The translations under genes and the position numbers were made by a program. Under the pieces are notes generated by a model that saw only the letters and a list, made by a program, of their open reading frames with translations, was not told the origin of the DNA and searched no databases. Shown here piece after piece: positions 1 through 64,000 of a stretch of DNA of 64,000 nucleotides (within the stretch, counting starts at the first letter, position 1; every line of letters starts with the position of its first letter). Source of the DNA: a phage. Location of the stretch: assembly GCA_012813795.1 (NCBI GenBank), contig GCA_012813795.1_4087.1; one strand, given 5' to 3'.

Positions 1-371
1 TTCATTTACTACATACGACATAATCCATCCGTAATGGATAGGATGATATTTGTCTGAATCAGGAATAAAATATAAAGCTGTACTGGGATTATAACTGAAG
101 AAATCCCTCTCGTCAAATGTTAATCTGGCTAACTTAATTTTCCTTGGAATTGCATGAGGACGAACTGTATTCTTTACACAGAATATACCATCCTTGTATT
201 TTGGTACTATAACATCCAATGCACTCTGGATTAACTCCTGAAAGACTAAATTGATTTGTGCAAATGAATCCTTCTTGTTATGCATTTCGTGCCATAAATC
301 TCGTCTTGCATTTAACATCATTATTACTGGTCTAAGATCCTGTACTACTGTTAGATTCTGCATTGTATTCA
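1..371 (-). CDS. hypothetical protein, 5' part only (gene runs off the window start)
   Basis: Open minus-strand frame from ATG at 369-371 (MNTMQNLTVVQDL...) continuing to position 1 without a stop; not in the ORF track because it is truncated. Confidence 0.3.
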
Positions 372-589
372 TTTATCTCATTCTGTAACTTAACAACCAA
401 AATTTGCGTATGAATTTTTCGTTCAAGGTGCTTGATAAATTTCTGTACCATTTCTTCTTGTACTGATGTACCAAGATAAAATAACATATTAAATTCCGAT
501 AATCGCAAAGCAAAATCTTCATCGCCCCCTTGTAAACAAAAATCCCTGTACTTTGATGCGTACAAATGATGGTTTACATTTTTGTACAT
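332..589 (-). CDS. family-1 small protein (LGTNYQ-type paralogue; FYLGTSVQ variant)
   Basis: 85-aa ORF; shares the core motif and length class of the 24-member array. Confidence 0.55.
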   Translation of the reverse strand: MYKNVNHHLYASKYRDFCLQGGDEDFALRLSEFNMLFYLGTSVQEEMVQKFIKHLERKIHTQILVVKLQNEINEYNAESNSSTGS

Positions 590-792
590 TTAGACTCCTT
601 TGGTGTGCATACTATCTCTGTTCGTAAAGCCCTTATGTATGCATCAACAAATTGTGGCTGTGCTCTCGTTCCTAGATAAAATAATAAATCGAACTCTGCC
701 ATTTTAACATTAAAAGGATCTGAATCTACATTTCGAATAAAATGTCTGTACTTCAATTCATATCCGTTAGGCATCTTCTTGTATACTATCAT
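574..792 (-). CDS. family-1 small protein (FYLGTRAQ variant)
   Basis: 72-aa ORF with the family core motif. Confidence 0.55.
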   Translation of the reverse strand: MIVYKKMPNGYELKYRHFIRNVDSDPFNVKMAEFDLLFYLGTRAQPQFVDAYIRALRTEIVCTPKESKCTKM

Positions 793-1102
793 ATTCTATA
801 CAATCACCTCTTTTAATCGAATCCCAAACTTCCTTCATCTTCTTCTGTAATGCAATCATAATATCTATATCAAACATATAAGGGTCATGAATTAGACTGT
901 ACTGAAATAATTCATCTTCCTGCATAAGAGAAAGATCCTGAAGCAACTCGTACTTACCTAAACTCCTGGGACTCAAATAAGCAAAATATTCTTTACCGTC
1001 CTCAAAAACATAATGTACTTCATGATTCATGTACTTCTTGTAATTCTCATGCGTATAAGCAAATATACAACCGGAATTAATTCTATGAATGTTGAATTTC
1101 AT
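767..1102 (-). CDS. hypothetical protein, EEE-FQYSL motif family
   Basis: 111-aa ORF; motif EDELFQYSLIHD shared with 1110..1445, 1963..2304 and 58578..59156. Confidence 0.55.
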   Translation of the reverse strand: MKFNIHRINSGCIFAYTHENYKKYMNHEVHYVFEDGKEYFAYLSPRSLGKYELLQDLSLMQEDELFQYSLIHDPYMFDIDIMIALQKKMKEVWDSIKRGDCIEYDSIQEDA

Positions 1103-1109
1103 ATATCCC

Positions 1110-1445
1110 CTATATTACAATTCTATGCACATCTTGAATGAAATGCTTTGGAAGATTACTATACGATATCATCTGCCTTTGTACTTCCTTCATTTCATTG
1201 AACGTAAATCCAAAAGAATCATCGTGTACTAAACTGTACTGAAACTCTTCTTCTTCAGAGATATCAACTAGATTCGGTACTGCAATCTTGTTTCCTGTGG
1301 ATTTTACACCGTCTACCCAATAGAAACAATTATCAACTTTATTGTACTCAAATACCTTAACCCCAGAACCGCTCTGGAAATTGGACAACGCAATGAAACA
1401 GATTTTATCTCTGACAATACAATTGAATTTACGTGTCATCTCCAT
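1110..1445 (-). CDS. hypothetical protein, EEE-FQYSL motif family
   Basis: 111-aa ORF; motif EEEEFQYSLVHDD; paralogue of 767..1102. Confidence 0.55.
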   Translation of the reverse strand: MEMTRKFNCIVRDKICFIALSNFQSGSGVKVFEYNKVDNCFYWVDGVKSTGNKIAVPNLVDISEEEEFQYSLVHDDSFGFTFNEMKEVQRQMISYSNLPKHFIQDVHRIVI

Positions 1446-1681
1446 CTCTCTCCGTCATCGCAAGAGTACTGGTACGTTGTCGTTAGGGTAGGAACCATGT
1501 TTGTAATCGGCATGTTATTCACAATAACCGTTACGGGCATCATAACCGTCTCTTTTCTACTCTGTCCTGTCTTTGTGCAATTCATCTTGTGCATTTCATC
1601 TGAATCCAGATACGCTAATACAAACGGTGCAATCCCAAGAACAATACACAAGACGATAAGGAAATTTAAAAATTTTAACAT
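1436..1681 (-). CDS. small protein with hydrophobic N-terminal segment (possible membrane or secreted)
   Basis: 81-aa ORF; N-terminus MLKFLNFLIVLCIVLGIAPFVLA is TM/signal-like. Confidence 0.45.
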   Translation of the reverse strand: MLKFLNFLIVLCIVLGIAPFVLAYLDSDEMHKMNCTKTGQSRKETVMMPVTVIVNNMPITNMVPTLTTTYQYSCDDGERWR

Positions 1682-1719
1682 AATCTGTACCCTATGATTA
1701 ACGTTAGTGTACTATAGCA

Positions 1720-1950
1720 CTACATTAGAGTACTGTCAACTGCTTTGTTCTCTATTATGCTCATTAAACCCCAAATTAGATAACGAACACTATCAGCTTG
1801 ATAGTTAGTACCTACTGTGCATTTTAAAATTAACTCATCTTTCAGTACTGCACGTTCTTCTTGGGGTATAGGAAGAGAATTTATTTGTTGTATTTGTGGT
1901 TGTAAAGTATTAATAAGCTTACAGTACTCTTCGAATGATAATCTTTTCAT
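1720..1950 (-). CDS. family-1 small protein (VGTNYQ)
   Basis: 76-aa ORF with the family core motif. Confidence 0.6.
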   Translation of the reverse strand: MKRLSFEEYCKLINTLQPQIQQINSLPIPQEERAVLKDELILKCTVGTNYQADSVRYLIWGLMSIIENKAVDSTLM

Positions 1951-1962
1951 GGTTCAGTACTC

Positions 1963-2304
1963 TTAATACTCAATAATGTGTTCTTCATAAGCATCACGAG
2001 GCTCCTGTTTAGTTTCTTTCATTAGTACTATCATTTTATGTACTAAGGGCATAGGAAACTCTAAATCCCATACTAATGATTCCTGAAAGTATTCCTCTTC
2101 TGATAAAGTACTTAAATCTTCAATGTCAATGTGTTCGTACATATTATTTTCGTAATTAGCAAAAGATATATATAAACCTCCTGTGGAACTGTAAGTAACT
2201 GTGAATGGCGTACCCTTGTAGTCCATTACATCTTTACATAGACTACTTTTGATGTATATATTTTCATACGATATGTATACCTTGAGTTGAATATTAGTTT
2301 TCAT
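1963..2304 (-). CDS. hypothetical protein, EEE-FQYSL motif family
   Basis: 113-aa ORF; motif SEEEYFQESLVWD. Confidence 0.55.
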   Translation of the reverse strand: MKTNIQLKVYISYENIYIKSSLCKDVMDYKGTPFTVTYSSTGGLYISFANYENNMYEHIDIEDLSTLSEEEYFQESLVWDLEFPMPLVHKMIVLMKETKQEPRDAYEEHIIEY

Positions 2305-2306
2305 TT

Positions 2307-2528
2307 TTAAACACCTATTCCATTAGCAATAGCATCACGTAAAGCTGTCAAATACTTCTGTACTGCTTGCTCTTGATGATTTGTATCTAAAAGTATATAC
2401 ATCCATAATTCACTGTAATGTACATCTTGTGTATAAGGGTCATTGTAACTTTTTGATAATATAGCATCAAATTCAGATGCATGAACCCTTGTGAACTTAA
2501 GAATATCTTTTTGTGTTATGATTCTCAT
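2307..2528 (-). CDS. family-1 small protein (divergent LLDTNHQ)
   Basis: 73-aa ORF; stop/start overlap with neighbour. Confidence 0.6.
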   Translation of the reverse strand: MRIITQKDILKFTRVHASEFDAILSKSYNDPYTQDVHYSELWMYILLDTNHQEQAVQKYLTALRDAIANGIGV

Positions 2529-2740
2529 ATCTTTTCCTGTACTATCTTTATAAGAATCTCAATATATGAATTAACAGTTATTTCTTGATGCTGTGTTCCT
2601 AAGAGTAGCAGTACTATCATCTCTGAACGCAAAAGATTTTTTTCAAGTTCCCCTATATCAGTTCTTGTATCAAGTACAATAAATTCTTTCTTATTTTTTC
2701 TGAATAGTGCCAAGTACTCTTGGTTTGATATTTCCTTCAT
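2525..2740 (-). CDS. family-1 small protein (LLGTQHQ)
   Basis: 71-aa ORF; ATGA overlap with flanking paralogues. Confidence 0.6.
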   Translation of the reverse strand: MKEISNQEYLALFRKNKKEFIVLDTRTDIGELEKNLLRSEMIVLLLLGTQHQEITVNSYIEILIKIVQEKI

Positions 2741-2967
2741 AGTTTATCCCTGATGCCATTTAAAAGTGCTCTAATATGCTCCTGTACGAATTGGTACTGA
2801 CTGTCTGTTCCTAGAGTGAGTAACAATCTTAAATCTGAACTTTTGATATGATATTCTAAATCATTATTTGATTCTTGCATCAGTTTCTTAAAGGATGAGA
2901 AGTTTGCTGCCATTAGTTCAATGTATTCTGCTGTTCCTAGGGGTTTGTGTATGTGCTGTCTGTGCAT
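2737..2967 (-). CDS. family-1 small protein (LTLGTDSQ)
   Basis: 76-aa ORF; start codon uncertain. Confidence 0.5.
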   Translation of the reverse strand: MHRQHIHKPLGTAEYIELMAANFSSFKKLMQESNNDLEYHIKSSDLRLLLTLGTDSQYQFVQEHIRALLNGIRDKL

Positions 2968-3179
2968 TTTAATTGTATTACCCTTTTGAGTGTATTAATG
3001 TAATTATAAACATTGGCTTCTTGATAGTTAGTTCCTAGAGTAGCTTGAACGTAGATTTCATTTAACTTAATAATTTTATCCGTATCTGGTAGTTTTGATG
3101 TGTTAATGGCAAATAACTTCAAAAACAGTCCATTTATGATTGTTCGGTATTCTTCTCCGGTAATGATTCGCATTTGCAT
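2937..3179 (-). CDS. family-1 small protein (ATLGTNYQ)
   Basis: 80-aa ORF with the family core motif. Confidence 0.6.
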   Translation of the reverse strand: MQMRIITGEEYRTIINGLFLKLFAINTSKLPDTDKIIKLNEIYVQATLGTNYQEANVYNYINTLKRVIQLKCTDSTYTNP

Positions 3180-3379
3180 TGGATAGACCTTTGGAGTGTA
3201 TTAAGATAATCCACGATGATGTGTTCTTGATAGTTAGTTCCTATAGTAGCTAGAACATAGATTTCACTTATTAGAATATTTTTTTCATCCTGTGATAATT
3301 CTTCTGACCAGCTACGATGCAACTTTGGAATTAAACTACTTAATAGTTGGTTGTATTCAGTAGGTGAAATGATTTTCAT
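3134..3379 (-). CDS. family-1 small protein (ATIGTNYQ)
   Basis: 81-aa ORF with the family core motif. Confidence 0.6.
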   Translation of the reverse strand: MKIISPTEYNQLLSSLIPKLHRSWSEELSQDEKNILISEIYVLATIGTNYQEHIIVDYLNTLQRSIQCKCESLPEKNTEQS

Positions 3380-3591
3380 TTACATCTTCTCAGTACTGAT
3401 TCTTTAAGTTCATCGATGTAGTCCTCAACAAATTGTTCTTGTAGGTTTGTTCCGAGATGTAACAGTACTCTTAAATCTGCTCTCAGTACTTCTTTGTCAT
3501 CTTCATCTATATCAGACAGTGATATGTTTAAGAATTTACTTGAATTCTCTATAAGTAATATTACTTCATCACCTTCGCTTAAAATTTTCAT
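3376..3591 (-). CDS. family-1 small protein (LHLGTNLQ)
   Basis: 71-aa ORF; ATGA overlap. Confidence 0.6.
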   Translation of the reverse strand: MKILSEGDEVILLIENSSKFLNISLSDIDEDDKEVLRADLRVLLHLGTNLQEQFVEDYIDELKESVLRRCK

Positions 3592-3797
3592 AATCTTTGT
3601 GTTTTCCTCGACAGTAGATACAGGTAACGTTCAGTGCATTGTTCTTGATAGTTTGTTCCTAATAAATGAACTAATTGTTGTTCAGCTATAGAAAGCTGTT
3701 TATCTTCATAACAAGCGTATCGTTGTTTCCTATGGTATTCTTTATTGATAACATCAAGGATGATAACACCGTATTCGTCATCGGTCAAGTGTTTCAT
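3588..3797 (-). CDS. family-1 small protein (HLLGTNYQ)
   Basis: 69-aa ORF with the family core motif. Confidence 0.6.
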   Translation of the reverse strand: MKHLTDDEYGVIILDVINKEYHRKQRYACYEDKQLSIAEQQLVHLLGTNYQEQCTERYLYLLSRKTQRL

Positions 3798-4035
3798 GTG
3801 CTTTTCTTTTTCTTATATGTTTAGTTAAAAGGTATATTAGTTTTCTTACGTACTCGTCTTGATAGTTAGTCCCTAATAGTGCAAGAAGTTTTGCTTCAAC
3901 TAAAGCTAATTGTCGTTCTTCAAATGTGTGTTCCAGAATGTACTTGGGGTTTGATTTTTTAGAAATTGCACTATTAGTCTTCATTATAATCTTATGATAT
4001 TCATTGACCGTCAAGATTTTTATATTCTTGATCAT
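3778..4035 (-). CDS. family-1 small protein (ALLGTNYQ)
   Basis: Track ORF 3778..4146 trimmed to internal Met MIKNIKILTVNEY, which matches family N-termini and removes overlap with the next gene. Confidence 0.5.
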   Translation of the reverse strand: MIKNIKILTVNEYHKIIMKTNSAISKKSNPKYILEHTFEERQLALVEAKLLALLGTNYQDEYVRKLIYLLTKHIRKRKAHETLDR

Positions 4036-4255
4036 ATATCTTTTCCTTAATAGTAATTTTAAGATATCTAAGAATCGATCGAACATAATAATCCTGTCTA
4101 TCGGTTCCAAGAAAGTACAGGAGTTGTTGATATAATACTTCTGCACTCCTTGCAGCAGGGGTTTGGTTTGGGTCTTTTGGAAGTTGATTTGTATGTTTTC
4201 TGGATTTAATTATTCTTTCTTTTATTTCATCGTCTGTTAAGTATATCATTTGCAT
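4001..4255 (-). CDS. family-1 small protein (YFLGTDRQ)
   Basis: Track ORF 4001..4291 trimmed to Met at MQMIYLTDDEI. Confidence 0.5.
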   Translation of the reverse strand: MQMIYLTDDEIKERIIKSRKHTNQLPKDPNQTPAARSAEVLYQQLLYFLGTDRQDYYVRSILRYLKITIKEKIYDQEYKNLDGQ

Positions 4256-4482
4256 TTTATGTTCCTCACATGAATTGTTTGGATTAAACATTCAATCCAA
4301 GATGTAACATATCTTGTTTGATATTGTGTGCCTAAGAGACTCTGCATTTTAAACTCTGCTTCAAGTTCATATCTCTTTTCTATCGTAAAGCTTAAATGAC
4401 CATATTCTGCATCGTATCTTCTCAGTGATTCCCCAATTCTAGTAAATCTTTCTGCTAAGTTGATGTTATTCACAGTATTCAT
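4246..4482 (-). CDS. family-1 small protein (SLLGTQYQ)
   Basis: 78-aa ORF with the family core motif. Confidence 0.6.
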   Translation of the reverse strand: MNTVNNINLAERFTRIGESLRRYDAEYGHLSFTIEKRYELEAEFKMQSLLGTQYQTRYVTSWIECLIQTIHVRNIKCK

Positions 4483-4742
4483 CGATCAGTACACCTCAGT
4501 GGTTGGGTCATTTGATAAAAGTACAGCTTACCTCTGATTTCCATTAACAACTCGGCGATGACGCGATTTACTTCTGTCTCTTGATAGTTTGTTCCTAAGA
4601 AGACACCCATCTTTAACTCACGATGCATAATCATCTTCTTACTGTGTTGAATTTCTTGGCTGTAATAGATTGCATTACGTTTAGGTGAGATTTTTGCTAG
4701 TCGCTCGTTATATTCATCTTGACTTAAATTGATCATTTGCAT
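4479..4742 (-). CDS. family-1 small protein (VFLGTNYQ)
   Basis: 87-aa ORF; ATGA overlap. Confidence 0.6.
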   Translation of the reverse strand: MQMINLSQDEYNERLAKISPKRNAIYYSQEIQHSKKMIMHRELKMGVFLGTNYQETEVNRVIAELLMEIRGKLYFYQMTQPLRCTDR

Positions 4743-4957
4743 TTACTTTGGACCTCATTTTGAAGTGCATTAATGACCTTCAGTACAGCACTCGCTTGAT
4801 AGTTTGTTCCTAAGACTGAAAGCATCTTGATCTCATTTACTACAATCCACTTATTTGATTGTTCAATAATGTAACTTTCATAAATGGCCTTGCGTAATGA
4901 ATAAGTTTTTGCAAGACGTACATAATATTCATCTTTACTTAAATTAATCATTTGCAT
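4733..4957 (-). CDS. family-1 small protein (SVLGTNYQ)
   Basis: 74-aa ORF; N-terminus MQMINLSKDEY is near-identical to that of 4479..4742. Confidence 0.6.
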   Translation of the reverse strand: MQMINLSKDEYYVRLAKTYSLRKAIYESYIIEQSNKWIVVNEIKMLSVLGTNYQASAVLKVINALQNEVQSKCK

Positions 4958-5166
4958 TTACTTTTAACCTCTTTCTGGAGTGCATCAATCCATAGGTCTA
5001 TATACGTTTGTTGATAGTTTGTGCCTAAGAGTGCCTCTACATAGAGTTCAGCTACCTTTGCGTGCTTTAGGTCAACAGGGATGCTCTTATCGCTTGATAA
5101 CATTCTCCTTCTGCTGGTGCATGTTTTCAGAAGCCTGATGTATTCAACACCTTGTAATTTTCTCAT
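4948..5166 (-). CDS. family-1 small protein (ALLGTNYQ)
   Basis: 72-aa ORF with the family core motif. Confidence 0.6.
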   Translation of the reverse strand: MRKLQGVEYIRLLKTCTSRRRMLSSDKSIPVDLKHAKVAELYVEALLGTNYQQTYIDLWIDALQKEVKSKCK

Positions 5167-5378
5167 TCTCTGGATATCACCTTGTTACGTAGACTTGCTA
5201 ACCATGCGTCAGTATAGATGTTTTGATAGTTTGTCCCAATGAAGATAGATAGCTTCATTTCAGTTATTATAACACATTTGTCCACTTGTGCAATAGATTT
5301 GTTTAAAGAAATACTAGAAACTTTTGCTTGTATAGTTCGCAACAGCCTGTAATATTCATACCCACTAAGGATTTTCAT
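5163..5378 (-). CDS. family-1 small protein (IFIGTNYQ)
   Basis: 71-aa ORF; ATGA overlap. Confidence 0.6.
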   Translation of the reverse strand: MKILSGYEYYRLLRTIQAKVSSISLNKSIAQVDKCVIITEMKLSIFIGTNYQNIYTDAWLASLRNKVISRE

Positions 5379-5625
5379 TCTCTCGTCTCCAGACTTCCGT
5401 TCTTATATGTTGTTGATATGCTTCCAGATAGTTCTCTATTGCCTTAGCGATTGTTTGTGTATCGTCTCCCGTCATCAGTACAAGCATCTCTGCTTCACAG
5501 TGAATAAGTCTGCTGATATCATTAGTGAGTTTATCAGATACTGTATCATAGTGTTTGTGGATTAGTTTCTGAAATAGTTTAACGTACATGATGTGATTTA
5601 TTCTGGATCGCATTGTCTTTTCCAT
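5365..5625 (-). CDS. family-1-like small protein (divergent; LVLMTGDDTQ)
   Basis: 86-aa ORF embedded in the array; weaker motif match. Confidence 0.45.
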   Translation of the reverse strand: MEKTMRSRINHIMYVKLFQKLIHKHYDTVSDKLTNDISRLIHCEAEMLVLMTGDDTQTIAKAIENYLEAYQQHIRTEVWRRENENP

Positions 5626-5849
5626 TCTCTTTTGGTCTGGCGGGTTTTATATGCTACAAGGTTTCTTAGTGCATTGATATAACGATCAGTGAAGATATCT
5701 TGTTTATTAGTTCCAACGAATTTAAGAAGAAACACGTCACCATTAACTACATCATTCTCAGGGGAAGGATAAAGTTCATTGTTCTTGCGAAGGGTGTTTA
5801 GTAAAGAGAATAGGGCAGATTGATACTCAGTGCTTGATAATACTTTCAT
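5598..5849 (-). CDS. family-1 small protein (KFVGTNKQ)
   Basis: 83-aa ORF with the family core motif. Confidence 0.55.
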   Translation of the reverse strand: MKVLSSTEYQSALFSLLNTLRKNNELYPSPENDVVNGDVFLLKFVGTNKQDIFTDRYINALRNLVAYKTRQTKREWKRQCDPE

Positions 5850-6073
5850 TAGTTCATTCCCTTTCTTTCTATATGTTTCATAAGAACATTAAGATACTCA
5901 CCCACAAACCTATTCTGATACTGCGTCCCCATGAATTCAAACAGCCATACTTCAGCAACCATTTCTTCAATTTCATTCCAAGATAAGTACATCATAGTGA
6001 AGTAAATGTGGTTCTCTTTTTGAGATGCACACCTTGAGCGAGCCTCGTATTCAAAGTTATTAATGCAGTTCAT
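5849..6073 (-). CDS. family-1 small protein (EFMGTQYQ)
   Basis: 74-aa ORF with the family core motif. Confidence 0.55.
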   Translation of the reverse strand: MNCINNFEYEARSRCASQKENHIYFTMMYLSWNEIEEMVAEVWLFEFMGTQYQNRFVGEYLNVLMKHIERKGMN

Positions 6074-6282
6074 AGTTTACTCCTGATGTATTTCTCAAGA
6101 GCTATTAGATACTCTTGGACATAAGATTTCTGGTGGTCAGTTCCTAAGAAGACACCCATAAGTAATTCTTTTTCCATAACTTTTGATAAGTGTACATCAT
6201 CACGGTCTGCATATATCAGCAAGATTTCAATCTGCTTAGAATTGTAACGTTTCCTATATTGCTCTGGTGTTAATATAATCAT
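6070..6282 (-). CDS. family-1 small protein (VFLGTDHQ)
   Basis: 70-aa ORF; ATGA overlap. Confidence 0.6.
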   Translation of the reverse strand: MIILTPEQYRKRYNSKQIEILLIYADRDDVHLSKVMEKELLMGVFLGTDHQKSYVQEYLIALEKYIRSKL

Positions 6283-6497
6283 AGTTTACTCTTTATATCT
6301 TCAATTAAAAATCCAATCCAATCATTGACATACTCTTCCTGAAAGTTTGTGTCCAGTACAGCCATCATGCGATATTCTGCTCTTTTGGCGTCGATTACAG
6401 TTTTAGGGAGGTCACCATGTATATCTATCATGTCATCAAGGTATTTCAATATACGACCAAATGCTTGTGTCTGTGTTATGATTTTCAATGTTTGCAC
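6279..6497 (-). CDS. family-1 small protein (AVLDTNFQ)
   Basis: 72-aa ORF with the family core motif. Confidence 0.55.
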   Translation of the reverse strand: MQTLKIITQTQAFGRILKYLDDMIDIHGDLPKTVIDAKRAEYRMMAVLDTNFQEEYVNDWIGFLIEDIKSKL

Positions 6498-6685
6498 CTC
6501 GCTCGTATGTCAGCTTTCAAAGATTCCAAATAGTGAGTTATCCACACTTCCTGATAGTTGGTTCCCATCGCAATCAACAGGTACAACTCAACTCTTTCTA
6601 AGTGCACATTGCTTTGGTAAATCCTTGCCGTGTTTTTACGTAGTATATGATGATATTCATCTTGGGTTAATGTACGCATTTTCAT
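6485..6685 (-). CDS. family-1 small protein (IAMGTNYQ)
   Basis: 66-aa ORF with the family core motif. Confidence 0.6.
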   Translation of the reverse strand: MKMRTLTQDEYHHILRKNTARIYQSNVHLERVELYLLIAMGTNYQEVWITHYLESLKADIRARCKH

Positions 6686-6879
6686 AGTTTACCATTTATC
6701 TCTAAACATAACTCTTTTACATATAGTTTAACATATTCATTTTGTAAGTTAGTTCCTAAGAATAGTTCCATAACTAATTCACGTTTATAGGCATTACCAC
6801 GTTTATGAGACTTATACATTATCATAGCCATGTTATTGATAAGTCTTTCGTGATGCTCTTCTTGGGTTAAAATACGCAT
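6682..6879 (-). CDS. family-1 small protein (LFLGTNLQ); first gene of the array
   Basis: 65-aa ORF; ATGA overlap with 6485..6685. Confidence 0.6.
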   Translation of the reverse strand: MRILTQEEHHERLINNMAMIMYKSHKRGNAYKRELVMELFLGTNLQNEYVKLYVKELCLEINGKL

Positions 6880-6949
6880 AGGGTAAATTCCATAGGTTCA
6901 TATATGAAAAAACATCATACCCCATACGAGGCATGATGTCAAGTAGAAC

Positions 6950-7372
6950 TTATTTTTTCAAATAATTACATATATCGTTAATACTCATATTTTCTTGTTT
7001 AGTATATGGCCTGGTGTTTTCATATAAATCCCCAGATACACCGTTGTCATGTGGAACAGATAAATTACCCACATCAAACGAACTAATTACTGTATTTGAT
7101 ACATCAAGAAGGTTGAATTTATATTGGTTACTGGGTGTATCTAAAACAAATTGACCTTTATAATCTGAATATTCAATGTTAAATATTTCAGAATCATCAC
7201 TTATGAAATAAACACTTGAACGCATAACATCTTCATTCTTATTAACACAATTAATCAACATAGAATTCGATAGTATATGATAACTGAATGACATTTTTAG
7301 TAAGTTTTTTGGAAATTGAACATTTGCATCCATTTGTATATTAGAATTATAATCAACTTTAAATTTAATCAT
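6950..7372 (-). CDS. hypothetical protein
   Basis: 140-aa ORF, no recognisable motif. Confidence 0.5.
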   Translation of the reverse strand: MIKFKVDYNSNIQMDANVQFPKNLLKMSFSYHILSNSMLINCVNKNEDVMRSSVYFISDDSEIFNIEYSDYKGQFVLDTPSNQYKFNLLDVSNTVISSFDVGNLSVPHDNGVSGDLYENTRPYTKQENMSINDICNYLKK

Positions 7373-7607
7373 TGGTTTCTCCTTATGTTATTTGTTATGA
7401 TTATAGCATACGAAACATTTTTGTCCCACCCATGAACCCCTTCACACGAGCTAAGCAATTACCCGCCCCTAGTTGCCCTAAGTTATAATAACAGGTCGTT
7501 ATTATCACTGGGGTTATAAGGTATTGGTTCATTTTTTAATTGAGTCAATTATTTTTTGACTCAATTATTTTCTGACTAATAGTTTTAGTACTGAATCATT
7601 TAATTCA

Positions 7608-7817
7608 TTAATCATTACTTACTGCAATGATAATCTGCGTATCCGCGTAGTCCTGCCAGACTTCACCGCCAGCCTTTGCCCTGGTTAGTCGTGCTGTCAT
7701 CTGCTTAATAGTCTTAGGCTTTAGTGGAACCTGTTGCAGTACTGTACGCATAGCATCATCGACGTTATAGTGTACGCCTGCAATAGTACCTAGAACGCTG
7801 TATACTGTATAGTTCAT
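7608..7817 (-). CDS. hypothetical small protein
   Basis: 69-aa ORF. Confidence 0.5.
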   Translation of the reverse strand: MNYTVYSVLGTIAGVHYNVDDAMRTVLQQVPLKPKTIKQMTARLTRAKAGGEVWQDYADTQIIIAVSND

Positions 7818-7885
7818 GTGTATGTACTCCTGATATAGTTAAGGCCGCTAGAGAGCGGCCTATGATGTTTGGTGATGTGTAACGC

Positions 7886-8287
7886 TTACAACCCTAAGAT
7901 AGTACGGGCTTCGTTACGCTCCTTAGTCTGCTGCATGATGTAAGCGAGCAAGTCCTTACTAATGTATCCCGTGCCCATAGCTTCACGGATGGATACATCA
8001 TAAGCACCGAACCCCGTGCGAACGATACGCACATCATTCAGGTTAGTGTTATAGATACCGCCGAGGTCAACGGCTTCAAATACTGCATCAACAGTATATT
8101 CATTGTTACCATCATTGAAGTTTTCCAGTTCAATAGTATTGTTAGTTGCCCAACGTTTACAGCTTCCAATGATGCGGCAATATTCAGGGTGCATGTGACC
8201 ATTGTTTACAGCATACTCCATGCCAGCTTTACCAAAAGTCCGAGCCAGTACTAAAACGTCAGCGTAGGAAGTGATTGAGAAAGTCAT
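7886..8287 (-). CDS. hypothetical protein
   Basis: Track ORF trimmed to Met MTFSITSY at 8287, preceded by an RBS and a promoter/stem-loop cassette; the track N-terminus is read-through of the promoter. Confidence 0.6.
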   Translation of the reverse strand: MTFSITSYADVLVLARTFGKAGMEYAVNNGHMHPEYCRIIGSCKRWATNNTIELENFNDGNNEYTVDAVFEAVDLGGIYNTNLNDVRIVRTGFGAYDVSIREAMGTGYISKDLLAYIMQQTKERNEARTILGL

Positions 8288-8306
8288 GGTAGTACTCCTT
8301 AAGTTA

Positions 8307-8369
8307 GGAGGGAGAACCATTTCCCCCTCTCTATGTAAAACATTATACACTTTACTAAGTACTATGCAA
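8307..8369 (-). promoter_or_regulatory. early-type promoter plus 5' stem-loop cassette (minus strand: TTGCAT-N-TATAAT then GGGAGAA..TTCCCCC hairpin)
   Basis: Plus strand shows atgcaa (8364-8369) and attata (8342-8347) with a GGGAG-containing inverted repeat between the -10 box and the ATG at 8287; same architecture recurs >30 times. Confidence 0.6.
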
Positions 8370-8376
8370 GTACTTT

Positions 8377-8709
8377 TTACATTTTAATACCTGGATTCAG
8401 GTAGCGGTGAGATCCATATTCTGGATCGGTTTCGGTCCAGTACTGTAAATCGATAGTACCTTTAGCGTTAATCTTGTCTACCAGCTTATTCATCTTAGCG
8501 TATACTACGTCCGCATCGATGCGTTTAAAGCCAGTAGCTTTAGTGTAGTAGTAGTGATTTGCTTCGCTATCATTGAGGATATACCGAGCACCGTTTGCAG
8601 TTTGTGCGATAATGATTGAGTATTCTACTTCCCGATCCAGCCCGTCAATGAATACAGATGAAACATTGGTACGGATGAAAGCGTTTACGATAGCGATTGA
8701 AGTACTCAT
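8377..8709 (-). CDS. hypothetical protein
   Basis: Trimmed to Met MSTSIAIVNAF at 8709 with RBS GGAG. Confidence 0.55.
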   Translation of the reverse strand: MSTSIAIVNAFIRTNVSSVFIDGLDREVEYSIIIAQTANGARYILNDSEANHYYYTKATGFKRIDADVVYAKMNKLVDKINAKGTIDLQYWTETDPEYGSHRYLNPGIKM

Positions 8710-8860
8710 TTGTGAATCTCCTAACTTTGTGGGCCGTCGCACCATTGCCGCCCTACGAGATACATTATTGCAGTACTGCTATACTTTGTCAATAGTTTTT
8801 TATTAATAGTTTTCCACTCCACCAGCAGATAGTTACTCACCGTTATTAACTATATATTTT

Positions 8861-8950
8861 AGATACACCTATGCACCCTGTGGGCTAGTTTTTGTCTATG
8901 CGTATATAATAGCAAAGGGACTGACCGGAGTCAATCCCTTTTTTTATTCT
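8861..8950 (-). terminator. repeated intergenic module: conserved motif, hairpin GGGATTGAC-UCCG-GUCAGUCCC (minus RNA), -10-like TATTAT
   Basis: Hairpin at 8917-8938; its 5' arm carries TTGACT; near-identical copies at 11932-12025, 15245-15335 and 17701-17800. Confidence 0.5.
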
Positions 8951-8956
8951 TTTTTG

Positions 8957-9157
8957 TTAGATGATCTTCCAATCTTCCACGATCATTGTAAGATACCGAA
9001 CCATCGATTCGAGTGATTCGAATTCACGATAATCTGTCGCCCCACCAGCGGTACAAGTACAACCGATTAAGCCATTTTGCAATTCCTTAATCTGTACATC
9101 GATAAGGTTAGCTTTAGCTTCTTTCAGTACTTCAACCAGTGCGATAGCGATAGACAT
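8957..9157 (-). CDS. hypothetical small protein
   Basis: 66-aa ORF with promoter/stem-loop cassette upstream. Confidence 0.55.
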   Translation of the reverse strand: MSIAIALVEVLKEAKANLIDVQIKELQNGLIGCTCTAGGATDYREFESLESMVRYLTMIVEDWKII

Positions 9158-9180
9158 AATGTTTTACTCCAAACTATTGG

Positions 9181-9240
9181 CGGGAGAACTATTCCCCCGC
9201 TCTATGTAAAACATTATACACTATAGGATAGTACTGTCAA
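9181..9240 (-). promoter_or_regulatory. promoter plus 5' stem-loop cassette (TTGACA-N16-TATAAT; GGGGGAATAGTTCTCCC hairpin)
   Basis: Plus strand shows tgtcaa (9235-9240) and attata upstream of ATG 9157. Confidence 0.55.
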
Positions 9241-9246
9241 ATAGTT

Positions 9247-9504
9247 TTATGAGATATCCTCGATATAGTCGGCCCATTTCATTTTTTCAGTACTGTCAAT
9301 GGCTACCGGATTATTTGGATCAAACCATTCACCATTACCGCAATACATCCCCACGGCAACGGTTTTATATCCATCCTGGGCCGTATTCCAGGCAAGGCCA
9401 CGATAGATACGGCCTTTAACTGGTTGCAGTACTGGTAACGTTTTATGGTCTTCTACGTAGGCCATAGCTTGAGGATTTACCCGATATTGTGTGAATTGTT
9501 CCAT
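9247..9504 (-). CDS. hypothetical protein; paralogue of 9585..9851
   Basis: 85-aa ORF; shared pattern LP...P..G..Y....W....Q..Y.......Y.G.G.W.DP with its neighbour. Confidence 0.6.
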   Translation of the reverse strand: MEQFTQYRVNPQAMAYVEDHKTLPVLQPVKGRIYRGLAWNTAQDGYKTVAVGMYCGNGEWFDPNNPVAIDSTEKMKWADYIEDIS

Positions 9505-9584
9505 GATGTTTCCCCTTTTAATATTGGGGGAGTATTCCCCCTATGCAAAACATTATACACTATCAGTTAGTACTGTCAATACTA

Positions 9585-9851
9585 TCAATTAAATTTAGGA
9601 TGTATTTCAATGTAGTCACAATAAGGAAAATATTCAATATAACGCGTAGTGATTGGATGTAACGGATCGGACCATACACCGCTACCCTCATAGCGTGCTA
9701 GTGGGCCTTTTAAGTACTTTTGTTGTTTCCTTGACCAGTATATGGATTGATAGACTACACCAACGGCAGGGACAACGAGCGGGAGCATAGAGTGATCTAA
9801 TACAACGGATTGATAATTTTTATTATAGCGATATGTTGTTTTCTTTTTCAT
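9585..9851 (-). CDS. hypothetical protein; paralogue of 9247..9504
   Basis: 88-aa ORF. Confidence 0.6.
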   Translation of the reverse strand: MKKKTTYRYNKNYQSVVLDHSMLPLVVPAVGVVYQSIYWSRKQQKYLKGPLARYEGSGVWSDPLHPITTRYIEYFPYCDYIEIHPKFN

Positions 9852-9903
9852 TGTTAACCTATTATAGAAATTATTAAGGGGATATTATCATCCCCTTTTA
9901 TTG

Positions 9904-10128
9904 TTATACTAGATTATTTAATCCTCTTATGGTTGATGCTTTTTCTTCTTTCTCCCATTGACGGTAATACTTCCATGCTTCGTGATAGGTGGCGATCAGT
10001 TCATCTTTTTGATCCTGATTACATGCCAGTACTGAATCACGGAAAGCGGTGTTATAGATAGAATCGAATGATTTCTTTTCTGCCGCCAGGTTAGATACTT
10101 CCCGAATCAGTTCATCATGATTAGCCAT
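9904..10128 (-). CDS. hypothetical small protein
   Basis: Trimmed to Met MANHDELIRE at 10128. Confidence 0.55.
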   Translation of the reverse strand: MANHDELIREVSNLAAEKKSFDSIYNTAFRDSVLACNQDQKDELIATYHEAWKYYRQWEKEEKASTIRGLNNLV

Positions 10129-10196
10129 CGTAGTACTCCTTATTAGTGGGGGAGGATATCTCCCCCTATGCAAAACATTATACTTTGTTTTACTTA

Positions 10197-10460
10197 CTAT
10201 GCAAGTACTTTTTTCATATAAACATTAAATTCTACACCGCCGTAACCTTCTACGATGATATGTTTTGCGTTATCACGCTTGCACATAGTGAAACCGTTGT
10301 TGATATGTTCTGCATTTTCCAGGGATACATCACCGATAGCGGCACATACGGCACTTATAACAGTATTCCGCAAAGTACTGGTATCGTTAGCGGTCATAGT
10401 AGTTTGCAGTACTACGTTGTCGTATACGTGTGCATTGATAGTGATTTCAATAGCGTTCAT
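10197..10460 (-). CDS. hypothetical small protein
   Basis: Trimmed to Met MNAIEITI at 10460; track N-terminus MFYIERGKWFPL is translated promoter hairpin. Confidence 0.55.
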   Translation of the reverse strand: MNAIEITINAHVYDNVVLQTTMTANDTSTLRNTVISAVCAAIGDVSLENAEHINNGFTMCKRDNAKHIIVEGYGGVEFNVYMKKVLA

Positions 10461-10547
10461 GGTGTATCTCCTGGACTTGAGGGGAAACCATTTCCCCCTC
10501 TCGATATAAAACATTATACGTTGATCTAACTACAATGCAAGTACTTT

Positions 10548-10739
10548 TTAAATTTTATTTCCGATATAGTCCGGCCTATTCTTTTCGGTCATACGCTTTG
10601 CTAATGTTTGCATATGGCTTATCGCGTTTAAGGTGTCTTCCTCCAGGGATGAATCAACATAATCAGGATCATTCTTCACCTTACAATGATTATGATAGCG
10701 TAGTACTGCCAGTACTTTTTTAACTTCTTCAACTGTCAT
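10548..10739 (-). CDS. hypothetical small protein
   Basis: 63-aa ORF; stop/start overlap with 10736..11008. Confidence 0.5.
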   Translation of the reverse strand: MTVEEVKKVLAVLRYHNHCKVKNDPDYVDSSLEEDTLNAISHMQTLAKRMTEKNRPDYIGNKI

Positions 10740-11008
10740 AATAAGTATTCCACTTCGTTAGCTTTCAGGTTAGTATCAATCATCAGTGGATTTTTGTAGT
10801 TCACAAAACGATTAGTTTTCTCGATAGCGAATCCCATATAATCCAGCTTACTAACAGTACATTCATTCTTAAAAACTTCTTTCGCTGCATCGATGGCTGA
10901 TTGCATGGATAACCGACCATCTAAATTAATGTTTCCAAATGATCCACCAGCAGAAGTAGGATTACCGTTCATATCTTTAATGATCATAGTAGCGGAGTAG
11001 CTAGACAT
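10736..11008 (-). CDS. hypothetical small protein
   Basis: 90-aa ORF. Confidence 0.55.
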   Translation of the reverse strand: MSSYSATMIIKDMNGNPTSAGGSFGNINLDGRLSMQSAIDAAKEVFKNECTVSKLDYMGFAIEKTNRFVNYKNPLMIDTNLKANEVEYLL

Positions 11009-11095
11009 AATTTTGTTTCCTTTTAGTATCGGGGAGAACTATTCTCCCCTTGATGTAAACTATTATACAGTACTGATATACTTTGTCAAATACTT

Positions 11096-11503
11096 TTATT
11101 CGCCCATATAGATTAGATTATCATCGCCTACATAGGGATCGCAAACGTTGATTTCTTCGCAGTACTTAGTGAATACATCGTCATAGTGACCGATATCACG
11201 ATCCCAAAAGCCAGTGCCGTGACCTTCGCGAGTAAGAAAGAGATCATGACCTGCATGATTATAAGTATAATCAGGATTATGGTGTTTTTGTACTGTTTCC
11301 ATATCTTCACCATGTACAGCAAGGAAACGTGAACATGCAATCACTGCCGCTTGATGGGCTTGCTCTGATAATTCATAATCTTCCAGGTAATCGCCGTTCT
11401 CATTGTATACAGTACTGAATTGCATAGCTTCAATGTAACCAGCGACCATTGCAGCATGATTTTTATCGTTGGTGATGTTCCGAGCTTGATTAGTAGTAGT
11501 CAT
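11096..11503 (-). CDS. hypothetical protein (His/Asp/Tyr-rich)
   Basis: 135-aa ORF; the 85-bp cassette upstream is an exact duplicate of the one upstream of the previous gene (11010-11095 vs 11504-11586). Confidence 0.55.
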   Translation of the reverse strand: MTTTNQARNITNDKNHAAMVAGYIEAMQFSTVYNENGDYLEDYELSEQAHQAAVIACSRFLAVHGEDMETVQKHHNPDYTYNHAGHDLFLTREGHGTGFWDRDIGHYDDVFTKYCEEINVCDPYVGDDNLIYMGE

Positions 11504-11586
11504 GTTTTTATTCCTTTTAGTATCGGGGAGAACTATTCTCCCCTTGATGTAAACTATTATACAGTACTGATATACTTTGTCAATAC

Positions 11587-11808
11587 TTAATTACGTTTAA
11601 AATGATATGTGCCTTTATCATCCTGAACGCCCCATACTGATTTACCATCAACACCAGTGAAGCCGGATTGTAATTCAATATGGAAACCATTATTATCAAC
11701 TACAAAAACTTTTTTATTTTCATCCCGATAACATTGATATTCTGAATCAACATTAAAGGCCGCATCATTCAGAAGATTGGAAGCGTAAATGCAAGTCATT
11801 GTAGTCAT
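11587..11808 (-). CDS. hypothetical small protein
   Basis: Trimmed to Met MTTMTC at 11808 with RBS AAGGAA. Confidence 0.55.
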   Translation of the reverse strand: MTTMTCIYASNLLNDAAFNVDSEYQCYRDENKKVFVVDNNGFHIELQSGFTGVDGKSVWGVQDDKGTYHFKRN

Positions 11809-12028
11809 GATTTTATTCCTTATTGCCAGGGAGAACCGTTTCCCCCTCTCGATATAAAACATTATACTTGATTCTAAGTACAATGCAAGTACTTTTTAAA
11901 AATAGTTTTCAGTACTCAATCATTATACAATAGATACACTCCCGCACCCTATGGGTCAGTGAGCTATCTCTCAATGAATATATAATAGCAAAGGGACTGA
12001 CCGGAGTCAATCCCTTTTTTAATCTTTT

Positions 12029-12613
12029 TTATCGTGTTATAGTTACGGCTTTTACGTCGCGTTGTTTATAGTACTGATTCCAAATATTGCGGGTTAAACC
12101 GTAATCAAGTACTTTAATCAGGCCATTGCGATCCTCGCCTATGTTCTGCTTTCTGATATCTCTTATCGTTAGTGTTGATAAGGTATCATCAACGTGTTGT
12201 AGTGCATCAGCGAAATGGTGTTGGCGTTCAATAGTGTTACGTTTAACATTGTACTTTAATTCATTGCAAGCGTTAACGTGCTTTACACTGCCTTTGCTTG
12301 CAGTACTCAAACGATCCATAACAATAAACATATTATCAGGATCGCTTAAATGCATATGCACTTTCGCAAAGAACTGTTTCAACCGAGGACGGTCATAATC
12401 TAAAAAATTCCATACCTTACATTCTGTTTCATTTTGTTCTACGCCAGCATCACAATTCGCGACCTTAATCACTAACCGATCATTTAAAGCGAATACGATA
12501 CGGGATGATCCGGCCCCGATGATTTCAAGTCCAGCCAACCGACAAACTGTAAGGATCTCTTTGTTAGTTTCCATTTCTGCCAGTGCCCGGATGAATTTAG
12601 TATAGTTACGCAT
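12029..12613 (-). CDS. putative small protein-kinase-like protein
   Basis: 194 aa; ordered motifs IGAGSSRIVF (Gly-rich loop), VIKV (Lys), IRDIRKQN (catalytic-loop-like), VLDYG (DFG-like). Fold assignment is by eye only. Confidence 0.4.
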   Translation of the reverse strand: MRNYTKFIRALAEMETNKEILTVCRLAGLEIIGAGSSRIVFALNDRLVIKVANCDAGVEQNETECKVWNFLDYDRPRLKQFFAKVHMHLSDPDNMFIVMDRLSTASKGSVKHVNACNELKYNVKRNTIERQHHFADALQHVDDTLSTLTIRDIRKQNIGEDRNGLIKVLDYGLTRNIWNQYYKQRDVKAVTITR

Positions 12614-12682
12614 TGCATTTACTCCTTAAGATAGCAGGGAGGTATTCCCTGCCTTGATGTGACTATTATATGTTAGTACTAA

Positions 12683-12910
12683 TTAGATTGCAACAGTTTT
12701 ATTTGCAATTACTGAATGAATTGCGGTTTTACCTGATTTAGTACTGAATACATTAGCACGACCATTTTCAATAGTGATGCGGTATTCACCTTTACTATCA
12801 ATGAGGTTGATAAATTCAGGAGTACTAAACCGAGTTACTTTAAAAGTCAGTACATTGAGCAGGTCCACCAGCGTAGTAGTTTCTTTGATGCGTTCTAAGA
12901 TATTAATCAT
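12683..12910 (-). CDS. hypothetical small protein
   Basis: 75-aa ORF. Confidence 0.5.
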   Translation of the reverse strand: MINILERIKETTTLVDLLNVLTFKVTRFSTPEFINLIDSKGEYRITIENGRANVFSTKSGKTAIHSVIANKTVAI

Positions 12911-12975
12911 TTTGTTTCTCCAGTTATTCCGTGTTGGTATAGATACATAGTACTAAAACATTTGAGTACTGTCAA

Positions 12976-13194
12976 TTAGATAATTGCATATTTCTTTAAA
13001 GATAATGCGTCTTGTGTTGGCTGATACTCCACGCCGTTACCGTTATCTACTTTAACTAATAAACCTTTGTCAATTAGTTTTTTAATAGTCCGTTGGCCTT
13101 GTTGAAAATTGGTAAAGTGTGAATCATTACGAAAGGTGTAACCATGTTGGATAGCTACATCAATAGTTTTCTTTTCGACTTTAGATAAATTCAT
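12976..13194 (-). CDS. hypothetical small protein, possibly winged-helix DNA-binding
   Basis: 72-aa ORF; QRTIKKLIDKGLLVKV resembles a recognition helix plus wing. Confidence 0.4.
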   Translation of the reverse strand: MNLSKVEKKTIDVAIQHGYTFRNDSHFTNFQQGQRTIKKLIDKGLLVKVDNGNGVEYQPTQDALSLKKYAII

Positions 13195-13248
13195 TTTGTT
13201 ACTCCCCGTGTTGGTATGTACATATAGTACTAAAACATTTGAGTACTG

Positions 13249-13503
13249 TCAACGTGATATTAGTTTTATTTTCTTATTATATTGTTGGTGTTCATAGAGG
13301 TTCATCTTTCCGGTATTCTCGATTACTATCCTGTTGTTAGTGTCCACATCGATTACACGCAGTTTTCCGTTGCTTAACTTCCTCGGTAATAGATTACCAT
13401 TAATAAACTCATTAGCGAGCGTGACGGCCTTTGTGATGATTCTCTGAGGGGCTTTATAGTGTACCCGCAAGATATTATCTTTAGATAGTTGTACCTTAAT
13501 CAT
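13249..13503 (-). CDS. hypothetical small protein
   Basis: 84-aa ORF. Confidence 0.5.
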   Translation of the reverse strand: MIKVQLSKDNILRVHYKAPQRIITKAVTLANEFINGNLLPRKLSNGKLRVIDVDTNNRIVIENTGKMNLYEHQQYNKKIKLISR

Positions 13504-13565
13504 TTTAGTTTATCCTATAAAAAAGGCGGGAACTGATCCCGCCGTGTTGTTAGTACTGCAAGTTA

Positions 13566-13961
13566 TTAGATAACCTGGCGGCGTTTACTGAATACTGTTA
13601 CACGATTACCCTTACGATCATGTCGGATCTCTTTCTGGTTGCGAACCAGTTCACTTGGACGCTTGAGGTTTGCCAGGTGATCCGCGTGAGTCCAAGCGGT
13701 ATGGTTTGCCTGTACTTTGATATCAGAACCAGCGATAAACTCATCTTGTGCGTCAAGTATTGCCGCCAGCATATCCGCTCGTTTTAGTTCTGCTGCTGTC
13801 AGTACTGGTTCAGGTGAATTCACAATATCAGAGATTTCTTTGAACTGTACGGCCCAGCGTTGGCCTTTCGGTGCTGTCGTTCCCATGTCTTTAAATGCTG
13901 CTCCTTCCTCGCGTGCAACAATACGGGCAGCTTCACGGGTAGCGTAGAATTTAGTAATCAT
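13566..13961 (-). CDS. hypothetical protein; paralogue of 24881..25147
   Basis: Start placed at the second ATG (MITKFYATREAAR) with better RBS spacing; shares ATFKDMG and C-terminal HDRKGNRVTV with 24881..25147. Confidence 0.55.
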   Translation of the reverse strand: MITKFYATREAARIVAREEGAAFKDMGTTAPKGQRWAVQFKEISDIVNSPEPVLTAAELKRADMLAAILDAQDEFIAGSDIKVQANHTAWTHADHLANLKRPSELVRNQKEIRHDRKGNRVTVFSKRRQVI

Positions 13962-14056
13962 GGTATACATCCTATTAGTTAAGTTAGTACTACAAGTTAG
14001 AGTCTATTATAAAGTACTATCTGGGCAATGTCAAATAGTACTTTAAATGGATTCTA

Positions 14057-14380
14057 TTACATGTCTTTCTTACGTTTTACATCGTTGTAGCGAACTGTTA
14101 TTTCTTTGTTGATCTCTTTTTCTATTTGATGAATAACTTTTTCTTTCGGGTTGAAACCTATAACGGTTTCTTTAATGATCTCCAAGCCTGTGTATTCGCC
14201 TTGTGTGCCGTAACCGTAAGTAAAGGTTTCATGTCCTAAATCCTCCCAGCGATCACCAATCAAAGCAGACACGTAGCAAGAGTGGTAAGTATTGCCGTGT
14301 GAATCAGTCCACCGATTAACATTAATGTCAAAGGAAGTAATAATTTTCAGTTCTACTTTCTGGGTGAGGATCATAGCCAT
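14057..14380 (-). CDS. hypothetical protein; paralogue of 19661..19984
   Basis: Trimmed to Met MAMILTQK; shares RWTDS.GNTYHSC.VS...FTYGY...VKRKKD with 19661..19984. Confidence 0.6.
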   Translation of the reverse strand: MAMILTQKVELKIITSFDINVNRWTDSHGNTYHSCYVSALIGDRWEDLGHETFTYGYGTQGEYTGLEIIKETVIGFNPKEKVIHQIEKEINKEITVRYNDVKRKKDM

Positions 14381-14468
14381 TTTTATTTCTCTCTCTTTGT
14401 TAGGAGGGGAACCGTTTCCCCTCACTTGATGTAAACTATTATACAGTACTAAGATACTTTGTCAATAC

Positions 14469-14651
14469 TTATTTTTTGGAAAGTTTACGCATTAATTCTA
14501 CGCTTTCTTGTGAACGTTTTGCTACCTGGCAATCTGCATGGGCAGTAAACATTTTTGTATAGTCTGACGCTTTGCCACCGAACCGAGCGGCACGTTCACG
14601 GGCACTTGGAACTAATACGATTTCTTTCTTACAGATAGTGCACTTAGCCAT
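14469..14651 (-). CDS. hypothetical small Cys-containing protein
   Basis: Trimmed to Met MAKCTICKKEI; the ~85-bp upstream cassette is an exact duplicate of the one at 14381-14468. Confidence 0.5.
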   Translation of the reverse strand: MAKCTICKKEIVLVPSARERAARFGGKASDYTKMFTAHADCQVAKRSQESVELMRKLSKK

Positions 14652-14739
14652 TTTTATTTCTCTCTCTTTGTTAGGAGGGGAACCGTTTCCCCTCACTTGA
14701 TGTAAACTATTATACAGTACTAAGATACTTTGTCAATAC

Positions 14740-15015
14740 TTAAGTATTGTAAATGTCGTGAATAGTGATAAAGTTTTTACGACCGTAAACCTGTAAATCA
14801 GTATCAATGTAGTGCTTATCAAGTACATCCTCGACGCTTAACGCGGTGTCGTGAATATCTTCGTAGAATTGAGGATCTACAATCTTGCTTAAGTCATCCG
14901 GCGTTAACTTATCGTTAAGCCATTGAACCGCCTGGATATCTGCATCACGTTTCCAGTCTTGCAGGTTAGTAGTAAGTACTTGTTCGATTTCGTTAGCTGT
15001 CAGTAGAATCCGCAT
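14740..15015 (-). CDS. hypothetical small protein
   Basis: 91-aa ORF. Confidence 0.5.
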   Translation of the reverse strand: MRILLTANEIEQVLTTNLQDWKRDADIQAVQWLNDKLTPDDLSKIVDPQFYEDIHDTALSVEDVLDKHYIDTDLQVYGRKNFITIHDIYNT

Positions 15016-15337
15016 TTTATGTTTCCTTCTCAGTGGTTGATGTAAGTATTATACTCGTTTACTTTCTATTGTCAAACTATTTTATCAGGGGAGTTTTTCG
15101 TGTGCCTTACTCCTGGGCTACTTAACGGGGTTACTTGTTTCATTCCCCGTCCTGATGTAAAACATTATACTTGATTCTAAGTACAATGCAAGTACTTTTT
15201 TATAATAGTTTTCAGTACTAGATAATACGTCCACCAGCATATAATAGATACATTTATGCACCCTGTGGGCTGATTTGTTTCTATGCGTATATAATAGCAA
15301 AGGGACTGACCGGAGTCAATCCCTTTTTCAATTATTT

Positions 15338-15487
15338 TTAAACTTCTTTTGGGTTGCGATATGTGATAGCGTTAGGGTACATTTTCTTTAAGTTATTCCA
15401 TGCCTGGTTAAGACTATAACCGCTGGATCTTACTAGTTGGTGCATACCTTGCCCCAAAAATGTAACTTCGAATAAGTATTCTTTCAT
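15338..15487 (-). CDS. hypothetical small protein (49 aa, below the ORF-track threshold)
   Basis: Hand-translated MKEYLFEVTFLGQGMHQLV...; ATG overlaps the stop of 15484..15657. Confidence 0.35.
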   Translation of the reverse strand: MKEYLFEVTFLGQGMHQLVRSSGYSLNQAWNNLKKMYPNAITYRNPKEV

Positions 15488-15657
15488 GCTTGCACCTCGC
15501 GATCTGCTTTGCCTTTACGCCAGGCCGTTGCTAATTGTTCGCGTTGCCATACATCCAGCGATACGTAAAGTTTTGCGGTATCACCTTTCGGATATTCGCC
15601 AGTAGTACCCATCCGATAAAACAGATCTTTCAGTACTGTCAATTCTACCTGGATCAT
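15484..15657 (-). CDS. hypothetical small protein (57 aa, below the ORF-track threshold)
   Basis: Hand-translated MIQVELTVLKDLFYRMGTTGEYPKG...; promoter/stem-loop cassette at 15660-15730. Confidence 0.35.
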   Translation of the reverse strand: MIQVELTVLKDLFYRMGTTGEYPKGDTAKLYVSLDVWQREQLATAWRKGKADREVQA

Positions 15658-15744
15658 GTTACTTTCCTTTTTGTTAGGAGGGGAACTATTCCCCTCTCTA
15701 TGTAAAACATTATACTTGATTCTAAGTACTACACAAGTACTTTT

Positions 15745-15957
15745 TTAATCTTTCAGCCAATGATCTTGGATGAATTTTTCACCGAAGCCTTGCTGCATGG
15801 ATTGTAACAGGCGTTCACGGTGAGCGGCGGCAAATTGCTCAGTACTATGCGTTACACCTGGTTGATATCTGGATTCACCATTGGGGGCGATGTATTGTAC
15901 ATCCCACGGTTTAGCGTTAGTATCAGACCATTTACGAACGATTAGTTGACCTTGCAT
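15745..15957 (-). CDS. hypothetical small protein
   Basis: Trimmed to Met MQGQLIVRKW at 15957. Confidence 0.5.
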   Translation of the reverse strand: MQGQLIVRKWSDTNAKPWDVQYIAPNGESRYQPGVTHSTEQFAAAHRERLLQSMQQGFGEKFIQDHWLKD

Positions 15958-16043
15958 TTTTCTTTCCTCAGTACTGGGGAGAATCATTTCTCCCCTTCAT
16001 GTAACTTATTATACAGTACTATAATCTATTGTCCAGTACTTTT

Positions 16044-16232
16044 TTAAAGTTTATGAATTAATTCTTTATCTAAACGATAGCGTACATTATTAATTGTAAC
16101 AGCATTGTTTTTAATGCTACGCTGTACAGGTCCACCAGCAATAACAAACGTTGCCTTATTACCCCGAACAATGATAGCACTTCCTGGATTGCCGTATTCA
16201 TCTTGTACTAAAATACTTGATAATTGTTCCAT
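16044..16232 (-). CDS. hypothetical small protein
   Basis: 62-aa ORF. Confidence 0.5.
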   Translation of the reverse strand: MEQLSSILVQDEYGNPGSAIIVRGNKATFVIAGGPVQRSIKNNAVTINNVRYRLDKELIHKL

Positions 16233-16393
16233 TTTGTTTTCCTCAGTACTGGGAAGGGTTATCCTCCCCTTGATATAAAATATTATACACTATCTATCAG
16301 TACTGTCAATACTTTTTAGTACTTATTTAAACGCTCTCAAACGCATTCTAACGAGCTAATCTATTTTGTAGTACTATCGGATAGGTATATACT

Positions 16394-16425
16394 AAAAAGC
16401 CCACCAGCGTTAACCAGTGGGCTAT
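16394..16425 (-). terminator. intrinsic terminator (hairpin AGCCCAC...GTGGGCT plus U-run on minus RNA)
   Basis: Inverted repeat agcccac/gtgggct with a run of A on the plus strand 3' of the minus-strand gene ending at 16430. Confidence 0.5.
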
Positions 16426-16429
16426 AATC

Positions 16430-16573
16430 TTACATCTTGCGGATAATCTTAACAGTATCTTTCACCGATTTACCGTCTTGCTGGCATTGTTCGATCATTG
16501 CGTATTGTTCTGTGGTCAGATCTTCGCCAGTTTTTTCCAGTACTGCTTCGATGAATGAATCCAGTGCGATCAT
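16430..16573 (-). CDS. hypothetical small protein (47 aa, below the ORF-track threshold)
   Basis: Hand-translated MIALDSFIEAVLEKTGEDLTTEQYAMIEQCQQDGKSVKDTVKIIRKM. Confidence 0.35.
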   Translation of the reverse strand: MIALDSFIEAVLEKTGEDLTTEQYAMIEQCQQDGKSVKDTVKIIRKM

Positions 16574-16663
16574 TTTCTTTCTCTCTTAGGTTAAGTTAAC
16601 TACTGTTTATAAAACTTATTATACAGTACTATCGTATAGAGTCAATAGTACTGGTAATATATT

Positions 16664-16843
16664 TTAGCGGTAGTCGTCGTATGCTTTATTCAACTGGCGA
16701 ATGTAACTTTCAAAGGCTTCGTCTACCGTTTCATACTCCAGAACATAATCACCATAGGAAACTACATACATACCTTTTTGATCTTCAAACGTCATGATGA
16801 TAGAATCCAGACCAACGATTTCAGTTTTTGCGATGATAGCCAT
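16664..16843 (-). CDS. hypothetical small protein
   Basis: Trimmed to Met MAIIAKTEIVGL at 16843. Confidence 0.5.
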   Translation of the reverse strand: MAIIAKTEIVGLDSIIMTFEDQKGMYVVSYGDYVLEYETVDEAFESYIRQLNKAYDDYR

Positions 16844-16925
16844 TTTTAATTCCTTAGTAGTGTAGTTGATAAAATCTATTATGCCAGTACTATCAATCTT
16901 TGTCAATAGTACTGTGATAATATTT

Positions 16926-17138
16926 TTAGTTAATGATAGTCAGTGTAAAATTGTAATCCCCTGCCTGGTATAGTATTTTGTCGCCGAACGTACCAACACG
17001 TTTCATATTGCAATAGATACCCATAACATTTTTTACATCTTTGATATTCCGAACGCCTGTGATATCCTTGTTGAAATTTTCATGATCAGAAAATAAAACT
17101 TGTTTTGCATTTTTCAGTACAGTGCAGATATTAGCCAT
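16926..17138 (-). CDS. hypothetical small protein
   Basis: Trimmed to Met MANICTVLKNAKQ at 17138; upstream cassette is duplicated at 16844-16925, 17142-17217, 19985-20075 and 20289-20380. Confidence 0.5.
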   Translation of the reverse strand: MANICTVLKNAKQVLFSDHENFNKDITGVRNIKDVKNVMGIYCNMKRVGTFGDKILYQAGDYNFTLTIIN

Positions 17139-17217
17139 TTTGTTTTCCTTAGTTGTCTTGATAAAATCTATTATGCCAGTACTATCAATCATTGTCAATA
17201 GTACTGTGATAATAATT

Positions 17218-17577
17218 TTAATCCTGTAAACCGTTCGGGAAGAAATCGAGGCGATCATCGTCGTTCTCGCGTTCGGCGTAAGCACTTTCTAACGCCTCGC
17301 CAGTGTGATCATCAGTTAGATAATCATCCTCATAGTTCACATCCACACCAGTGATGAAAAACTGGCTATCGTCTGGATCATTGAAATTAATTTTCTGAAT
17401 GTTTACAATAACTGTATTGATTCCCAGGACACCGCCATCAGCCGTTACAAAGTACTGATAGTTTTCACATCCACCACTATTGAAACCGTAATTGATTTCG
17501 GCCCGACCATCATTTAAACGCAGTGCCTGGGCGATGATTTCGTTTTCAAAGTTAGATTGAGCAATTGAGATAGTCAT
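17218..17577 (-). CDS. hypothetical protein (acidic C-terminus)
   Basis: Trimmed to Met MTISIAQSNFEN at 17577. Confidence 0.55.
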   Translation of the reverse strand: MTISIAQSNFENEIIAQALRLNDGRAEINYGFNSGGCENYQYFVTADGGVLGINTVIVNIQKINFNDPDDSQFFITGVDVNYEDDYLTDDHTGEALESAYAERENDDDRLDFFPNGLQD

Positions 17578-18012
17578 GATTCGTTTCCTTATTACCAGGG
17601 GAAACCGTTTCCCCTCTCGATGTAAAACATTATACGCCAATTGAGATAGTTTGCAAGTACTTTTTAAAAATAGTTTTCAGTACTCAATACTTATATAATA
17701 GATACACTTATGCACCCGGTGGGCTAGTGAGCTATCTCTCAATGAATATATAATAGCAAAATGGCTGACCGAAGTCAACCACTTTTTTCATTTATTTTTT
17801 AGCTTTTAGAATCGCCGCCTTTCGCGTCATGCCTTGCTTGATGTACTCCTTTACTTTCGCTTTACGTGCTTTCGCTTTATCTGCTTTCGTTTTAGGAGTA
17901 CTGTAAATTAAACCGTTAGGATTCATTTAAATCACCATAAAGAATAGATATGTTACTAACAATACCGCGATCAATGCACCGCCCAGGGCCGAACTGTAAT
18001 AAGCTAATGATT

Positions 18013-18165
18013 TCATTTTTTAGCCTGAAAATAATGTTTAATTTGAGCGGCGGTCAGTGCACAATTACGCAGGAAGTTTTCTGTATAACTGCGGCGAGTA
18101 CTGAAAGAAAATTGACCTTTGCCGTTGCCGATAGTAACATCAAACCGAGCATTATATTGTTTCAT
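18013..18165 (-). CDS. hypothetical small protein (50 aa, below the ORF-track threshold)
   Basis: Hand-translated MKQYNARFDVTIGNGKGQFSFSTRRSYTENFLRNCALTAAQIKHYFQAKK; two more short ORFs follow downstream. Confidence 0.3.
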   Translation of the reverse strand: MKQYNARFDVTIGNGKGQFSFSTRRSYTENFLRNCALTAAQIKHYFQAKK

Positions 18166-18476
18166 TTTGATTCTCCTTGTATCAGGGGAGAACCATTTCC
18201 CCCCTCTATGTAAAACATTATACAGTACTAAAAACTAATTGCAAGTATTATTTTTTAGATTTACGCAAACTTTCTACCATCTCAGGAGTAAGGCCCGGCG
18301 GGTAGGAAACCACTTCATCAACGAAACGTAAAGGGAATACCCCAGCGAAAGGTGAACATGCTTTCTTGGTATTACTCTTTTTTGATGCTTTCATTTCATA
18401 TTCCTTAATTAGTGGGGAGAACCATTTCTCCCCTCTATGTAAAACATTATACAGTACTGAAAACTAATTGCAAGTA

Positions 18477-18719
18477 TTATTTTAAACTTTGTGCGACTAA
18501 TTTCGCACGGTCAATCATATACTGCCATTTTTGGATCTCTTCTGGTAGAAAACGATATTCACCAATAACAATAGTGATACACTTTTCAGCCTGGTCAATG
18601 TATGTAGTATCAATCTCGACTTGAACGGGTACACGTTCGCCGTATTCAGTTCCTGGGATAATACAATCATTATCATAAGTAACAGTAGTTGCAGTGTCTT
18701 TGATTAAAATGGTTTCCAT
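18477..18719 (-). CDS. hypothetical small protein
   Basis: Trimmed to Met METILIKDTATT at 18719. Confidence 0.55.
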   Translation of the reverse strand: METILIKDTATTVTYDNDCIIPGTEYGERVPVQVEIDTTYIDQAEKCITIVIGEYRFLPEEIQKWQYMIDRAKLVAQSLK

Positions 18720-18789
18720 TATACTTTCCTCGTTAGGTGTAAGGGGAAAAAGTTTCCCCTCTATGTAAAACATTATACAGTACTGAAAA

Positions 18790-18999
18790 CTAATTGCAAG
18801 TATTATTTTCTAAAAAATGATTGTATGCTGCATCAACCACTCTTTCGATAACATACGCCATCGGCACGTATCCAACTACATGACTACAATAGAAAGGACT
18901 ACGATTAGAATCATCGTATGCAAATACTTTTTCAGGATCTGCATCAATCACATACATATTAACTTTGAGTATGTCAATCTTATCCTGTACAGTAAGCAT
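18790..18999 (-). CDS. hypothetical small protein
   Basis: 69-aa ORF. Confidence 0.5.
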   Translation of the reverse strand: MLTVQDKIDILKVNMYVIDADPEKVFAYDDSNRSPFYCSHVVGYVPMAYVIERVVDAAYNHFLENNTCN

Positions 19000-19004
19000 A
19001 TTAA

Positions 19005-19259
19005 TTAACCTTTTAAGTACTGGCTCAAATAGTCTTTTTGTTCTTCGGTGATTGGCGGCATCTTCCCTAGTACTGGATTGATGATATAATCCCCTGTAAC
19101 GTCATGATCCGCGTTCTCAGTACTAGCAACCGGACGAATACGGGCCATCGCCTGGGCTTGTTCTACGCTGTATTGTTCGTATAGTCTGCATTCTTCCGGT
19201 GTAGGCATTACATCGCTACGCTGCATAGGTTTAATGATGCTTTCTTGATTAACGTTCAT
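19005..19259 (-). CDS. hypothetical small protein
   Basis: 84-aa ORF. Confidence 0.5.
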   Translation of the reverse strand: MNVNQESIIKPMQRSDVMPTPEECRLYEQYSVEQAQAMARIRPVASTENADHDVTGDYIINPVLGKMPPITEEQKDYLSQYLKG

Positions 19260-19310
19260 GGTATTATCCTCAATATTAGCGGCCTAAATCGACCGCTAAC
19301 GATGTTTTGA

Positions 19311-19580
19311 TTAATAGGTGTATGGTTGACGCTCAAACAATGATTGCACGTTGTACGCCCCGCTAATGGGCTTCGCTGGCAAATCAATTTTATATTGCTC
19401 ACGCTTAAAGATGATAAAACGACAATTGTTCTTAATATCAAAATTGATTGAACGTTCCAGGAGTTTTCCATCGTGCACAAATACAAGATAACCGCTTGCT
19501 ACTTGTTTTGTAGTACTGGTTGCAACCATCGACCGACGAACATGCGTACCTGCATCGATTAAAGTACTGATATTTTTCAT
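19311..19580 (-). CDS. hypothetical small protein
   Basis: 89-aa ORF with RBS AGAGGA; preferred over overlapping 19256..19486. Confidence 0.5.
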   Translation of the reverse strand: MKNISTLIDAGTHVRRSMVATSTTKQVASGYLVFVHDGKLLERSINFDIKNNCRFIIFKREQYKIDLPAKPISGAYNVQSLFERQPYTY

Positions 19581-19660
19581 TTTACTATCCTCTTAATTTG
19601 ATTTAATTTCTTTCCCCTATGCAGACACTATATCAAAGTATCTGCATAAAGTAAAGCTAA

Positions 19661-19984
19661 TTAAAGATCTTTTTTGCGTTTAACATTCTGTACAGTACAA
19701 TGCAACGGGATAGACAAATCATTACACAAACGATAGAGGGAGGTTTCAACAGTATCAAGCCCGTCTACTGATTCCTTTAAGAGATCTAACGCCGTTTGTT
19801 GATATGCATCTTCATAGCCATAAGTAAATGATTCAACCGCCAGATCATTCACACCGTTATCCAGTTCAACGCTTACATGACAAGAATGATAAGTATTGCC
19901 ATATGAATCAGTCCAACGTTTACCGTCAACATTGATTGCACGGATTGCAGCCAGGGAAACGGTGTTAATGATAGTTTTAGCCAT
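19661..19984 (-). CDS. hypothetical protein; paralogue of 14057..14380
   Basis: 107-aa ORF with the shared RWTDS.GNTYHSC and VKRKKD motifs. Confidence 0.6.
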   Translation of the reverse strand: MAKTIINTVSLAAIRAINVDGKRWTDSYGNTYHSCHVSVELDNGVNDLAVESFTYGYEDAYQQTALDLLKESVDGLDTVETSLYRLCNDLSIPLHCTVQNVKRKKDL

Positions 19985-20075
19985 TTTAGTATTCCTTAAA
20001 TTAATATGCGTTGTCTTGATAAAATCTATTATGCCAGTACTATCAAACTATGTCAATAGTACTGTGATAATATTT

Positions 20076-20288
20076 TTACTTACTTTCTTTAGCTGCTTTA
20101 TGTGCTTCCACTGCCATAACCACATCAGCACGAACAAAGTTAGCAACCGTATCAGTGTAATATTTGATTGCATCGTCAACTTCTGCGAACGTCCGATACA
20201 TACCACACCAAGATACTTTATAACCTGCTTTCACTTGTTCCAGCTTAACCAGTGATTTGTTTACTTTGATTTTAGTAATGATAGCCAT
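20076..20288 (-). CDS. hypothetical small protein
   Basis: 70-aa ORF behind a duplicated promoter cassette. Confidence 0.5.
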   Translation of the reverse strand: MAIITKIKVNKSLVKLEQVKAGYKVSWCGMYRTFAEVDDAIKYYTDTVANFVRADVVMAVEAHKAAKESK

Positions 20289-20600
20289 TTTTTGTTTCCT
20301 CTTAGTTGTCTTGATAAAATCTATTATGCCAGTACTATCAAACTATGTCAATAGTACTGTGATAATATTTTTACTTACTTTTTGCTTTCTTTGATGCTTC
20401 AACCTGGTCAGCCCACTCTTTACCCCATACTTGAGCATTATAGTGATACTGACAAAGAGCAACGCCCCGCTTTAAACCAGTAATAGATTTTTTACCACAT
20501 TGACAAGTTTTCATTTTTCGTTTCCTCTTAGTGGGGAGAATCATTTCTCCCCTTGATGTAATGTATTATACTTTATCCGATTTACTTTGCAAGTACTTTT

Positions 20601-20828
20601 TTAATTTAATTCATCTAGGCAAAGGATACGATCTACACCTAAATCAGTTAAGCTAATAGACGGCACTTGATAGGTTTCAATGTATGCTACATCGGCCCAC
20701 TGACCGAACTCACCTGCCGCCCAGTTATACATTGCAAAATGTAATTCCGCACCTTTCTTATTAGTAATTACAGCAACAGTAGAAGAATTGCCAGTAGTAC
20801 CAGTTACGCGAGTGATTACGATAGCCAT
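20601..20828 (-). CDS. hypothetical small protein
   Basis: 75-aa ORF. Confidence 0.5.
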   Translation of the reverse strand: MAIVITRVTGTTGNSSTVAVITNKKGAELHFAMYNWAAGEFGQWADVAYIETYQVPSISLTDLGVDRILCLDELN

Positions 20829-21270
20829 TGTTTTGATTCCTATTCAGTAGTTGATGTATGTATTATGTCAGTACTTAAAACTATTGTCAAACTATTTTTT
20901 AAAGTTTATCAATGATTGATGCCGTTTCATTGATAGTCTTGCCGTGTTTTGCACACGCGATAACTGCTTTAAATTCCTTTGATGACCAATCTTTTTTCCT
21001 GCATACTGACATTACTTGTAAAGTGAAACAATCCAGTTCATAAGTATTCATCTTTATATCCTCAGTTAGTTAAGGTGTCTCGCCTTGATGTAATTAATTA
21101 TACGCTAATCTCTTAATCGTGCAAGTACTTTTTATTAGTTTTTATAAAATACTTTTAACGCTCTCAATCGCATTCTAACGGCCTTAACGCCACCAGCTAG
21201 GGCGATGTATCACATAAACGAAAAAAGCCCGTAGAATTGATTCTACGAGCTTTTAAGCTGGTTGATTGTA

Positions 21271-21678
21271 TTACTTACAGTTATAGACTATGATCCCGAC
21301 CGTCCCGTGTCCAATGACTTCAACGTTATACACTAACTTGCCATTTACACGCTCGCGAGCATAAAAAACGCGTTCATTCTCGGCATCGCGATACGCTGAT
21401 AAAAATTTACGGTTTGGATACGCTTTCAGTACTGGCGACTCAGTGAAAAAGTCACCGATAACTACACTAAAATGATCCCCGTGTTCTGTTAATGGTATAC
21501 TACGCGGATCAGTAAATTGCGGACGGTTATCAATAACAAAATATGGATTCACTGTACAAATCTTATCGCCCATCTCTGAATAAGTTGGCTTAGGATCATT
21601 AGCCTGGATGGATGATTTAGGGGCCGTACATCCCACCGCCAACAGTACACAACTAATAACCGCAATTTTTTTAAACAT
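21271..21678 (-). CDS. putative lipoprotein
   Basis: 135 aa; N-terminus MFKKIAVISCVLLAVGC is a signal peptide with lipobox. Confidence 0.6.
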   Translation of the reverse strand: MFKKIAVISCVLLAVGCTAPKSSIQANDPKPTYSEMGDKICTVNPYFVIDNRPQFTDPRSIPLTEHGDHFSVVIGDFFTESPVLKAYPNRKFLSAYRDAENERVFYARERVNGKLVYNVEVIGHGTVGIIVYNCK

Positions 21679-21711
21679 AATGTTTACTCCTATAAAATTG
21701 TATTTAAAAGA

Positions 21712-21734
21712 AAATCCCCTAGCAATCAGGGGAT
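21712..21734 (-). terminator. intrinsic terminator (AATCCCCT...AGGGGATT hairpin, U-run on minus RNA)
   Basis: Perfect 8-bp inverted repeat just 3' of gene 21743..22225. Confidence 0.55.
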
Positions 21735-21742
21735 TCGTTTGA

Positions 21743-22225
21743 TTATGCTACATCTTTACGGTGAGCTTCGATCCATTCCTCGCGAGTCATACCGCTGGCG
21801 TTAATCGCGTCCAGTACTACGGCAATGCAGTTACCGCGTACTGGTACAGTGTATTCCTCGCCATTATCCAGTACTACCGTGACACGTTCTTGAATCCATT
21901 TTTTAGCTTTTACTTCTGGCTTGTCTTCCCCGTATTTCGCTGCCAGGGCTTTACGGGCCATTTCGGTAACTACTTCCAGATCAAGCCCAGCGACGGCGGC
22001 GTTAATATCTTCAATCGTTTTCTGCAATTCTGCTTCGCGTGCTGCCTTCTCTGCTTCAATTGCCGCCGCTTTATTAGCTTGCAGTTCTTTCGCTTCGCTG
22101 TACGCAATGTTAAAATTGTTGCGTACTGCTTTCATGGTATCGCTATCCAGTTCAGCCAGGATCTCTGCCGCTACATTAGTTTCATTTGCTACCAGTGCTT
22201 TGATGAATGATTTTACGTTAGCCAT
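21743..22225 (-). CDS. hypothetical Ala/Glu/Lys-rich helical protein
   Basis: Trimmed to Met MANVKSFIKAL at 22225 with RBS GAGGA. Confidence 0.6.
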   Translation of the reverse strand: MANVKSFIKALVANETNVAAEILAELDSDTMKAVRNNFNIAYSEAKELQANKAAAIEAEKAAREAELQKTIEDINAAVAGLDLEVVTEMARKALAAKYGEDKPEVKAKKWIQERVTVVLDNGEEYTVPVRGNCIAVVLDAINASGMTREEWIEAHRKDVA

Positions 22226-22426
22226 TATGTAATTCCTCAATTAAAGTTTAGTTTACGTTAGATAGTGTATCAAAGTTTTCTCGACGTGTCCAGTTTTTCG
22301 TTCGACTTACTGGCGGTCTACTTAGTGCTCCCCGTCTTGATGTAATACATTCTACGCCTTTTTGTGGTAATGTCAACTACTTTTTTAAAACTATTTTCAA
22401 AGTATTCCAGTACTACGATACTACAA

Positions 22427-22452
22427 AAACAAAAAAGCCCACCAGGTGGGCT
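22427..22452 (-). terminator. intrinsic terminator (AGCCCACC-UGGU-GGGCU hairpin plus U-run on minus RNA)
   Basis: Inverted repeat with A-run on plus strand immediately 3' of gene 22459..22689. Confidence 0.6.
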
Positions 22453-22458
22453 ATGTAC

Positions 22459-22689
22459 TTAATCAGTAAGTAAAATATTAAACACTTTGCCATTTAACGT
22501 TATTGGTGTACTGCTACCAGGCTTGAGATCAGTTAGTACACCTGCAATAGCTTTTTCATTGGCGACCTTTCCAGTGTCCAATAGTACTACAGTACTGATA
22601 AGATTAACGCTCGTTTCAATATCATAATGCACGGCGTTAAGGAGTTGTGTAGTACTTCCAGCGTTAAGTAAAACTATTCGCTTAGTCAT
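22459..22689 (-). CDS. hypothetical small protein
   Basis: 76-aa ORF. Confidence 0.5.
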   Translation of the reverse strand: MTKRIVLLNAGSTTQLLNAVHYDIETSVNLISTVVLLDTGKVANEKAIAGVLTDLKPGSSTPITLNGKVFNILLTD

Positions 22690-22767
22690 GGTATTACCCC
22701 TTATACCAGGGGAACCGTTCCCCCTATGTAAAACATTATACGCGTTTAAAAACTATTGTATAGTACT

Positions 22768-23004
22768 TTATGATTTTTTATAAAACATTTCAGCAGTGAT
22801 ATTTTTACCCGTTGGTTGTACTTTATCCAGAATTTTTTGATGTCCAGGGCGACCAAATGAATAAGATCCGTAAACCGTAAACCAGTAGTTACCCTCAGTG
22901 TTTACATGTACAGCACAATAGGGAACGCCCCGCGATTCATCACTAGTAAAGTGTGCTACCGTTCCCGTTACATTCGAAGACGTTGATTTGATTTGTTCGA
23001 CCAT
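22768..23004 (-). CDS. hypothetical small protein; paralogue of 24154..24387
   Basis: Shared GVPYCAVHVNT.G.YW.TVYG.YSF.RP.H.KIL..V.PTGK.ITAE. Confidence 0.6.
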   Translation of the reverse strand: MVEQIKSTSSNVTGTVAHFTSDESRGVPYCAVHVNTEGNYWFTVYGSYSFGRPGHQKILDKVQPTGKNITAEMFYKKS

Positions 23005-23247
23005 TTTCTTATTCCTTAGTTACCAGGGGAACCGCTCCCCCTATGCAAAACATTATACGCGTTTAAAAACTAATAGCAAGTATTTTAATAAAAAGTATTT
23101 GGAAAATAATTGTTGACAAGTGCATCCAGTACTGGCATAATTACTACATCAAGACGAAACAGTCACTAACCCACCGGGTGCCGAGATCCGTCTATTAAAT
23201 GATTCAGTACTGAAAAAGTAACGGGGAGTTATTATCTCCCCGCGTTG

Positions 23248-23469
23248 TTATTTTGTAAGGTATAAACAGAAGTCACCTTTATTTGCTACGCCGCCAGTGT
23301 AACGCGATGAATAGTTAGTAACGTCCTGGACTTCTGCTATTACCAGTGTATCATCATTCAATTCGTCGCAGAAGCAAACGGCTGGATCTTTTACGCCGAT
23401 ATTGTCGGCATGTTCCCGCATAGATTTAACCAGTGCTTCAAGTTGGGAAAGGGTAGTAATGTTAGCCAT
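23248..23469 (-). CDS. hypothetical small protein
   Basis: Trimmed to Met MANITTLSQ at 23469. Confidence 0.5.
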   Translation of the reverse strand: MANITTLSQLEALVKSMREHADNIGVKDPAVCFCDELNDDTLVIAEVQDVTNYSSRYTGGVANKGDFCLYLTK

Positions 23470-23555
23470 TGTATTTTCCTCATTACCAGGGAGAACCATT
23501 TCTCCCCTTGATGTAAACTATTATACAGTACTAAAAACTAATTGCAAGTACTTTT

Positions 23556-23759
23556 TTAATTTAATTGCTTTAACACATAATCATAAACACCACGCACATC
23601 ATTGATCATCGCCTCACGGTTAGCAGGTAACGCAGAAGGATCGCCACTATCCCAGGCATTGATAAAACTCCCCAAATCATGATAGATTTTATTTTGTAAG
23701 CCGATCAACTGTAATTCTTTTTCTTCAAGCTCTTTGATACGGTCGATTAAATCACTCAT
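23556..23759 (-). CDS. hypothetical small protein
   Basis: 67-aa ORF. Confidence 0.5.
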   Translation of the reverse strand: MSDLIDRIKELEEKELQLIGLQNKIYHDLGSFINAWDSGDPSALPANREAMINDVRGVYDYVLKQLN

Positions 23760-23776
23760 TAGATAATCCTCAGTAC

Positions 23777-24064
23777 TTAATTGTAAGATCCGCAGCGGTT
23801 GCAGTAGTTCCCGTCTTCCTCGTCATCGTCAACGAATTGACCGACGAAATGATCTACTTTCTCTTTGAGGCTTTTATAATCCTCTTCTACTTCCTTTAAA
23901 CGTTTCTGGTAGTATTCCAGGGCTTGCACATACGCCGCCTCAGCAGTTTTCTCCCGCATAGCTAAATTCATGCCGCGTGTTTCATCATAAAGCCAATAAC
24001 CATCGGTGCACTGGCTGATAGAAAATGATTTGGTTAACACTTTATAGTCAATTACTTTGCTCAT
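23777..24064 (-). CDS. hypothetical small protein with C-terminal Cys cluster
   Basis: 95-aa ORF; C-terminal YCNRCGSYN. Confidence 0.5.
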   Translation of the reverse strand: MSKVIDYKVLTKSFSISQCTDGYWLYDETRGMNLAMREKTAEAAYVQALEYYQKRLKEVEEDYKSLKEKVDHFVGQFVDDDEEDGNYCNRCGSYN

Positions 24065-24153
24065 TAGATAATCCTCTGTAAATGCAGGGGAACCATTTCC
24101 CCCGCCTCGATATAAAGTATTATACTCGTTTAAACTTAGTATGCAAGTACTTT

Positions 24154-24387
24154 TTAGTGCTTAGTAAAATATTTTTCTGCGGTGATATCCTTTCCGGTAG
24201 GCTTCACTACTTCCAGGATCTTACTATGTGCCGGACGAGCAAACGAATACCCCCCGTATACAGTTAACCAATAGTCACCGTCAGTGTTTACGTGTACAGC
24301 ACAATAGGGTACACCTTTATCAGTATCAGCGATGGAATGTACTTTCGTTCCGGTCCGGCTTGTAGTCGTTTGAATTTGTTCGATCAT
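24154..24387 (-). CDS. hypothetical small protein; paralogue of 22768..23004
   Basis: 77-aa ORF. Confidence 0.6.
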   Translation of the reverse strand: MIEQIQTTTSRTGTKVHSIADTDKGVPYCAVHVNTDGDYWLTVYGGYSFARPAHSKILEVVKPTGKDITAEKYFTKH

Positions 24388-24444
24388 GATGCTTACTCCT
24401 GGTTATAGGCGGGAACCACTCCCGCCATTGATTCAGTACTGAAA

Positions 24445-24675
24445 TTACATTCCAACCATTGCCGCACGAATTGCAGTAGTGCTATACTTAAAGCCGTCCG
24501 GCGTTGACTGACCGCGTAAAGTATCCATCATTAGCCGGGCGGCGGCATCGCGGTTATTTGTCTCATTGATGCAATCCAGGGCGTGACGATACAACCAGCT
24601 ATCATTGTTAATCCAAAGGCTTACATTCCAATGAGTTTTGTTTTTGTGACCTAAGAACATTTTTGATTTAGCCAT
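24445..24675 (-). CDS. hypothetical small protein; paralogue of 25230..25469
   Basis: Shared GHKNKT.WNVSLWINND and C-terminal PDGFKYSTTAIRAAMVGM. Confidence 0.6.
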   Translation of the reverse strand: MAKSKMFLGHKNKTHWNVSLWINNDSWLYRHALDCINETNNRDAAARLMMDTLRGQSTPDGFKYSTTAIRAAMVGM

Positions 24676-24880
24676 TTTGAAAATCCTCGTTTGATTTGAG
24701 CGGGGAACTATTCCCCGTCCTGATGTAAAACATTATACGCCTTTAAACATAGTTTGCAAGTACTTTTTAAAAATAGTTTTAATCACTTTCCTATAGATAC
24801 ACTCCCGCACCCTATGGGCTATCGCCTTGTATCCGGCTTGTAAGTATTATCTCACTAAGCCGGATAATGGTCAAGTACTT

Positions 24881-25147
24881 TTATTCAAGTACTGCAATCT
24901 TTTTAGTACGGTACACAGTAACACGGTTGCCCTTGCGGTCGTGCTTTATTTCTACCACTCGACGCGATACACTATCAGGACTTTTTAACGCCGATAACCA
25001 GTACTGTAACGATCTGGCGGTGCTACGCTTTACAATGACCCAACGTTCACCCCTGGCTGATTGTACGCCCATATCTTTAAACGTTGCACCGTCAACCTTT
25101 GCCGCTTGCCGAGCTTGTTCACGCGTTTCAAAGTATATAATATTCAT
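24881..25147 (-). CDS. hypothetical protein; paralogue of 13566..13961
   Basis: Trimmed to Met MNIIYFETREQAR at 25147. Confidence 0.55.
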   Translation of the reverse strand: MNIIYFETREQARQAAKVDGATFKDMGVQSARGERWVIVKRSTARSLQYWLSALKSPDSVSRRVVEIKHDRKGNRVTVYRTKKIAVLE

Positions 25148-25229
25148 GCTGATACCCCATCGTTGATGTATGAATAAAATCCTATTATAAAGTACTATCA
25201 CCGTGCAATAGTACTTTAAATCTATTCTC

Positions 25230-25469
25230 TTACATTCCAACCATCGCGGCACGGATCGCCGTAGTGCTATACTTGAATCCGTCTGGAGTTTTATCTTGTC
25301 CAGTTTGCTCTAAAAATAGCATCATATGACGGGCCGCATCATTACGATTAGTATTAGCGTCGATAAATTCTTTCGCCAGACGATACAATGACTCATCGTT
25401 ATTAATCCAAAGGCTTACATTCCACTGAGTTTTGTTTTTGTGACCGTTGAAAGTTTTAGTAGTAGCCAT
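25230..25469 (-). CDS. hypothetical small protein; paralogue of 24445..24675
   Basis: 79-aa ORF. Confidence 0.6.
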   Translation of the reverse strand: MATTKTFNGHKNKTQWNVSLWINNDESLYRLAKEFIDANTNRNDAARHMMLFLEQTGQDKTPDGFKYSTTAIRAAMVGM

Positions 25470-25554
25470 AATTAAAAATCCTCTTAATTATAGTGGGGAA
25501 CTATTCCCCACCTGATAGAAAGTATTATACGCCTTTAAACTTAGTTTGCAAGTA

Positions 25555-25788
25555 CTATTTTTTCAGTACTGGTAAACCTTTGATCTCACCTGGCTGTACT
25601 TCCTCAAAGGTCGCCGCCATCATACGGCTATCATCTTCCTTGCACTCTTCCATTGCATCACAAAAATGATTAATAACGTCCGGTGCAACGTCAACCACAT
25701 CAAACAAGCCAACCTCAGTGCAACGGCTTAAAGCGTTTAACAGGTCAGTCAGTGCAACGGATTGAGAAACAGTTAAGATAGTACTCAT
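25555..25788 (-). CDS. hypothetical small acidic protein
   Basis: 77-aa ORF. Confidence 0.5.
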   Translation of the reverse strand: MSTILTVSQSVALTDLLNALSRCTEVGLFDVVDVAPDVINHFCDAMEECKEDDSRMMAATFEEVQPGEIKGLPVLKK

Positions 25789-25882
25789 AAAATTAATCTC
25801 TTAATTATAGTGGGGAACTATTCCCCACCTGATAGAAAGTATTATACGCCTTTAAACTTAGTATGCAAGTACTTTTTAAAAC

Positions 25883-26245
25883 TTATTCGTAAATCTTGCC
25901 ACTGTCAGCCCATACCAGGAAACGCGGCATATTATCCCATGCATCTTGTTTCAAGTTTAAGCCGTGCAATACTTCTGTACTTTCCATCCCTGGTACTGGT
26001 TTACTATACACCGCAAACATTTCGCCCATGTACTGATACGCCATCGTTAAATCACTGGCGATCATCTTATGGATCATCGCATCAAGCATCACAGTAGCGG
26101 CGTATTGTTCACGCTTAAGCGGCAACATTGCAATCAATTCCCGATAAGCTGAAATATGAATCTTTACAGTCTCAGCCGGAAGATCTTTCATCTCTTCGCG
26201 AAAGTTAACCAGGTTAGCAATGATTTTAGTGATTTGAGTCGCCAT
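25883..26245 (-). CDS. hypothetical protein
   Basis: 120-aa ORF behind a promoter/stem-loop cassette at 26250-26340. Confidence 0.55.
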   Translation of the reverse strand: MATQITKIIANLVNFREEMKDLPAETVKIHISAYRELIAMLPLKREQYAATVMLDAMIHKMIASDLTMAYQYMGEMFAVYSKPVPGMESTEVLHGLNLKQDAWDNMPRFLVWADSGKIYE

Positions 26246-27030
26246 CGTTTTAATTCCTATTAAAGTGAGTTAGGAGCGTTTCCCCCGTCTCGATGTAAAA
26301 CATTATACGCCGTTAAACATAGTATGCAAATACTTTCTGCAAATACTTTTAAAATAGTTTTCTTTCTATATAGGAGTACTATCATTCAGTACTGAATCAA
26401 TCCAGGGAGTACAATTATTCAGTACTATACCCTCAAAACGTCCTCAGTCGCTTTCTAACGCATTAATACACCTAAGCTATACATTTGCACCACTCCCAAC
26501 AATCCAGGGCTTTACGGGCCGTTTAAACGCGTTAAATTATTTTCAATTATTTTGTTTTTAGCTATTGACTCAGTACAGAAAAAGCGTATAATTACTACAT
26601 AGACGCGAGAAAGCGGATACCCCAGGGGGTGCGGAACTACGCCCAAAATTCAGTAAATTTAAAAAGGATACACTCCCGCACCCTAGCAGGTCAAAGCACT
26701 TTCTCAGTACTGAATCATAGTACCATAGTACGCCCCATGATAGCAAGCAAATTAATTAAAACTTTTTGCATCCAGGGTATTGCTTTATTTTTCCAGTACT
26801 GTATAATAGTTCCATCAAGTCGAGAAAGACTCAAGCCCAACGGGTGCATAGTTACGCCCAAAATTCAGTACTAGATTATTTTTTAAAAATATTCATCCAG
26901 GCGGTTGACATTGCCCCCAGTTTATTAGATAATGATTCCAGATTCAGAAAAATCTAACTCCAGATACTGCGGGGAAACCATCCCCACGCGGTAGGGGAAC
27001 TAATGGAAAAAACAGTATAAAATTTTGATT

Positions 27031-27170
27031 TAGCCGTCTATACATCCAGACGTTTAGCCGTCCAAACGTCTAGCGGTACAGCCATCTAGCAGTACAGCCA
27101 TCTAGCCACCTAGAGGGATAGCCATCTTTACTTCCAGACTTCTGGAGGGCTAGACATCTCTACGTCCAAA
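27031..27170. repeat. iteron-like direct repeats (gtacagccatctagc x2 plus degenerate tagcc / acgtct / ccatct units)
   Basis: Direct 15-16-mers at 27074-27089 and 27090-27105 with several partial copies in a stretch lacking ORFs. Confidence 0.6.
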
Positions 27171-27734
27171 ATCCACACAGGGTTACTACGCCCAAAATCC
27201 GTCAGTACTATACCATAGATCTATCTTTGAGAAGGGAGTATTCAGTACTGCCATCATAGTCCTCACTATGTTACCCTAGGAGGATGAAGACTATCATGTA
27301 GTACTGAATACTTTTAAGGGGAATATCATCACATTGCGTGATGCATTATATATTAGATTAATATCAGTACTGCTACCATTCTGTTAATAACAGTACTGTT
27401 TATATTACGAAAAAAAGAGGTTGTCAAAGATGAACCACTACATAGGAGGATTCAATCTCTTCTGTACTGTCTCACGACAGGGGGAATAAGGCTCTGAATT
27501 GTTTGCGGCAATCCATCACTCTATGTAGAACATTATACAGTACTGAATCATAATGTCAATAACTTTCTTACATTTGCAGTACTAAAATCGTATCTTCTGT
27601 ATCTCTTCAAAACTCATTATATCCCAATAATCCTATATGTCCCAACGTGAATTCCAACTTTCGAAGATCCAACTTTTATTTCATAGGTACTCCAAAATTT
27701 TTACGATCCAGATTTACGATGGAGTACTAACCAA

Positions 27735-27850
27735 CTTTTTGCTGGAGCCTCAAGGGGTATTCGGAATTTTCCCCAATGGGTAATCGGGATTTTTGACGAA
27801 GGGTAAATTGAACTTTTTTGAATAGGTGATTGGGAGTTTTCAGTACTGGT
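27735..27850. repeat. four degenerate ~19-bp direct repeats (gggtaNtcgGaatttt type)
   Basis: gggtattcggaatttt, gggtaatcgggattttt, gggtaaattgaactttttt, ggtgattgggagtttt in tandem. Confidence 0.5.
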
Positions 27851-28270
27851 CATTCCGTGATTACTTTTGATTACATTTGACATGTTATGCAAAGTTGCAG
27901 TACGGTAAAAATATGTAAATTTTGGGCGACTTCATTTGCCTACTTAGTGGGATATCAGTACTGAATCATATAGGGGTAATCCTTCAGTACTGAATACTTT
28001 CCTGTACTCTAGTACACTCTATTACACTCTAGTACTCAATACTAATCACTACTAACCACTACAATGATTATAAATGATTACTTAAATGTTTATATATGAT
28101 TACTTATGACTACCTATGATTACGGGGTTTAGCCTGGGGAGAATCCTAGTGATCGCATTTGTCCAGGCTGAATTTTAACAATTCAGACGTCGAGCAGGCT
28201 GAATTTTAACATATGCAACATATGTTAAAGCCTGTATAATGCTTACACTACGGAGCTTCCCCTAGCTATA

Positions 28271-28513
28271 TTACTTCCTATATATAAGCATTAAGATATA
28301 GTAGTACTGATTGTACTGATTGTACTGATTGTACTGATTGTACTGATTGTACTGATTGTACTGTACATTCTCTTTAACAGGACAAGGGTCTATTGCTATA
28401 TTAGTACATCTATACAATTCATATCTATTAAAGGGTAGTTCTATGAGAGATTTAATCCATACTTGTTCATTCTCTTTGAGTTTACTTATATAGAAGTCTT
28501 TATGATTATCCAT
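28271..28513 (-). CDS. family-2 small protein with internal (QYN)6 repeat
   Basis: 80-aa ORF; C-terminus LMLIYRK matches the family-2 C-terminal signature. Confidence 0.55.
   Translation of the reverse strand: MDNHKDFYISKLKENEQVWIKSLIELPFNRYELYRCTNIAIDPCPVKENVQYNQYNQYNQYNQYNQYNQYYYILMLIYRK
28304..28363. repeat. 9-bp microsatellite (gtactgatt) x 6.7 inside a CDS
   Basis: Perfect tandem copies starting at 28304, 28313, 28322, 28331, 28340, 28349, partial at 28358; encodes (QYN)n in gene 28271..28513. Confidence 0.9.
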
Positions 28514-28706
28514 AGATATATATTAACAACATTAGGTTAGAGTATAGTGCTTTAGTGTCATCTTGTTCTAGAGCTTCAATTGAGTTCGTTGTAGCTTTCC
28601 TAAAGCACATTTTTGCGTATGCACTTTTTGGATTAACGGGGGCGGTGGCTTCGCACCAGATTCTTTCGGTGGTTGATAGTTTACTCATATAGTATTCTTT
28701 ATACAT
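28506..28706 (-). CDS. family-2 small protein
   Basis: 66 aa; MYKEYYMSKL ... LMLLIYIYG. Confidence 0.55.
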   Translation of the reverse strand: MYKEYYMSKLSTTERIWCEATAPVNPKSAYAKMCFRKATTNSIEALEQDDTKALYSNLMLLIYIYG

Positions 28707-28707
28707 A

Positions 28708-28896
28708 TTAGTACCTGAATATAAGTAGTATAATGTTATAGTACTGATTAGTACTGCTAAGATTCTCTATAGAGCGAATAACAGTTAGGGAGTAGTTATA
28801 CTTGGAGTATGCATTATCCAGTGGGACTTTATATTGAGCACTAAGTGATAGTTCTGTAGGGAGAGTACTTAAGTAGAATTCTTTATGGTTTTGCAT
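28708..28896 (-). CDS. family-2 small protein
   Basis: 62 aa; MQNHKEFY ... ILLIFRY; 1-nt gap to neighbour. Confidence 0.6.
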   Translation of the reverse strand: MQNHKEFYLSTLPTELSLSAQYKVPLDNAYSKYNYSLTVIRSIENLSSTNQYYNIILLIFRY

Positions 28897-28897
28897 A

Positions 28898-29086
28898 TTA
28901 GTACCTGAATGTTAGCATTGTTATGTAGTACAGCATATATGGATTGTCATCGTATATTAGGGTGTACTTAGTACATTGTTGGAACATTATTTTTGCATGA
29001 TCTTTTATGCCAATAGGTTTTGTTGGCACATGGTGTTGGAGATGCATTGGGAGATGATCTTTATAAAATTCTTTATAGTTGTTCAT
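28898..29086 (-). CDS. family-2 small protein
   Basis: 62 aa; MNNYKEFY ... MLTFRY. Confidence 0.6.
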   Translation of the reverse strand: MNNYKEFYKDHLPMHLQHHVPTKPIGIKDHAKIMFQQCTKYTLIYDDNPYMLYYITMLTFRY

Positions 29087-29087
29087 A

Positions 29088-29273
29088 TTAGTACTTATAT
29101 ATTAGTAAAAGGATGTGATACAGTACTCGATTATAGTCGTCAATATCTATCGAGGATTTAGTGCACTTAACGAAGTAGTCTTTTTCGTAGTCTTTTTCTA
29201 TACCCAATGGTTCTGTTGGTACAAGGTATTGTAGATGCATTGGGAGTTTATCTATGTAGTATTCTTTATACAT
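29088..29273 (-). CDS. family-2 small protein
   Basis: 61 aa; MYKEYYIDKLPMHLQ ... LLLIYKY. Confidence 0.6.
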   Translation of the reverse strand: MYKEYYIDKLPMHLQYLVPTEPLGIEKDYEKDYFVKCTKSSIDIDDYNRVLYHILLLIYKY

Positions 29274-29288
29274 ATTAGTCCTTAGTCC

Positions 29289-29489
29289 TTAGTACTGGAA
29301 CGCGAGATACAGGGTGTGGTACAGTTGTACTTGAGAATTGTTTTCATTAACTTCTTCATTAAGTACTTGTTCAGTACAATTGCGGAAGTAATCAGCTTCA
29401 TATATACAGTTAATGTCGCGAGGTTCATCATCTAATAGATTGCCTTGTAGAAACTTTGGTAGTTCTTTAATATAGAATTCTTTATACAT
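29289..29489 (-). CDS. family-2 small protein
   Basis: 66 aa; MYKEFYIKELP ... LYLAFQY. Confidence 0.6.
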   Translation of the reverse strand: MYKEFYIKELPKFLQGNLLDDEPRDINCIYEADYFRNCTEQVLNEEVNENNSQVQLYHTLYLAFQY

Positions 29490-29497
29490 ATTAGTCC

Positions 29498-29692
29498 TTA
29501 GTACACGAACGTGAGGTACAGGGTGTGGTATAGTGCTCGATGATAGCTATCATAATCTTGTATACATGCTTTAGTGCACATAATGAATCTTGCTTTATTA
29601 ATCTCTGTGTTTAAGTTTCTAGGATGTTCTAGGTGATCGATTATGTACTGTGGGAAAAATTTTAGGTATAGTTCTTTGTGTTCATTTTTCAT
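29498..29692 (-). CDS. family-2 small protein
   Basis: 64 aa; MKNEHKELY ... LYLTFVY. Confidence 0.6.
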   Translation of the reverse strand: MKNEHKELYLKFFPQYIIDHLEHPRNLNTEINKARFIMCTKACIQDYDSYHRALYHTLYLTFVY

Positions 29693-29693
29693 A

Positions 29694-29876
29694 TTAGTAC
29701 CTGTATATAAGTGTTAGTACATTGTACAGGTTATAGATATCATCTTCATTTATTGCAGATTCTGTTTGATATCGGTAGAATATAGTTTGGCTCTTATCTT
29801 TGAAATCTACAGGTTCGCGGGGAATAAGCTTTTGTAGATCAATACTAAGAAAACTTATGTAGTATTCTTTATACAT
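29694..29876 (-). CDS. family-2 small protein
   Basis: Trimmed to Met MYKEYYISFL at 29876; ends LTLIYRY. Confidence 0.55.
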   Translation of the reverse strand: MYKEYYISFLSIDLQKLIPREPVDFKDKSQTIFYRYQTESAINEDDIYNLYNVLTLIYRY

Positions 29877-30540
29877 AGTTTGTAATATACGTAATGAGGT
29901 GATGAATTTTCTTATTAGTACTGATAAGTTCATGTACATGTTTTGTTAGATTGTACGCGTTTTTGTACAGTACAGGGTTATCGATTACAGTACTGTACAT
30001 GAATAGTTCTTCTTCTGATAATTCTTTGCCTTGTAGTTCTTTGAGGAATTCTACAATTGATTTAGTTTCTTCTGTACGTTGTGCTTGCCAGAAGTGCATA
30101 TTCTCGTGTATTTCTTCTGCACCCATACTGTATATGCCACCCATTTGGAATTGTGCTGTATTGACATCGTGGGAGGTGTTACAATTCCCGAAGAAGTATG
30201 TATTCCCGAAGTATAGCATTAAAGTGCACGGGGTATTATCCAACTGCATATGGATGATGAAGGATGCGTTCTTTAGTACCTTCATGCTCGTATTAGTACT
30301 CAATACTTTTAAATCAGTATTATAGATATTCATATAATGAACAGCTATATTATTTTTCTTCATGTACAATTCAAGGTTCTTTGATACGTTAACTCCATTT
30401 GTACTGGTTTTTTTACTTTTCTTTAGGTTCTTTAGTACATTAGGATGATAAGTATATGCATTAGTGGTAGATTCAGCCTGGATTGATTGCAGGTACTTAA
30501 AGTGCTGTAGGTATCGTTTGCTTTGTGGATTAAGTTTCAT
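29869..30540 (-). CDS. hypothetical protein embedded in the family-2 array (SEEELFMYS motif)
   Basis: 223-aa ORF; internal SEEELFMYSTVIDNP resembles the EEE-FQ-SL motif family. Confidence 0.5.
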   Translation of the reverse strand: MKLNPQSKRYLQHFKYLQSIQAESTTNAYTYHPNVLKNLKKSKKTSTNGVNVSKNLELYMKKNNIAVHYMNIYNTDLKVLSTNTSMKVLKNASFIIHMQLDNTPCTLMLYFGNTYFFGNCNTSHDVNTAQFQMGGIYSMGAEEIHENMHFWQAQRTEETKSIVEFLKELQGKELSEEELFMYSTVIDNPVLYKNAYNLTKHVHELISTNKKIHHLITYITNYV

Positions 30541-30576
30541 TTGGTTTCCTTAAATTGCTTATACTGCTTATACTGT

Positions 30577-30756
30577 TTATACTGTTACAAGCGAGATTAT
30601 TTCTCTGTATGGGTTATTTTTTGTCAGGACGTGATGAATGCAGCTATTGAGATTAATAGTTTTAGTACTTTTTGTTCCCAGGTTGTAGTACTTCACGAAG
30701 GTGTCGTACATGAAACGATCCTTAGTACTGAGATTATCGGTGTAGTACTCTAGCAT
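30577..30756 (-). CDS. family-2 small protein (59 aa, below the ORF-track threshold)
   Basis: Hand-translated MLEYYTDNLSTKDRFMYDTFVKYYNLG... Confidence 0.4.
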   Translation of the reverse strand: MLEYYTDNLSTKDRFMYDTFVKYYNLGTKSTKTINLNSCIHHVLTKNNPYREIISLVTV

Positions 30757-30766
30757 AGTTTATTCC

Positions 30767-30946
30767 TTATATAGAGATAAGTTTCAGTACTTCATTATAT
30801 GTGAACATTTCGTCCTGTGCCAATTTAGTACAATTCAGGAGTAATTTTCTTTGTTTTCTTTGCGAACTACAATGATAGCTCATTGAGAAGTAATTGAAGC
30901 CGTATCTATCTTCTGGGTAAATTACGCTTAGGTAGTATTCTAGCAT
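30767..30946 (-). CDS. family-2 small protein (59 aa, below the ORF-track threshold)
   Basis: Hand-translated MLEYYLSVIYPEDRYGFNYFSMSYHCSS... Confidence 0.4.
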   Translation of the reverse strand: MLEYYLSVIYPEDRYGFNYFSMSYHCSSQRKQRKLLLNCTKLAQDEMFTYNEVLKLISI

Positions 30947-30954
30947 TGTATTCT

Positions 30955-31140
30955 CTACATTTCAATAAGTTTAAGTACTGCTCTGTACGTGTACTTAGTT
31001 GTTAGTGTTTCTTTTATAGCAGTACAGAAGTAATGTTGTTTGTCTCTAATACTGCCGCGTTTGTAGTACCATACATGGGAGTTGTGGCTGTACTTGTCTC
31101 TGTCGGATAGTTTTTGGTAATAGTAGCTTTTATGATTCAT
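30955..31140 (-). CDS. family-2 small protein
   Basis: 61 aa; MNHKSYYYQKL ... LKLIEM. Confidence 0.55.
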   Translation of the reverse strand: MNHKSYYYQKLSDRDKYSHNSHVWYYKRGSIRDKQHYFCTAIKETLTTKYTYRAVLKLIEM

Positions 31141-31349
31141 TGTAATGTAATTAGCCTTACTATATTAAAGTACTCGGTCCCTGTTGCACCTTGTAGAATA
31201 TTACGCACGACATGTTTGTGGTGCTGGATGATTGCTGAAGGTGCGGTTCTTTTAAGTTTTTTAAAAGTACTGAATTCTTGTTTAAGGATGAACTGTATAT
31301 CTTTAGGGAGAATATCTATGTAGTACTGATGAATGTTCATAGTTTTCAT
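31137..31349 (-). CDS. family-2 small protein
   Basis: 70 aa; MKTMNIHQYYIDILP ... VRLITLQ. Confidence 0.55.
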   Translation of the reverse strand: MKTMNIHQYYIDILPKDIQFILKQEFSTFKKLKRTAPSAIIQHHKHVVRNILQGATGTEYFNIVRLITLQ

Positions 31350-31359
31350 ATAGCACCTT

Positions 31360-31551
31360 TTAGAACTTAAAGATGAGGTACATGATAGATAGGTACTTAG
31401 TTTCAGTAAACTGTTGTTCTATTGCATAACGTGTCTCCAACCTGAAATCGTAATTATAAAAGGGACTATTCTTTCTCATAGGTTCTTGAGGGAATGAGTC
31501 CCTGTATTGTTCGTGTAGTTTACTACAGTAGAAATCTTTATGATTATTCAT
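31360..31551 (-). CDS. family-2 small protein
   Basis: 63 aa; MNNHKDFY ... MYLIFKF. Confidence 0.6.
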   Translation of the reverse strand: MNNHKDFYCSKLHEQYRDSFPQEPMRKNSPFYNYDFRLETRYAIEQQFTETKYLSIMYLIFKF

Positions 31552-31753
31552 AGAAGTATATTAGTCCGATTAAACTTGAGTACTGCATATTTTTGTTATT
31601 GCATTCAATAGCTTCTAGAGTACTACGTATACAATTATTAAAGCAATTCCTGGTGTTGGGTGTGTCTATACTTACAGGTGGTACACTCCTTAGAAACATT
31701 TGTTCTTCGTTGCTGAGGTATTTGGTGTAGAATTCTTTATGTTCAGTTTTCAT
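31544..31753 (-). CDS. family-2 small protein
   Basis: 69 aa; MKTEHKEFY ... IGLIYFYE. Confidence 0.6.
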   Translation of the reverse strand: MKTEHKEFYTKYLSNEEQMFLRSVPPVSIDTPNTRNCFNNCIRSTLEAIECNNKNMQYSSLIGLIYFYE

Positions 31754-31754
31754 A

Positions 31755-31955
31755 TTAGTACTCCAATAGTAGTGTTAAGATGAAATAGTACTGCATACTT
31801 TCGTTACCTTCTATTGCATTCCAGATGAGGTTATTCCTGTTTGAGTTCAGGAGTCCTGGTATGCGTTTAGCATTTTTCAGTACTGTTTTTTGGTTCTTCA
31901 TTGCATCTTGTAGGCCAGGGTGCAATGCATTGATGTAGTACGGGTTAATGTTCAT
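31755..31955 (-). CDS. family-2 small protein
   Basis: 66 aa; MNINPYYINAL ... LTLLLEY. Confidence 0.55.
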   Translation of the reverse strand: MNINPYYINALHPGLQDAMKNQKTVLKNAKRIPGLLNSNRNNLIWNAIEGNESMQYYFILTLLLEY

Positions 31956-32179
31956 ATAGCCACTAGTACTAAGATATTTAAAAATTGTTTACGGGTATCC
32001 CCTAATAGTGTATTGTGTACAATGCTCACAGTAAGGGTATTCAGTGCACTACCAAGCATAAGGTTACACCCAGTGCTCTTATGATTTTTTAGTTCAATTA
32101 GCCACGATTGGTCAGAGAGAACCTTTGCGTACTCTAGTTCATTTAGTTCATTGATGTAGTACTTTAGAGCATATGGCAT
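31952..32179 (-). CDS. family-2 small protein; first gene of the array
   Basis: 75 aa; MPYALKYYINEL ... LVLVAI. Confidence 0.55.
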   Translation of the reverse strand: MPYALKYYINELNELEYAKVLSDQSWLIELKNHKSTGCNLMLGSALNTLTVSIVHNTLLGDTRKQFLNILVLVAI

Positions 32180-32281
32180 GTACGATTCTCCTTAGATTTC
32201 TCATATAGTACATCAGTACTGAAAGGATGTCAAGGGTTTTCTTTTTTGATTAAATATACTATAATGAATAAAGGAGGAAAT

Positions 32282-33439
32282 ATGTTACCTTTTGTTAGAA
32301 TGTTTGAGTACGGGAATGTAGCACCTATACAGCCAAAAATTATCCAAATGGAGTGTTTAAATGGTGGAGTTTATTTACTATACGATAATGGTGAATTATA
32401 TTATCGTGGACGAAATAGCAATGGACTAGCAGGGGATGGGACAAACACATCAAAGAGTAGTTCATGGATTTTGTCTAATACTAATGTTGCAATGCTAAGT
32501 AAAGGTGTGAGTAATTATGCTGTTGTTAGGAAAAAAGATAATACATTTTGGATGACAGGATCTTATAATTTATTTGATGTATCTGGGTGGACTAAGTATA
32601 GATGGAATGATGTAACCAGTAATTTTAGTGAAGTTAGTTCTAATTTAATTTGTGTATATTGTAATGGTGGTGGTGTGTTAACACTTCGCAGTGATGGAAC
32701 GTTGTATGCTTTCGGAACTAGTACAAGTGGTCAACTTGGCTTTGGAAGTGCAACGACAATCAACACATTTACTAAAGTGGCTGAATCAGTATCCACGAAT
32801 CCAGATAACGTTATTGCCGTTTTAGGTGGTTGTTATTATATAGATGAAAATAATAGGTTGTTTGCAACTGGTGTTAACACAAACGGACAATTGGGTATTG
32901 GTAGCACGGTCAATGCCCTTTCATTTACGTTGGTGAATACAGGGACAACTTATCCAGTGGTTAAGTCTATTATGGCTAATGCAAATGGTGCAAATATATT
33001 GGCCTATAAATCGGACGATTCTGCATATGTAACAGCGGCGAGTGGATATTTGTCGTATATAGGTACGGGTCAAACTTCTGGTATTGGGACTATATTTTCA
33101 AATTATGCTGCATTGAATAACCCAGACAACTTTAATATATTGAAGTTAAGTACATCTCTCGGTAATACAAATGCAATGCTTGTAGTAACCGACAAAGGTG
33201 TATATGCAACTGGTATGAATAATTACTACCAACTCGGAACTGACAACTCAACAAACCAGACTTCATATGTCAAAGTTGTTGGATTACCAGATGATGCTGA
33301 CACAACAACTATAAGATTTCTTGGTGGTACAGCAGAAGGAAGTGCATGTGTCTATCGTGATAAATTATATGTTTCTGGTGTTCTGGGGCAATGGGGGGCA
33401 GGCTACCCAAAATTCACTGAATTGGAAATTCCGTATTAA
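32282..33439 (+). CDS. RCC1-like beta-propeller repeat protein (cassette 1)
   Basis: Start at ATG 32282 (MLPFVRMFEYGN) 5 nt after AAAGGAGG; repeated G.N..GQLG motifs (GVNTNGQLGIGS, GMNNYYQLGTDN). Confidence 0.7.
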   Translation: MLPFVRMFEYGNVAPIQPKIIQMECLNGGVYLLYDNGELYYRGRNSNGLAGDGTNTSKSSSWILSNTNVAMLSKGVSNYAVVRKKDNTFWMTGSYNLFDVSGWTKYRWNDVTSNFSEVSSNLICVYCNGGGVLTLRSDGTLYAFGTSTSGQLGFGSATTINTFTKVAESVSTNPDNVIAVLGGCYYIDENNRLFATGVNTNGQLGIGSTVNALSFTLVNTGTTYPVVKSIMANANGANILAYKSDDSAYVTAASGYLSYIGTGQTSGIGTIFSNYAALNNPDNFNILKLSTSLGNTNAMLVVTDKGVYATGMNNYYQLGTDNSTNQTSYVKVVGLPDDADTTTIRFLGGTAEGSACVYRDKLYVSGVLGQWGAGYPKFTELEIPY

Positions 33440-33445
33440 TATCAT

Positions 33446-33476
33446 GCCAGTACTTGATACTGGCTTTTTCTTTTTG
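33446..33476 (+). terminator. intrinsic terminator (GCCAGTA-cttga-TACTGGC plus TTTTTCTTTTT)
   Basis: 7-bp perfect stem followed by a T-run; near-identical copies follow most cassettes. Confidence 0.7.
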
Positions 33477-33510
33477 GATTAAATATGATATAATGAATAA
33501 AGGAGGAAAT

Positions 33511-34404
33511 ATGTTACCTTTTGTTAGAATGTTTGAGTACGGGAATGATGTACTACCTGTCATAAATGGTGGTGTACGAACACAATTTACTACATCACCA
33601 GTACCTTCAGCACGAAATAACTTTGGTTATACGTATGATGCGGAAAGTAATATTGCTTATATATTTGGTGGTATACAGAATGCGGTGCAGACAGATAATC
33701 AGTTATGGGGTTTTAATTTAACTACTAGAACGTGGTCACAATTAGCCAATGCACCTGTATCTACATTTGGTAGTGCGTTATGTGCTTATCAGGGAAAAAT
33801 ATATTTGTTTGGTGGTTCAGGTAATGGTAGTAATAATTTTTATGTATATAATATAAGTACAAATACATGGATTCTGAACACTAACAGTATTGGGAAGCCT
33901 AGTCAACTCGCGTATAGTAAGATGATTACTGCTGGGGATAAGATATATTTGTGGGGTTCGCCTACTAATAATTCGTTATACAGTTATACTCCAAGTACTA
34001 ATACATGGTCATCATTAGGTACAAGTGATGGAACAAATAACAATGGAGGTGGTGATATGTGTACGGATGGTACTTACATATATATTACTGGTCAAGGTAC
34101 TAGTACTGCACAAAAATATCATATACAGAGTGCGGTGTGGTCTAACATAGCACCAGTGGGTGGTACTAACCCTAGTAAAATATGTTACAGTACATATGAT
34201 AAAAATATATATGCAGTGTCGTATGGTGCATTAAATTTATTGAGATACGATGCAGAAGAAGACATATGGATTCCCTTAGCGGTTAATACTACTTTGAGTA
34301 GTAGTACTGGTGCGTTATTTGGTTCTAAGAATAGTGCTGAGATATTTTATGTACTTGGTTTTGACAATGGCACTCGTGTTAATACGCAGTATGTTTTTAA
34401 ATAA
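33511..34404 (+). CDS. Kelch-like beta-propeller repeat protein (cassette 2)
   Basis: Same N-terminus MLPFVRMFEYGN; body shows Kelch-type pattern (IYIFGG ... TRTWS, KIYLFGG ... TNTW) rather than GQLG repeats. Confidence 0.6.
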   Translation: MLPFVRMFEYGNDVLPVINGGVRTQFTTSPVPSARNNFGYTYDAESNIAYIFGGIQNAVQTDNQLWGFNLTTRTWSQLANAPVSTFGSALCAYQGKIYLFGGSGNGSNNFYVYNISTNTWILNTNSIGKPSQLAYSKMITAGDKIYLWGSPTNNSLYSYTPSTNTWSSLGTSDGTNNNGGGDMCTDGTYIYITGQGTSTAQKYHIQSAVWSNIAPVGGTNPSKICYSTYDKNIYAVSYGALNLLRYDAEEDIWIPLAVNTTLSSSTGALFGSKNSAEIFYVLGFDNGTRVNTQYVFK

Positions 34405-34416
34405 TATGGAGGAATT

Positions 34417-35559
34417 ATGTTACCTTTTGTAAGAATGTTAGAGTACGGGAATATTGCACCAGAACCAAAACCTCTATTTAAAAATAGATTACAATGCTCG
34501 GCAGATGCCAAATTTTATTTACACACCAATGGTAATCTATATTGGTTTGGTTCTTCATCATATGGTCAAGGTGGTAATGGTTCATTGAACTCTTCAACCG
34601 CATGGACTCTCGTCAATACAAATGTTGTACGATATTGGGGTGGTGTTCAAGGAACAATTGCGATAAAGAAAGATGGTACTATTTGGTACACTGGTACAAG
34701 TTCTGTTATTCCAGTAATTGCATCAAACACTAACGGTGTTTGGGTTGATGTGACATCGCACTTTGCTGATTTCGGTGTCAGTGCTGATGATATTGATAGT
34801 ATTGTTATATCTGCGTGTATGCGTGTATTTTTGAAAAATGGAAAGTGGTTCTTCTGTGGTGCTGGGAGTGGTGGTGTATTCGGAAATGGTTCATCGGCAA
34901 GCGTTTCACAATTCACGTACAGTACTATAGAAAATGTTCGAAGTGCTGGTTGTGCAATTCGAAGTACTGCATTAGTACTCAATGATGGTACATATTGGTA
35001 TGCAGGTAATACGTTTATATCGGGAACGTCTGCACAAAACGTGCTAAGATTTACACAAGAAACTTCCATCAGCACTGCAATTAAAGCAGTCAATACAATT
35101 GAAACTTCCTATATATTTCTTAGTGATGGAACAGTTAAAGTTGCATCTTCTAACGAACGTGGTCAAGCCGGTACTGGGAATACAACACCAGCCCCTATGA
35201 GTACATTAATTCCAAATTTAGCATTCCAAGGTGAAATAGAGTCAGTGGGTGATCTTGGTACAAACCTTACAGGACCATCCTGTATAATTAAAAATGATAA
35301 TAAGTTATTTTTATGTGGTCTTAATTCAAATGGACAATGTGGTGTTGGTTCAACCTCGACAAATATAACAACATTCACTGAAATGATTCTTACTGCATTA
35401 GAAGGTCGTAATGTTAGTAGTTTTTGTAGGGGATATAACTATACGATGTTAGTTGACGATGCTGATAATTTATATACATGCGGTGTACCAAATCTTGATG
35501 GGGTGTCTACTACAAATGTACCGACAAGGGTTCCTGATTCACTTCTACCGTGGAAATAA
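34417..35559 (+). CDS. RCC1-like beta-propeller repeat protein (cassette 3)
   Basis: MLPFVRMLEYGN; GLNSNGQCGVGS; no terminator between cassettes 2 and 3; close paralogue of cassette 4. Confidence 0.7.
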   Translation: MLPFVRMLEYGNIAPEPKPLFKNRLQCSADAKFYLHTNGNLYWFGSSSYGQGGNGSLNSSTAWTLVNTNVVRYWGGVQGTIAIKKDGTIWYTGTSSVIPVIASNTNGVWVDVTSHFADFGVSADDIDSIVISACMRVFLKNGKWFFCGAGSGGVFGNGSSASVSQFTYSTIENVRSAGCAIRSTALVLNDGTYWYAGNTFISGTSAQNVLRFTQETSISTAIKAVNTIETSYIFLSDGTVKVASSNERGQAGTGNTTPAPMSTLIPNLAFQGEIESVGDLGTNLTGPSCIIKNDNKLFLCGLNSNGQCGVGSTSTNITTFTEMILTALEGRNVSSFCRGYNYTMLVDDADNLYTCGVPNLDGVSTTNVPTRVPDSLLPWK

Positions 35560-35566
35560 TATAATA

Positions 35567-35597
35567 GCCAGTATCAAGTACTGGCTTTTCTTTTTTG
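35567..35597 (+). terminator. intrinsic terminator (GCCAGTA-tcaa-gTACTGGC plus T-run)
   Basis: Inverted repeat plus ttttcttttttg. Confidence 0.65.
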
Positions 35598-35631
35598 TAT
35601 TAAATATAGTATAATGAATAAAGGAGGAATT

Positions 35632-36774
35632 ATGTTACCTTTTGCAAGAATGTTGGATTATGGAAATAAAGCACCAGAACCAAAACCTCTATTTAAAAAT
35701 AGATTACAAGCAAATTATAATACTCGTTTTTATTTGCATGTTAATGGTGACTTGTACTGGTATGGTTCATCTTCATTTGGACAAGGTGGTAATGGTTCAT
35801 TACAATCATCCACCGTATGGACCCGTGTGAATAATAATATTGAACGTTACTGGGGTGGTGTTCTTGGTTCCATTGCCATTAAGAATGATGGAACTATTTG
35901 GTTCACAGGTGCTAGTATAGTAATGCCACAAATCGGAACAAATACAAATGGGGTTTGGATTGATGTAACCCAGTACTTCACTGATTTTGGTGTCAGTGCT
36001 GATGATATTGATGGTATTGCTGTTGGGCAGAATTTGCGTGTATTTTTAAAAAATGGAAAATGGTTCTACTGTGGTGCTGGCGAGGGTGGTGTATTTGGTA
36101 ACGCGTCAACAGCTAATGTCACATCGTTCAGATACAGCACTATAGAAAATGTTAAAAGTTATGGCTGTTCTTTGCTCAGTACTGGGTTAGTACTTGATGA
36201 TGGCTCCTATTGGTATGCAGGAAATACTGTTGCTCCTGGTAGTACAAAAACATCAAATATATTAAGTTTTACAAAAGACAATACGATCACCAATGCTATA
36301 CAAGCTGTAAATACATACCGTACTTCATATATATTTCTTAATGATGGTTCAGTGAAGGTTGCTTCACCAAATGCATATGGTCAAGCTGGTGTAGGTACAG
36401 TATCAGCAGTACCAATGAGTACATTAATTCCCAATTTATCATTCCAAGGTGAAATAGAGTTGGTGGGTGGTTTATCCAACAACGAAGGGAATGGATGTGT
36501 TGTTAAAAATAATAATAAGTTATATACTTGTGGTCGAAATACCTATGGTCTATGTGGTGTTAATCAAACATCCGAAAATATACTAACTTTCACCGAAATG
36601 GTTCTTGATGCATTAGAAGGAAGACGAATTTCAGGCTTCGTAATTGATAATTTCTATTCAATGATAATTGATGAAAATAACAATTTGTATATGAGTGGTT
36701 TGGCTGAACTTGGAAATGTTCCAGCCGTTAGAGTACCAACCAGAGTTCCTGATTCACTTCTACCGTGGAAATAA
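35632..36774 (+). CDS. RCC1-like beta-propeller repeat protein (cassette 4)
   Basis: MLPFARMLDYGN; same C-terminus PTRVPDSLLPWK as cassette 3. Confidence 0.7.
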   Translation: MLPFARMLDYGNKAPEPKPLFKNRLQANYNTRFYLHVNGDLYWYGSSSFGQGGNGSLQSSTVWTRVNNNIERYWGGVLGSIAIKNDGTIWFTGASIVMPQIGTNTNGVWIDVTQYFTDFGVSADDIDGIAVGQNLRVFLKNGKWFYCGAGEGGVFGNASTANVTSFRYSTIENVKSYGCSLLSTGLVLDDGSYWYAGNTVAPGSTKTSNILSFTKDNTITNAIQAVNTYRTSYIFLNDGSVKVASPNAYGQAGVGTVSAVPMSTLIPNLSFQGEIELVGGLSNNEGNGCVVKNNNKLYTCGRNTYGLCGVNQTSENILTFTEMVLDALEGRRISGFVIDNFYSMIIDENNNLYMSGLAELGNVPAVRVPTRVPDSLLPWK

Positions 36775-36780
36775 TATAAT

Positions 36781-36811
36781 GCCAGTACTTGATACTGGCT
36801 TTTTCTTATTT
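36781..36811 (+). terminator. intrinsic terminator copy
   Basis: gccagtacttgatactggc plus T-run. Confidence 0.65.
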
Positions 36812-36846
36812 GGATTAAATAAAGTATAATGAATAAAGGAGGAAAT

Positions 36847-47081: not shown

Positions 47082-47434
47082 TATTTCATCCTCTCACCTA
47101 AACGTTTGTGTAGTTTACATAATTTGTCAAAAATGGTCAACGACATACATACAGTAAATCCAATACAGGCTAGTGTTAGACACATTAAATCTGCCACCAT
47201 ACCAGCTACAAGCAATGCACGAGCTTCAAGTAATAACCCAAATAGCATTGCAAAATAACCGAAATAGTATGCAACTGAAAAGAGTGTTATAGCATTACCA
47301 ATATAGTACACAATATTATCATACCAAGTACTGAATGGTTTCATGTGAAAGAATTTCATCACAAGTAGTACAGACAACATAAAGAATACCAGTGTACATA
47401 ACATGAATATAACTTGCCCAGCAGGAGAAAACAT
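47081..47434 (-). CDS. small multi-pass membrane protein (cluster member 7)
   Basis: 117 aa, hydrophobic. Confidence 0.55.
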   Translation of the reverse strand: MFSPAGQVIFMLCTLVFFMLSVLLVMKFFHMKPFSTWYDNIVYYIGNAITLFSVAYYFGYFAMLFGLLLEARALLVAGMVADLMCLTLACIGFTVCMSLTIFDKLCKLHKRLGERMK

Positions 47435-47436
47435 AA

Positions 47437-47820
47437 TTAACCTCGTTTCTTACGTTTAATGTTATTGTGAATTTCATAAAAGAAAGGAACAATAGCAGTA
47501 CAGATTAAATTATACATAAGAATAATCATGAACAATAACCCGAATATTGAAGAAAACACTAATCCAATAATGCACAGTACTGGTTCACCAATTGAAGTGA
47601 TTCCAATCCCGAATACGTATACAATCCATGTGAAGATAGTGGTTACTAAGCAAATGATATATCCAACATGGAAGAAGCACTTAGATTCGTAGTCGGATTC
47701 AATATCCTCATACACATCTTCGACGAACTTTACACAAAAGAACTTTCCAATGTATATTAATGCACCTATTGTTAGACATGCACTTAGGATATTAAGAATA
47801 ACATATATTGTTGTGTACAT
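47437..47820 (-). CDS. small multi-pass membrane protein (cluster member 6)
   Basis: 127 aa, hydrophobic, basic C-terminus. Confidence 0.55.
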   Translation of the reverse strand: MYTTIYVILNILSACLTIGALIYIGKFFCVKFVEDVYEDIESDYESKCFFHVGYIICLVTTIFTWIVYVFGIGITSIGEPVLCIIGLVFSSIFGLLFMIILMYNLICTAIVPFFYEIHNNIKRKKRG

Positions 47821-48140
47821 TATACCCTCTTATCTTTTTGTTTACGATGGAAATTTGATACCAAAGAACATAACTTTCCAATATAACTACAGAATGCTGC
47901 GAATACACACAGTCCTGCAAATAATGTACACAATGACATATTCAAATCATTATCAGGTGGATTGAATATAAGCAGTACTACCCATAATGTACTAAGCAAT
48001 GTAAAAGCTACATTACCAGCAGCAGCATTTTTACACTGCTTTGCATAGAAGTCAAATGGTTTTAGTGCAAAGAGAAAACCAATCCAGCAAACCCAAAAGT
48101 AGAATGCACTTACTGTGAAAAGAATCAATTCAATCTTCAT
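47820..48140 (-). CDS. small multi-pass membrane protein (cluster member 5)
   Basis: 106 aa, hydrophobic. Confidence 0.55.
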   Translation of the reverse strand: MKIELILFTVSAFYFWVCWIGFLFALKPFDFYAKQCKNAAAGNVAFTLLSTLWVVLLIFNPPDNDLNMSLCTLFAGLCVFAAFCSYIGKLCSLVSNFHRKQKDKRV

Positions 48141-48141
48141 A

Positions 48142-48477
48142 TTATTTCCTGTGATCTGGGATAGAGTTTCGTAGTTTAACTACAAATGGATACAAAAGCA
48201 CACCAATGTAAACAATAGTCGATATCCAGTAAAAACCCAAGGAAATGATTTCACCATTAGAACGTTTACCAGTACTGATAATTCCGTAATGGATGAATGG
48301 CATCACAGTCGATGACCAAAACCAGCAGTGAAGTTTAACACTCATCAGATGATTATCGATGAATTCACCGATTGGACGTTTAAAGAACCACATCAAGAAA
48401 TAAAACCCAGCGGAAATGATGTAGTAAATTGTACTTACTTTCAAGTACCACGGTAGTAAACTGATAAAGTACTCCAT
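48142..48477 (-). CDS. small multi-pass membrane protein (cluster member 4)
   Basis: Trimmed to Met MEYFISLLPWYLK at 48477 so that it abuts the upstream gene (TAATG overlap). Confidence 0.5.
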   Translation of the reverse strand: MEYFISLLPWYLKVSTIYYIISAGFYFLMWFFKRPIGEFIDNHLMSVKLHCWFWSSTVMPFIHYGIISTGKRSNGEIISLGFYWISTIVYIGVLLYPFVVKLRNSIPDHRK

Positions 48478-48830
48478 TATGCCTCCGGTATTTTGTTGCG
48501 TGCAAATAACATTTTTTTCCACACAATATTCGATAGAATTACAATTAGTGTTGGAATACATATCATAACAAAGGTACATAGCATAAAGTTAAGATTATCA
48601 CCGTGACCTAATCCTATGACTGTAAGAACTGCACCCATAGTATACGTGATTGAGGTTGCAATTACAACACTTTCATAGTACTCTGAATTATTAATCTTGT
48701 AGTAAATTGGACGTTTGAAATACCATCCAATGAAGTTTAGAACCATCAAAAACGGATATAAGATAATGAGTACATAGTTCAGTGTACTAGCAATATCACT
48801 GGTTGTCAACCATTTAATAACCTCTTGCAT
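48477..48830 (-). CDS. small multi-pass membrane protein (cluster member 3)
   Basis: 117 aa, hydrophobic. Confidence 0.55.
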   Translation of the reverse strand: MQEVIKWLTTSDIASTLNYVLIILYPFLMVLNFIGWYFKRPIYYKINNSEYYESVVIATSITYTMGAVLTVIGLGHGDNLNFMLCTFVMICIPTLIVILSNIVWKKMLFARNKIPEA

Positions 48831-49192
48831 TAGTAATCTCCACGAATTTTATCTCGACCTACAATGAGTAGACGGATTAAGTATATTGCAATCCAAATAA
48901 TTAGACCCAAGAACACAACGTATTGTGTGATTGATTCTAAGTGTGTATTTGTACAATATATAACATGTGTCAGAATTCCAAATAGAATAAATCCACCTTG
49001 AATGATACTATACATAACAAAAGCACTGTTATCATATGAGTATAGTTCAAATACTACTTTCTTTTTAAAATACCAAAGTACTACAACTAGTAAATGATAA
49101 AATAAAAAACCAATCATGTAAATCAAAGTAATACTAAGCATCGTATCAGATGAAAAAAAATCAACCATATAAACCTCATCGTGTAAAGTCAA
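48830..49192 (-). CDS. small multi-pass membrane protein (cluster member 2)
   Basis: 120 aa, hydrophobic. Confidence 0.55.
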   Translation of the reverse strand: MTLHDEVYMVDFFSSDTMLSITLIYMIGFLFYHLLVVVLWYFKKKVVFELYSYDNSAFVMYSIIQGGFILFGILTHVIYCTNTHLESITQYVVFLGLIIWIAIYLIRLLIVGRDKIRGDY

Positions 49193-49397
49193 TGAATGTT
49201 GATAGTAGTACCATGTATACAGACACTACAGTAATTAAAACAATAATTTTTAAACCCAGTGGTGCTTCTTGAGGATTATACTCCTTTTCAGTATCAATAT
49301 CAAGTGTATGAAACCATCTATAAACTTTAACTAAAACGACAATCATGTTAATACATGAATATAATAACATGACCTTATCGATGTTATGTGTTATCAA
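49176..49397 (-). CDS. small membrane protein (cluster member 1)
   Basis: 73 aa, hydrophobic. Confidence 0.5.
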   Translation of the reverse strand: MITHNIDKVMLLYSCINMIVVLVKVYRWFHTLDIDTEKEYNPQEAPLGLKIIVLITVVSVYMVLLSTFIDFTR

Positions 49398-50168
49398 TTA
49401 ATTTTTCTCCAGGAACAAGTTTTCACATTGCTCTTCCCAATCGTATGGGTTGTTGTTGTATACTGCTGAAATCAACAGTGGCATACGCAGTGAAGGTGAA
49501 CGAAGTGAATCTTCGTGCTTCAACATCCAGTTCAGGATTGCTTTACTACCATTACTGTTAATACCCTTAGATTCCAGAATGTTGGTCTGATTCATCACGT
49601 TCTCAATGTGAATCATGATATCGCTTTTGGTCTGGATCTGTAAGTCAACGTATACAGAGCGAGACATAAGAGCAGCATAGTGAGCAGACATTTTAGTTTT
49701 AGCTTTAGCATTCAGTGCTAAATCTTTGTTAGTAATGAATACGATGCGACCATTAAAATCAAAGCTGTTAGGGATACCGTTGCTGCTCAGATACTTCGAG
49801 CTAGTCATATAAGAAACAGTACGCTTGCCACTATCCAGTACTGCTTTGAGCAGGTTCATACCGTCTTCTGAATCAAAGATGCTGTCCATATCATCCAGTA
49901 CTAACACGTTGGTGCTATGACGATTCTTGTACAGAACTTCGTACAGAGCCAGAGTTGTCATTTTACCACTGATGGTAGCTACATTCCATTCTGCTGCGTC
50001 ATGAGCTTTCTGGAGGCGTTTAGACAGGGTGTAAGTCTTGCCAACACCAGGAGCACCACTGACAACCATACTTTTTACAGTACTGCTATCGTCGAGCAAA
50101 CACTCAAGAGCAACCATCATGGAGTTGAAGTTTTTCTGGATTTGAATGCTACGGGCTTCTCTGGTCAT
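49398..50168 (-). CDS. P-loop NTPase (AAA-like ATPase)
   Basis: Walker A GAPGVGKT and Walker B-like VLVLDDMD; 256 aa. Confidence 0.7.
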   Translation of the reverse strand: MTREARSIQIQKNFNSMMVALECLLDDSSTVKSMVVSGAPGVGKTYTLSKRLQKAHDAAEWNVATISGKMTTLALYEVLYKNRHSTNVLVLDDMDSIFDSEDGMNLLKAVLDSGKRTVSYMTSSKYLSSNGIPNSFDFNGRIVFITNKDLALNAKAKTKMSAHYAALMSRSVYVDLQIQTKSDIMIHIENVMNQTNILESKGINSNGSKAILNWMLKHEDSLRSPSLRMPLLISAVYNNNPYDWEEQCENLFLEKN

Positions 50169-50189
50169 TTCGTTATCCTCATCAGTTGA

Positions 50190-50229
50190 TGAAATAATTA
50201 TAACAAAAAGGGCCGACCGAAGTCAACCC
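50190..50229 (-). terminator. fused terminator-promoter module (minus RNA hairpin GGGUUGAC-UUCG-GUCGGCCC, U-run, then -10 TATAAT)
   Basis: Hairpin 50210-50229 just 3' of gene 50236..52155; TTGACT in the 5' arm sits 17 nt before gTTATAAT, upstream of ATG 50168. Confidence 0.6.
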
Positions 50230-50235
50230 TTTTGT

Positions 50236-52155
50236 TTAGTTTTGTTTCACCCCACCCCATTTTTCATAGATGGCAATAATTTTATCTATGTTGTTTGGTG
50301 TAGTTGTTTCAGTATACCCGTCTGGCATTTCTTGTTTAGTTAAAACACCTTTACCAAATCGTTTCTTACATTCTTTTTCAGCCTGTTTACAATCACCATC
50401 AGTATTAAAGAAGAATGTATGTGATGATACAACTTCAAATTTACAGCTTTTATTTTGGCTTTTATGTCGAGTACCTTTATTTTTTTCTATACCATATTTT
50501 ATTGCAATAGGGATGTCACCATCTTTAATTATATTAATATAAGCATATTGTTGGGTATATCCAACTTCATGTGAGTGTCCACTTTTACGGTCAACATGTG
50601 CATACGGTGTTGTAAAAAATTCACCATATTCGGGATGAATTATACACACATTAGTTGCTGTGTTAATATATTCTACTTTAGAATAATCATACAAATCACC
50701 ATGTACTTCTTTGGCTTTTTTAATGAAATCTTCTTTATTTTTAAATCGTAATCTACAGAATGGGTGTTGTCCCCCTTTTAAGTGGTGGTAAGGGGATGTG
50801 TGATATTCTCCATATTCTGGGTGGATAATACATACATGGTCATCAATACCAATATATTCTACTTTCGAATAATCATACAAATCACCATGTACTTCTTTGG
50901 CTTTTTTAATGAAATCTTCAGTGCACATTCGGGCTAAATCACTCCTTGATTTTACCCCACGAATTGGACAACCTTGCCCTGATAAATGAGATGATGGTGT
51001 TTGCCAAAATTCACCATACATAGGATCGATGATACATATTTTAGTATTACTGTTAATATATTCTACTTTCGAATAATCATACAAATCACCATGTACTTCT
51101 TTGGCTTTTTTAATGAAATCCAAAGTCGTTCCAGTCCTTTTGTTTTTTAATAATACTTTCGCACGTTTTGGATTATTGGCACCGTTTAAATGATTATTTG
51201 GTGTTTGCCAAAATTCACCATACATAGGATCGATGATACATATTTTAGTATTATTGTTAATATATTCTACTTTAGAATAATCATACAAATCACCATGTAC
51301 TTCTTTGGCTTTTTTAATGAAATCTTTTAATGTTAATTTTACATTTTTAGTTACAATATGCAAATTACATCCAGTTCTAGATAATAAATGATTAACAGGT
51401 GTAATTTCAAATTCACCATATTCATTATGAATCAATGTTACTTTTGTTCGGTAATCAACATAATTTATTTTTGAATAATCATATGTGTTTTTGAATTTCT
51501 CTTTAGATCTTTGTATAAATTCTTCTCTAGAAAGTTTTTGTTTTTCAGTTGTCTTTATTCTACCAGCTTTTGGATGTCCTTGTCCCTTCACATGACATTC
51601 TGGTGTTTGCTTAAATTCGCCAAATTCTGGATGAATTATTAAGACTTTAGTTTTGTAATCAACATAATTTATTTTTGAATAATCATATATGTTTCCATGT
51701 GTTTTTAATGCACGTTCTAAAAACATTTCCTTTGAAATTTTATTTTTTATATTTTTTTCTTTTAATTTATCCAAACCATGTTTTGGATGACCTACTCCGT
51801 TAAAATGATCTCCAACCAAAATCCAATGTTCACCATATACAGGATGAATGATACAAACTTTATTTTTGGAATTTACATAGTTTACTTTTGAATAATCATA
51901 CAAATCACCATGTACTTCACTAAATTTTTTCAATACACTTTCTTGTGTTAATTTTTTATTCTTCTTTCTGGATGGATTGTTTGAACCGTTCAAATGGTTA
52001 CCTGGAAGCATCCAAAATTCTTCATTACGTTCAATATCAATTATGCATATTTTTTGGGCGTGGTTTGTATATTCAACTTTAGAATAATCATACATGTCTC
52101 CATGTATTTTTTTAAATTCTGTAATAATACTTTCGGTTGACCACTTTTTACGCAT
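50236..52155 (-). CDS. repeat protein: eight tandem ~60-aa modules (HGDLYDYSKVEY...C.IIHPEYGEF...P..HL.G)
   Basis: 639 aa; modules 5-8 nearly identical even at nucleotide level; function not recognised with confidence. Confidence 0.65.
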   Translation of the reverse strand: MRKKWSTESIITEFKKIHGDMYDYSKVEYTNHAQKICIIDIERNEEFWMLPGNHLNGSNNPSRKKNKKLTQESVLKKFSEVHGDLYDYSKVNYVNSKNKVCIIHPVYGEHWILVGDHFNGVGHPKHGLDKLKEKNIKNKISKEMFLERALKTHGNIYDYSKINYVDYKTKVLIIHPEFGEFKQTPECHVKGQGHPKAGRIKTTEKQKLSREEFIQRSKEKFKNTYDYSKINYVDYRTKVTLIHNEYGEFEITPVNHLLSRTGCNLHIVTKNVKLTLKDFIKKAKEVHGDLYDYSKVEYINNNTKICIIDPMYGEFWQTPNNHLNGANNPKRAKVLLKNKRTGTTLDFIKKAKEVHGDLYDYSKVEYINSNTKICIIDPMYGEFWQTPSSHLSGQGCPIRGVKSRSDLARMCTEDFIKKAKEVHGDLYDYSKVEYIGIDDHVCIIHPEYGEYHTSPYHHLKGGQHPFCRLRFKNKEDFIKKAKEVHGDLYDYSKVEYINTATNVCIIHPEYGEFFTTPYAHVDRKSGHSHEVGYTQQYAYINIIKDGDIPIAIKYGIEKNKGTRHKSQNKSCKFEVVSSHTFFFNTDGDCKQAEKECKKRFGKGVLTKQEMPDGYTETTTPNNIDKIIAIYEKWGGVKQN

Positions 52156-52384
52156 TACTTAAAACTCCTTTCCAGTACTGAACCCGTCCAGCACCATTAA
52201 TCTTAGCCTGAATCTTATCTTTTTCGACAAGACCTTCTTTGTAATCTATGGACGTATTATCGCACTGAATTACATCTAAGTCAAGTACTTCTTGTGTACT
52301 TAATGAAGTATTGTCTGCAATTTGTTGTAAAGTAATTATATCAGTACCGAAGAATTCTGCTAAACGTATAAAAGATAGTTTCAT
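52148..52384 (-). CDS. hypothetical small protein
   Basis: 78-aa ORF behind a terminator-promoter module. Confidence 0.5.
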   Translation of the reverse strand: MKLSFIRLAEFFGTDIITLQQIADNTSLSTQEVLDLDVIQCDNTSIDYKEGLVEKDKIQAKINGAGRVQYWKGVLSNA

Positions 52385-52404
52385 GTATTACCTCTTGAGT
52401 TGAT

Positions 52405-52444
52405 GAAATGATTATAGCAAAAAGGGCTGACCGAAGTCAACCCC
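52405..52444 (-). terminator. fused terminator-promoter module (UUCG-tetraloop hairpin, U-run, TGcTATAAT)
   Basis: gggctgaccgaagtcaacccc at 52424-52444; extended -10 at 52411-52418 on the minus strand. Confidence 0.6.
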
Positions 52445-52449
52445 TTATA

Positions 52450-52677
52450 TCATTTATTGTTGTATTCATACCAACACAGTTTAATATTATATACCAAATC
52501 CTCATAATCACTACATTGCACTATCCATGAATATTTTTCGTCAAATGTATATTTGGGTGAATTAATCATCCATCTTATAGATGCTTTTGTTTTATCAGGA
52601 TTAAATTTATACGTTTCGCGTGACTTGTATGAATCAAGCTTCGCAATCGCATATTTTTTGAATTCTTCATCATTCAT
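52450..52677 (-). CDS. hypothetical small protein
   Basis: 75-aa ORF; start overlaps the denV stop. Confidence 0.5.
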
Positions 52678-53111
52678 TGTATCATATCAACATAATATAT
52701 AGGTAGCTCAACATCAGTAAACTTATACCACTTAGACTTCATCTGAAGCTTCTCAATCAAACGCTCGCGTGATGTTTTAATCTCGGACTCCGATGGTACG
52801 TAGTCATTACAAAACTCAGCAGGGAAGCCGCTAATGTCGTTTACTTCAGTGTTTTGAATCTTCATACCACGACGCAAACATTCGTTAACAATATCAATAT
52901 GACGCTTCTGTAAGTACAGTAACTTGTCGTAGAAGAATGTTACATGACCTGAACCTAACAGATAAGTACTGTTAATTTTGAAATCACGTACACGCTTACG
53001 TGCTTGAACATGTTTTTGTACAGCACCAAATACACGTGGGAGTTCACGGTATTCAGCCATCAGGTGTTGGTCGGCAAGTTCGTTAACGTGTACTAAGTTA
53101 ATGCGTGTCAT
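52674..53111 (-). CDS. denV: endonuclease V (pyrimidine-dimer DNA glycosylase / AP lyase), T4 DenV homologue
   Basis: N-terminus [30 protein letters not shown]...KRVRDFKI.....[12 protein letters not shown] matches T4 endonuclease V from memory, including the catalytic N-terminal Thr and the AEYRE Glu. Confidence 0.9.
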
Positions 53112-53134
53112 GTATTCATCCTCTCGTTTCGATG

Positions 53135-53171
53135 AAATGATTATAGCAAAAAGGGCTGACCGAAGTCAACC
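53135..53171 (-). terminator. fused terminator-promoter module upstream of denV
   Basis: gggctgaccgaagtcaaccc hairpin at 53153-53171 with attatagc -10 at 53140-53147. Confidence 0.6.
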
Positions 53172-53185
53172 CAAATTTAACGAAT

Positions 53186-53752
53186 TTATTTAATGTGATT
53201 TGCAACATCTTTTGCAAGCTGAATTGATACATCATCCCAGGCTTTTTCCAAGATATATGTCAATGAATTTGCACCAATAGTTGGATCTTTTAGATAAGAT
53301 GTGTATGTATTCTCCCATACTTGTTCTTTATATGTAATACGCACTTTTAATGTTGCACCACCAACATCCATACCAGGAGTGATGTTAAAAATTCCAGCAC
53401 TGTATTCGAACTTACTTTTAGCATCAAGTACTTCAATAATAAGTGGTGTTCCATTTATGTTAAGTGTTGCGTATTGTGCAATTGCTTCTTCAACACGACT
53501 ACTGATTGCAACACCTGTTGGAATACGTGTACGCGATCCACCACCAACAAACCCAGAAGCACCTTGAATATCGATGCGACTAACAAATGTATTTGGTTCC
53601 CACACAATATTAACAGTTGGATTACCAACATCAACTGATTTCATTAATGTGACGTTTTTATAATCCAAACGATTATTAAATGGTAAATTTATAGTACATC
53701 CAGACAATATTGTAACAGTAGATAGTACTAAAATAATTAGTAGTTTTTTCAT
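53186..53752 (-). CDS. putative lipoprotein
   Basis: 188 aa; MKKLLIILVLSTVTILSGC signal peptide with lipobox. Confidence 0.6.
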   Translation of the reverse strand: MKKLLIILVLSTVTILSGCTINLPFNNRLDYKNVTLMKSVDVGNPTVNIVWEPNTFVSRIDIQGASGFVGGGSRTRIPTGVAISSRVEEAIAQYATLNINGTPLIIEVLDAKSKFEYSAGIFNITPGMDVGGATLKVRITYKEQVWENTYTSYLKDPTIGANSLTYILEKAWDDVSIQLAKDVANHIK

Positions 53753-53837
53753 TTCACATTATCCTCGTAAAATATATTAAATGGTAGTACATACTAATGT
53801 AACAAATGCAACGATTAAAACAATTTCCATAAACTTA

Positions 53838-54209
53838 TCAATCTCCATAATCAAGTTTAACTAACTTACCATTCAAATATCCAAAGTTTTCTGGCTTCGC
53901 ATCTGAATAGAAGAAGTCAGTACTTAACTCTGAATCCAATGCTAAAGCACACAACTCCACCCAAAATAAACCCCTATGTTGTACTGGCTTACAACGTTTC
54001 TGTACTGTTATTAAGCCAGTACGCGATGACCACAGAGTAGGACATATCCCACTGTCACTACGCTTGGAGTACTGCATCCATGAGCGTTCATTGAGGTTAG
54101 CTATCATTCCAGTTAGGAATAACTTCCAGCTTTTGAAGGTTGGAATCTTGATAGCATAATCCCCAATGAGGATAACTGTTCTTGTTGCACCTTTCAAATC
54201 TATATTCAT
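53838..54209 (-). CDS. hypothetical protein
   Basis: 123-aa ORF. Confidence 0.5.
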   Translation of the reverse strand: MNIDLKGATRTVILIGDYAIKIPTFKSWKLFLTGMIANLNERSWMQYSKRSDSGICPTLWSSRTGLITVQKRCKPVQHRGLFWVELCALALDSELSTDFFYSDAKPENFGYLNGKLVKLDYGD

Positions 54210-54219
54210 ATTTTTTTAA

Positions 54220-54471
54220 TTATAAGAACACAAACCAAGTCCAGAATAAATTCCACACTACAAATAAAGACATAGTGGTTTTATGTACAATATCAGCAGT
54301 ACTGGTCCATCCTCCACCGTGTCCTATTCCATTTATGAATAGAACTAAGAACAAGATACCATTTACTACAATAGTACATACTAAGTACACAAACACATTC
54401 CATGCAAGTTCAGGGGATACTAAAGTAAATGGTAAAACAATTAGTAGTATTAGAACTAATAATATTTTCAT
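54220..54471 (-). CDS. small membrane protein
   Basis: 83 aa with two or three hydrophobic segments. Confidence 0.5.
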   Translation of the reverse strand: MKILLVLILLIVLPFTLVSPELAWNVFVYLVCTIVVNGILFLVLFINGIGHGGGWTSTADIVHKTTMSLFVVWNLFWTWFVFL

Positions 54472-54510
54472 TTATCGCCTCACTTAATTAACGTGACATA
54501 TCACGTAATA

Positions 54511-54687
54511 TTAGTACGAATCAGATTCCCAGTACTCGATTGCTTCTTTCAGCAATTCGTTAGCACGTTGTTTTGCAACACGAGCGGGTAACTGATATGT
54601 GTACATTAACTGACGCTTTACTTCATTTAATGAACACTGTTCATGATATAGGGCATCCATCAGTCGATTGCGAGTACGTAGTTTCAT
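54511..54687 (-). CDS. hypothetical small protein (58 aa, below the ORF-track threshold)
   Basis: Hand-translated MKLRTRNRLMDALYHEQCSLNEVKRQLMYTYQLPARVAKQ...; preferred over overlapping plus ORF 54573..54776. Confidence 0.35.
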   Translation of the reverse strand: MKLRTRNRLMDALYHEQCSLNEVKRQLMYTYQLPARVAKQRANELLKEAIEYWESDSY

Positions 54688-54698
54688 ATAAGTTATCC

Positions 54699-55253
54699 TT
54701 ATTTCAAAGAATCATAGTAAGCAGTGTCAAAGATTGGAGTCATCATAACATAGTCAATACGGTCAATGTAAGTTGAACTCCACATTTCAGGTTTATCATA
54801 TAAATGACGTTCACGTTCATTTATAATAGTTAATACTTCTTCCAATTTACTACGTGAAGCCATCAAAGTATCACGGGAGCCATAAGTGAAGTACTCAGTC
54901 CATTGATATTCATATGCAGTATAGATGGATTGAATAGTTCCATCTTTGAAATGAGCTAAGGCATAACCTTTCTCTACAAAGTTATCAGGTGGAAGAACTT
55001 CATCTGGATTAGTTGTTAGTGCTTCTGCTAACTTTTCTTTAATTTCAGTTAACGTGCACACTGAACGAATGTTCTTCAGGTTTGATACTTGAAAATCACT
55101 GTACTTCCCAAAGAAAAAGACACGCCAATCTTTAGGTTCATTATCAGATACTGTAGCATTAGGATGATGGGCGAGTAAACGAAGAAGGCCAGCTTTGTGA
55201 CCGTTAATGTAGATTTCATGGATGTGGTTGGCAGTTTTCTTAAAAGTAATCAT
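54699..55253 (-). CDS. hypothetical protein
   Basis: 184-aa ORF with TTGACA...TATAAT promoter cassette at 55270-55330. Confidence 0.55.
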   Translation of the reverse strand: MITFKKTANHIHEIYINGHKAGLLRLLAHHPNATVSDNEPKDWRVFFFGKYSDFQVSNLKNIRSVCTLTEIKEKLAEALTTNPDEVLPPDNFVEKGYALAHFKDGTIQSIYTAYEYQWTEYFTYGSRDTLMASRSKLEEVLTIINERERHLYDKPEMWSSTYIDRIDYVMMTPIFDTAYYDSLK

Positions 55254-55338
55254 GGTAGTTCCTCGATTGTAGGGATGAGAAGTTCATCCCCTTGATAAAC
55301 ATTATACAGTACTAGTTGAGTTTGTCAAATACTTTTCA

Positions 55339-55692
55339 TCAACGCTCTGGTAATTTGTCTCGGAGTTTCTCAAGTTTCATAATCAAAGAGAAGAGTCCCC
55401 ACGCGAAAAACCAAACTACAGTCCCAAAAACAACAAAGAATGTTGATAGTGTGCACATCATTCCACCAGTACTTTGGATACCAGTTAGCAGTACTTCACC
55501 CACTGCCATAGTTAAGAATACAAATGCGAAGAAGTGAATTGGTGCATCATCCCAATAGCGTTTGTAGAATGTATTGTATCGGAAGAATAATAAAATATAC
55601 CCAAGCATATAGTACATCCATCCGATACCCGATAAAACAAACGATATCATGTTTAATTCATACATATAATCATTCATTATCAGGTTCATCAC
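55339..55692 (-). CDS. small multi-pass membrane protein
   Basis: 117 aa, hydrophobic. Confidence 0.5.
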   Translation of the reverse strand: MMNLIMNDYMYELNMISFVLSGIGWMYYMLGYILLFFRYNTFYKRYWDDAPIHFFAFVFLTMAVGEVLLTGIQSTGGMMCTLSTFFVVFGTVVWFFAWGLFSLIMKLEKLRDKLPER

Positions 55693-55930
55693 AGTTCATA
55701 AGAGCGTTACGGGCAATCCTTGCGGATTGTGCCAGGGACAATACACTCTCCAGTGTAGCAACACTGTAAGAGTTAGATCCAATGGTAATCAGAAGAGATT
55801 GTGAATTATCAACGTCAATATAACCAACTTCAACGCGTTGTGGAGGACCATCGTTCAGTACATAGTTAGTGTCATGTTCAACACGAGCAAGACGGATTTG
55901 TGTAAACATTTTCAATTCAGGGTTTTGCAT
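55670..55930 (-). CDS. hypothetical small protein
   Basis: 86-aa ORF. Confidence 0.5.
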   Translation of the reverse strand: MQNPELKMFTQIRLARVEHDTNYVLNDGPPQRVEVGYIDVDNSQSLLITIGSNSYSVATLESVLSLAQSARIARNALMNCDEPDNE

Positions 55931-55943
55931 TAGATATCTCCAG

Positions 55944-56219
55944 TTATAAAAGTTCTAAGAATAATTTATTACATGCATCTTTATGTTTCAAATAATATAG
56001 ATAATAAAGATTCGGTTCACCGTTCTTCGATGAAAGATCAAAGTAATTTAAATTTCGAACATGAACCATAAAGCAAATTAATTCTTTTGCACCAACCTCC
56101 CCATACTTCACGATAAGTTCATCTAAGTGGATGTAACTTTTAGAGTCTTTCAGTTCTTCAATATCACTTAAAATTTCTTCATAACGCATTGAGCCAACTA
56201 AACGTTCGTATGTGTTCAT
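55944..56219 (-). CDS. hypothetical small protein
   Basis: 91-aa ORF. Confidence 0.5.
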   Translation of the reverse strand: MNTYERLVGSMRYEEILSDIEELKDSKSYIHLDELIVKYGEVGAKELICFMVHVRNLNYFDLSSKNGEPNLYYLYYLKHKDACNKLFLELL

Positions 56220-56244
56220 AGAGTTTCTCCTTTTAGGTTATGAG

Positions 56245-56281
56245 AGTATTATAGCAAAAAAGGCTGACCGAAGTCAACCTC
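56245..56281 (-). terminator. fused terminator-promoter module
   Basis: aggctgaccgaagtcaacct hairpin at 56261-56280 plus TATAAT-like box. Confidence 0.55.
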
Positions 56282-56288
56282 TTTTTTA

Positions 56289-64000: not shown

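What the first reader, a model, noticed from the sequence alone, without database searches (positions are those of the whole stretch)
28271..32179. Second tandem array of about 17 small paralogues (M..HKEFY ... LLIYRY)
Seventeen or more consecutive 59-80-aa minus-strand ORFs begin with M.(N/T).(H/Y)KEFY...L(P/S) and end with a hydrophobic L(L/I).L(I/T)(F/Y)(R/K)Y tail. Spacers are 1-10 nt, and two members fall below the 60-aa ORF threshold. One 223-aa unrelated gene is embedded. The hydrophobic C-terminus suggests membrane anchoring or an interaction peptide.
Basis: seen in the sequence. Interest (0 to 1): 0.75.

Follow-up and report, generated by a model that had tools for sequence, protein, structure and literature searches.

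The report
Sixteen-copy small-protein family beside phage terminal repeat
A jumbo E. coli phage carries one tightly packed operon of 16 diverged copies of a tiny helical protein with no relatives outside this phage group; it is probably switched on early to act on the host, but its function is untested.

Summary
Window 28271-32179 (minus strand) holds 16 paralogous ORFs of 59-80 aa, not 17, plus one unrelated 223-aa ORF. In leave-one-out HMM tests every member outranks all 768 other ORF segments of the window.

- **Source:** an Asteriusvirus jumbo coliphage (121Q/PBECO4 group).
- **Distribution:** only this lineage (35 representatives among 1.84 billion proteins). No Pfam or NCBIfam hit, and no structural match outside the family.
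- **Fold:** AlphaFold gives a confident (pLDDT 92) four-helix mini-domain. The "hydrophobic tail" is its core helix. No member has a transmembrane segment.
- **Sequence pattern:** about 14 core positions are conserved; the rest is hypervariable.
- **Selection and copy number:** pooled dN/dS is about 0.3. Copy number is 14-23 in nine phages, always with the 223-aa gene embedded.
- **Expression signals:** one conserved sigma70-like promoter, a strong Shine-Dalgarno site and stop/start coupling. Codon usage is host-like, unlike the neighbouring virion genes.
- **Position:** the array ends 327 nt before the ~21-kb direct terminal repeat.

My best reading (about 0.4) is an early operon of diversified small proteins that bind host targets, for takeover or anti-defence. 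This is inferred, not shown.

In passing, the palindrome AGTACT is about 12-fold over-represented across the window.

The parts
32205..32233 (-). Sigma70-like promoter of the array: TTGACA, 17 nt, TACTAT, with a CAGTACTG box in the spacer
   Evidence: Found by the promoter scan. The -35 hexamer, the CAGTACTG box and the -10 hexamer are conserved in 8 Asteriusvirus genomes. The same AGTACTG-box architecture occurs in about 30 near-consensus promoters of the terminal-repeat region.
32188..32193 (-). Shine-Dalgarno AAGGAG of the first gene, m1
   Evidence: Sequence upstream of the m1 ATG. Conserved as TAAGGAG in 8 phages.
31952..32179 (-). m1, 75 aa, divergent family member with an insertion before helix 3
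   Evidence: Leave-one-out E 0.0095, the best non-training hit. Its orthologue is first in the array in the eight closer relatives; JNE01 has a weak m1-like first ORF (E 0.0035).
31755..31955 (-). m2, 66 aa; overlaps m1 by 4 nt (ATGA)
   Evidence: Leave-one-out E 1e-5; BLASTP to m5 at 2e-8.
31544..31753 (-). m3, 69 aa
   Evidence: Leave-one-out E 7e-13; PHROG 11711 at 1e-13.
31360..31551 (-). m4, 63 aa; overlaps m3 by 8 nt
   Evidence: Leave-one-out E 3e-9.
31137..31349 (-). m5, 70 aa; absent from 121Q, ELP-22 and UE-S1
   Evidence: Leave-one-out E 8e-4 and BLASTP to m2 at 2e-8; presence and absence among phages.
30955..31140 (-). m6, 61 aa, in the subgroup m6-m8
   Evidence: Leave-one-out E 1e-7.
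30767..30946 (-). m7, 59 aa; no orthologue at 60% identity or more in 7 compared phages
   Evidence: Leave-one-out E 0.012; BLASTP to m8 at 3e-5 and to m6 at 5e-4; orthologue search.
30577..30756 (-). m8, 59 aa
   Evidence: Leave-one-out E 3e-7.
29869..30540 (-). Embedded unrelated 223-aa gene (PHROG 29152, function unknown), at the same position in every array examined
   Evidence: PHROG hit at 5e-139. Found in the same 36 phage records as the array. Embedded in all 9 arrays mapped with the family HMM; the annotation of fEgEco12 shows the same layout. dN/dS is 0.36-0.47. Its HExxH motif is not conserved. The AlphaFold model is unusable, pLDDT 43.
29694..29876 (-). m9, 60 aa; overlaps the 223-aa gene stop by 8 nt
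   Evidence: Leave-one-out E 3e-10. The start at MYKEYY matches the family alignment.
29498..29692 (-). m10, 64 aa
   Evidence: Leave-one-out E 0.002; BLASTP to m11 and m12 at 6e-8 and 8e-9.
29289..29489 (-). m11, 66 aa
   Evidence: Leave-one-out E 3e-12.
29088..29273 (-). m12, 61 aa, the most central member and the one modelled
   Evidence: Leave-one-out E 6e-18. AlphaFold pLDDT 92, helices at 3-7, 12-15, 28-43 and 47-60. PHROG 11711 at 4e-27.
28898..29086 (-). m13, 62 aa
   Evidence: Leave-one-out E 6e-10.
28708..28896 (-). m14, 62 aa
   Evidence: Leave-one-out E 8e-11.
28506..28706 (-). m15, 66 aa
   Evidence: Leave-one-out E 1e-14.
28271..28513 (-). m16, 80 aa, the last gene; carries a (QYN)6 insert in the loop between helices 3 and 4
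   Evidence: Leave-one-out E 5e-7. Its orthologue is last in the array in the eight closer relatives.
28304..28366 (.). 9-nt tandem repeat (GTACTGATT)n that encodes the (QYN)n insert of m16
   Evidence: Repeat family D2. Orthologues carry one to three QYN units against six here.
27944..28270 (-). 327-nt non-coding stretch from the m16 stop to the first base of the direct terminal repeat (27944, reading the minus strand)
   Evidence: The repeat boundaries of fEgEco12 and vB_Ec-M-J both align to ...CACTA|AGTAGGCA. The stretch folds unusually well as RNA, z = -4.3.

Best explanation
The array is a single early operon of an Asteriusvirus jumbo phage. It encodes 16 diverged copies of a small, soluble, four-helix protein, with a conserved 223-aa partner gene embedded among them. 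The copies share a hydrophobic, tyrosine-rich core and differ at almost every surface position. I infer that they are stoichiometric binders of host proteins, for host takeover or for countering variable host defences. Keeping many different copies, and gaining or losing copies by unequal recombination, would widen the range of targets or host strains covered.

Shown here: the paralogy, the coding status, the predicted fold, the absence of a membrane segment, the operon signals, the copy-number turnover and the position next to the terminal repeat.

Inferred: early timing, from promoter type and codon usage. Binding to host targets and any anti-defence role, from analogy only.
For: Real, constrained genes:
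- All 146 copies in 8 phages are intact ORFs.
- Pooled dN/dS is 0.27-0.36, close to the 0.23 of 5 control genes and the 0.36-0.47 of the embedded gene.
- AlphaFold pLDDT is 92.

A scaffold with a variable surface:
- About 14 core positions are conserved (Y6 invariant). Most other positions exceed 3 bits of entropy, and indels fall in the two loops.
- Isoelectric points run from 4.3 to 10.

Early, host-dependent expression:
- A conserved TTGACA-17-TACTAT promoter carries the same AGTACTG box as about 30 near-consensus sigma70 promoters in the terminal-repeat region.
- The divergent virion-protein genes have a different upstream motif without a -35 element.
- Codon usage is host-like: TAC/TAT is 79/36 and third-position C is 24.5%. 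In the adjacent virion genes the figures are 57/202 and 9%.

Operon:
- There is a strong Shine-Dalgarno site on m1. Junctions are TAATATG or overlap, with AGG or AAGGA about 10 nt upstream of the next start.

Turnover with retention:
- Nine phages carry 14-23 copies. There are 30 orthologue groups, duplications and reordering, yet the framework and the embedded gene persist even in the divergent JNE01.

Not a virion component:
- None of gp540c-548c is among the 62 virion proteins of phAPEC6, while the neighbouring RCC1-like proteins are (PMC7247149).

Position:
- The array ends 327 nt before the ~21-kb terminal repeat. That repeat is packed with promoters and small genes, as in the host-takeover regions of T5 and SPO1 (the comparison is from my own knowledge).
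Against: - There are no expression, interaction or phenotype data for any member.
- Nothing matches a known anti-defence or takeover protein by sequence or fold.
- dN/dS among retained orthologues is not above that of neighbouring genes. Values of 1 or more for m4 and m12 rest on few substitutions. An arms race is therefore suggested only by turnover and paralogue divergence.
- The -10 hexamer is only 4 of 6, and the promoter is a consensus match, not a mapped start site.
- Small proteins can escape detection in virion mass spectrometry.
Confidence: 0.4

Rival explanations
1. The small proteins are assembly chaperones or adaptors for the adjacent, divergently transcribed array of RCC1-like virion (fibre or whisker) proteins, roughly one small protein per fibre paralogue.
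For: - The two multi-copy arrays are back to back and share an intergenic region of about 100 nt.
- Both vary between phages.
- The RCC1-like proteins are virion components in phAPEC6.
Against: - The promoter classes differ: a sigma70 -35 element plus AGTACTG box for the array, against a motif without a -35 element behind a hairpin for each RCC1-like gene.
- Codon usage is opposite in the two arrays.
- The counts do not match: 16 small genes against about 11-12 large ones in the window.
- No small member was detected in virions.
Confidence: 0.12
2. The paralogues assemble with each other, and perhaps with the 223-aa protein, into a hetero-oligomeric intracellular structure. They do not each bind a separate host target.
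For: - The last helix is almost wholly hydrophobic in the core subgroup, more than a 60-residue monomer needs to bury.
- Translational coupling would give near-equal amounts of each protein.
- The 223-aa gene is always embedded.
Against: - Copy number and membership vary freely (14-23), which is unexpected for a defined complex.
- The AlphaFold monomer is confident on its own.
- No oligomer prediction could be run.
Confidence: 0.12
3. The proteins bind nucleic acid and regulate the phage's own genes, for example by acting on the AGTACT-box promoters or on the many AGTACT sites.
For: - AGTACT and CAGTACTG are highly over-represented and sit in the early promoters, including the array's own promoter.
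- The proteins are rich in tyrosine (10.9% of residues).
Against: - Isoelectric points range from 4.3 to 10, and several members are acidic.
- No helix-turn-helix or other DNA-binding fold was found.
- A hypervariable surface is unexpected for proteins that recognise one conserved motif.
Confidence: 0.08
4. The array is largely neutral filler: tandem duplicates that expanded the genome after the capsid enlarged (the idea of Hua et al. 2017), with no specific function per copy.
For: - Hua et al. report large tandem arrays in 121Q and phage G and propose duplication as a route to genome expansion (PMC5646251).
- Copy number is variable.
Against: - dN/dS is about 0.3 and all 146 ORFs are intact.
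- Paralogues are old: median identity is 23%.
- The architecture survives in JNE01, whose embedded gene is only 39% identical.
- The promoter and Shine-Dalgarno site are conserved.
Confidence: 0.08
5. The proteins are tail-anchored or membrane-associated through their hydrophobic C-terminus.
For: The C-terminus is hydrophobic in the core subgroup, e.g. LYHILLLIYKY.
Against: - No 19-residue window reaches a transmembrane-like hydrophobicity; the maximum is 1.2.
- The stretch is 8-11 residues long.
- It is modelled as the core helix of a soluble bundle.
- It is amphipathic in the m5-m8 members.
Confidence: 0.03

Closest known systems
PHROG 11711 and the 'hypothetical protein' genes of Asteriusvirus genomes (e.g. 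121Q gp249-265, phAPEC6 gp540c-548c, G17_00054-69)
   Same: These are the same genes in related phages, with the same order, strand and embedded 220-223-aa gene. PHROG 11711 matches m3, m12, m15 and m16 at 1e-12 to 4e-27.
   Different: The PHROG has no function attached and covers only the core subgroup; m1, m2, m5, m6 and m8 do not match it. Several members are not annotated at all in phAPEC6, Ec-M-J and slurp01.
Terminal multigene families of large eukaryotic DNA viruses (African swine fever virus MGF110/360/505; poxvirus terminal host-range families and gene 'accordions'). From my own knowledge.
   Same: Tandem paralogues sit next to the terminal repeat. Copy number differs between isolates. 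Paralogues are strongly diverged around a conserved scaffold.
   Different: There is no sequence or fold relationship. The proteins here are far smaller (about 60 aa). A role in host range or immune evasion is untested. This is an analogy of organisation, not membership.
Host-takeover modules in long terminal repeats of phages T5 (pre-early genes) and SPO1 (gp37-60). From my own knowledge.
   Same: Small genes of unknown fold lie behind strong host-type promoters at or in the terminal redundancy.
   Different: Those modules hold unrelated genes, each largely unique, and lie inside the repeat. Here one paralogous family forms a single operon just outside the repeat.
Small helical early phage inhibitors of host proteins (e.g. 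T4 AsiA; anti-CRISPR and other anti-defence proteins). From my own knowledge.
   Same: Small size, all-helical prediction, likely early expression and variable presence among close relatives.
[quoted passage not shown] PMC5646251, PMC7824862, PMC7247149.
   Same: The same evolutionary process: lineage-specific tandem duplication in a jumbo phage genome.
   Different: None of the papers I read describes this small family, its fold, its promoter or its position next to the terminal repeat.

Membership tests
PHROG 11711 (phage protein family, unknown function) | A significant match to the family HMM | tested here: met
   m3 1e-13, m12 4e-27, m15 4e-12 and m16 2e-12 match. m1, m2, m5, m6 and m8 have no hit at E 0.01 or better. 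Membership therefore holds for the core subgroup only.
Transmembrane or tail-anchored membrane proteins | A hydrophobic segment of about 18-20 residues or more (Kyte-Doolittle 19-residue mean of about 1.6 or more) | tested here: not met
   The maximum is 1.20 (m1) and 0.76 or less in the other 15. The C-terminal hydrophobic run is 8-11 residues.
Virion structural proteins | Detected in purified virions | tested here: not met
   None of phAPEC6 gp540c-548c is in the published 62-protein virion proteome, while the neighbours gp549 and gp551 are (PMC7247149 Table 1). Caveat: small proteins are easily missed by mass spectrometry.
Early, host-RNA-polymerase-dependent phage genes | A sigma70-type promoter upstream | tested here: met
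   TTGACA-17-TACTAT at 32233..32205, conserved in 8 phages and sharing the AGTACTG box of the promoters in the terminal-repeat region. This is a consensus match only; no transcription start has been mapped.
Early, host-RNA-polymerase-dependent phage genes | Transcripts appear in the first minutes of infection | not testable with these tools
   I found no transcriptome of an Asteriusvirus in the paper library.
Anti-defence or host-takeover proteins | Binds and inhibits a host protein, or its loss restricts the host range | not testable with these tools
   No similarity to any characterised protein. Experiments are needed.
Terminal multigene families (organisational class) | Tandem paralogues adjacent to a genome terminal repeat | tested here: met
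   The array ends 327 nt before the repeat boundary, mapped from fEgEco12 (termini confirmed experimentally, PMC13070987) and vB_Ec-M-J.
Terminal multigene families (organisational class) | Copy number differs between isolates | tested here: met
   16, 16, 17, 18, 20, 23, 22, 14 and 16 copies in nine phages.
Zincin metalloproteases (considered for the embedded 223-aa gene) | A conserved HExxH motif | tested here: not met
   HENMH in the window is HDNMH or HDNMY in most of the 21 homologues. Only the first H is invariant.
The small family itself (considered for the C-terminus of the 223-aa protein) | A significant profile-profile match | tested here: not met
   hhalign gives probability 0.4% and E 0.14, although the alignment spans the whole small domain against residues 165-220. 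The AlphaFold model of the 223-aa protein is too poor to compare folds.

The most novel reading that the evidence does not exclude
The array is a phage counterpart of the terminal multigene families of large eukaryotic DNA viruses. In this reading it is a heritable, recombining library of a new small-protein fold. Each copy would neutralise a different host factor or defence variant early in infection, and copy gain and loss would set host range. That would make it a new anti-defence or takeover superfamily with a built-in diversification mechanism.
Probability: 0.25. Interest if true: 0.75.

Novelty: new member of a known kind. Interest (0 to 1): 0.45.

Why it matters
More than 80% of the genes of these 350-kb coliphages have no known function, and several isolates are being proposed for therapy. 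This locus is a compact and experimentally tractable candidate for early phage-host interaction. It is a single operon behind a host-type promoter, encoding 14-23 diverged copies of one confidently modelled mini-domain that has no relatives elsewhere.

If the copies bind host or defence proteins, the array would provide a set of new small inhibitors. It would also be a natural example of how a phage keeps a diversified panel of binders by tandem duplication next to its terminal repeat. If they do not, the locus remains an ordinary lineage-specific expansion of unknown function.

Tried and rejected
- **Membrane anchor:** rejected on hydropathy and the structure model.
- **Known families:** Pfam, NCBIfam and PDB sequence searches gave nothing meaningful. 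The best were a designed repeat protein at E 0.016 and a weak cutinase hit for the 223-aa protein at E 0.042, below the cut-off.
- **Wider distribution:** a word-indexed search of 5.8 billion proteins and an exhaustive HMMER search of 1.84 billion representatives each returned 35 hits. All named hits are from Escherichia or Salmonella jumbo phages. One 523-aa hit (P0042) is a translated satellite repeat and is spurious.
- **223-aa gene as a metalloprotease:** rejected, because the HExxH motif is not conserved.
- **223-aa gene as a fused family member:** not supported. Its AlphaFold model has pLDDT 43, so no fold search was run on it.
- **Positive selection:** dN/dS of 1 or more for m4 and m12 in several comparisons rests on very few synonymous changes, so I make no claim.
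- **Junction conservation as a DNA element only:** partly true. The AGG-TAC-TAA-T-ATG junction doubles as a Shine-Dalgarno-like site. The protein-level core pattern and dN/dS show that coding constraint also applies.
- **Rfam and tRNA scans of the window:** no hits.
- **Two candidate small RNAs at 26598-26720 and 26813-26935:** folding is not convincing, z -2.1 and -0.5.
- **Literature:** no paper found describes this family, and no Asteriusvirus transcriptome was found.

Full report
**What is there.** Between 28271 and 32179 the minus strand carries 17 back-to-back ORFs. Sixteen of them (m1-m16, 59-80 aa) are paralogues. The ninth in transcription order (29869-30540, 223 aa) is unrelated. Gaps between genes are -8 to +15 nt, and +36 nt before the 223-aa gene. 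Five junctions are TAATATG and five are 4- or 8-nt overlaps. The coordinates, strand, sizes and the two 59-aa members are all correct.

**Is the similarity more than chance?** Yes. I built an HMM from 15 members at a time and searched it against all 784 ORF segments of the window. The left-out member was always the top non-training hit. E-values ran from 6e-18 to 1e-2, against 0.02 or worse for the best unrelated ORF. The weakest are m1, m7 and m10. m7 and m10 are joined to other members by BLASTP. m1 is supported mainly by the fixed first position of its orthologue in the eight closer relatives. BLASTP defines three subgroups: {m2, m5}, {m6, m7, m8} and {m3, m4, m9-m16}. Median pairwise identity is 23% and the maximum is 50%. 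No other member lies elsewhere in the window.

**Where the window comes from.** The DNA matches Asteriusvirus jumbo coliphages. A4 is 94% identical; G17, 121Q, PBECO4 and phAPEC6 are about 85%. The 223-aa protein is identical to one annotated on a 357,761-bp contig of an E. coli assembly. That fits the reports of lytic phage genomes in bacterial assemblies listed.

**The family is confined to this lineage.**
- A search of 5.8 billion proteins found 35 clusters.
- An exhaustive HMMER search of 1.84 billion representatives also found 35 hits, one of them a spurious repeat protein.
- Every named hit is from an Escherichia or Salmonella jumbo phage.
- The embedded 223-aa gene occurs in the same 36 phage records as the array.
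- There is no Pfam, NCBIfam or PDB sequence match.
- PHROG 11711, of unknown function, covers only the core subgroup.

Across 109 distinct sequences from eight phages, these positions are conserved: 5, 6 (invariant Tyr), 10, 34, 37, 38, 42, 51, 54, 55, 57, 58, 59 and 61. They are almost all hydrophobic or aromatic. Most other positions exceed 3 bits of entropy, and indels fall in the loops between helices 2-3 and 3-4. The C-terminal 'hydrophobic tail' is therefore the core helix of a small soluble domain with a hypervariable surface. It is not a membrane anchor. Tyrosine makes up 10.9% of residues, and isoelectric points run from 4.3 to 10.

**Are these real genes?**
- All 146 copies in eight phages are intact.
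- For window members with an orthologue at 60% identity or more, pooled dN/dS is 0.27-0.36.
- This compares with 0.23 for five unrelated genes against 121Q and 0.36-0.47 for the embedded gene.
- Values of 1 or more for m4 and m12 rest on very few synonymous changes, so I do not claim positive selection.

**Turnover.** Copy number is 16 (window), 16 (121Q), 17 (G17), 18 (phAPEC6), 20 (slurp01), 23 (ELP-22), 22 (vB_Ec-M-J), 14 (UE-S1) and 16 (JNE01). Clustering at 62% identity gives 30 orthologue groups. A fixed framework persists: the first, third, fourth and sixth types, the gene before the 223-aa ORF, and the last gene. Interior members are gained, lost, duplicated (two types occur twice in ELP-22) or reordered. 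Five window members are singletons. JNE01's embedded gene is only 39% identical, yet it keeps the layout: six copies, the 224-aa gene, then ten copies. The multi-copy, diversified state is therefore old and maintained. It is not a recent amplification. In m16 a 9-nt repeat (GTACTGATT) encodes (QYN)6, against one to three units in orthologues.

**Expression signals.**
- A sigma70-like promoter, TTGACA-17-TACTAT (32233..32205), lies about 25 nt upstream of the m1 start. Between them is the Shine-Dalgarno sequence AAGGAG.
- The -35 hexamer, a CAGTACTG box in the spacer, the -10 hexamer and the Shine-Dalgarno site are all conserved in eight phages.
- The same arrangement, TTGACA-N8/9-(Y)AGTACTG-TATAAT, recurs in about 30 near-consensus promoters on the minus strand between roughly 6.9 and 27.6 kb of the window. 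There nearly every small gene has its own promoter.
- The divergent RCC1-like genes, whose phAPEC6 products are virion proteins, are each preceded by a hairpin with a T-run and a different conserved motif that lacks a -35 element (AAATATAGTATAATGAATAAAGGAGG).
- Within the array, the conserved C-terminal Arg-Tyr-stop is AGG-TAC-TAA-T-ATG. This places AGG about 10 nt before the next start. Longer spacers carry AAGGA at the same distance. That indicates translational coupling.
- Codon usage sets the array apart. TAC/TAT is 79/36 and third-position C is 24.5%. The RCC1-like genes show 57/202 and 9%. The genes of the repeat region are intermediate, at 77/106 and 20.6%.

I read this as an early operon transcribed by host RNA polymerase. 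That is an inference from sequence only.

**Position in the genome.** vB_Ec-M-J is annotated with a 21,525-bp direct terminal repeat. fEgEco12 has a 20,993-bp repeat confirmed by PhageTerm and restriction digests, and Sharanji has one of 20,668 bp (PMC13070987 and PMC11895373). In vB_Ec-M-J and fEgEco12 the array ends about 275-300 nt before the right-hand repeat. Their boundaries align to the same sequence...CACTA|AGTAGGCA, which is position 27944 in the window, 327 nt after the m16 stop. This explains three things:
- the ORF-poor stretch 26246-28270, which is also unannotated in 121Q;
- the change of GC-skew sign near 28 kb without a change of gene strand;
- the promoter-dense zone of about 20.7 kb below it.

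**The embedded 223-aa gene.** It belongs to PHROG 29152, of unknown function. Its HENMH is not a conserved HExxH motif. Profile comparison with the small family is not significant, at E 0.14. Its AlphaFold model is unusable, at pLDDT 43. Its constant position suggests a functional link with the array, but nothing more can be said.

**Interpretation.** The best-supported account is an early operon of diversified small soluble proteins that act by binding other proteins, most plausibly host takeover or defence targets. Unequal recombination between copies would supply variation. I give this about 0.4. The rivals are:
- chaperones for the neighbouring fibre paralogues (0.12);
- a hetero-oligomeric assembly (0.12);
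- nucleic-acid-binding regulators (0.08);
- neutral genome filler (0.08);
- membrane anchoring (0.03).

In organisation, the closest analogues are the terminal multigene families of African swine fever virus and poxviruses, and the takeover modules in the terminal repeats of T5 and SPO1. Those comparisons rest on my own knowledge and are analogies, not homology. Published work notes tandem arrays in 121Q and phAPEC6 only in general terms (PMC5646251, PMC7247149). I found no description of this family.

**Verdict.** This is a real, well-defined, lineage-restricted multigene family with a confidently predicted fold that has no known relatives. It has clear operon and early-type signals and a notable position next to the terminal repeat. 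Its function is unknown. It is a new member of a known kind of feature, a tandem accessory gene family in a jumbo phage. It is of moderate interest as a candidate for anti-defence or takeover studies.

Noticed in passing
whole window 1-64000; densest in 1-28000 and in the array 28271-32179: The palindrome AGTACT occurs 252 times against 21.6 expected (12-fold). CAGTACTG occurs 52 times against 0.7 (75-fold), and GTAC 600 against 211. Inside coding regions AGTACT is still 3-5-fold above a synonymous-codon shuffle that keeps protein sequence and codon usage (z = 7-13 in four separate gene sets). The same excess is seen in vB_Ec-M-J, fEgEco12 and a distant part of 121Q. It resembles the highly iterated palindromes of cyanobacteria. 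I found no report of it for these phages, and its cause is unknown.
   Followed up: partly
window 27944 (boundary); 26246-28270 (ORF-poor stretch): The start of the ~21-kb direct terminal repeat maps to 27944, by alignment with two phages whose termini are determined. The surrounding 2 kb has no convincing ORF. It contains 10-nt tandem repeats ACTCTAGTAC at 28006-28045 and several copies of ATTCAGTACTGAAT. It folds unusually well as RNA, z = -4.3 for 27930-28275. The GC-skew sign flips here without a change of gene strand. It may hold packaging or end-formation signals.
   Followed up: partly
window about 6900-27600, minus strand: About 30 near-consensus sigma70 promoters share one architecture, TTGACA-N8/9-(Y)AGTACTG-TATAAT, roughly one per small gene. 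The promoter-dense zone spans about 20.7 kb, which matches the terminal repeat. It looks like an early host-takeover region.
   Followed up: partly
window 50197-60560, minus strand (50226, 52440, 53169, 56277, 60560): A second promoter class is a nearly identical 30-nt unit, TTGACTTCGGTCAGCC(C)TTTTTG(C/T)TATAAT, with an extended -10 TG. It is repeated five times upstream of minus-strand genes.
   Followed up: no
window 32246-46115, plus strand: About 11-12 tandem RCC1-like or kelch-like paralogues share the N-terminus MLPFVRM(F/L)EYGN. Most are preceded by a hairpin, GCCAGTACTTGATACTGGC plus a T-run, and by the motif AAATATAGTATAATGAATAAAGGAGG. Longest-ORF starts such as MNKGGN... run through the Shine-Dalgarno site and are probably miscalled. 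Orthologues in phAPEC6 are virion proteins.
   Followed up: partly
window 26586-26655 and 26801-26870, plus strand: Two 70-nt direct repeats (71% identical) each follow a -10 TATAAT on the plus strand, antisense to the general direction of transcription. They are possible small RNAs. Folding is not convincing (z -2.1 and -0.5) and there is no Rfam hit.
   Followed up: partly
window 25481-25580 and 25798-25897: A 100-nt intergenic unit is repeated at 89% identity. It contains the hairpin GTGGGGAACTATTCCCCAC followed by a promoter-like sequence. It is probably a terminator-plus-promoter cassette between small early genes.
   Followed up: no
locus L007 (UE-S1) 5623-5862: In phage UE-S1 the reading frame of an m6-type gene continues upstream into the C-terminal residues of an m5-type gene (...EYFNIVRLIT-MNHIRYYY...). 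This looks like the scar of a deletion or recombination between neighbouring paralogues.
   Followed up: no

What the first reader, a model, noticed from the sequence alone, without database searches (positions are those of the whole stretch)
28304..28363. In-frame 9-bp microsatellite inside a family-2 gene
Six full and one partial perfect copies of gtactgatt encode (QYN)6 in the protein. Because the unit is 9 bp, slippage would change repeat number without breaking the frame, so this is a candidate hypervariable tract.
Basis: seen in the sequence. Interest (0 to 1): 0.5.

Follow-up and report, generated by a model that had tools for sequence, protein, structure and literature searches.

The report
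In-frame 9-bp repeat expansion, phage gene
A small early gene of a jumbo E. coli phage carries a recent in-frame expansion of a 9-base unit, from the usual one copy to six; it adds 15 amino acids (five Gln-Tyr-Asn units) and is a real but ordinary kind of length polymorphism.

Summary
Window 28304-28363 is GTACTGATT x6 plus GTACTG, 100% perfect and far beyond chance. It lies in frame in the minus-strand ORF 28271-28513 (80 aa) and encodes (QYN)6.

The window is an Asteriusvirus (121Q/PBECO4-like jumbo coliphage). The gene belongs to phrog_11711, a family of ~60-aa proteins of unknown function. It is the last gene of a tandem paralog array and lies about 330 bp from the predicted terminal-repeat boundary.

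All orthologues carry a 15-bp proto-repeat, CAG TAY AAT CAG TAC. Sixteen of 17 GenBank genomes and 17 of 19 metagenomic protein clusters have one unit. Phage slurp01 and one metagenomic allele have two. Only this phage has six. The nearest allele differs by 4 substitutions in 198 nt, none of the core ones synonymous, plus the 45-bp indel, so the expansion is recent.

Best explanation: replication slippage at a conserved proto-repeat, tolerated because it sits where a loop meets the C-terminal helix.

Seen in passing and more intriguing: the palindrome AGTACT (CAGTACTG) is 6-12 times over-represented across this phage clade.

The parts
28304..28363 (-). Perfect 9-bp tandem repeat: 6 full units plus 6 bp. 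The coding-strand unit is CAG TAC AAT, encoding (QYN)6.
   Evidence: codon view.
28271..28513 (-). 80-aa ORF that carries the repeat. It is a member of phrog_11711, and its start overlaps the stop of the upstream paralog by 8 nt.
   Evidence: ORF; phrog_11711, E=2e-12 over residues 3-80; dN/dS 0.16-0.57 against the six more distant orthologues; orthologues in all Asteriusvirus genomes inspected.
28271..29873 (-). Head-to-tail array of eight ~60-aa paralogs of the same family: 28271-28513, 28506-28706, 28708-28896, 28898-29086, 29088-29273, 29289-29489, 29498-29692 and 29694-29873. The repeat-bearing gene is the last one in the direction of transcription.
   Evidence: Alignment A1; family HMM hits with E from 1e-26 to 6e-21.
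31360..31955 (-). Two or three more diverged members of the same family, upstream in the same minus-strand gene block.
   Evidence: Family HMM E=1e-13, 1.6e-10 and 7e-4.
32205..32233 (-). Sigma-70-like promoter match (TTGACA-17-TACTAT, with CAGTACTG in the spacer) in the divergent intergenic region at the head of the minus-strand block. That it drives the array is inferred, not shown.
   Evidence: 10 of 12 matches; sequence context at 32214.
27944..27945 (.). Context: the predicted boundary of the ~20.5-kb direct terminal repeat (...GCCTACT|TAGTGG), about 330 bp downstream of the gene's stop codon.
   Evidence: The end of the G17 record and the PhageTerm boundary of fEgEco12 map to the same sequence. 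The fEgEco12 terminal repeat of 20,993 bp, confirmed by restriction digests, is reported in PMC13070987.

Best explanation
The tract is a recent, lineage-specific, in-frame expansion from one to six units of a 9-bp unit, produced by slipped-strand mispairing or by unequal recombination between replicating genomes. The substrate is a 15-bp proto-repeat, CAG TAY AAT CAG TAC, that every orthologue of this gene carries.

The gene encodes a small four-helix early protein of unknown function from a family restricted to Asteriusvirus-like jumbo phages. The unit sits at the first turn of the C-terminal helix, just after a loop, in the most length-variable part of the family. Adding five QYN tripeptides is therefore tolerated and is probably neutral or only mildly modulating. 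The result is a length polymorphism between isolates, not an expression switch.

Shown: the repeat, the frame, the gene family, the copy-number differences, the near-identical single-copy allele, and the position in the model. Inferred: slippage as the mechanism, and neutrality.
For: - **Repeat and age.** It is perfect, with 51 consecutive period-9 matches against at most 13 in simulations. No substitution separates the units, which points to a recent origin.
- **Proto-repeat.** All 17 GenBank orthologues and 19 metagenomic clusters have CAG/GAG TAY AAT/AAA CAG TAC at this site.
- **Nearest allele.** The contig from Logan run ERR14127509 (P0001) differs by only 4 substitutions in 198 nt plus one clean 45-bp, five-unit indel. 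dS is 0 over the 162-nt core.
- **Independent events at the same site.** The slurp01 duplication uses the TAT form of the unit and the window uses the TAC form. P0002 has a third, diverged two-unit state.
- **Other 9-bp duplications in the orthogroup.** TH47 has (AAAGAGTAT)x3, giving (KEY)3 at the N-terminus. P0016 has EEDEED.
- **Slipped intermediates.** The GTAC core of each unit is self-complementary. The single strands fold into small hairpins (-7.0 and -7.8 kcal/mol, z = -2.7 and -3.9) that could stabilise them.
- **Tolerance.** The insert falls in the gap-rich linker of the paralog alignment. The AlphaFold model of the single-copy allele (pLDDT 82) puts the unit at residues 51-53, the start of helix 4 (50-64), after loop 42-49. 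In the six-copy model only this region loses confidence.
- **Real, constrained gene.** dN/dS is 0.16-0.57 against the six more distant orthologues.
Against: - No reads are available, so neither an assembly artefact nor within-population variation can be excluded.
- The six-copy allele is a single observation.
- At 80 aa the protein is longer than all 20 small-protein representatives of the family (60-69 aa) among 1.84 billion sequences. That may mean longer alleles are usually selected against, or that this one has a changed function.
- Neutrality is inferred only from position and from tolerance in a presumably viable phage.
- The function of the family is unknown: no Pfam hit and no structural match.
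Confidence: 0.8

Rival explanations
1. Adaptive hypervariable tract. Copy number changes at high frequency and is selected, because the length of the QYN segment tunes the activity or target specificity of an early host-takeover or counter-defence protein.
For: There are at least two or three independent copy-number changes at exactly this site, and further 9-bp duplications in the same orthogroup. The gene sits in a tandem array of fast-diverging small paralogs in an early-type gene block next to the terminal repeat, the kind of locus where arms-race genes are found (general knowledge). Some close orthologue pairs have dN/dS near or above 1 (121Q, TH47 and fEgEco12), though these rest on very few substitutions.
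Against: Thirty-three of the 36 alleles surveyed have a single unit, two distinct alleles have two units (slurp01 counted in both the GenBank and cluster sets), and none has three to five. A hypervariable tract should show a spread of lengths. A 9-bp in-frame unit gives no on/off switch. dN/dS against the six more distant orthologues is 0.16-0.57. There are no data on within-population variation or on function.
Confidence: 0.12
2. A DNA-level element rather than a protein feature. The array would be a cluster of half-sites (CAGTAC) of the clade-wide over-represented palindrome CAGTACTG, or part of the packaging and terminus region, since it lies about 360 bp from the predicted terminal-repeat boundary.
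For: The unit contains CAGTAC, the second most over-represented hexamer in the window (146 against 11.6 expected). Ten full CAGTACTG sites lie in the adjacent ORF-free region, and one lies 10 bp beyond the boundary. The boundary is at 27944|27945.
Against: Only one of the seven units forms a full AGTACT; the others read TGTACT. Given how common the motif is in this genome, a 9-bp unit would contain GTACTG or CAGTAC by chance about 4% of the time (my estimate from the counts), so the link is weak. The array is absent from every relative, including those with the same terminus sequence, so it cannot be needed for packaging. The expansion preserves the reading frame and codon register of a constrained gene.
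Confidence: 0.05
3. An assembly or sequencing artefact: a single unit, or a shorter tract, was inflated during assembly or polishing.
For: There is only one observation of the six-copy allele, and no reads are available.
Against: The tract is 60 bp, shorter than ordinary short reads, and it is flanked by unique sequence. It is an exact multiple of the unit, in frame and free of errors, unlike typical long-read indel noise. A two-unit state exists in independently sequenced phages.
Confidence: 0.03

Closest known systems
In-frame coding tandem repeats (VNTRs) that vary between strains, such as the 24-bp spa Xr repeats and 18-bp Ser-Asp repeats of Staphylococcus aureus surface proteins (from general knowledge)
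   Same: The unit is a multiple of three. Copies are head-to-tail, and copy number differs between isolates without loss of the reading frame. Slippage or unequal recombination is the accepted mechanism. Such tracts can serve as typing markers.
   Different: Here the unit is only 9 bp, and the host gene is an ~60-aa phage early protein of unknown function rather than a surface protein. Almost all relatives have a single unit, so the locus is a one-lineage expansion rather than an established variable array.
Simple-sequence contingency loci (phase-variable genes of Haemophilus, Neisseria and Campylobacter; from general knowledge)
   Same: A short repeat tract inside or next to a gene that is prone to slipped-strand mispairing.
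   Different: Contingency loci switch expression on and off through frameshifts or changes in promoter spacing. A 9-bp in-frame unit cannot do that, and high-frequency reversible switching has not been shown here.
Collagen-like Gly-X-Y repeats (9-bp period) in phage tail-fibre and prophage hyaluronidase genes, whose copy number differs between phages (from general knowledge)
   Same: In-frame repeats with a 9-bp period in phage genes, with length differences between related phages.
   Different: Those repeats build a triple-helical structural domain in virion proteins. This tract is Q-Y-N, lies in a small helical non-virion-type protein, and has no glycine periodicity.
Q/N/Y-rich oligopeptide repeats of prion-forming domains, such as the yeast Sup35 repeat PQGGYQQYN (from general knowledge)
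   Same: Composition restricted to Gln, Asn and Tyr, and a tandem arrangement. In Sup35 copy number is known to modulate aggregation.
   Different: The tract is only 22 residues (Q7, Y9, N6) in an 80-aa protein, far shorter than recognised prion domains. It is modelled as a helix or linker at low confidence. Nothing tested here bears on aggregation.
PHROG family phrog_11711 (unknown function)
   Same: Full-length HMM match for this gene and its neighbours (E from 2e-12 to 3.9e-27).
   Different: At 80 aa this allele is longer than all 20 small-protein representatives of the family (60-69 aa), solely because of the repeat.

Membership tests
Coding tandem repeat / VNTR | Several head-to-tail copies with high identity, beyond what chance gives | tested here: met
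   6.7 copies at 100% identity. The run of 51 matches compares with at most 13 in 200 simulations.
Coding tandem repeat / VNTR | Unit length a multiple of three, and in frame in a real gene | tested here: met
   A 9-bp unit inside ORF 28271-28513. The gene matches phrog_11711, has dN/dS of 0.16-0.57 against the six more distant orthologues, and has orthologues in all 17 genomes checked.
Coding tandem repeat / VNTR | Copy number differs among related genomes | tested here: met
   Copy number is 1 in most relatives, 2 in slurp01 and Logan P0002, and 6 in the window.
Hypervariable / contingency locus | A change in repeat length switches expression, by frameshift or by promoter spacing | tested here: not met
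   The unit is 9 bp and in frame, and the tract is internal to the coding sequence, 150 nt from the start codon.
Hypervariable / contingency locus | High-frequency, reversible length changes within a population | not testable with these tools
   No reads or passage data are available. Across genomes the length distribution is 1, 2 and 6, with no intermediate lengths.
Hypervariable / contingency locus | A gene product under diversifying selection at the host interface | tested here: inconclusive
   The function is unknown. dN/dS is below 1 for distant pairs and about 1 or more for a few close pairs, which rest on few changes.
phrog_11711 | Significant full-length match to the family profile | tested here: met
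   E=2e-12 over residues 3-80, matching profile positions 1-62 of 62. The local family HMM gives E=2.7e-26.
Prion-like Q/N-rich domain | A long Q/N-rich disordered region of roughly 60 residues or more, as used by PLAAC-type predictors (general knowledge) | tested here: not met
   The tract spans 22 residues of an 80-aa protein, and part of it is modelled as helix.

The most novel reading that the evidence does not exclude
The site is a recurrent slippage hot spot seeded by the clade-wide over-represented motif CAGTAC(TG). Because the genome is saturated with this palindrome, two CAGTAC copies lie 9 bp apart in a tolerant loop. Perhaps aided by whatever protein or lesion acts at AGTACT sites, this drives repeated length changes that tune the C-terminal helix of an early host-takeover protein. 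On this reading the tract is a phage analogue of an in-frame contingency module.
Probability: 0.08. Interest if true: 0.5.

Novelty: new member of a known kind. Interest (0 to 1): 0.2.

Why it matters
On its own the tract matters little. It is a clean example of how very small phage proteins gain length by in-frame slippage, and it makes a convenient PCR-sizing marker (a 45-bp difference) for telling this phage from its relatives. It would matter more if deep sequencing showed the tract to be unstable, because that would give a simple handle on an otherwise opaque family of early proteins next to the terminal repeat.

The more promising lead is the observation made in passing. AGTACT (CAGTACTG) is strongly over-represented in Asteriusvirus, RaK2 and GAP32 and scarce in a 50-kb E. 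coli K-12 sample. I found no mention of it in the open-access papers on these phages that were searched.

Tried and rejected
- **Looking for the six-copy allele elsewhere.** The exact 80-aa protein is not on record. The flank-anchored pattern for two or more units found nothing in JGI metagenomes or IMG/VR. The three-unit pattern in IMG/VR, and the degenerate pattern in JGI metagenomes and GTDB genomes, returned 39 loci. None shares flanks or the N-terminal protein sequence with this gene, so they are unrelated repeats with the same unit. The flank pattern in IMG/VR recovered only 121Q itself.
- **Assigning a function.** There is no Pfam hit, and the PHROG family has no known function. A profile search of 1.84 billion representatives found only 23 matches: 20 proteins of 60-69 aa and three weak outliers. 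Foldseek of both models against BFVD, and of the single-copy model against the PDB, gave nothing with E below 0.04.
- **RNA explanations.** No Rfam family (best E=0.95, a plant miRNA model) and no tRNA lies in or near the tract.
- **A link to the CAGTACTG motif.** I considered it, but by my estimate from the counts it is no more than about a 4% coincidence given how common the motif is, and only one unit forms a full AGTACT. It is kept only as a low-probability reading.
- **A role in packaging.** Rejected, because relatives with the same terminus sequence lack the array.
- **Literature.** A search for CAGTACTG returned only primer-type hits. No paper on Asteriusvirus or RaK2-like phages in the library contains AGTACT. 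The fEgEco12 paper did not use ScaI.

Full report

Yes. Window 28304-28363 reads GTACTGATT six times followed by GTACTG. Tandem Repeats Finder reports period 9, 6.7 copies, 100% matches, no indels and score 120, the highest of 50 rows in the window. The repeat finder gives the same register.

The run of positions where a base equals the base 9 further on is 51 long. In 200 first-order Markov simulations of the window the longest such run was 13. In the real window the longest run for any other period from 4 to 15 is 12.

The tract lies inside the minus-strand ORF 28271..28513 (80 aa, ATG start). On the coding strand the unit is CAG TAC AAT. The protein reads ...KENV-(QYN)6-QYYYILMLIYRK. No + strand ORF of 50 aa or more overlaps the tract.

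**2. What the sequence is**

The window is an Asteriusvirus, a 121Q/PBECO4-like jumbo coliphage.
- Megablast of 27000-31200 hits 37 phage records, 33 named Escherichia phage and 4 Salmonella phage, at 80-95% identity. Every record whose taxonomy was inspected is Asteriusvirus or unclassified, and none covers 80% or more of the query, so this phage is not in the collection.
- The ORF is a real gene. It matches phrog_11711 over its full length (E=2e-12).
- An orthologue sits at the same position in all 17 GenBank genomes inspected.
- dN/dS against the six more distant orthologues is 0.16-0.57.

The gene is the last, most downstream member of a head-to-tail array of eight ~60-aa paralogs (28271-29873). 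Two or three more diverged members lie at 31360-31955.

The family is small and confined to this phage group. A profile search of 1.84 billion representative proteins found 23 matches: 20 proteins of 60-69 aa and three weak outliers of 2860, 362 and 41 aa. At 80 aa the window's allele is longer than every small-protein member.

The function is unknown. There is no Pfam hit, and Foldseek found nothing convincing in BFVD or the PDB.

**3. Copy number in relatives**

Seen codon by codon, every orthologue carries a proto-repeat at this site: GTA CAG TAY AAT CAG TAC TAC, which is 1.67 units.
- Sixteen of 17 GenBank genomes have this single-unit state or a diverged form of it: 121Q, G17, PBECO4, UB, CRJP21, SD-2_S15, UE-S1, ph0011, fEgEco12, vB_Ec-M-J, EC.P1, WPEC3, TH47, CMSTMSU and A4.
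- Phage slurp01 has two units, both in the TAT form (CAG TAT AAT CAG TAT AAT CAG TAC). The window's units are all in the TAC form, so these are independent events.
- Among 19 metagenomic protein clusters, 17 have one unit. One is slurp01 itself. One, P0002 from Logan run SRR23924980, has a diverged two-unit state (EYHQYNQYY).
- The nearest allele is a contig from Logan run ERR14127509 (P0001). It differs from the window's gene by 4 substitutions in 198 nt plus one clean 45-bp, five-unit gap. dS is 0 over the 162-nt core.

The expansion is therefore recent, which fits the absence of any substitution among the units. The six-unit allele itself was found nowhere else.

The same orthogroup shows other 9-bp in-frame duplications. 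TH47 has (AAAGAGTAT)x3, giving (KEY)3 at the N-terminus. P0016 has EEDEED next to the QYN site.

**4. Where it sits in the protein**

The paralog alignment has three conserved blocks: an N-terminal block (M.KEFY..L), a central C-T motif, and a C-terminal LY..L.LIYRY block. The repeat falls in the gap-rich linker before the C-terminal block.

AlphaFold2 on the single-copy allele P0001 gives mean pLDDT 82.3 and four helices: 4-10, 14-22, 30-41 and 50-64. The single E/Q-Y-N unit occupies residues 51-53, the first turn of helix 4, right after loop 42-49.

The six-copy protein gives the same first three helices. It has a low-confidence stretch (pLDDT below 50 at residues 47-54 and 57-61) and a longer terminal helix, 58-79. 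The extra 15 residues therefore either lengthen the loop or extend helix 4. Which of the two is not resolved.

**5. How it most likely arose and works**

The best-supported account is slipped-strand mispairing, or unequal exchange between replicating genomes, at the conserved 15-bp proto-repeat. This is inferred from the perfect unit identity, the clean five-unit indel against the nearest allele, and the independent duplication in slurp01.

Each unit contains the self-complementary GTAC. Single strands of the tract fold into small hairpins (-7.0 and -7.8 kcal/mol, z = -2.7 and -3.9), which could stabilise slipped intermediates. RaK2-like phages carry a T4-type replisome and recombination genes (PMC5259590; the RaK2 annotation lists UvsX, UvsW, gp41 and gp61). 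That is a setting in which such events are common (general knowledge).

The outcome is a length polymorphism in a tolerant segment. Nothing indicates an expression switch. I put this explanation at about 0.8.

**6. Rival explanations**

- *Adaptive hypervariable tract (about 0.12).* It is favoured by recurrent events at one site, and by the gene's place in a fast-evolving early paralog array. It is weakened by the length distribution: 33 of 36 surveyed alleles have one unit and none has three to five. dN/dS below 1 for distant pairs and the lack of any population data also count against it.
- *DNA-level element tied to the CAGTACTG motif or to the terminus (about 0.05).* The unit does contain CAGTAC. 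However, only one unit forms a full AGTACT, the coincidence is only about 4% given how common the motif is (my estimate), and relatives with the same terminus lack the array.
- *Assembly artefact (about 0.03).* This is unlikely for a 60-bp, error-free, in-frame tract, but it cannot be excluded without reads.

**7. Genomic context**

- The G17 record ends at ...CTCTGCCTACT. The same sequence continues as TAGTGG... at the inner edge of its left terminal repeat, which makes the repeat 20,668 bp long.
- The PhageTerm-defined and digest-confirmed 20,993-bp terminal repeat of fEgEco12 (PMC13070987) starts at the homologous point.
- In the window this boundary is at 27944|27945. The other boundary is near 7454.
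- The repeat-bearing gene is therefore the last unique gene, about 330 bp from the site where concatemers are presumably cut. That cutting occurs there is an inference.

**8. Comparison with known kinds, and verdict**

The tract meets every tested criterion of an in-frame coding VNTR. It fails the defining criterion of a contingency locus, because it cannot switch expression. It is a full-length member of phrog_11711. It is too short to count as a prion-like domain.

It is a new member of a known kind. Interest is low (0.2).

**9. Noticed in passing: over-representation of AGTACT**

- AGTACT is the most over-represented hexamer in the window: 252 copies against 21.6 expected from base composition. 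CAGTACTG occurs 52 times against about 1 expected.
- The excess holds in all three reading frames, at about three times the codon-usage expectation. It is stronger in non-coding DNA: 7.6 per kb against 3.0 per kb in coding DNA.
- The motif sits between the -35 and -10 elements of consensus early promoters, as TTGACA-N8-CAGTACTG-TATAAT.
- It is equally over-represented far from the terminal repeat in 121Q (133 against 16.8 in 50 kb). It is also over-represented in Klebsiella phage RaK2 (58 against 8.2 in 25 kb) and Cronobacter phage GAP32 (53 against 8.4 in 25 kb).
- It is scarce in a 50-kb sample of E. coli K-12 (3 against 11.6 expected).
- Individual sites are better conserved between the window and its relatives than background hexamers are: 66-94% against 47-79%.
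- None of the open-access papers on these phages in the library contains AGTACT.

I have no tested explanation for this.

Noticed in passing
whole window, densest at 8000-32000; also L024 (121Q 200-250 kb), L062 (RaK2), L063 (GAP32) and L066 (E. coli K-12): The palindrome AGTACT (extended form CAGTACTG) is the most over-represented hexamer: 252 copies against 21.6 expected, and 52 against about 1 for the octamer. The excess holds in all three reading frames and is stronger in non-coding DNA. It is conserved across Asteriusvirus, RaK2 and GAP32, and the motif is scarce in a 50-kb E. coli K-12 sample (3 against 11.6). Sites are better conserved than background hexamers. No open-access paper on these phages in the library mentions it. 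Its function is unknown.
   Followed up: partly
window 7454 and 27944|27945: These are the predicted boundaries of a ~20.5-kb direct terminal repeat, placed by homology with the ends of the G17 record and with the PhageTerm and digest-defined repeat of fEgEco12. The sign of the GC skew flips at about 28 kb.
   Followed up: partly
window 26250-27944: A 1.7-kb stretch at the right end of the terminal repeat has no ORF longer than about 80 aa. It is packed with dispersed repeats: TCAGTACTGAATCATA x7, ACTACGCCCAAAAT x4, a 70-nt pair and 24-nt TTTAGCCGTC... units. It also holds a perfect consensus sigma-70 promoter on the minus strand (27559-27532). No Rfam family or tRNA was found.
   Followed up: partly
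window 28006-28123 and 28164-28211: Just outside the terminal-repeat boundary lie four adjoining short arrays with a 10-bp period (ACTCTAGTAC, TCACTACTAA, AATGATTATA, TATGATTACC). Beyond them is an exact 17-nt duplicate, CAGGCTGAATTTTAACA, 31 bp apart. These may be part of the packaging or terminus region; this was not tested.
   Followed up: no
window 11068, 11562, 16298, 18452, 18778 and 27538 (minus strand): A recurring early-promoter cassette, TTGACA-N8-CAGTACTG-TATAAT, is followed about 15 nt later by a GGGGAG...CTCCCC hairpin. It is repeated through the terminal repeat upstream of small genes.
   Followed up: no
window 28001-32000: The paralog array is transcribed from the minus strand, yet it has positive GC skew on the + strand, so its coding strand is C-rich. 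This is the opposite of the other minus-strand genes in the window. It probably reflects the Tyr/Leu/His/Asn-rich, Gly/Ala-poor composition of these proteins.
   Followed up: no
L012 (phage TH47), the 5' end of the orthologous gene: A separate 9-bp in-frame repeat, (AAAGAGTAT)x2 plus AAAGAGTAC, encodes (KEY)3 at the N-terminus. Metagenomic allele P0016 has EEDEED beside the QYN site.
   Followed up: yes
L031, L040, L045, L058 and other loci: Unrelated metagenomic and bacterial contigs carry the same CAGTAYAAT unit in arrays of up to 8 copies. They share no flank or protein similarity with the phage gene.
   Followed up: partly

What the first reader, a model, noticed from the sequence alone, without database searches (positions are those of the whole stretch)
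50236..52155. 639-aa protein built from eight tandem ~60-aa modules
The modules share (F/L)IKKAKEVHGDLYDYSKVEYIN...K(I/V)CIIHPEYGEF..(T/S)P..HL.G; the last four are almost identical at nucleotide level (repeated gaatataatcatacaaatcaccatgtacttctttggcttttttaatgaaatc), so expansion is recent and the locus is recombination-prone. The conserved His/Cys/Asp positions could bind metal or nucleic acid. I could not assign the family confidently.
Basis: seen in the sequence. Interest (0 to 1): 0.6.

Follow-up and report, generated by a model that had tools for sequence, protein, structure and literature searches.

The report
Phage homing-type nuclease with eight-module DNA reader
This gene of a jumbo E. 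coli phage encodes an ordinary kind of selfish phage nuclease (a T5orf172/GIY-YIG cutting domain behind a string of eight small DNA-binding modules); its one unusual trait is that every module has lost the four zinc-binding residues typical of the family.

Summary
ORF 50236-52155 (-) encodes 639 aa: eight ~60-aa modules spaced 62-71 aa apart, then a ~105-aa C-terminal domain. The window comes from an Asteriusvirus jumbo coliphage; the closest record is phage A4.

The family can be assigned. The modules are homologous to the DUF4379/DUF723/CapR treble-clef zinc-finger modules. The C-terminal domain is a divergent T5orf172 (GIY-YIG superfamily) nuclease with all family-invariant residues present. 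Barth et al. 2023 (PMC10448857) already described this architecture, repeated zinc-finger DNA-binding modules plus T5orf172, for putative phage homing endonucleases, including recombination between the repeats.

Two points go beyond the literature I found.
- All eight modules lack the Cys-His-Cys-Cys tetrad found in 91% of the 919 modules compared. They carry Asp..Arg or His-rich substitutes instead.
- The "recent expansion" reading is only partly right. Modules 5-8 share a 66-nt core that is identical apart from one synonymous site. The following 72 nt are saturated at synonymous sites, except between modules 5 and 6. This points to short-tract gene conversion or module shuffling, not simple duplication.

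The same slot in related phages holds different nuclease genes. I judge this a new member of a known kind, of modest interest.

The parts
50236..52155 (-). Complete ORF, 639 aa: eight DNA-binding modules followed by a T5orf172-like nuclease domain
51961..52143 (-). Module 1 (aa 5-65); residues at the four zinc-ligand columns are D-R-N-R
51772..51951 (-). Module 2 (aa 69-128); ligand columns H-Y-H-H
51559..51738 (-). Module 3 (aa 140-199); ligand columns H-F-H-A
51352..51534 (-). Module 4 (aa 208-268); ligand columns H-Y-C-H
51157..51336 (-). Module 5 (aa 274-333); ligand columns D-Y-N-R
50953..51132 (-). Module 6 (aa 342-401); ligand columns D-Y-C-R; a fairly recent duplicate of module 5
50749..50928 (-). 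Module 7 (aa 410-469); ligand columns H-Y-H-C
50560..50742 (-). Module 8 (aa 472-532); ligand columns H-Y-H-gap; homologous to the last module of A4_225 and slurp01_127
50239..50547 (-). C-terminal T5orf172-like (GIY-YIG fold) nuclease domain, aa ~537-639. Family-invariant residues present: Y539, K553, G555, R563, F583, C589, E593, D612, G613, E616, T617
50665..50730 (-). 66-nt homogenised core, copy in module 8 (encodes DFIKKAKEVHGDLYDYSKVEYI)
50851..50916 (-). 66-nt homogenised core, copy in module 7
51055..51120 (-). 66-nt homogenised core, copy in module 6
51259..51324 (-). 66-nt homogenised core, copy in module 5
52165..52170 (-). Shine-Dalgarno AAGGAG, 9 nt upstream of the ATG. The start overlaps the end of the upstream ORF by 8 nt (ATGCGTAA)
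   Evidence: read directly from the sequence
52148..52384 (-). Conserved 78-aa upstream ORF in the same transcription unit, with no family match; present in A4, slurp01, 121Q and vB_Ec-M-J
52411..52446 (-). Upstream stem-loop/promoter cassette (TTGACT, 18-nt spacer, TG-extended TATAAT; 11 of 12 consensus positions)
50197..50233 (-). Downstream copy of the same cassette: terminator-like stem-loop 50206-50233 plus a promoter for the next gene
50719..52151 (-). Segment with no DNA homology to the closest relative A4. Homology stops at 52152, the start codon, and resumes at 50718, the start of module 8. A4 has a different 1.2-kb N-terminal region here

Best explanation
The gene encodes a free-standing, homing-type site-specific DNA endonuclease of the T5orf172 branch of the GIY-YIG superfamily.

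What is shown. The C-terminal ~105 aa form the nuclease domain, with every family-invariant residue intact. The N-terminal 530 aa are a 'beads on a string' array of eight small modules (helix, YDYSKVEY loop, beta-hairpin, short helix). These modules are homologous to the DUF4379/DUF723/CapR treble-clef zinc-finger DNA-binding modules.

What is inferred. Each module reads a few base pairs, using the hypervariable positions around the hairpin and the conserved His49. Together the array specifies a long target. The nuclease cuts near that target in co-infecting relatives that carry a different allele of this slot, and repair copies the gene and its flanks across.

All eight modules have replaced the Cys-His-Cys-Cys zinc tetrad. 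Modules 1, 5 and 6 carry Asp-(Tyr/Arg)-x-Arg and modules 2, 3, 4, 7 and 8 carry His-(Tyr/Phe)-(His/Cys)-(His/Cys/Ala). I infer that the fold is held without the canonical zinc site, by an Asp-Arg salt bridge in the first type and perhaps by a three-ligand metal site in the second.

The array evolves by recombination within its own repeats: one whole-module duplication (5 to 6), plus short-tract gene conversion or crossover shuffling confined to a 66-nt core of modules 5-8. Separately, the whole DNA-binding part has been exchanged relative to the nearest phage.
For: Nuclease domain:
- tblastn gives 40% identity over 98% of the domain to ICP1 gp130 'tcgB putative homing endonuclease' (E 2e-18). 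That protein passes Pfam's T5orf172 cut-off and also carries a CapR domain.
- The exhaustive search finds 510 cluster representatives at E <= 0.001. In the rows listed, the domain lies at or within about 50 residues of the C-terminus.
- 10 of 34 aligned members hit T5orf172 and MUG113 (best E 1.2e-5).
- All 11 invariant columns are kept in the window protein.

Modules:
- 7775 homologues were found; the best has E 1e-285 and 47% identity. They carry 5-11 modules each and hit DUF4379 (74 bits against a cut-off of 24.5), DUF723 (66.8 against 20.9) and CapR.
- The same array type is joined to T5orf172, DUF559 (annotated by a source as very-short-patch-repair endonuclease) or GIY-YIG domains in different proteins.
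- PHROG 681 'endonuclease' matches at 3e-94.
- The module-pair model has pLDDT 92. It matches viral 'T5 Orf172 DNA-binding', 'GIY-YIG nuclease' and 'treble clef zinc finger' proteins at E down to 2e-16.

Literature:
- T5orf172 putative homing endonucleases with repeated CapR/DUF723/DUF4379 zinc-finger modules, and recombination between those repeats, are described in PMC10448857.
- CapR binds DNA, and a mutant with all four cysteines changed to serine does not (PMC8096241).
- A T5orf172 domain has glutamate-dependent nuclease activity in Odn (as cited in PMC10448857).

Mobility signature:
- The slot between the conserved 78-aa ORF and the AAA-ATPase gene holds different nuclease-like genes in A4/slurp01, 121Q, vB_Ec-M-J and Turkey3.
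- DNA homology to A4 breaks exactly at the start codon and resumes at module 8.

Expression signals: an AAGGAG ribosome-binding site, an 8-nt overlap with the upstream ORF, and flanking promoter/terminator cassettes.
Against: - The window protein itself reaches no Pfam threshold for T5orf172, DUF4379, DUF723 or CapR. Membership rests on transitive homology and on fold.
- The CapR experiment shows that the cysteines are needed for DNA binding, and this protein has none of the tetrads. DNA binding by its modules is therefore unproven.
- I found no relative with an empty slot and I propose no target site.
- Homing has not been demonstrated for this T5orf172 subfamily in anything I read. The ICP1 genes are called 'putative'.
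- The C-terminal domain is retained at this slot in A4, slurp01 and this phage. That would also fit a resident, domesticated gene.
Confidence: 0.62

Rival explanations
1. A domesticated targeting nuclease, not a selfish homing gene. The phage would use the array-plus-T5orf172 protein against a competitor: a co-infecting phage, a satellite, or host DNA. ICP1 does this with Odn. The swapped DNA-binding part would then reflect an arms race with that target.
For: The C-terminal domain and last module are retained at the same slot in A4, slurp01 and this phage, while the N-terminal part differs. Odn is a T5orf172 nuclease re-targeted by exchange of its DNA-binding domain (PMC10448857). No relative with an empty slot was seen.
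Against: No satellite or other specific target is known here. Variable occupancy of one slot by unrelated nuclease genes (CapR type in 121Q, a gene annotated HNH in vB_Ec-M-J) is the pattern typical of competing homing genes. Inter-phage marker exclusion and homing are mechanistically the same act.
Confidence: 0.2
2. A decaying homing endonuclease. Loss of all zinc tetrads would mean that the DNA-binding modules no longer fold or bind, and the gene is a remnant drifting toward loss.
For: 0 of 8 modules keep the CHCC tetrad, against 835 of 919 (91%) in the set compared. Cys-to-Ser changes abolish DNA binding in CapR. Degeneration after fixation is the usual fate of homing genes (abstract of PMC13405050, listed).
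Against: - The 639-codon ORF is intact, with a ribosome-binding site and translational coupling.
- All non-ligand scaffold positions remain conserved, including F6, H14, Y18, D19, Y20, S21, Y25, G40, H49 and G52.
- The Asp/Tyr/Arg replacement is coordinated and recurs in about 10 unrelated proteins among the 120 homologues compared.
- The nuclease-domain invariants are intact.
- AF2 folds the Asp-type and His-type modules with pLDDT 92. The alignment used does include zinc-containing homologues.
Confidence: 0.1
3. A CapR-like DNA-binding regulator (repressor) whose nuclease domain is inactive or secondary.
For: CapR is a repressor derived from these modules (PMC8096241). I-TevI doubles as a repressor (discussion of PMC10448857). 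The gene sits just downstream of a repeated promoter cassette.
Against: CapR-type regulators lack the nuclease domain. Here that domain is present with all invariant residues. Eight modules are far more than an operator-binding repressor would need.
Confidence: 0.05

Closest known systems
T5orf172-family putative homing endonucleases of ICP1 and other phages (e.g. ICP1 gp130/tcgB, phi92 gp222), as surveyed by Barth, Dunham & Seed 2023 (PMC10448857)
   Same: A C-terminal T5orf172 nuclease domain: 40% identity to the gp130 domain over 98% of the query. N-terminal repeated CapR/DUF723/DUF4379-type modules. Free-standing gene in a phage genome. Nucleotide repeats with signs of intragenic recombination and of domain swapping between alleles.
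   Different: The window protein has eight modules. gp130 gave one CapR match and phi92 gp222 gave four. None of its modules keeps the zinc tetrad. The window protein is too divergent to reach Pfam thresholds itself. It lies next to an AAA-ATPase gene, not next to the terminase, ribonucleotide reductase or capsid genes stressed in that paper.
CapR of Vibrio cholerae PLE satellites (Netter et al. 2021, PMC8096241)
   Same: The same module superfamily, which gives the only experimental evidence that such a module binds specific DNA.
   Different: CapR is a repressor without a nuclease domain. Its DNA binding needs the four cysteines, which all eight modules here lack.
Multi-module DUF4379/DUF723 arrays fused to other nucleases (P0002 and P0038 with a DUF559-type domain, P0067 with GIY-YIG, P0004 and P0023 with T5orf172)
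   Same: 47% identity over ~80% of the protein to the best hit. The array length of 5-11 modules is the same, as is the period of ~65 aa. P0004, P0017, P0071 and P0094 carry the same Asp-Tyr-x-Arg zinc-less modules.
   Different: Those proteins have different C-terminal nuclease types or a different T5orf172 subfamily; hhalign of the A1 profile against the P0023 C-terminus is not significant. The His-type ligand sets were seen only in the window protein among the 919 modules.
[quoted passage not shown]
   Different: The domain order is reversed, with the nuclease N-terminal in I-TevI/Seg. Their DNA-binding parts are unrelated (NUMOD/helix-turn-helix, from my own knowledge). They have no tandem array.

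Membership tests
T5orf172 (PF10544) / GIY-YIG superfamily nuclease domain | Match to the Pfam T5orf172 or MUG113 model above the gathering score | tested here: not met
   The window protein and its isolated C-terminal domain give no T5orf172 hit even at E<=10. Homologues do hit: ICP1 gp130 at 21.2 bits and phi92 gp222 at 20.2 bits against a cut-off of 20, and 10 of 34 aligned family members hit at E<0.1, best 1.2e-5. Membership is therefore transitive.
T5orf172 (PF10544) / GIY-YIG superfamily nuclease domain | GIY-YIG alpha/beta fold | tested here: met
T5orf172 (PF10544) / GIY-YIG superfamily nuclease domain | Conserved motif residues: Tyr in strand 1, [KY]-x-G in strand 2, Arg at the start of helix 1, and an acidic metal ligand | tested here: met
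   Y539, K553-Y-G555, R563, E593 and D612-G-x-T-E616-T are invariant in 34 family members and present in the window protein. Which Glu corresponds to I-TevI Glu75 was not settled by superposition.
T5orf172 (PF10544) / GIY-YIG superfamily nuclease domain | Metal-dependent DNA cleavage | not testable with these tools
   Needs biochemistry.
DUF4379 / DUF723 / CapR treble-clef zinc-finger DNA-binding modules | Sequence homology to family members | tested here: met
   E 1e-285 to P0001, which hits DUF4379 (74 bits), DUF723 (66.8 bits) and CapR. Each window module scores E 1e-25 to 1e-35 against a module HMM that was seeded partly with the window modules. A canonical module aligns to all eight by tblastn at E 1e-12 to 1e-24. 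Direct Pfam matches for the window protein are absent.
DUF4379 / DUF723 / CapR treble-clef zinc-finger DNA-binding modules | Four zinc ligands (C-x2-H ... C-x2-C; CxxC...CxC in CapR) | tested here: not met
   The window ligand sets are DRNR, HYHH, HFHA, HYCH, DYNR, DYCR, HYHC and HYH-. In the full set, 835 of 919 modules are CHCC. The window modules are therefore homologues of the family, but zinc fingers in the defining sense is not supported.
DUF4379 / DUF723 / CapR treble-clef zinc-finger DNA-binding modules | Treble-clef-like fold (beta-hairpin knuckle plus helix) | tested here: inconclusive
DUF4379 / DUF723 / CapR treble-clef zinc-finger DNA-binding modules | Sequence-specific DNA binding | not testable with these tools
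   Shown only for CapR (PMC8096241).
Free-standing homing endonuclease gene | Patchy or variable occupancy of one genomic slot among close relatives, with homology breakpoints at the gene borders | tested here: met
   Flanks are 94-98% identical to A4, slurp01 and 121Q, but the slot holds different genes. The breakpoints against A4 are at 52152 and 50718.
Free-standing homing endonuclease gene | Cleavage of the allele that lacks the gene, and biased inheritance in crosses | not testable with these tools
   No empty-slot relative was seen among those inspected. Needs experiments.

The most novel reading that the evidence does not exclude
The eight modules are a zinc-independent derivative of a treble-clef zinc-finger DNA-binding module. 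In modules 1, 5 and 6 an Asp-Arg pair takes the place of the metal; in modules 2, 3, 4, 7 and 8 a His-rich set does. The modules would still read DNA specifically. In addition, the array would be diversified by a built-in recombination hotspot: a 66-nt core kept identical in four modules lets the variable, specificity-determining halves be shuffled. That would make a naturally reprogrammable, metal-free, modular DNA reader attached to a nuclease.
Probability: 0.35. Interest if true: 0.5.

Novelty: new member of a known kind. Interest (0 to 1): 0.3.

Why it matters
For annotation, this 'hypothetical protein' slot in Asteriusvirus jumbo phages can be labelled a T5orf172-type homing-like endonuclease hotspot. 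This allele has no close relative in the phage, viral-contig, genome or metagenome collections searched.

The wider interest is limited but real in three ways.
- The protein is a clean natural example of a zinc-finger-derived module that has lost every zinc ligand while keeping its scaffold residues. This bears on how small metal-stabilised domains become metal-free.
- The contrast between a homogenised 66-nt core and synonymous-site-saturated variable halves is direct sequence evidence for segmental concerted evolution or module shuffling inside a DNA-binding array.
- Long modular arrays coupled to a small nuclease are of interest as programmable DNA-targeting scaffolds, if a recognition code exists.

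None of this changes current understanding of phage homing endonucleases.

Tried and rejected
- Tandem Repeats Finder on 49500-53000 found only a trivial 22-nt repeat, because the modules are too diverged.
- Direct Pfam scans of the protein, of single modules and of the C-terminal domain gave only sub-threshold, unrelated hits: BDV_P40, DUF3903, Colicin_D. I treat these as chance matches.
- NCBIfam gave 'tandem-95 repeat' at 32.5 bits against a cut-off of 90; rejected.
- PDB sequence searches with the protein and with the profiles A1 and A2 found nothing significant.
- The word-indexed search with the C-terminal domain found a single protein. The exhaustive search was needed to find the family.
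- hhalign of the C-terminal profile against the T5orf172 domain of P0023 was not significant (probability 1.7%). The window domain belongs to a different T5orf172 subfamily from P0023.
- I looked for a donor or sister allele of the 66-nt core. An exact 30-mer from it gave 0 hits in viral contigs, genome contigs and metagenome contigs. Megablast of the gene against phages matched only the 3' end. There is no paralogue in the 64-kb window.
- tblastn with His-type module 7 found nothing above 53% identity in phages.
- I considered simple recent tandem duplication of modules 5-8 and rejected it on synonymous-site divergence.
- I considered purifying selection alone as the cause of the conserved core and rejected it. 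The core is identical at synonymous sites too, while adjacent synonymous sites are saturated.
Full report
**1. What is there**

The ORF at 50236..52155 on the minus strand exists as described: ATG start, 639 aa. It has an AAGGAG ribosome-binding site 9 nt upstream. Its start overlaps the stop of a conserved 78-aa ORF by 8 nt, ATGCGTAA.

A profile built from module sequences finds eight modules, at aa 5-65, 69-128, 140-199, 208-268, 274-333, 342-401, 410-469 and 472-532. Each scores E 1e-25 to 1e-35. A canonical module taken from an unrelated homologue aligns to all eight by tblastn at E 1e-12 to 1e-24, and to nothing else in the 64-kb window. The DNA repeat finder reports an eight-copy family with spacings of 186-213 nt. 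Tandem Repeats Finder misses the array because the copies are too diverged.

The corrected 50-mer occurs exactly four times, against 0 expected.

**2. Source and neighbourhood**

The flanks are 94-98% identical to Asteriusvirus jumbo coliphages: A4, slurp01, PBECO4, 121Q and phAPEC6. The gene lies between the conserved 78-aa ORF and a 256-aa AAA-type ATPase gene. A T4 endonuclease V homologue lies further upstream (annotations).

The unit made of the 78-aa ORF and this gene is bracketed by two copies of a combined stem-loop/promoter cassette, AAAAGGGTTGACTTCGGTCRGCCCTTTTTGYTATAAT. The cassette occurs six times on the minus strand of the window, against 0 expected.

**3. The slot is polymorphic**

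- In A4 and slurp01 the same slot holds a 565-aa and a 628-aa protein. Each has an unrelated Cys-rich N-terminal region of roughly 340 aa, then two or three modules, then the same C-terminal domain.
- In 121Q the slot holds a 487-aa protein with three CapR-type matches, plus an extra small ORF.
- In vB_Ec-M-J it holds a 371-aa gene annotated as an HNH endonuclease.
- In Turkey3 the region is larger and includes a gene annotated 'DUF4379 domain-containing protein'.

DNA homology between the window and A4 stops at 52152, the start codon. It resumes at 50718, the beginning of module 8, and continues through the C-terminal domain into the next gene. Megablast of the gene against 50,697 phage records matches only its 3' end. 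So modules 1-7 are a replacement relative to the nearest relative.

**4. The modules**

A search of 5.8 billion proteins returned 7775 homologues. The best has E 1e-285 and 47% identity over about 80% of the query. The best 120 carry 5-11 modules each, so eight is ordinary.

These homologues hit Pfam DUF4379 ('probable treble clef zinc finger', 74 bits against a cut-off of 24.5), DUF723 (66.8 against 20.9) and CapR. Their C-termini are T5orf172, DUF559 (which one source annotates as a very-short-patch-repair endonuclease), GIY-YIG or something else. PHROGs places the window protein in phrog_681 'endonuclease' at 3e-94. Module arrays occur in 583 phage records.

The window protein itself reaches no Pfam threshold. 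One likely reason is that the four zinc-ligand columns are C, H, C, C in 835 of the 919 modules compared, but in none of the eight window modules. Those read DRNR, HYHH, HFHA, HYCH, DYNR, DYCR, HYHC and HYH-.

The Asp-Tyr/Phe-x-Arg replacement is coordinated. It recurs in about ten other proteins, such as P0004, P0017, P0071 and P0094. The His-rich sets were seen only in the window protein within that set, although the last modules of A4_225 and slurp01_127 are of the same type (sequences).

All non-ligand scaffold positions remain conserved: F6, H14, Y18, D19, Y20, S21, Y25, G40, H49 and G52. Family-wide hypervariable positions are 28-29, 45, 47-48, 51 and 53, around the hairpin and the conserved His. 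I infer that these are the specificity positions.

**5. The C-terminal domain**

The word-indexed search found one relative. The exhaustive search found 510 cluster representatives at E <= 0.001. In the rows listed, the domain lies at or within about 50 residues of the C-terminus.

In an alignment of 34 members, Y539, K553, G555, R563, F583, C589, E593, D612, G613, E616 and T617 are invariant, and all are present here. Ten of the 34 members hit Pfam T5orf172 and MUG113.

By tblastn the domain is 40% identical over 98% of its length to ICP1 gp130, annotated 'tcgB putative homing endonuclease'. That protein passes the T5orf172 cut-off and also carries a CapR domain.

**6. What is already known**

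Barth, Dunham and Seed (PMC10448857) describe T5orf172 as a GIY-YIG subfamily. They report that most T5orf172 putative homing endonucleases carry one or several CapR/DUF723/DUF4379-type zinc-finger modules arranged as 'beads on a string'. They also report that nucleotide repeats in these genes recombine, within a gene and between genes.

Netter et al. (PMC8096241) showed that CapR binds specific DNA and that mutating its four cysteines abolishes binding.

The architecture found here is therefore a known kind.

**7. The repeat history**

Modules 5-8 share a 66-nt core, GATTTC...TATATT, which encodes DFIKKAKEVHGDLYDYSKVEYI. The four copies are identical except for one synonymous TCT/TCG site.

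In the next 72 nt, the proportion of synonymous differences is 0.51-0.99 among 5/6, 7 and 8, which is effectively saturated. It is only 0.12 between modules 5 and 6 (identity matrices).

Selection on the protein cannot explain identity at synonymous sites right next to saturation. The two parts of each module must have different histories. The simplest reading is one fairly recent whole-module duplication (5 to 6), plus short-tract gene conversion, or crossover-mediated shuffling, confined to the core.

I found no donor. A 30-mer of the core has no exact match in the viral, genome or metagenome contig collections, and there is no paralogue in the window. The rest of this phage's genome was not available to me.

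**8. Mechanism and its status**

Shown:
- homology of both parts to their families;
- the fold of the nuclease domain;
- intact invariant residues;
- loss of the zinc tetrads;
- the polymorphic slot with homology breakpoints at the gene borders;
- mosaic divergence within the repeats.

Inferred:
- the array reads a long DNA target;
- the nuclease cuts alleles of related phages at or near this slot;
- repair spreads the gene;
- the modules fold without canonical zinc sites.

The main alternatives are a domesticated targeting nuclease like Odn, a decaying element, or a regulator. The intact ORF, the conserved scaffold and catalytic residues, and the recurrent coordinated Asp/Arg substitution argue against decay.

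**9. Verdict**

The finding is real, and its family can be assigned. It is a new and quite divergent member of a known class of phage nucleases.

Two features seem worth a short follow-up: the complete loss of zinc ligands across all eight modules, and the sharply bounded homogenised core. I did not find either feature described in the literature I could search. That search covers open-access papers only.

Noticed in passing
window 17756-17778, 50204-50226, 52418-52440, 53147-53169, 56255-56277, 60538-60560 (all - strand): A combined terminator-like stem-loop and sigma-70-type promoter cassette, AAAAGGGTTGACTTCGGTCRGCCCTTTTTGYTATAAT. The -35 hexamer lies inside the stem, the spacer is 18 nt, and the -10 is TG-extended. 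It is repeated six times in intergenic positions, against 0 expected. It resembles the promoter-stem-loop cassettes proposed to mediate module shuffling in T4-type phages; that comparison is from my memory and was not checked.
   Followed up: partly
loci L001 (A4), L002 (slurp01), L003 (121Q), L006 (vB_Ec-M-J) and L007 (Turkey3), at the slot equivalent to window 50236-52155: The same slot holds different nuclease-like genes in each relative: a Cys-rich N-terminus plus 2-3 modules plus the same T5orf172-like domain; a protein with three CapR matches; a gene annotated HNH with no Pfam hit; and a gene annotated DUF4379 plus two extra ORFs. Most are deposited as 'hypothetical protein', and phAPEC6 calls its copy 'exonuclease ABC C subunit'.
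   Followed up: partly
window 47820-49397 (-): A run of five small, strongly hydrophobic ORFs of 73-145 aa. They are closely packed (several overlap or abut) and look like paralogous multi-pass membrane proteins.
   Followed up: no
window 49398-50168 (-): A 256-aa P-loop/AAA-type ATPase immediately downstream (GAPGVGKT; weak AAA family hits). Related records annotate it inconsistently as 'clamp loader of DNA polymerase', 'transcriptional regulator FleQ' or hypothetical.
   Followed up: partly
window 52674-53111 (-): A T4 endonuclease V (DenV)-like pyrimidine-dimer DNA glycosylase gene, as annotated in the relatives. Phage A4 also labels an unrelated 73-aa ORF (A4_227) 'endonuclease V', which is probably an annotation slip.
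   Followed up: no
PDB 6sga_Fd and 6yxx_E2 (fold search): The only solved structures that resemble the phage module, and only weakly, are Trypanosoma brucei mitoribosome assembly factors. One is deposited as a 'DUF4379 domain-containing protein'. No phage or homing-endonuclease example of this module appears to have been solved.
   Followed up: no
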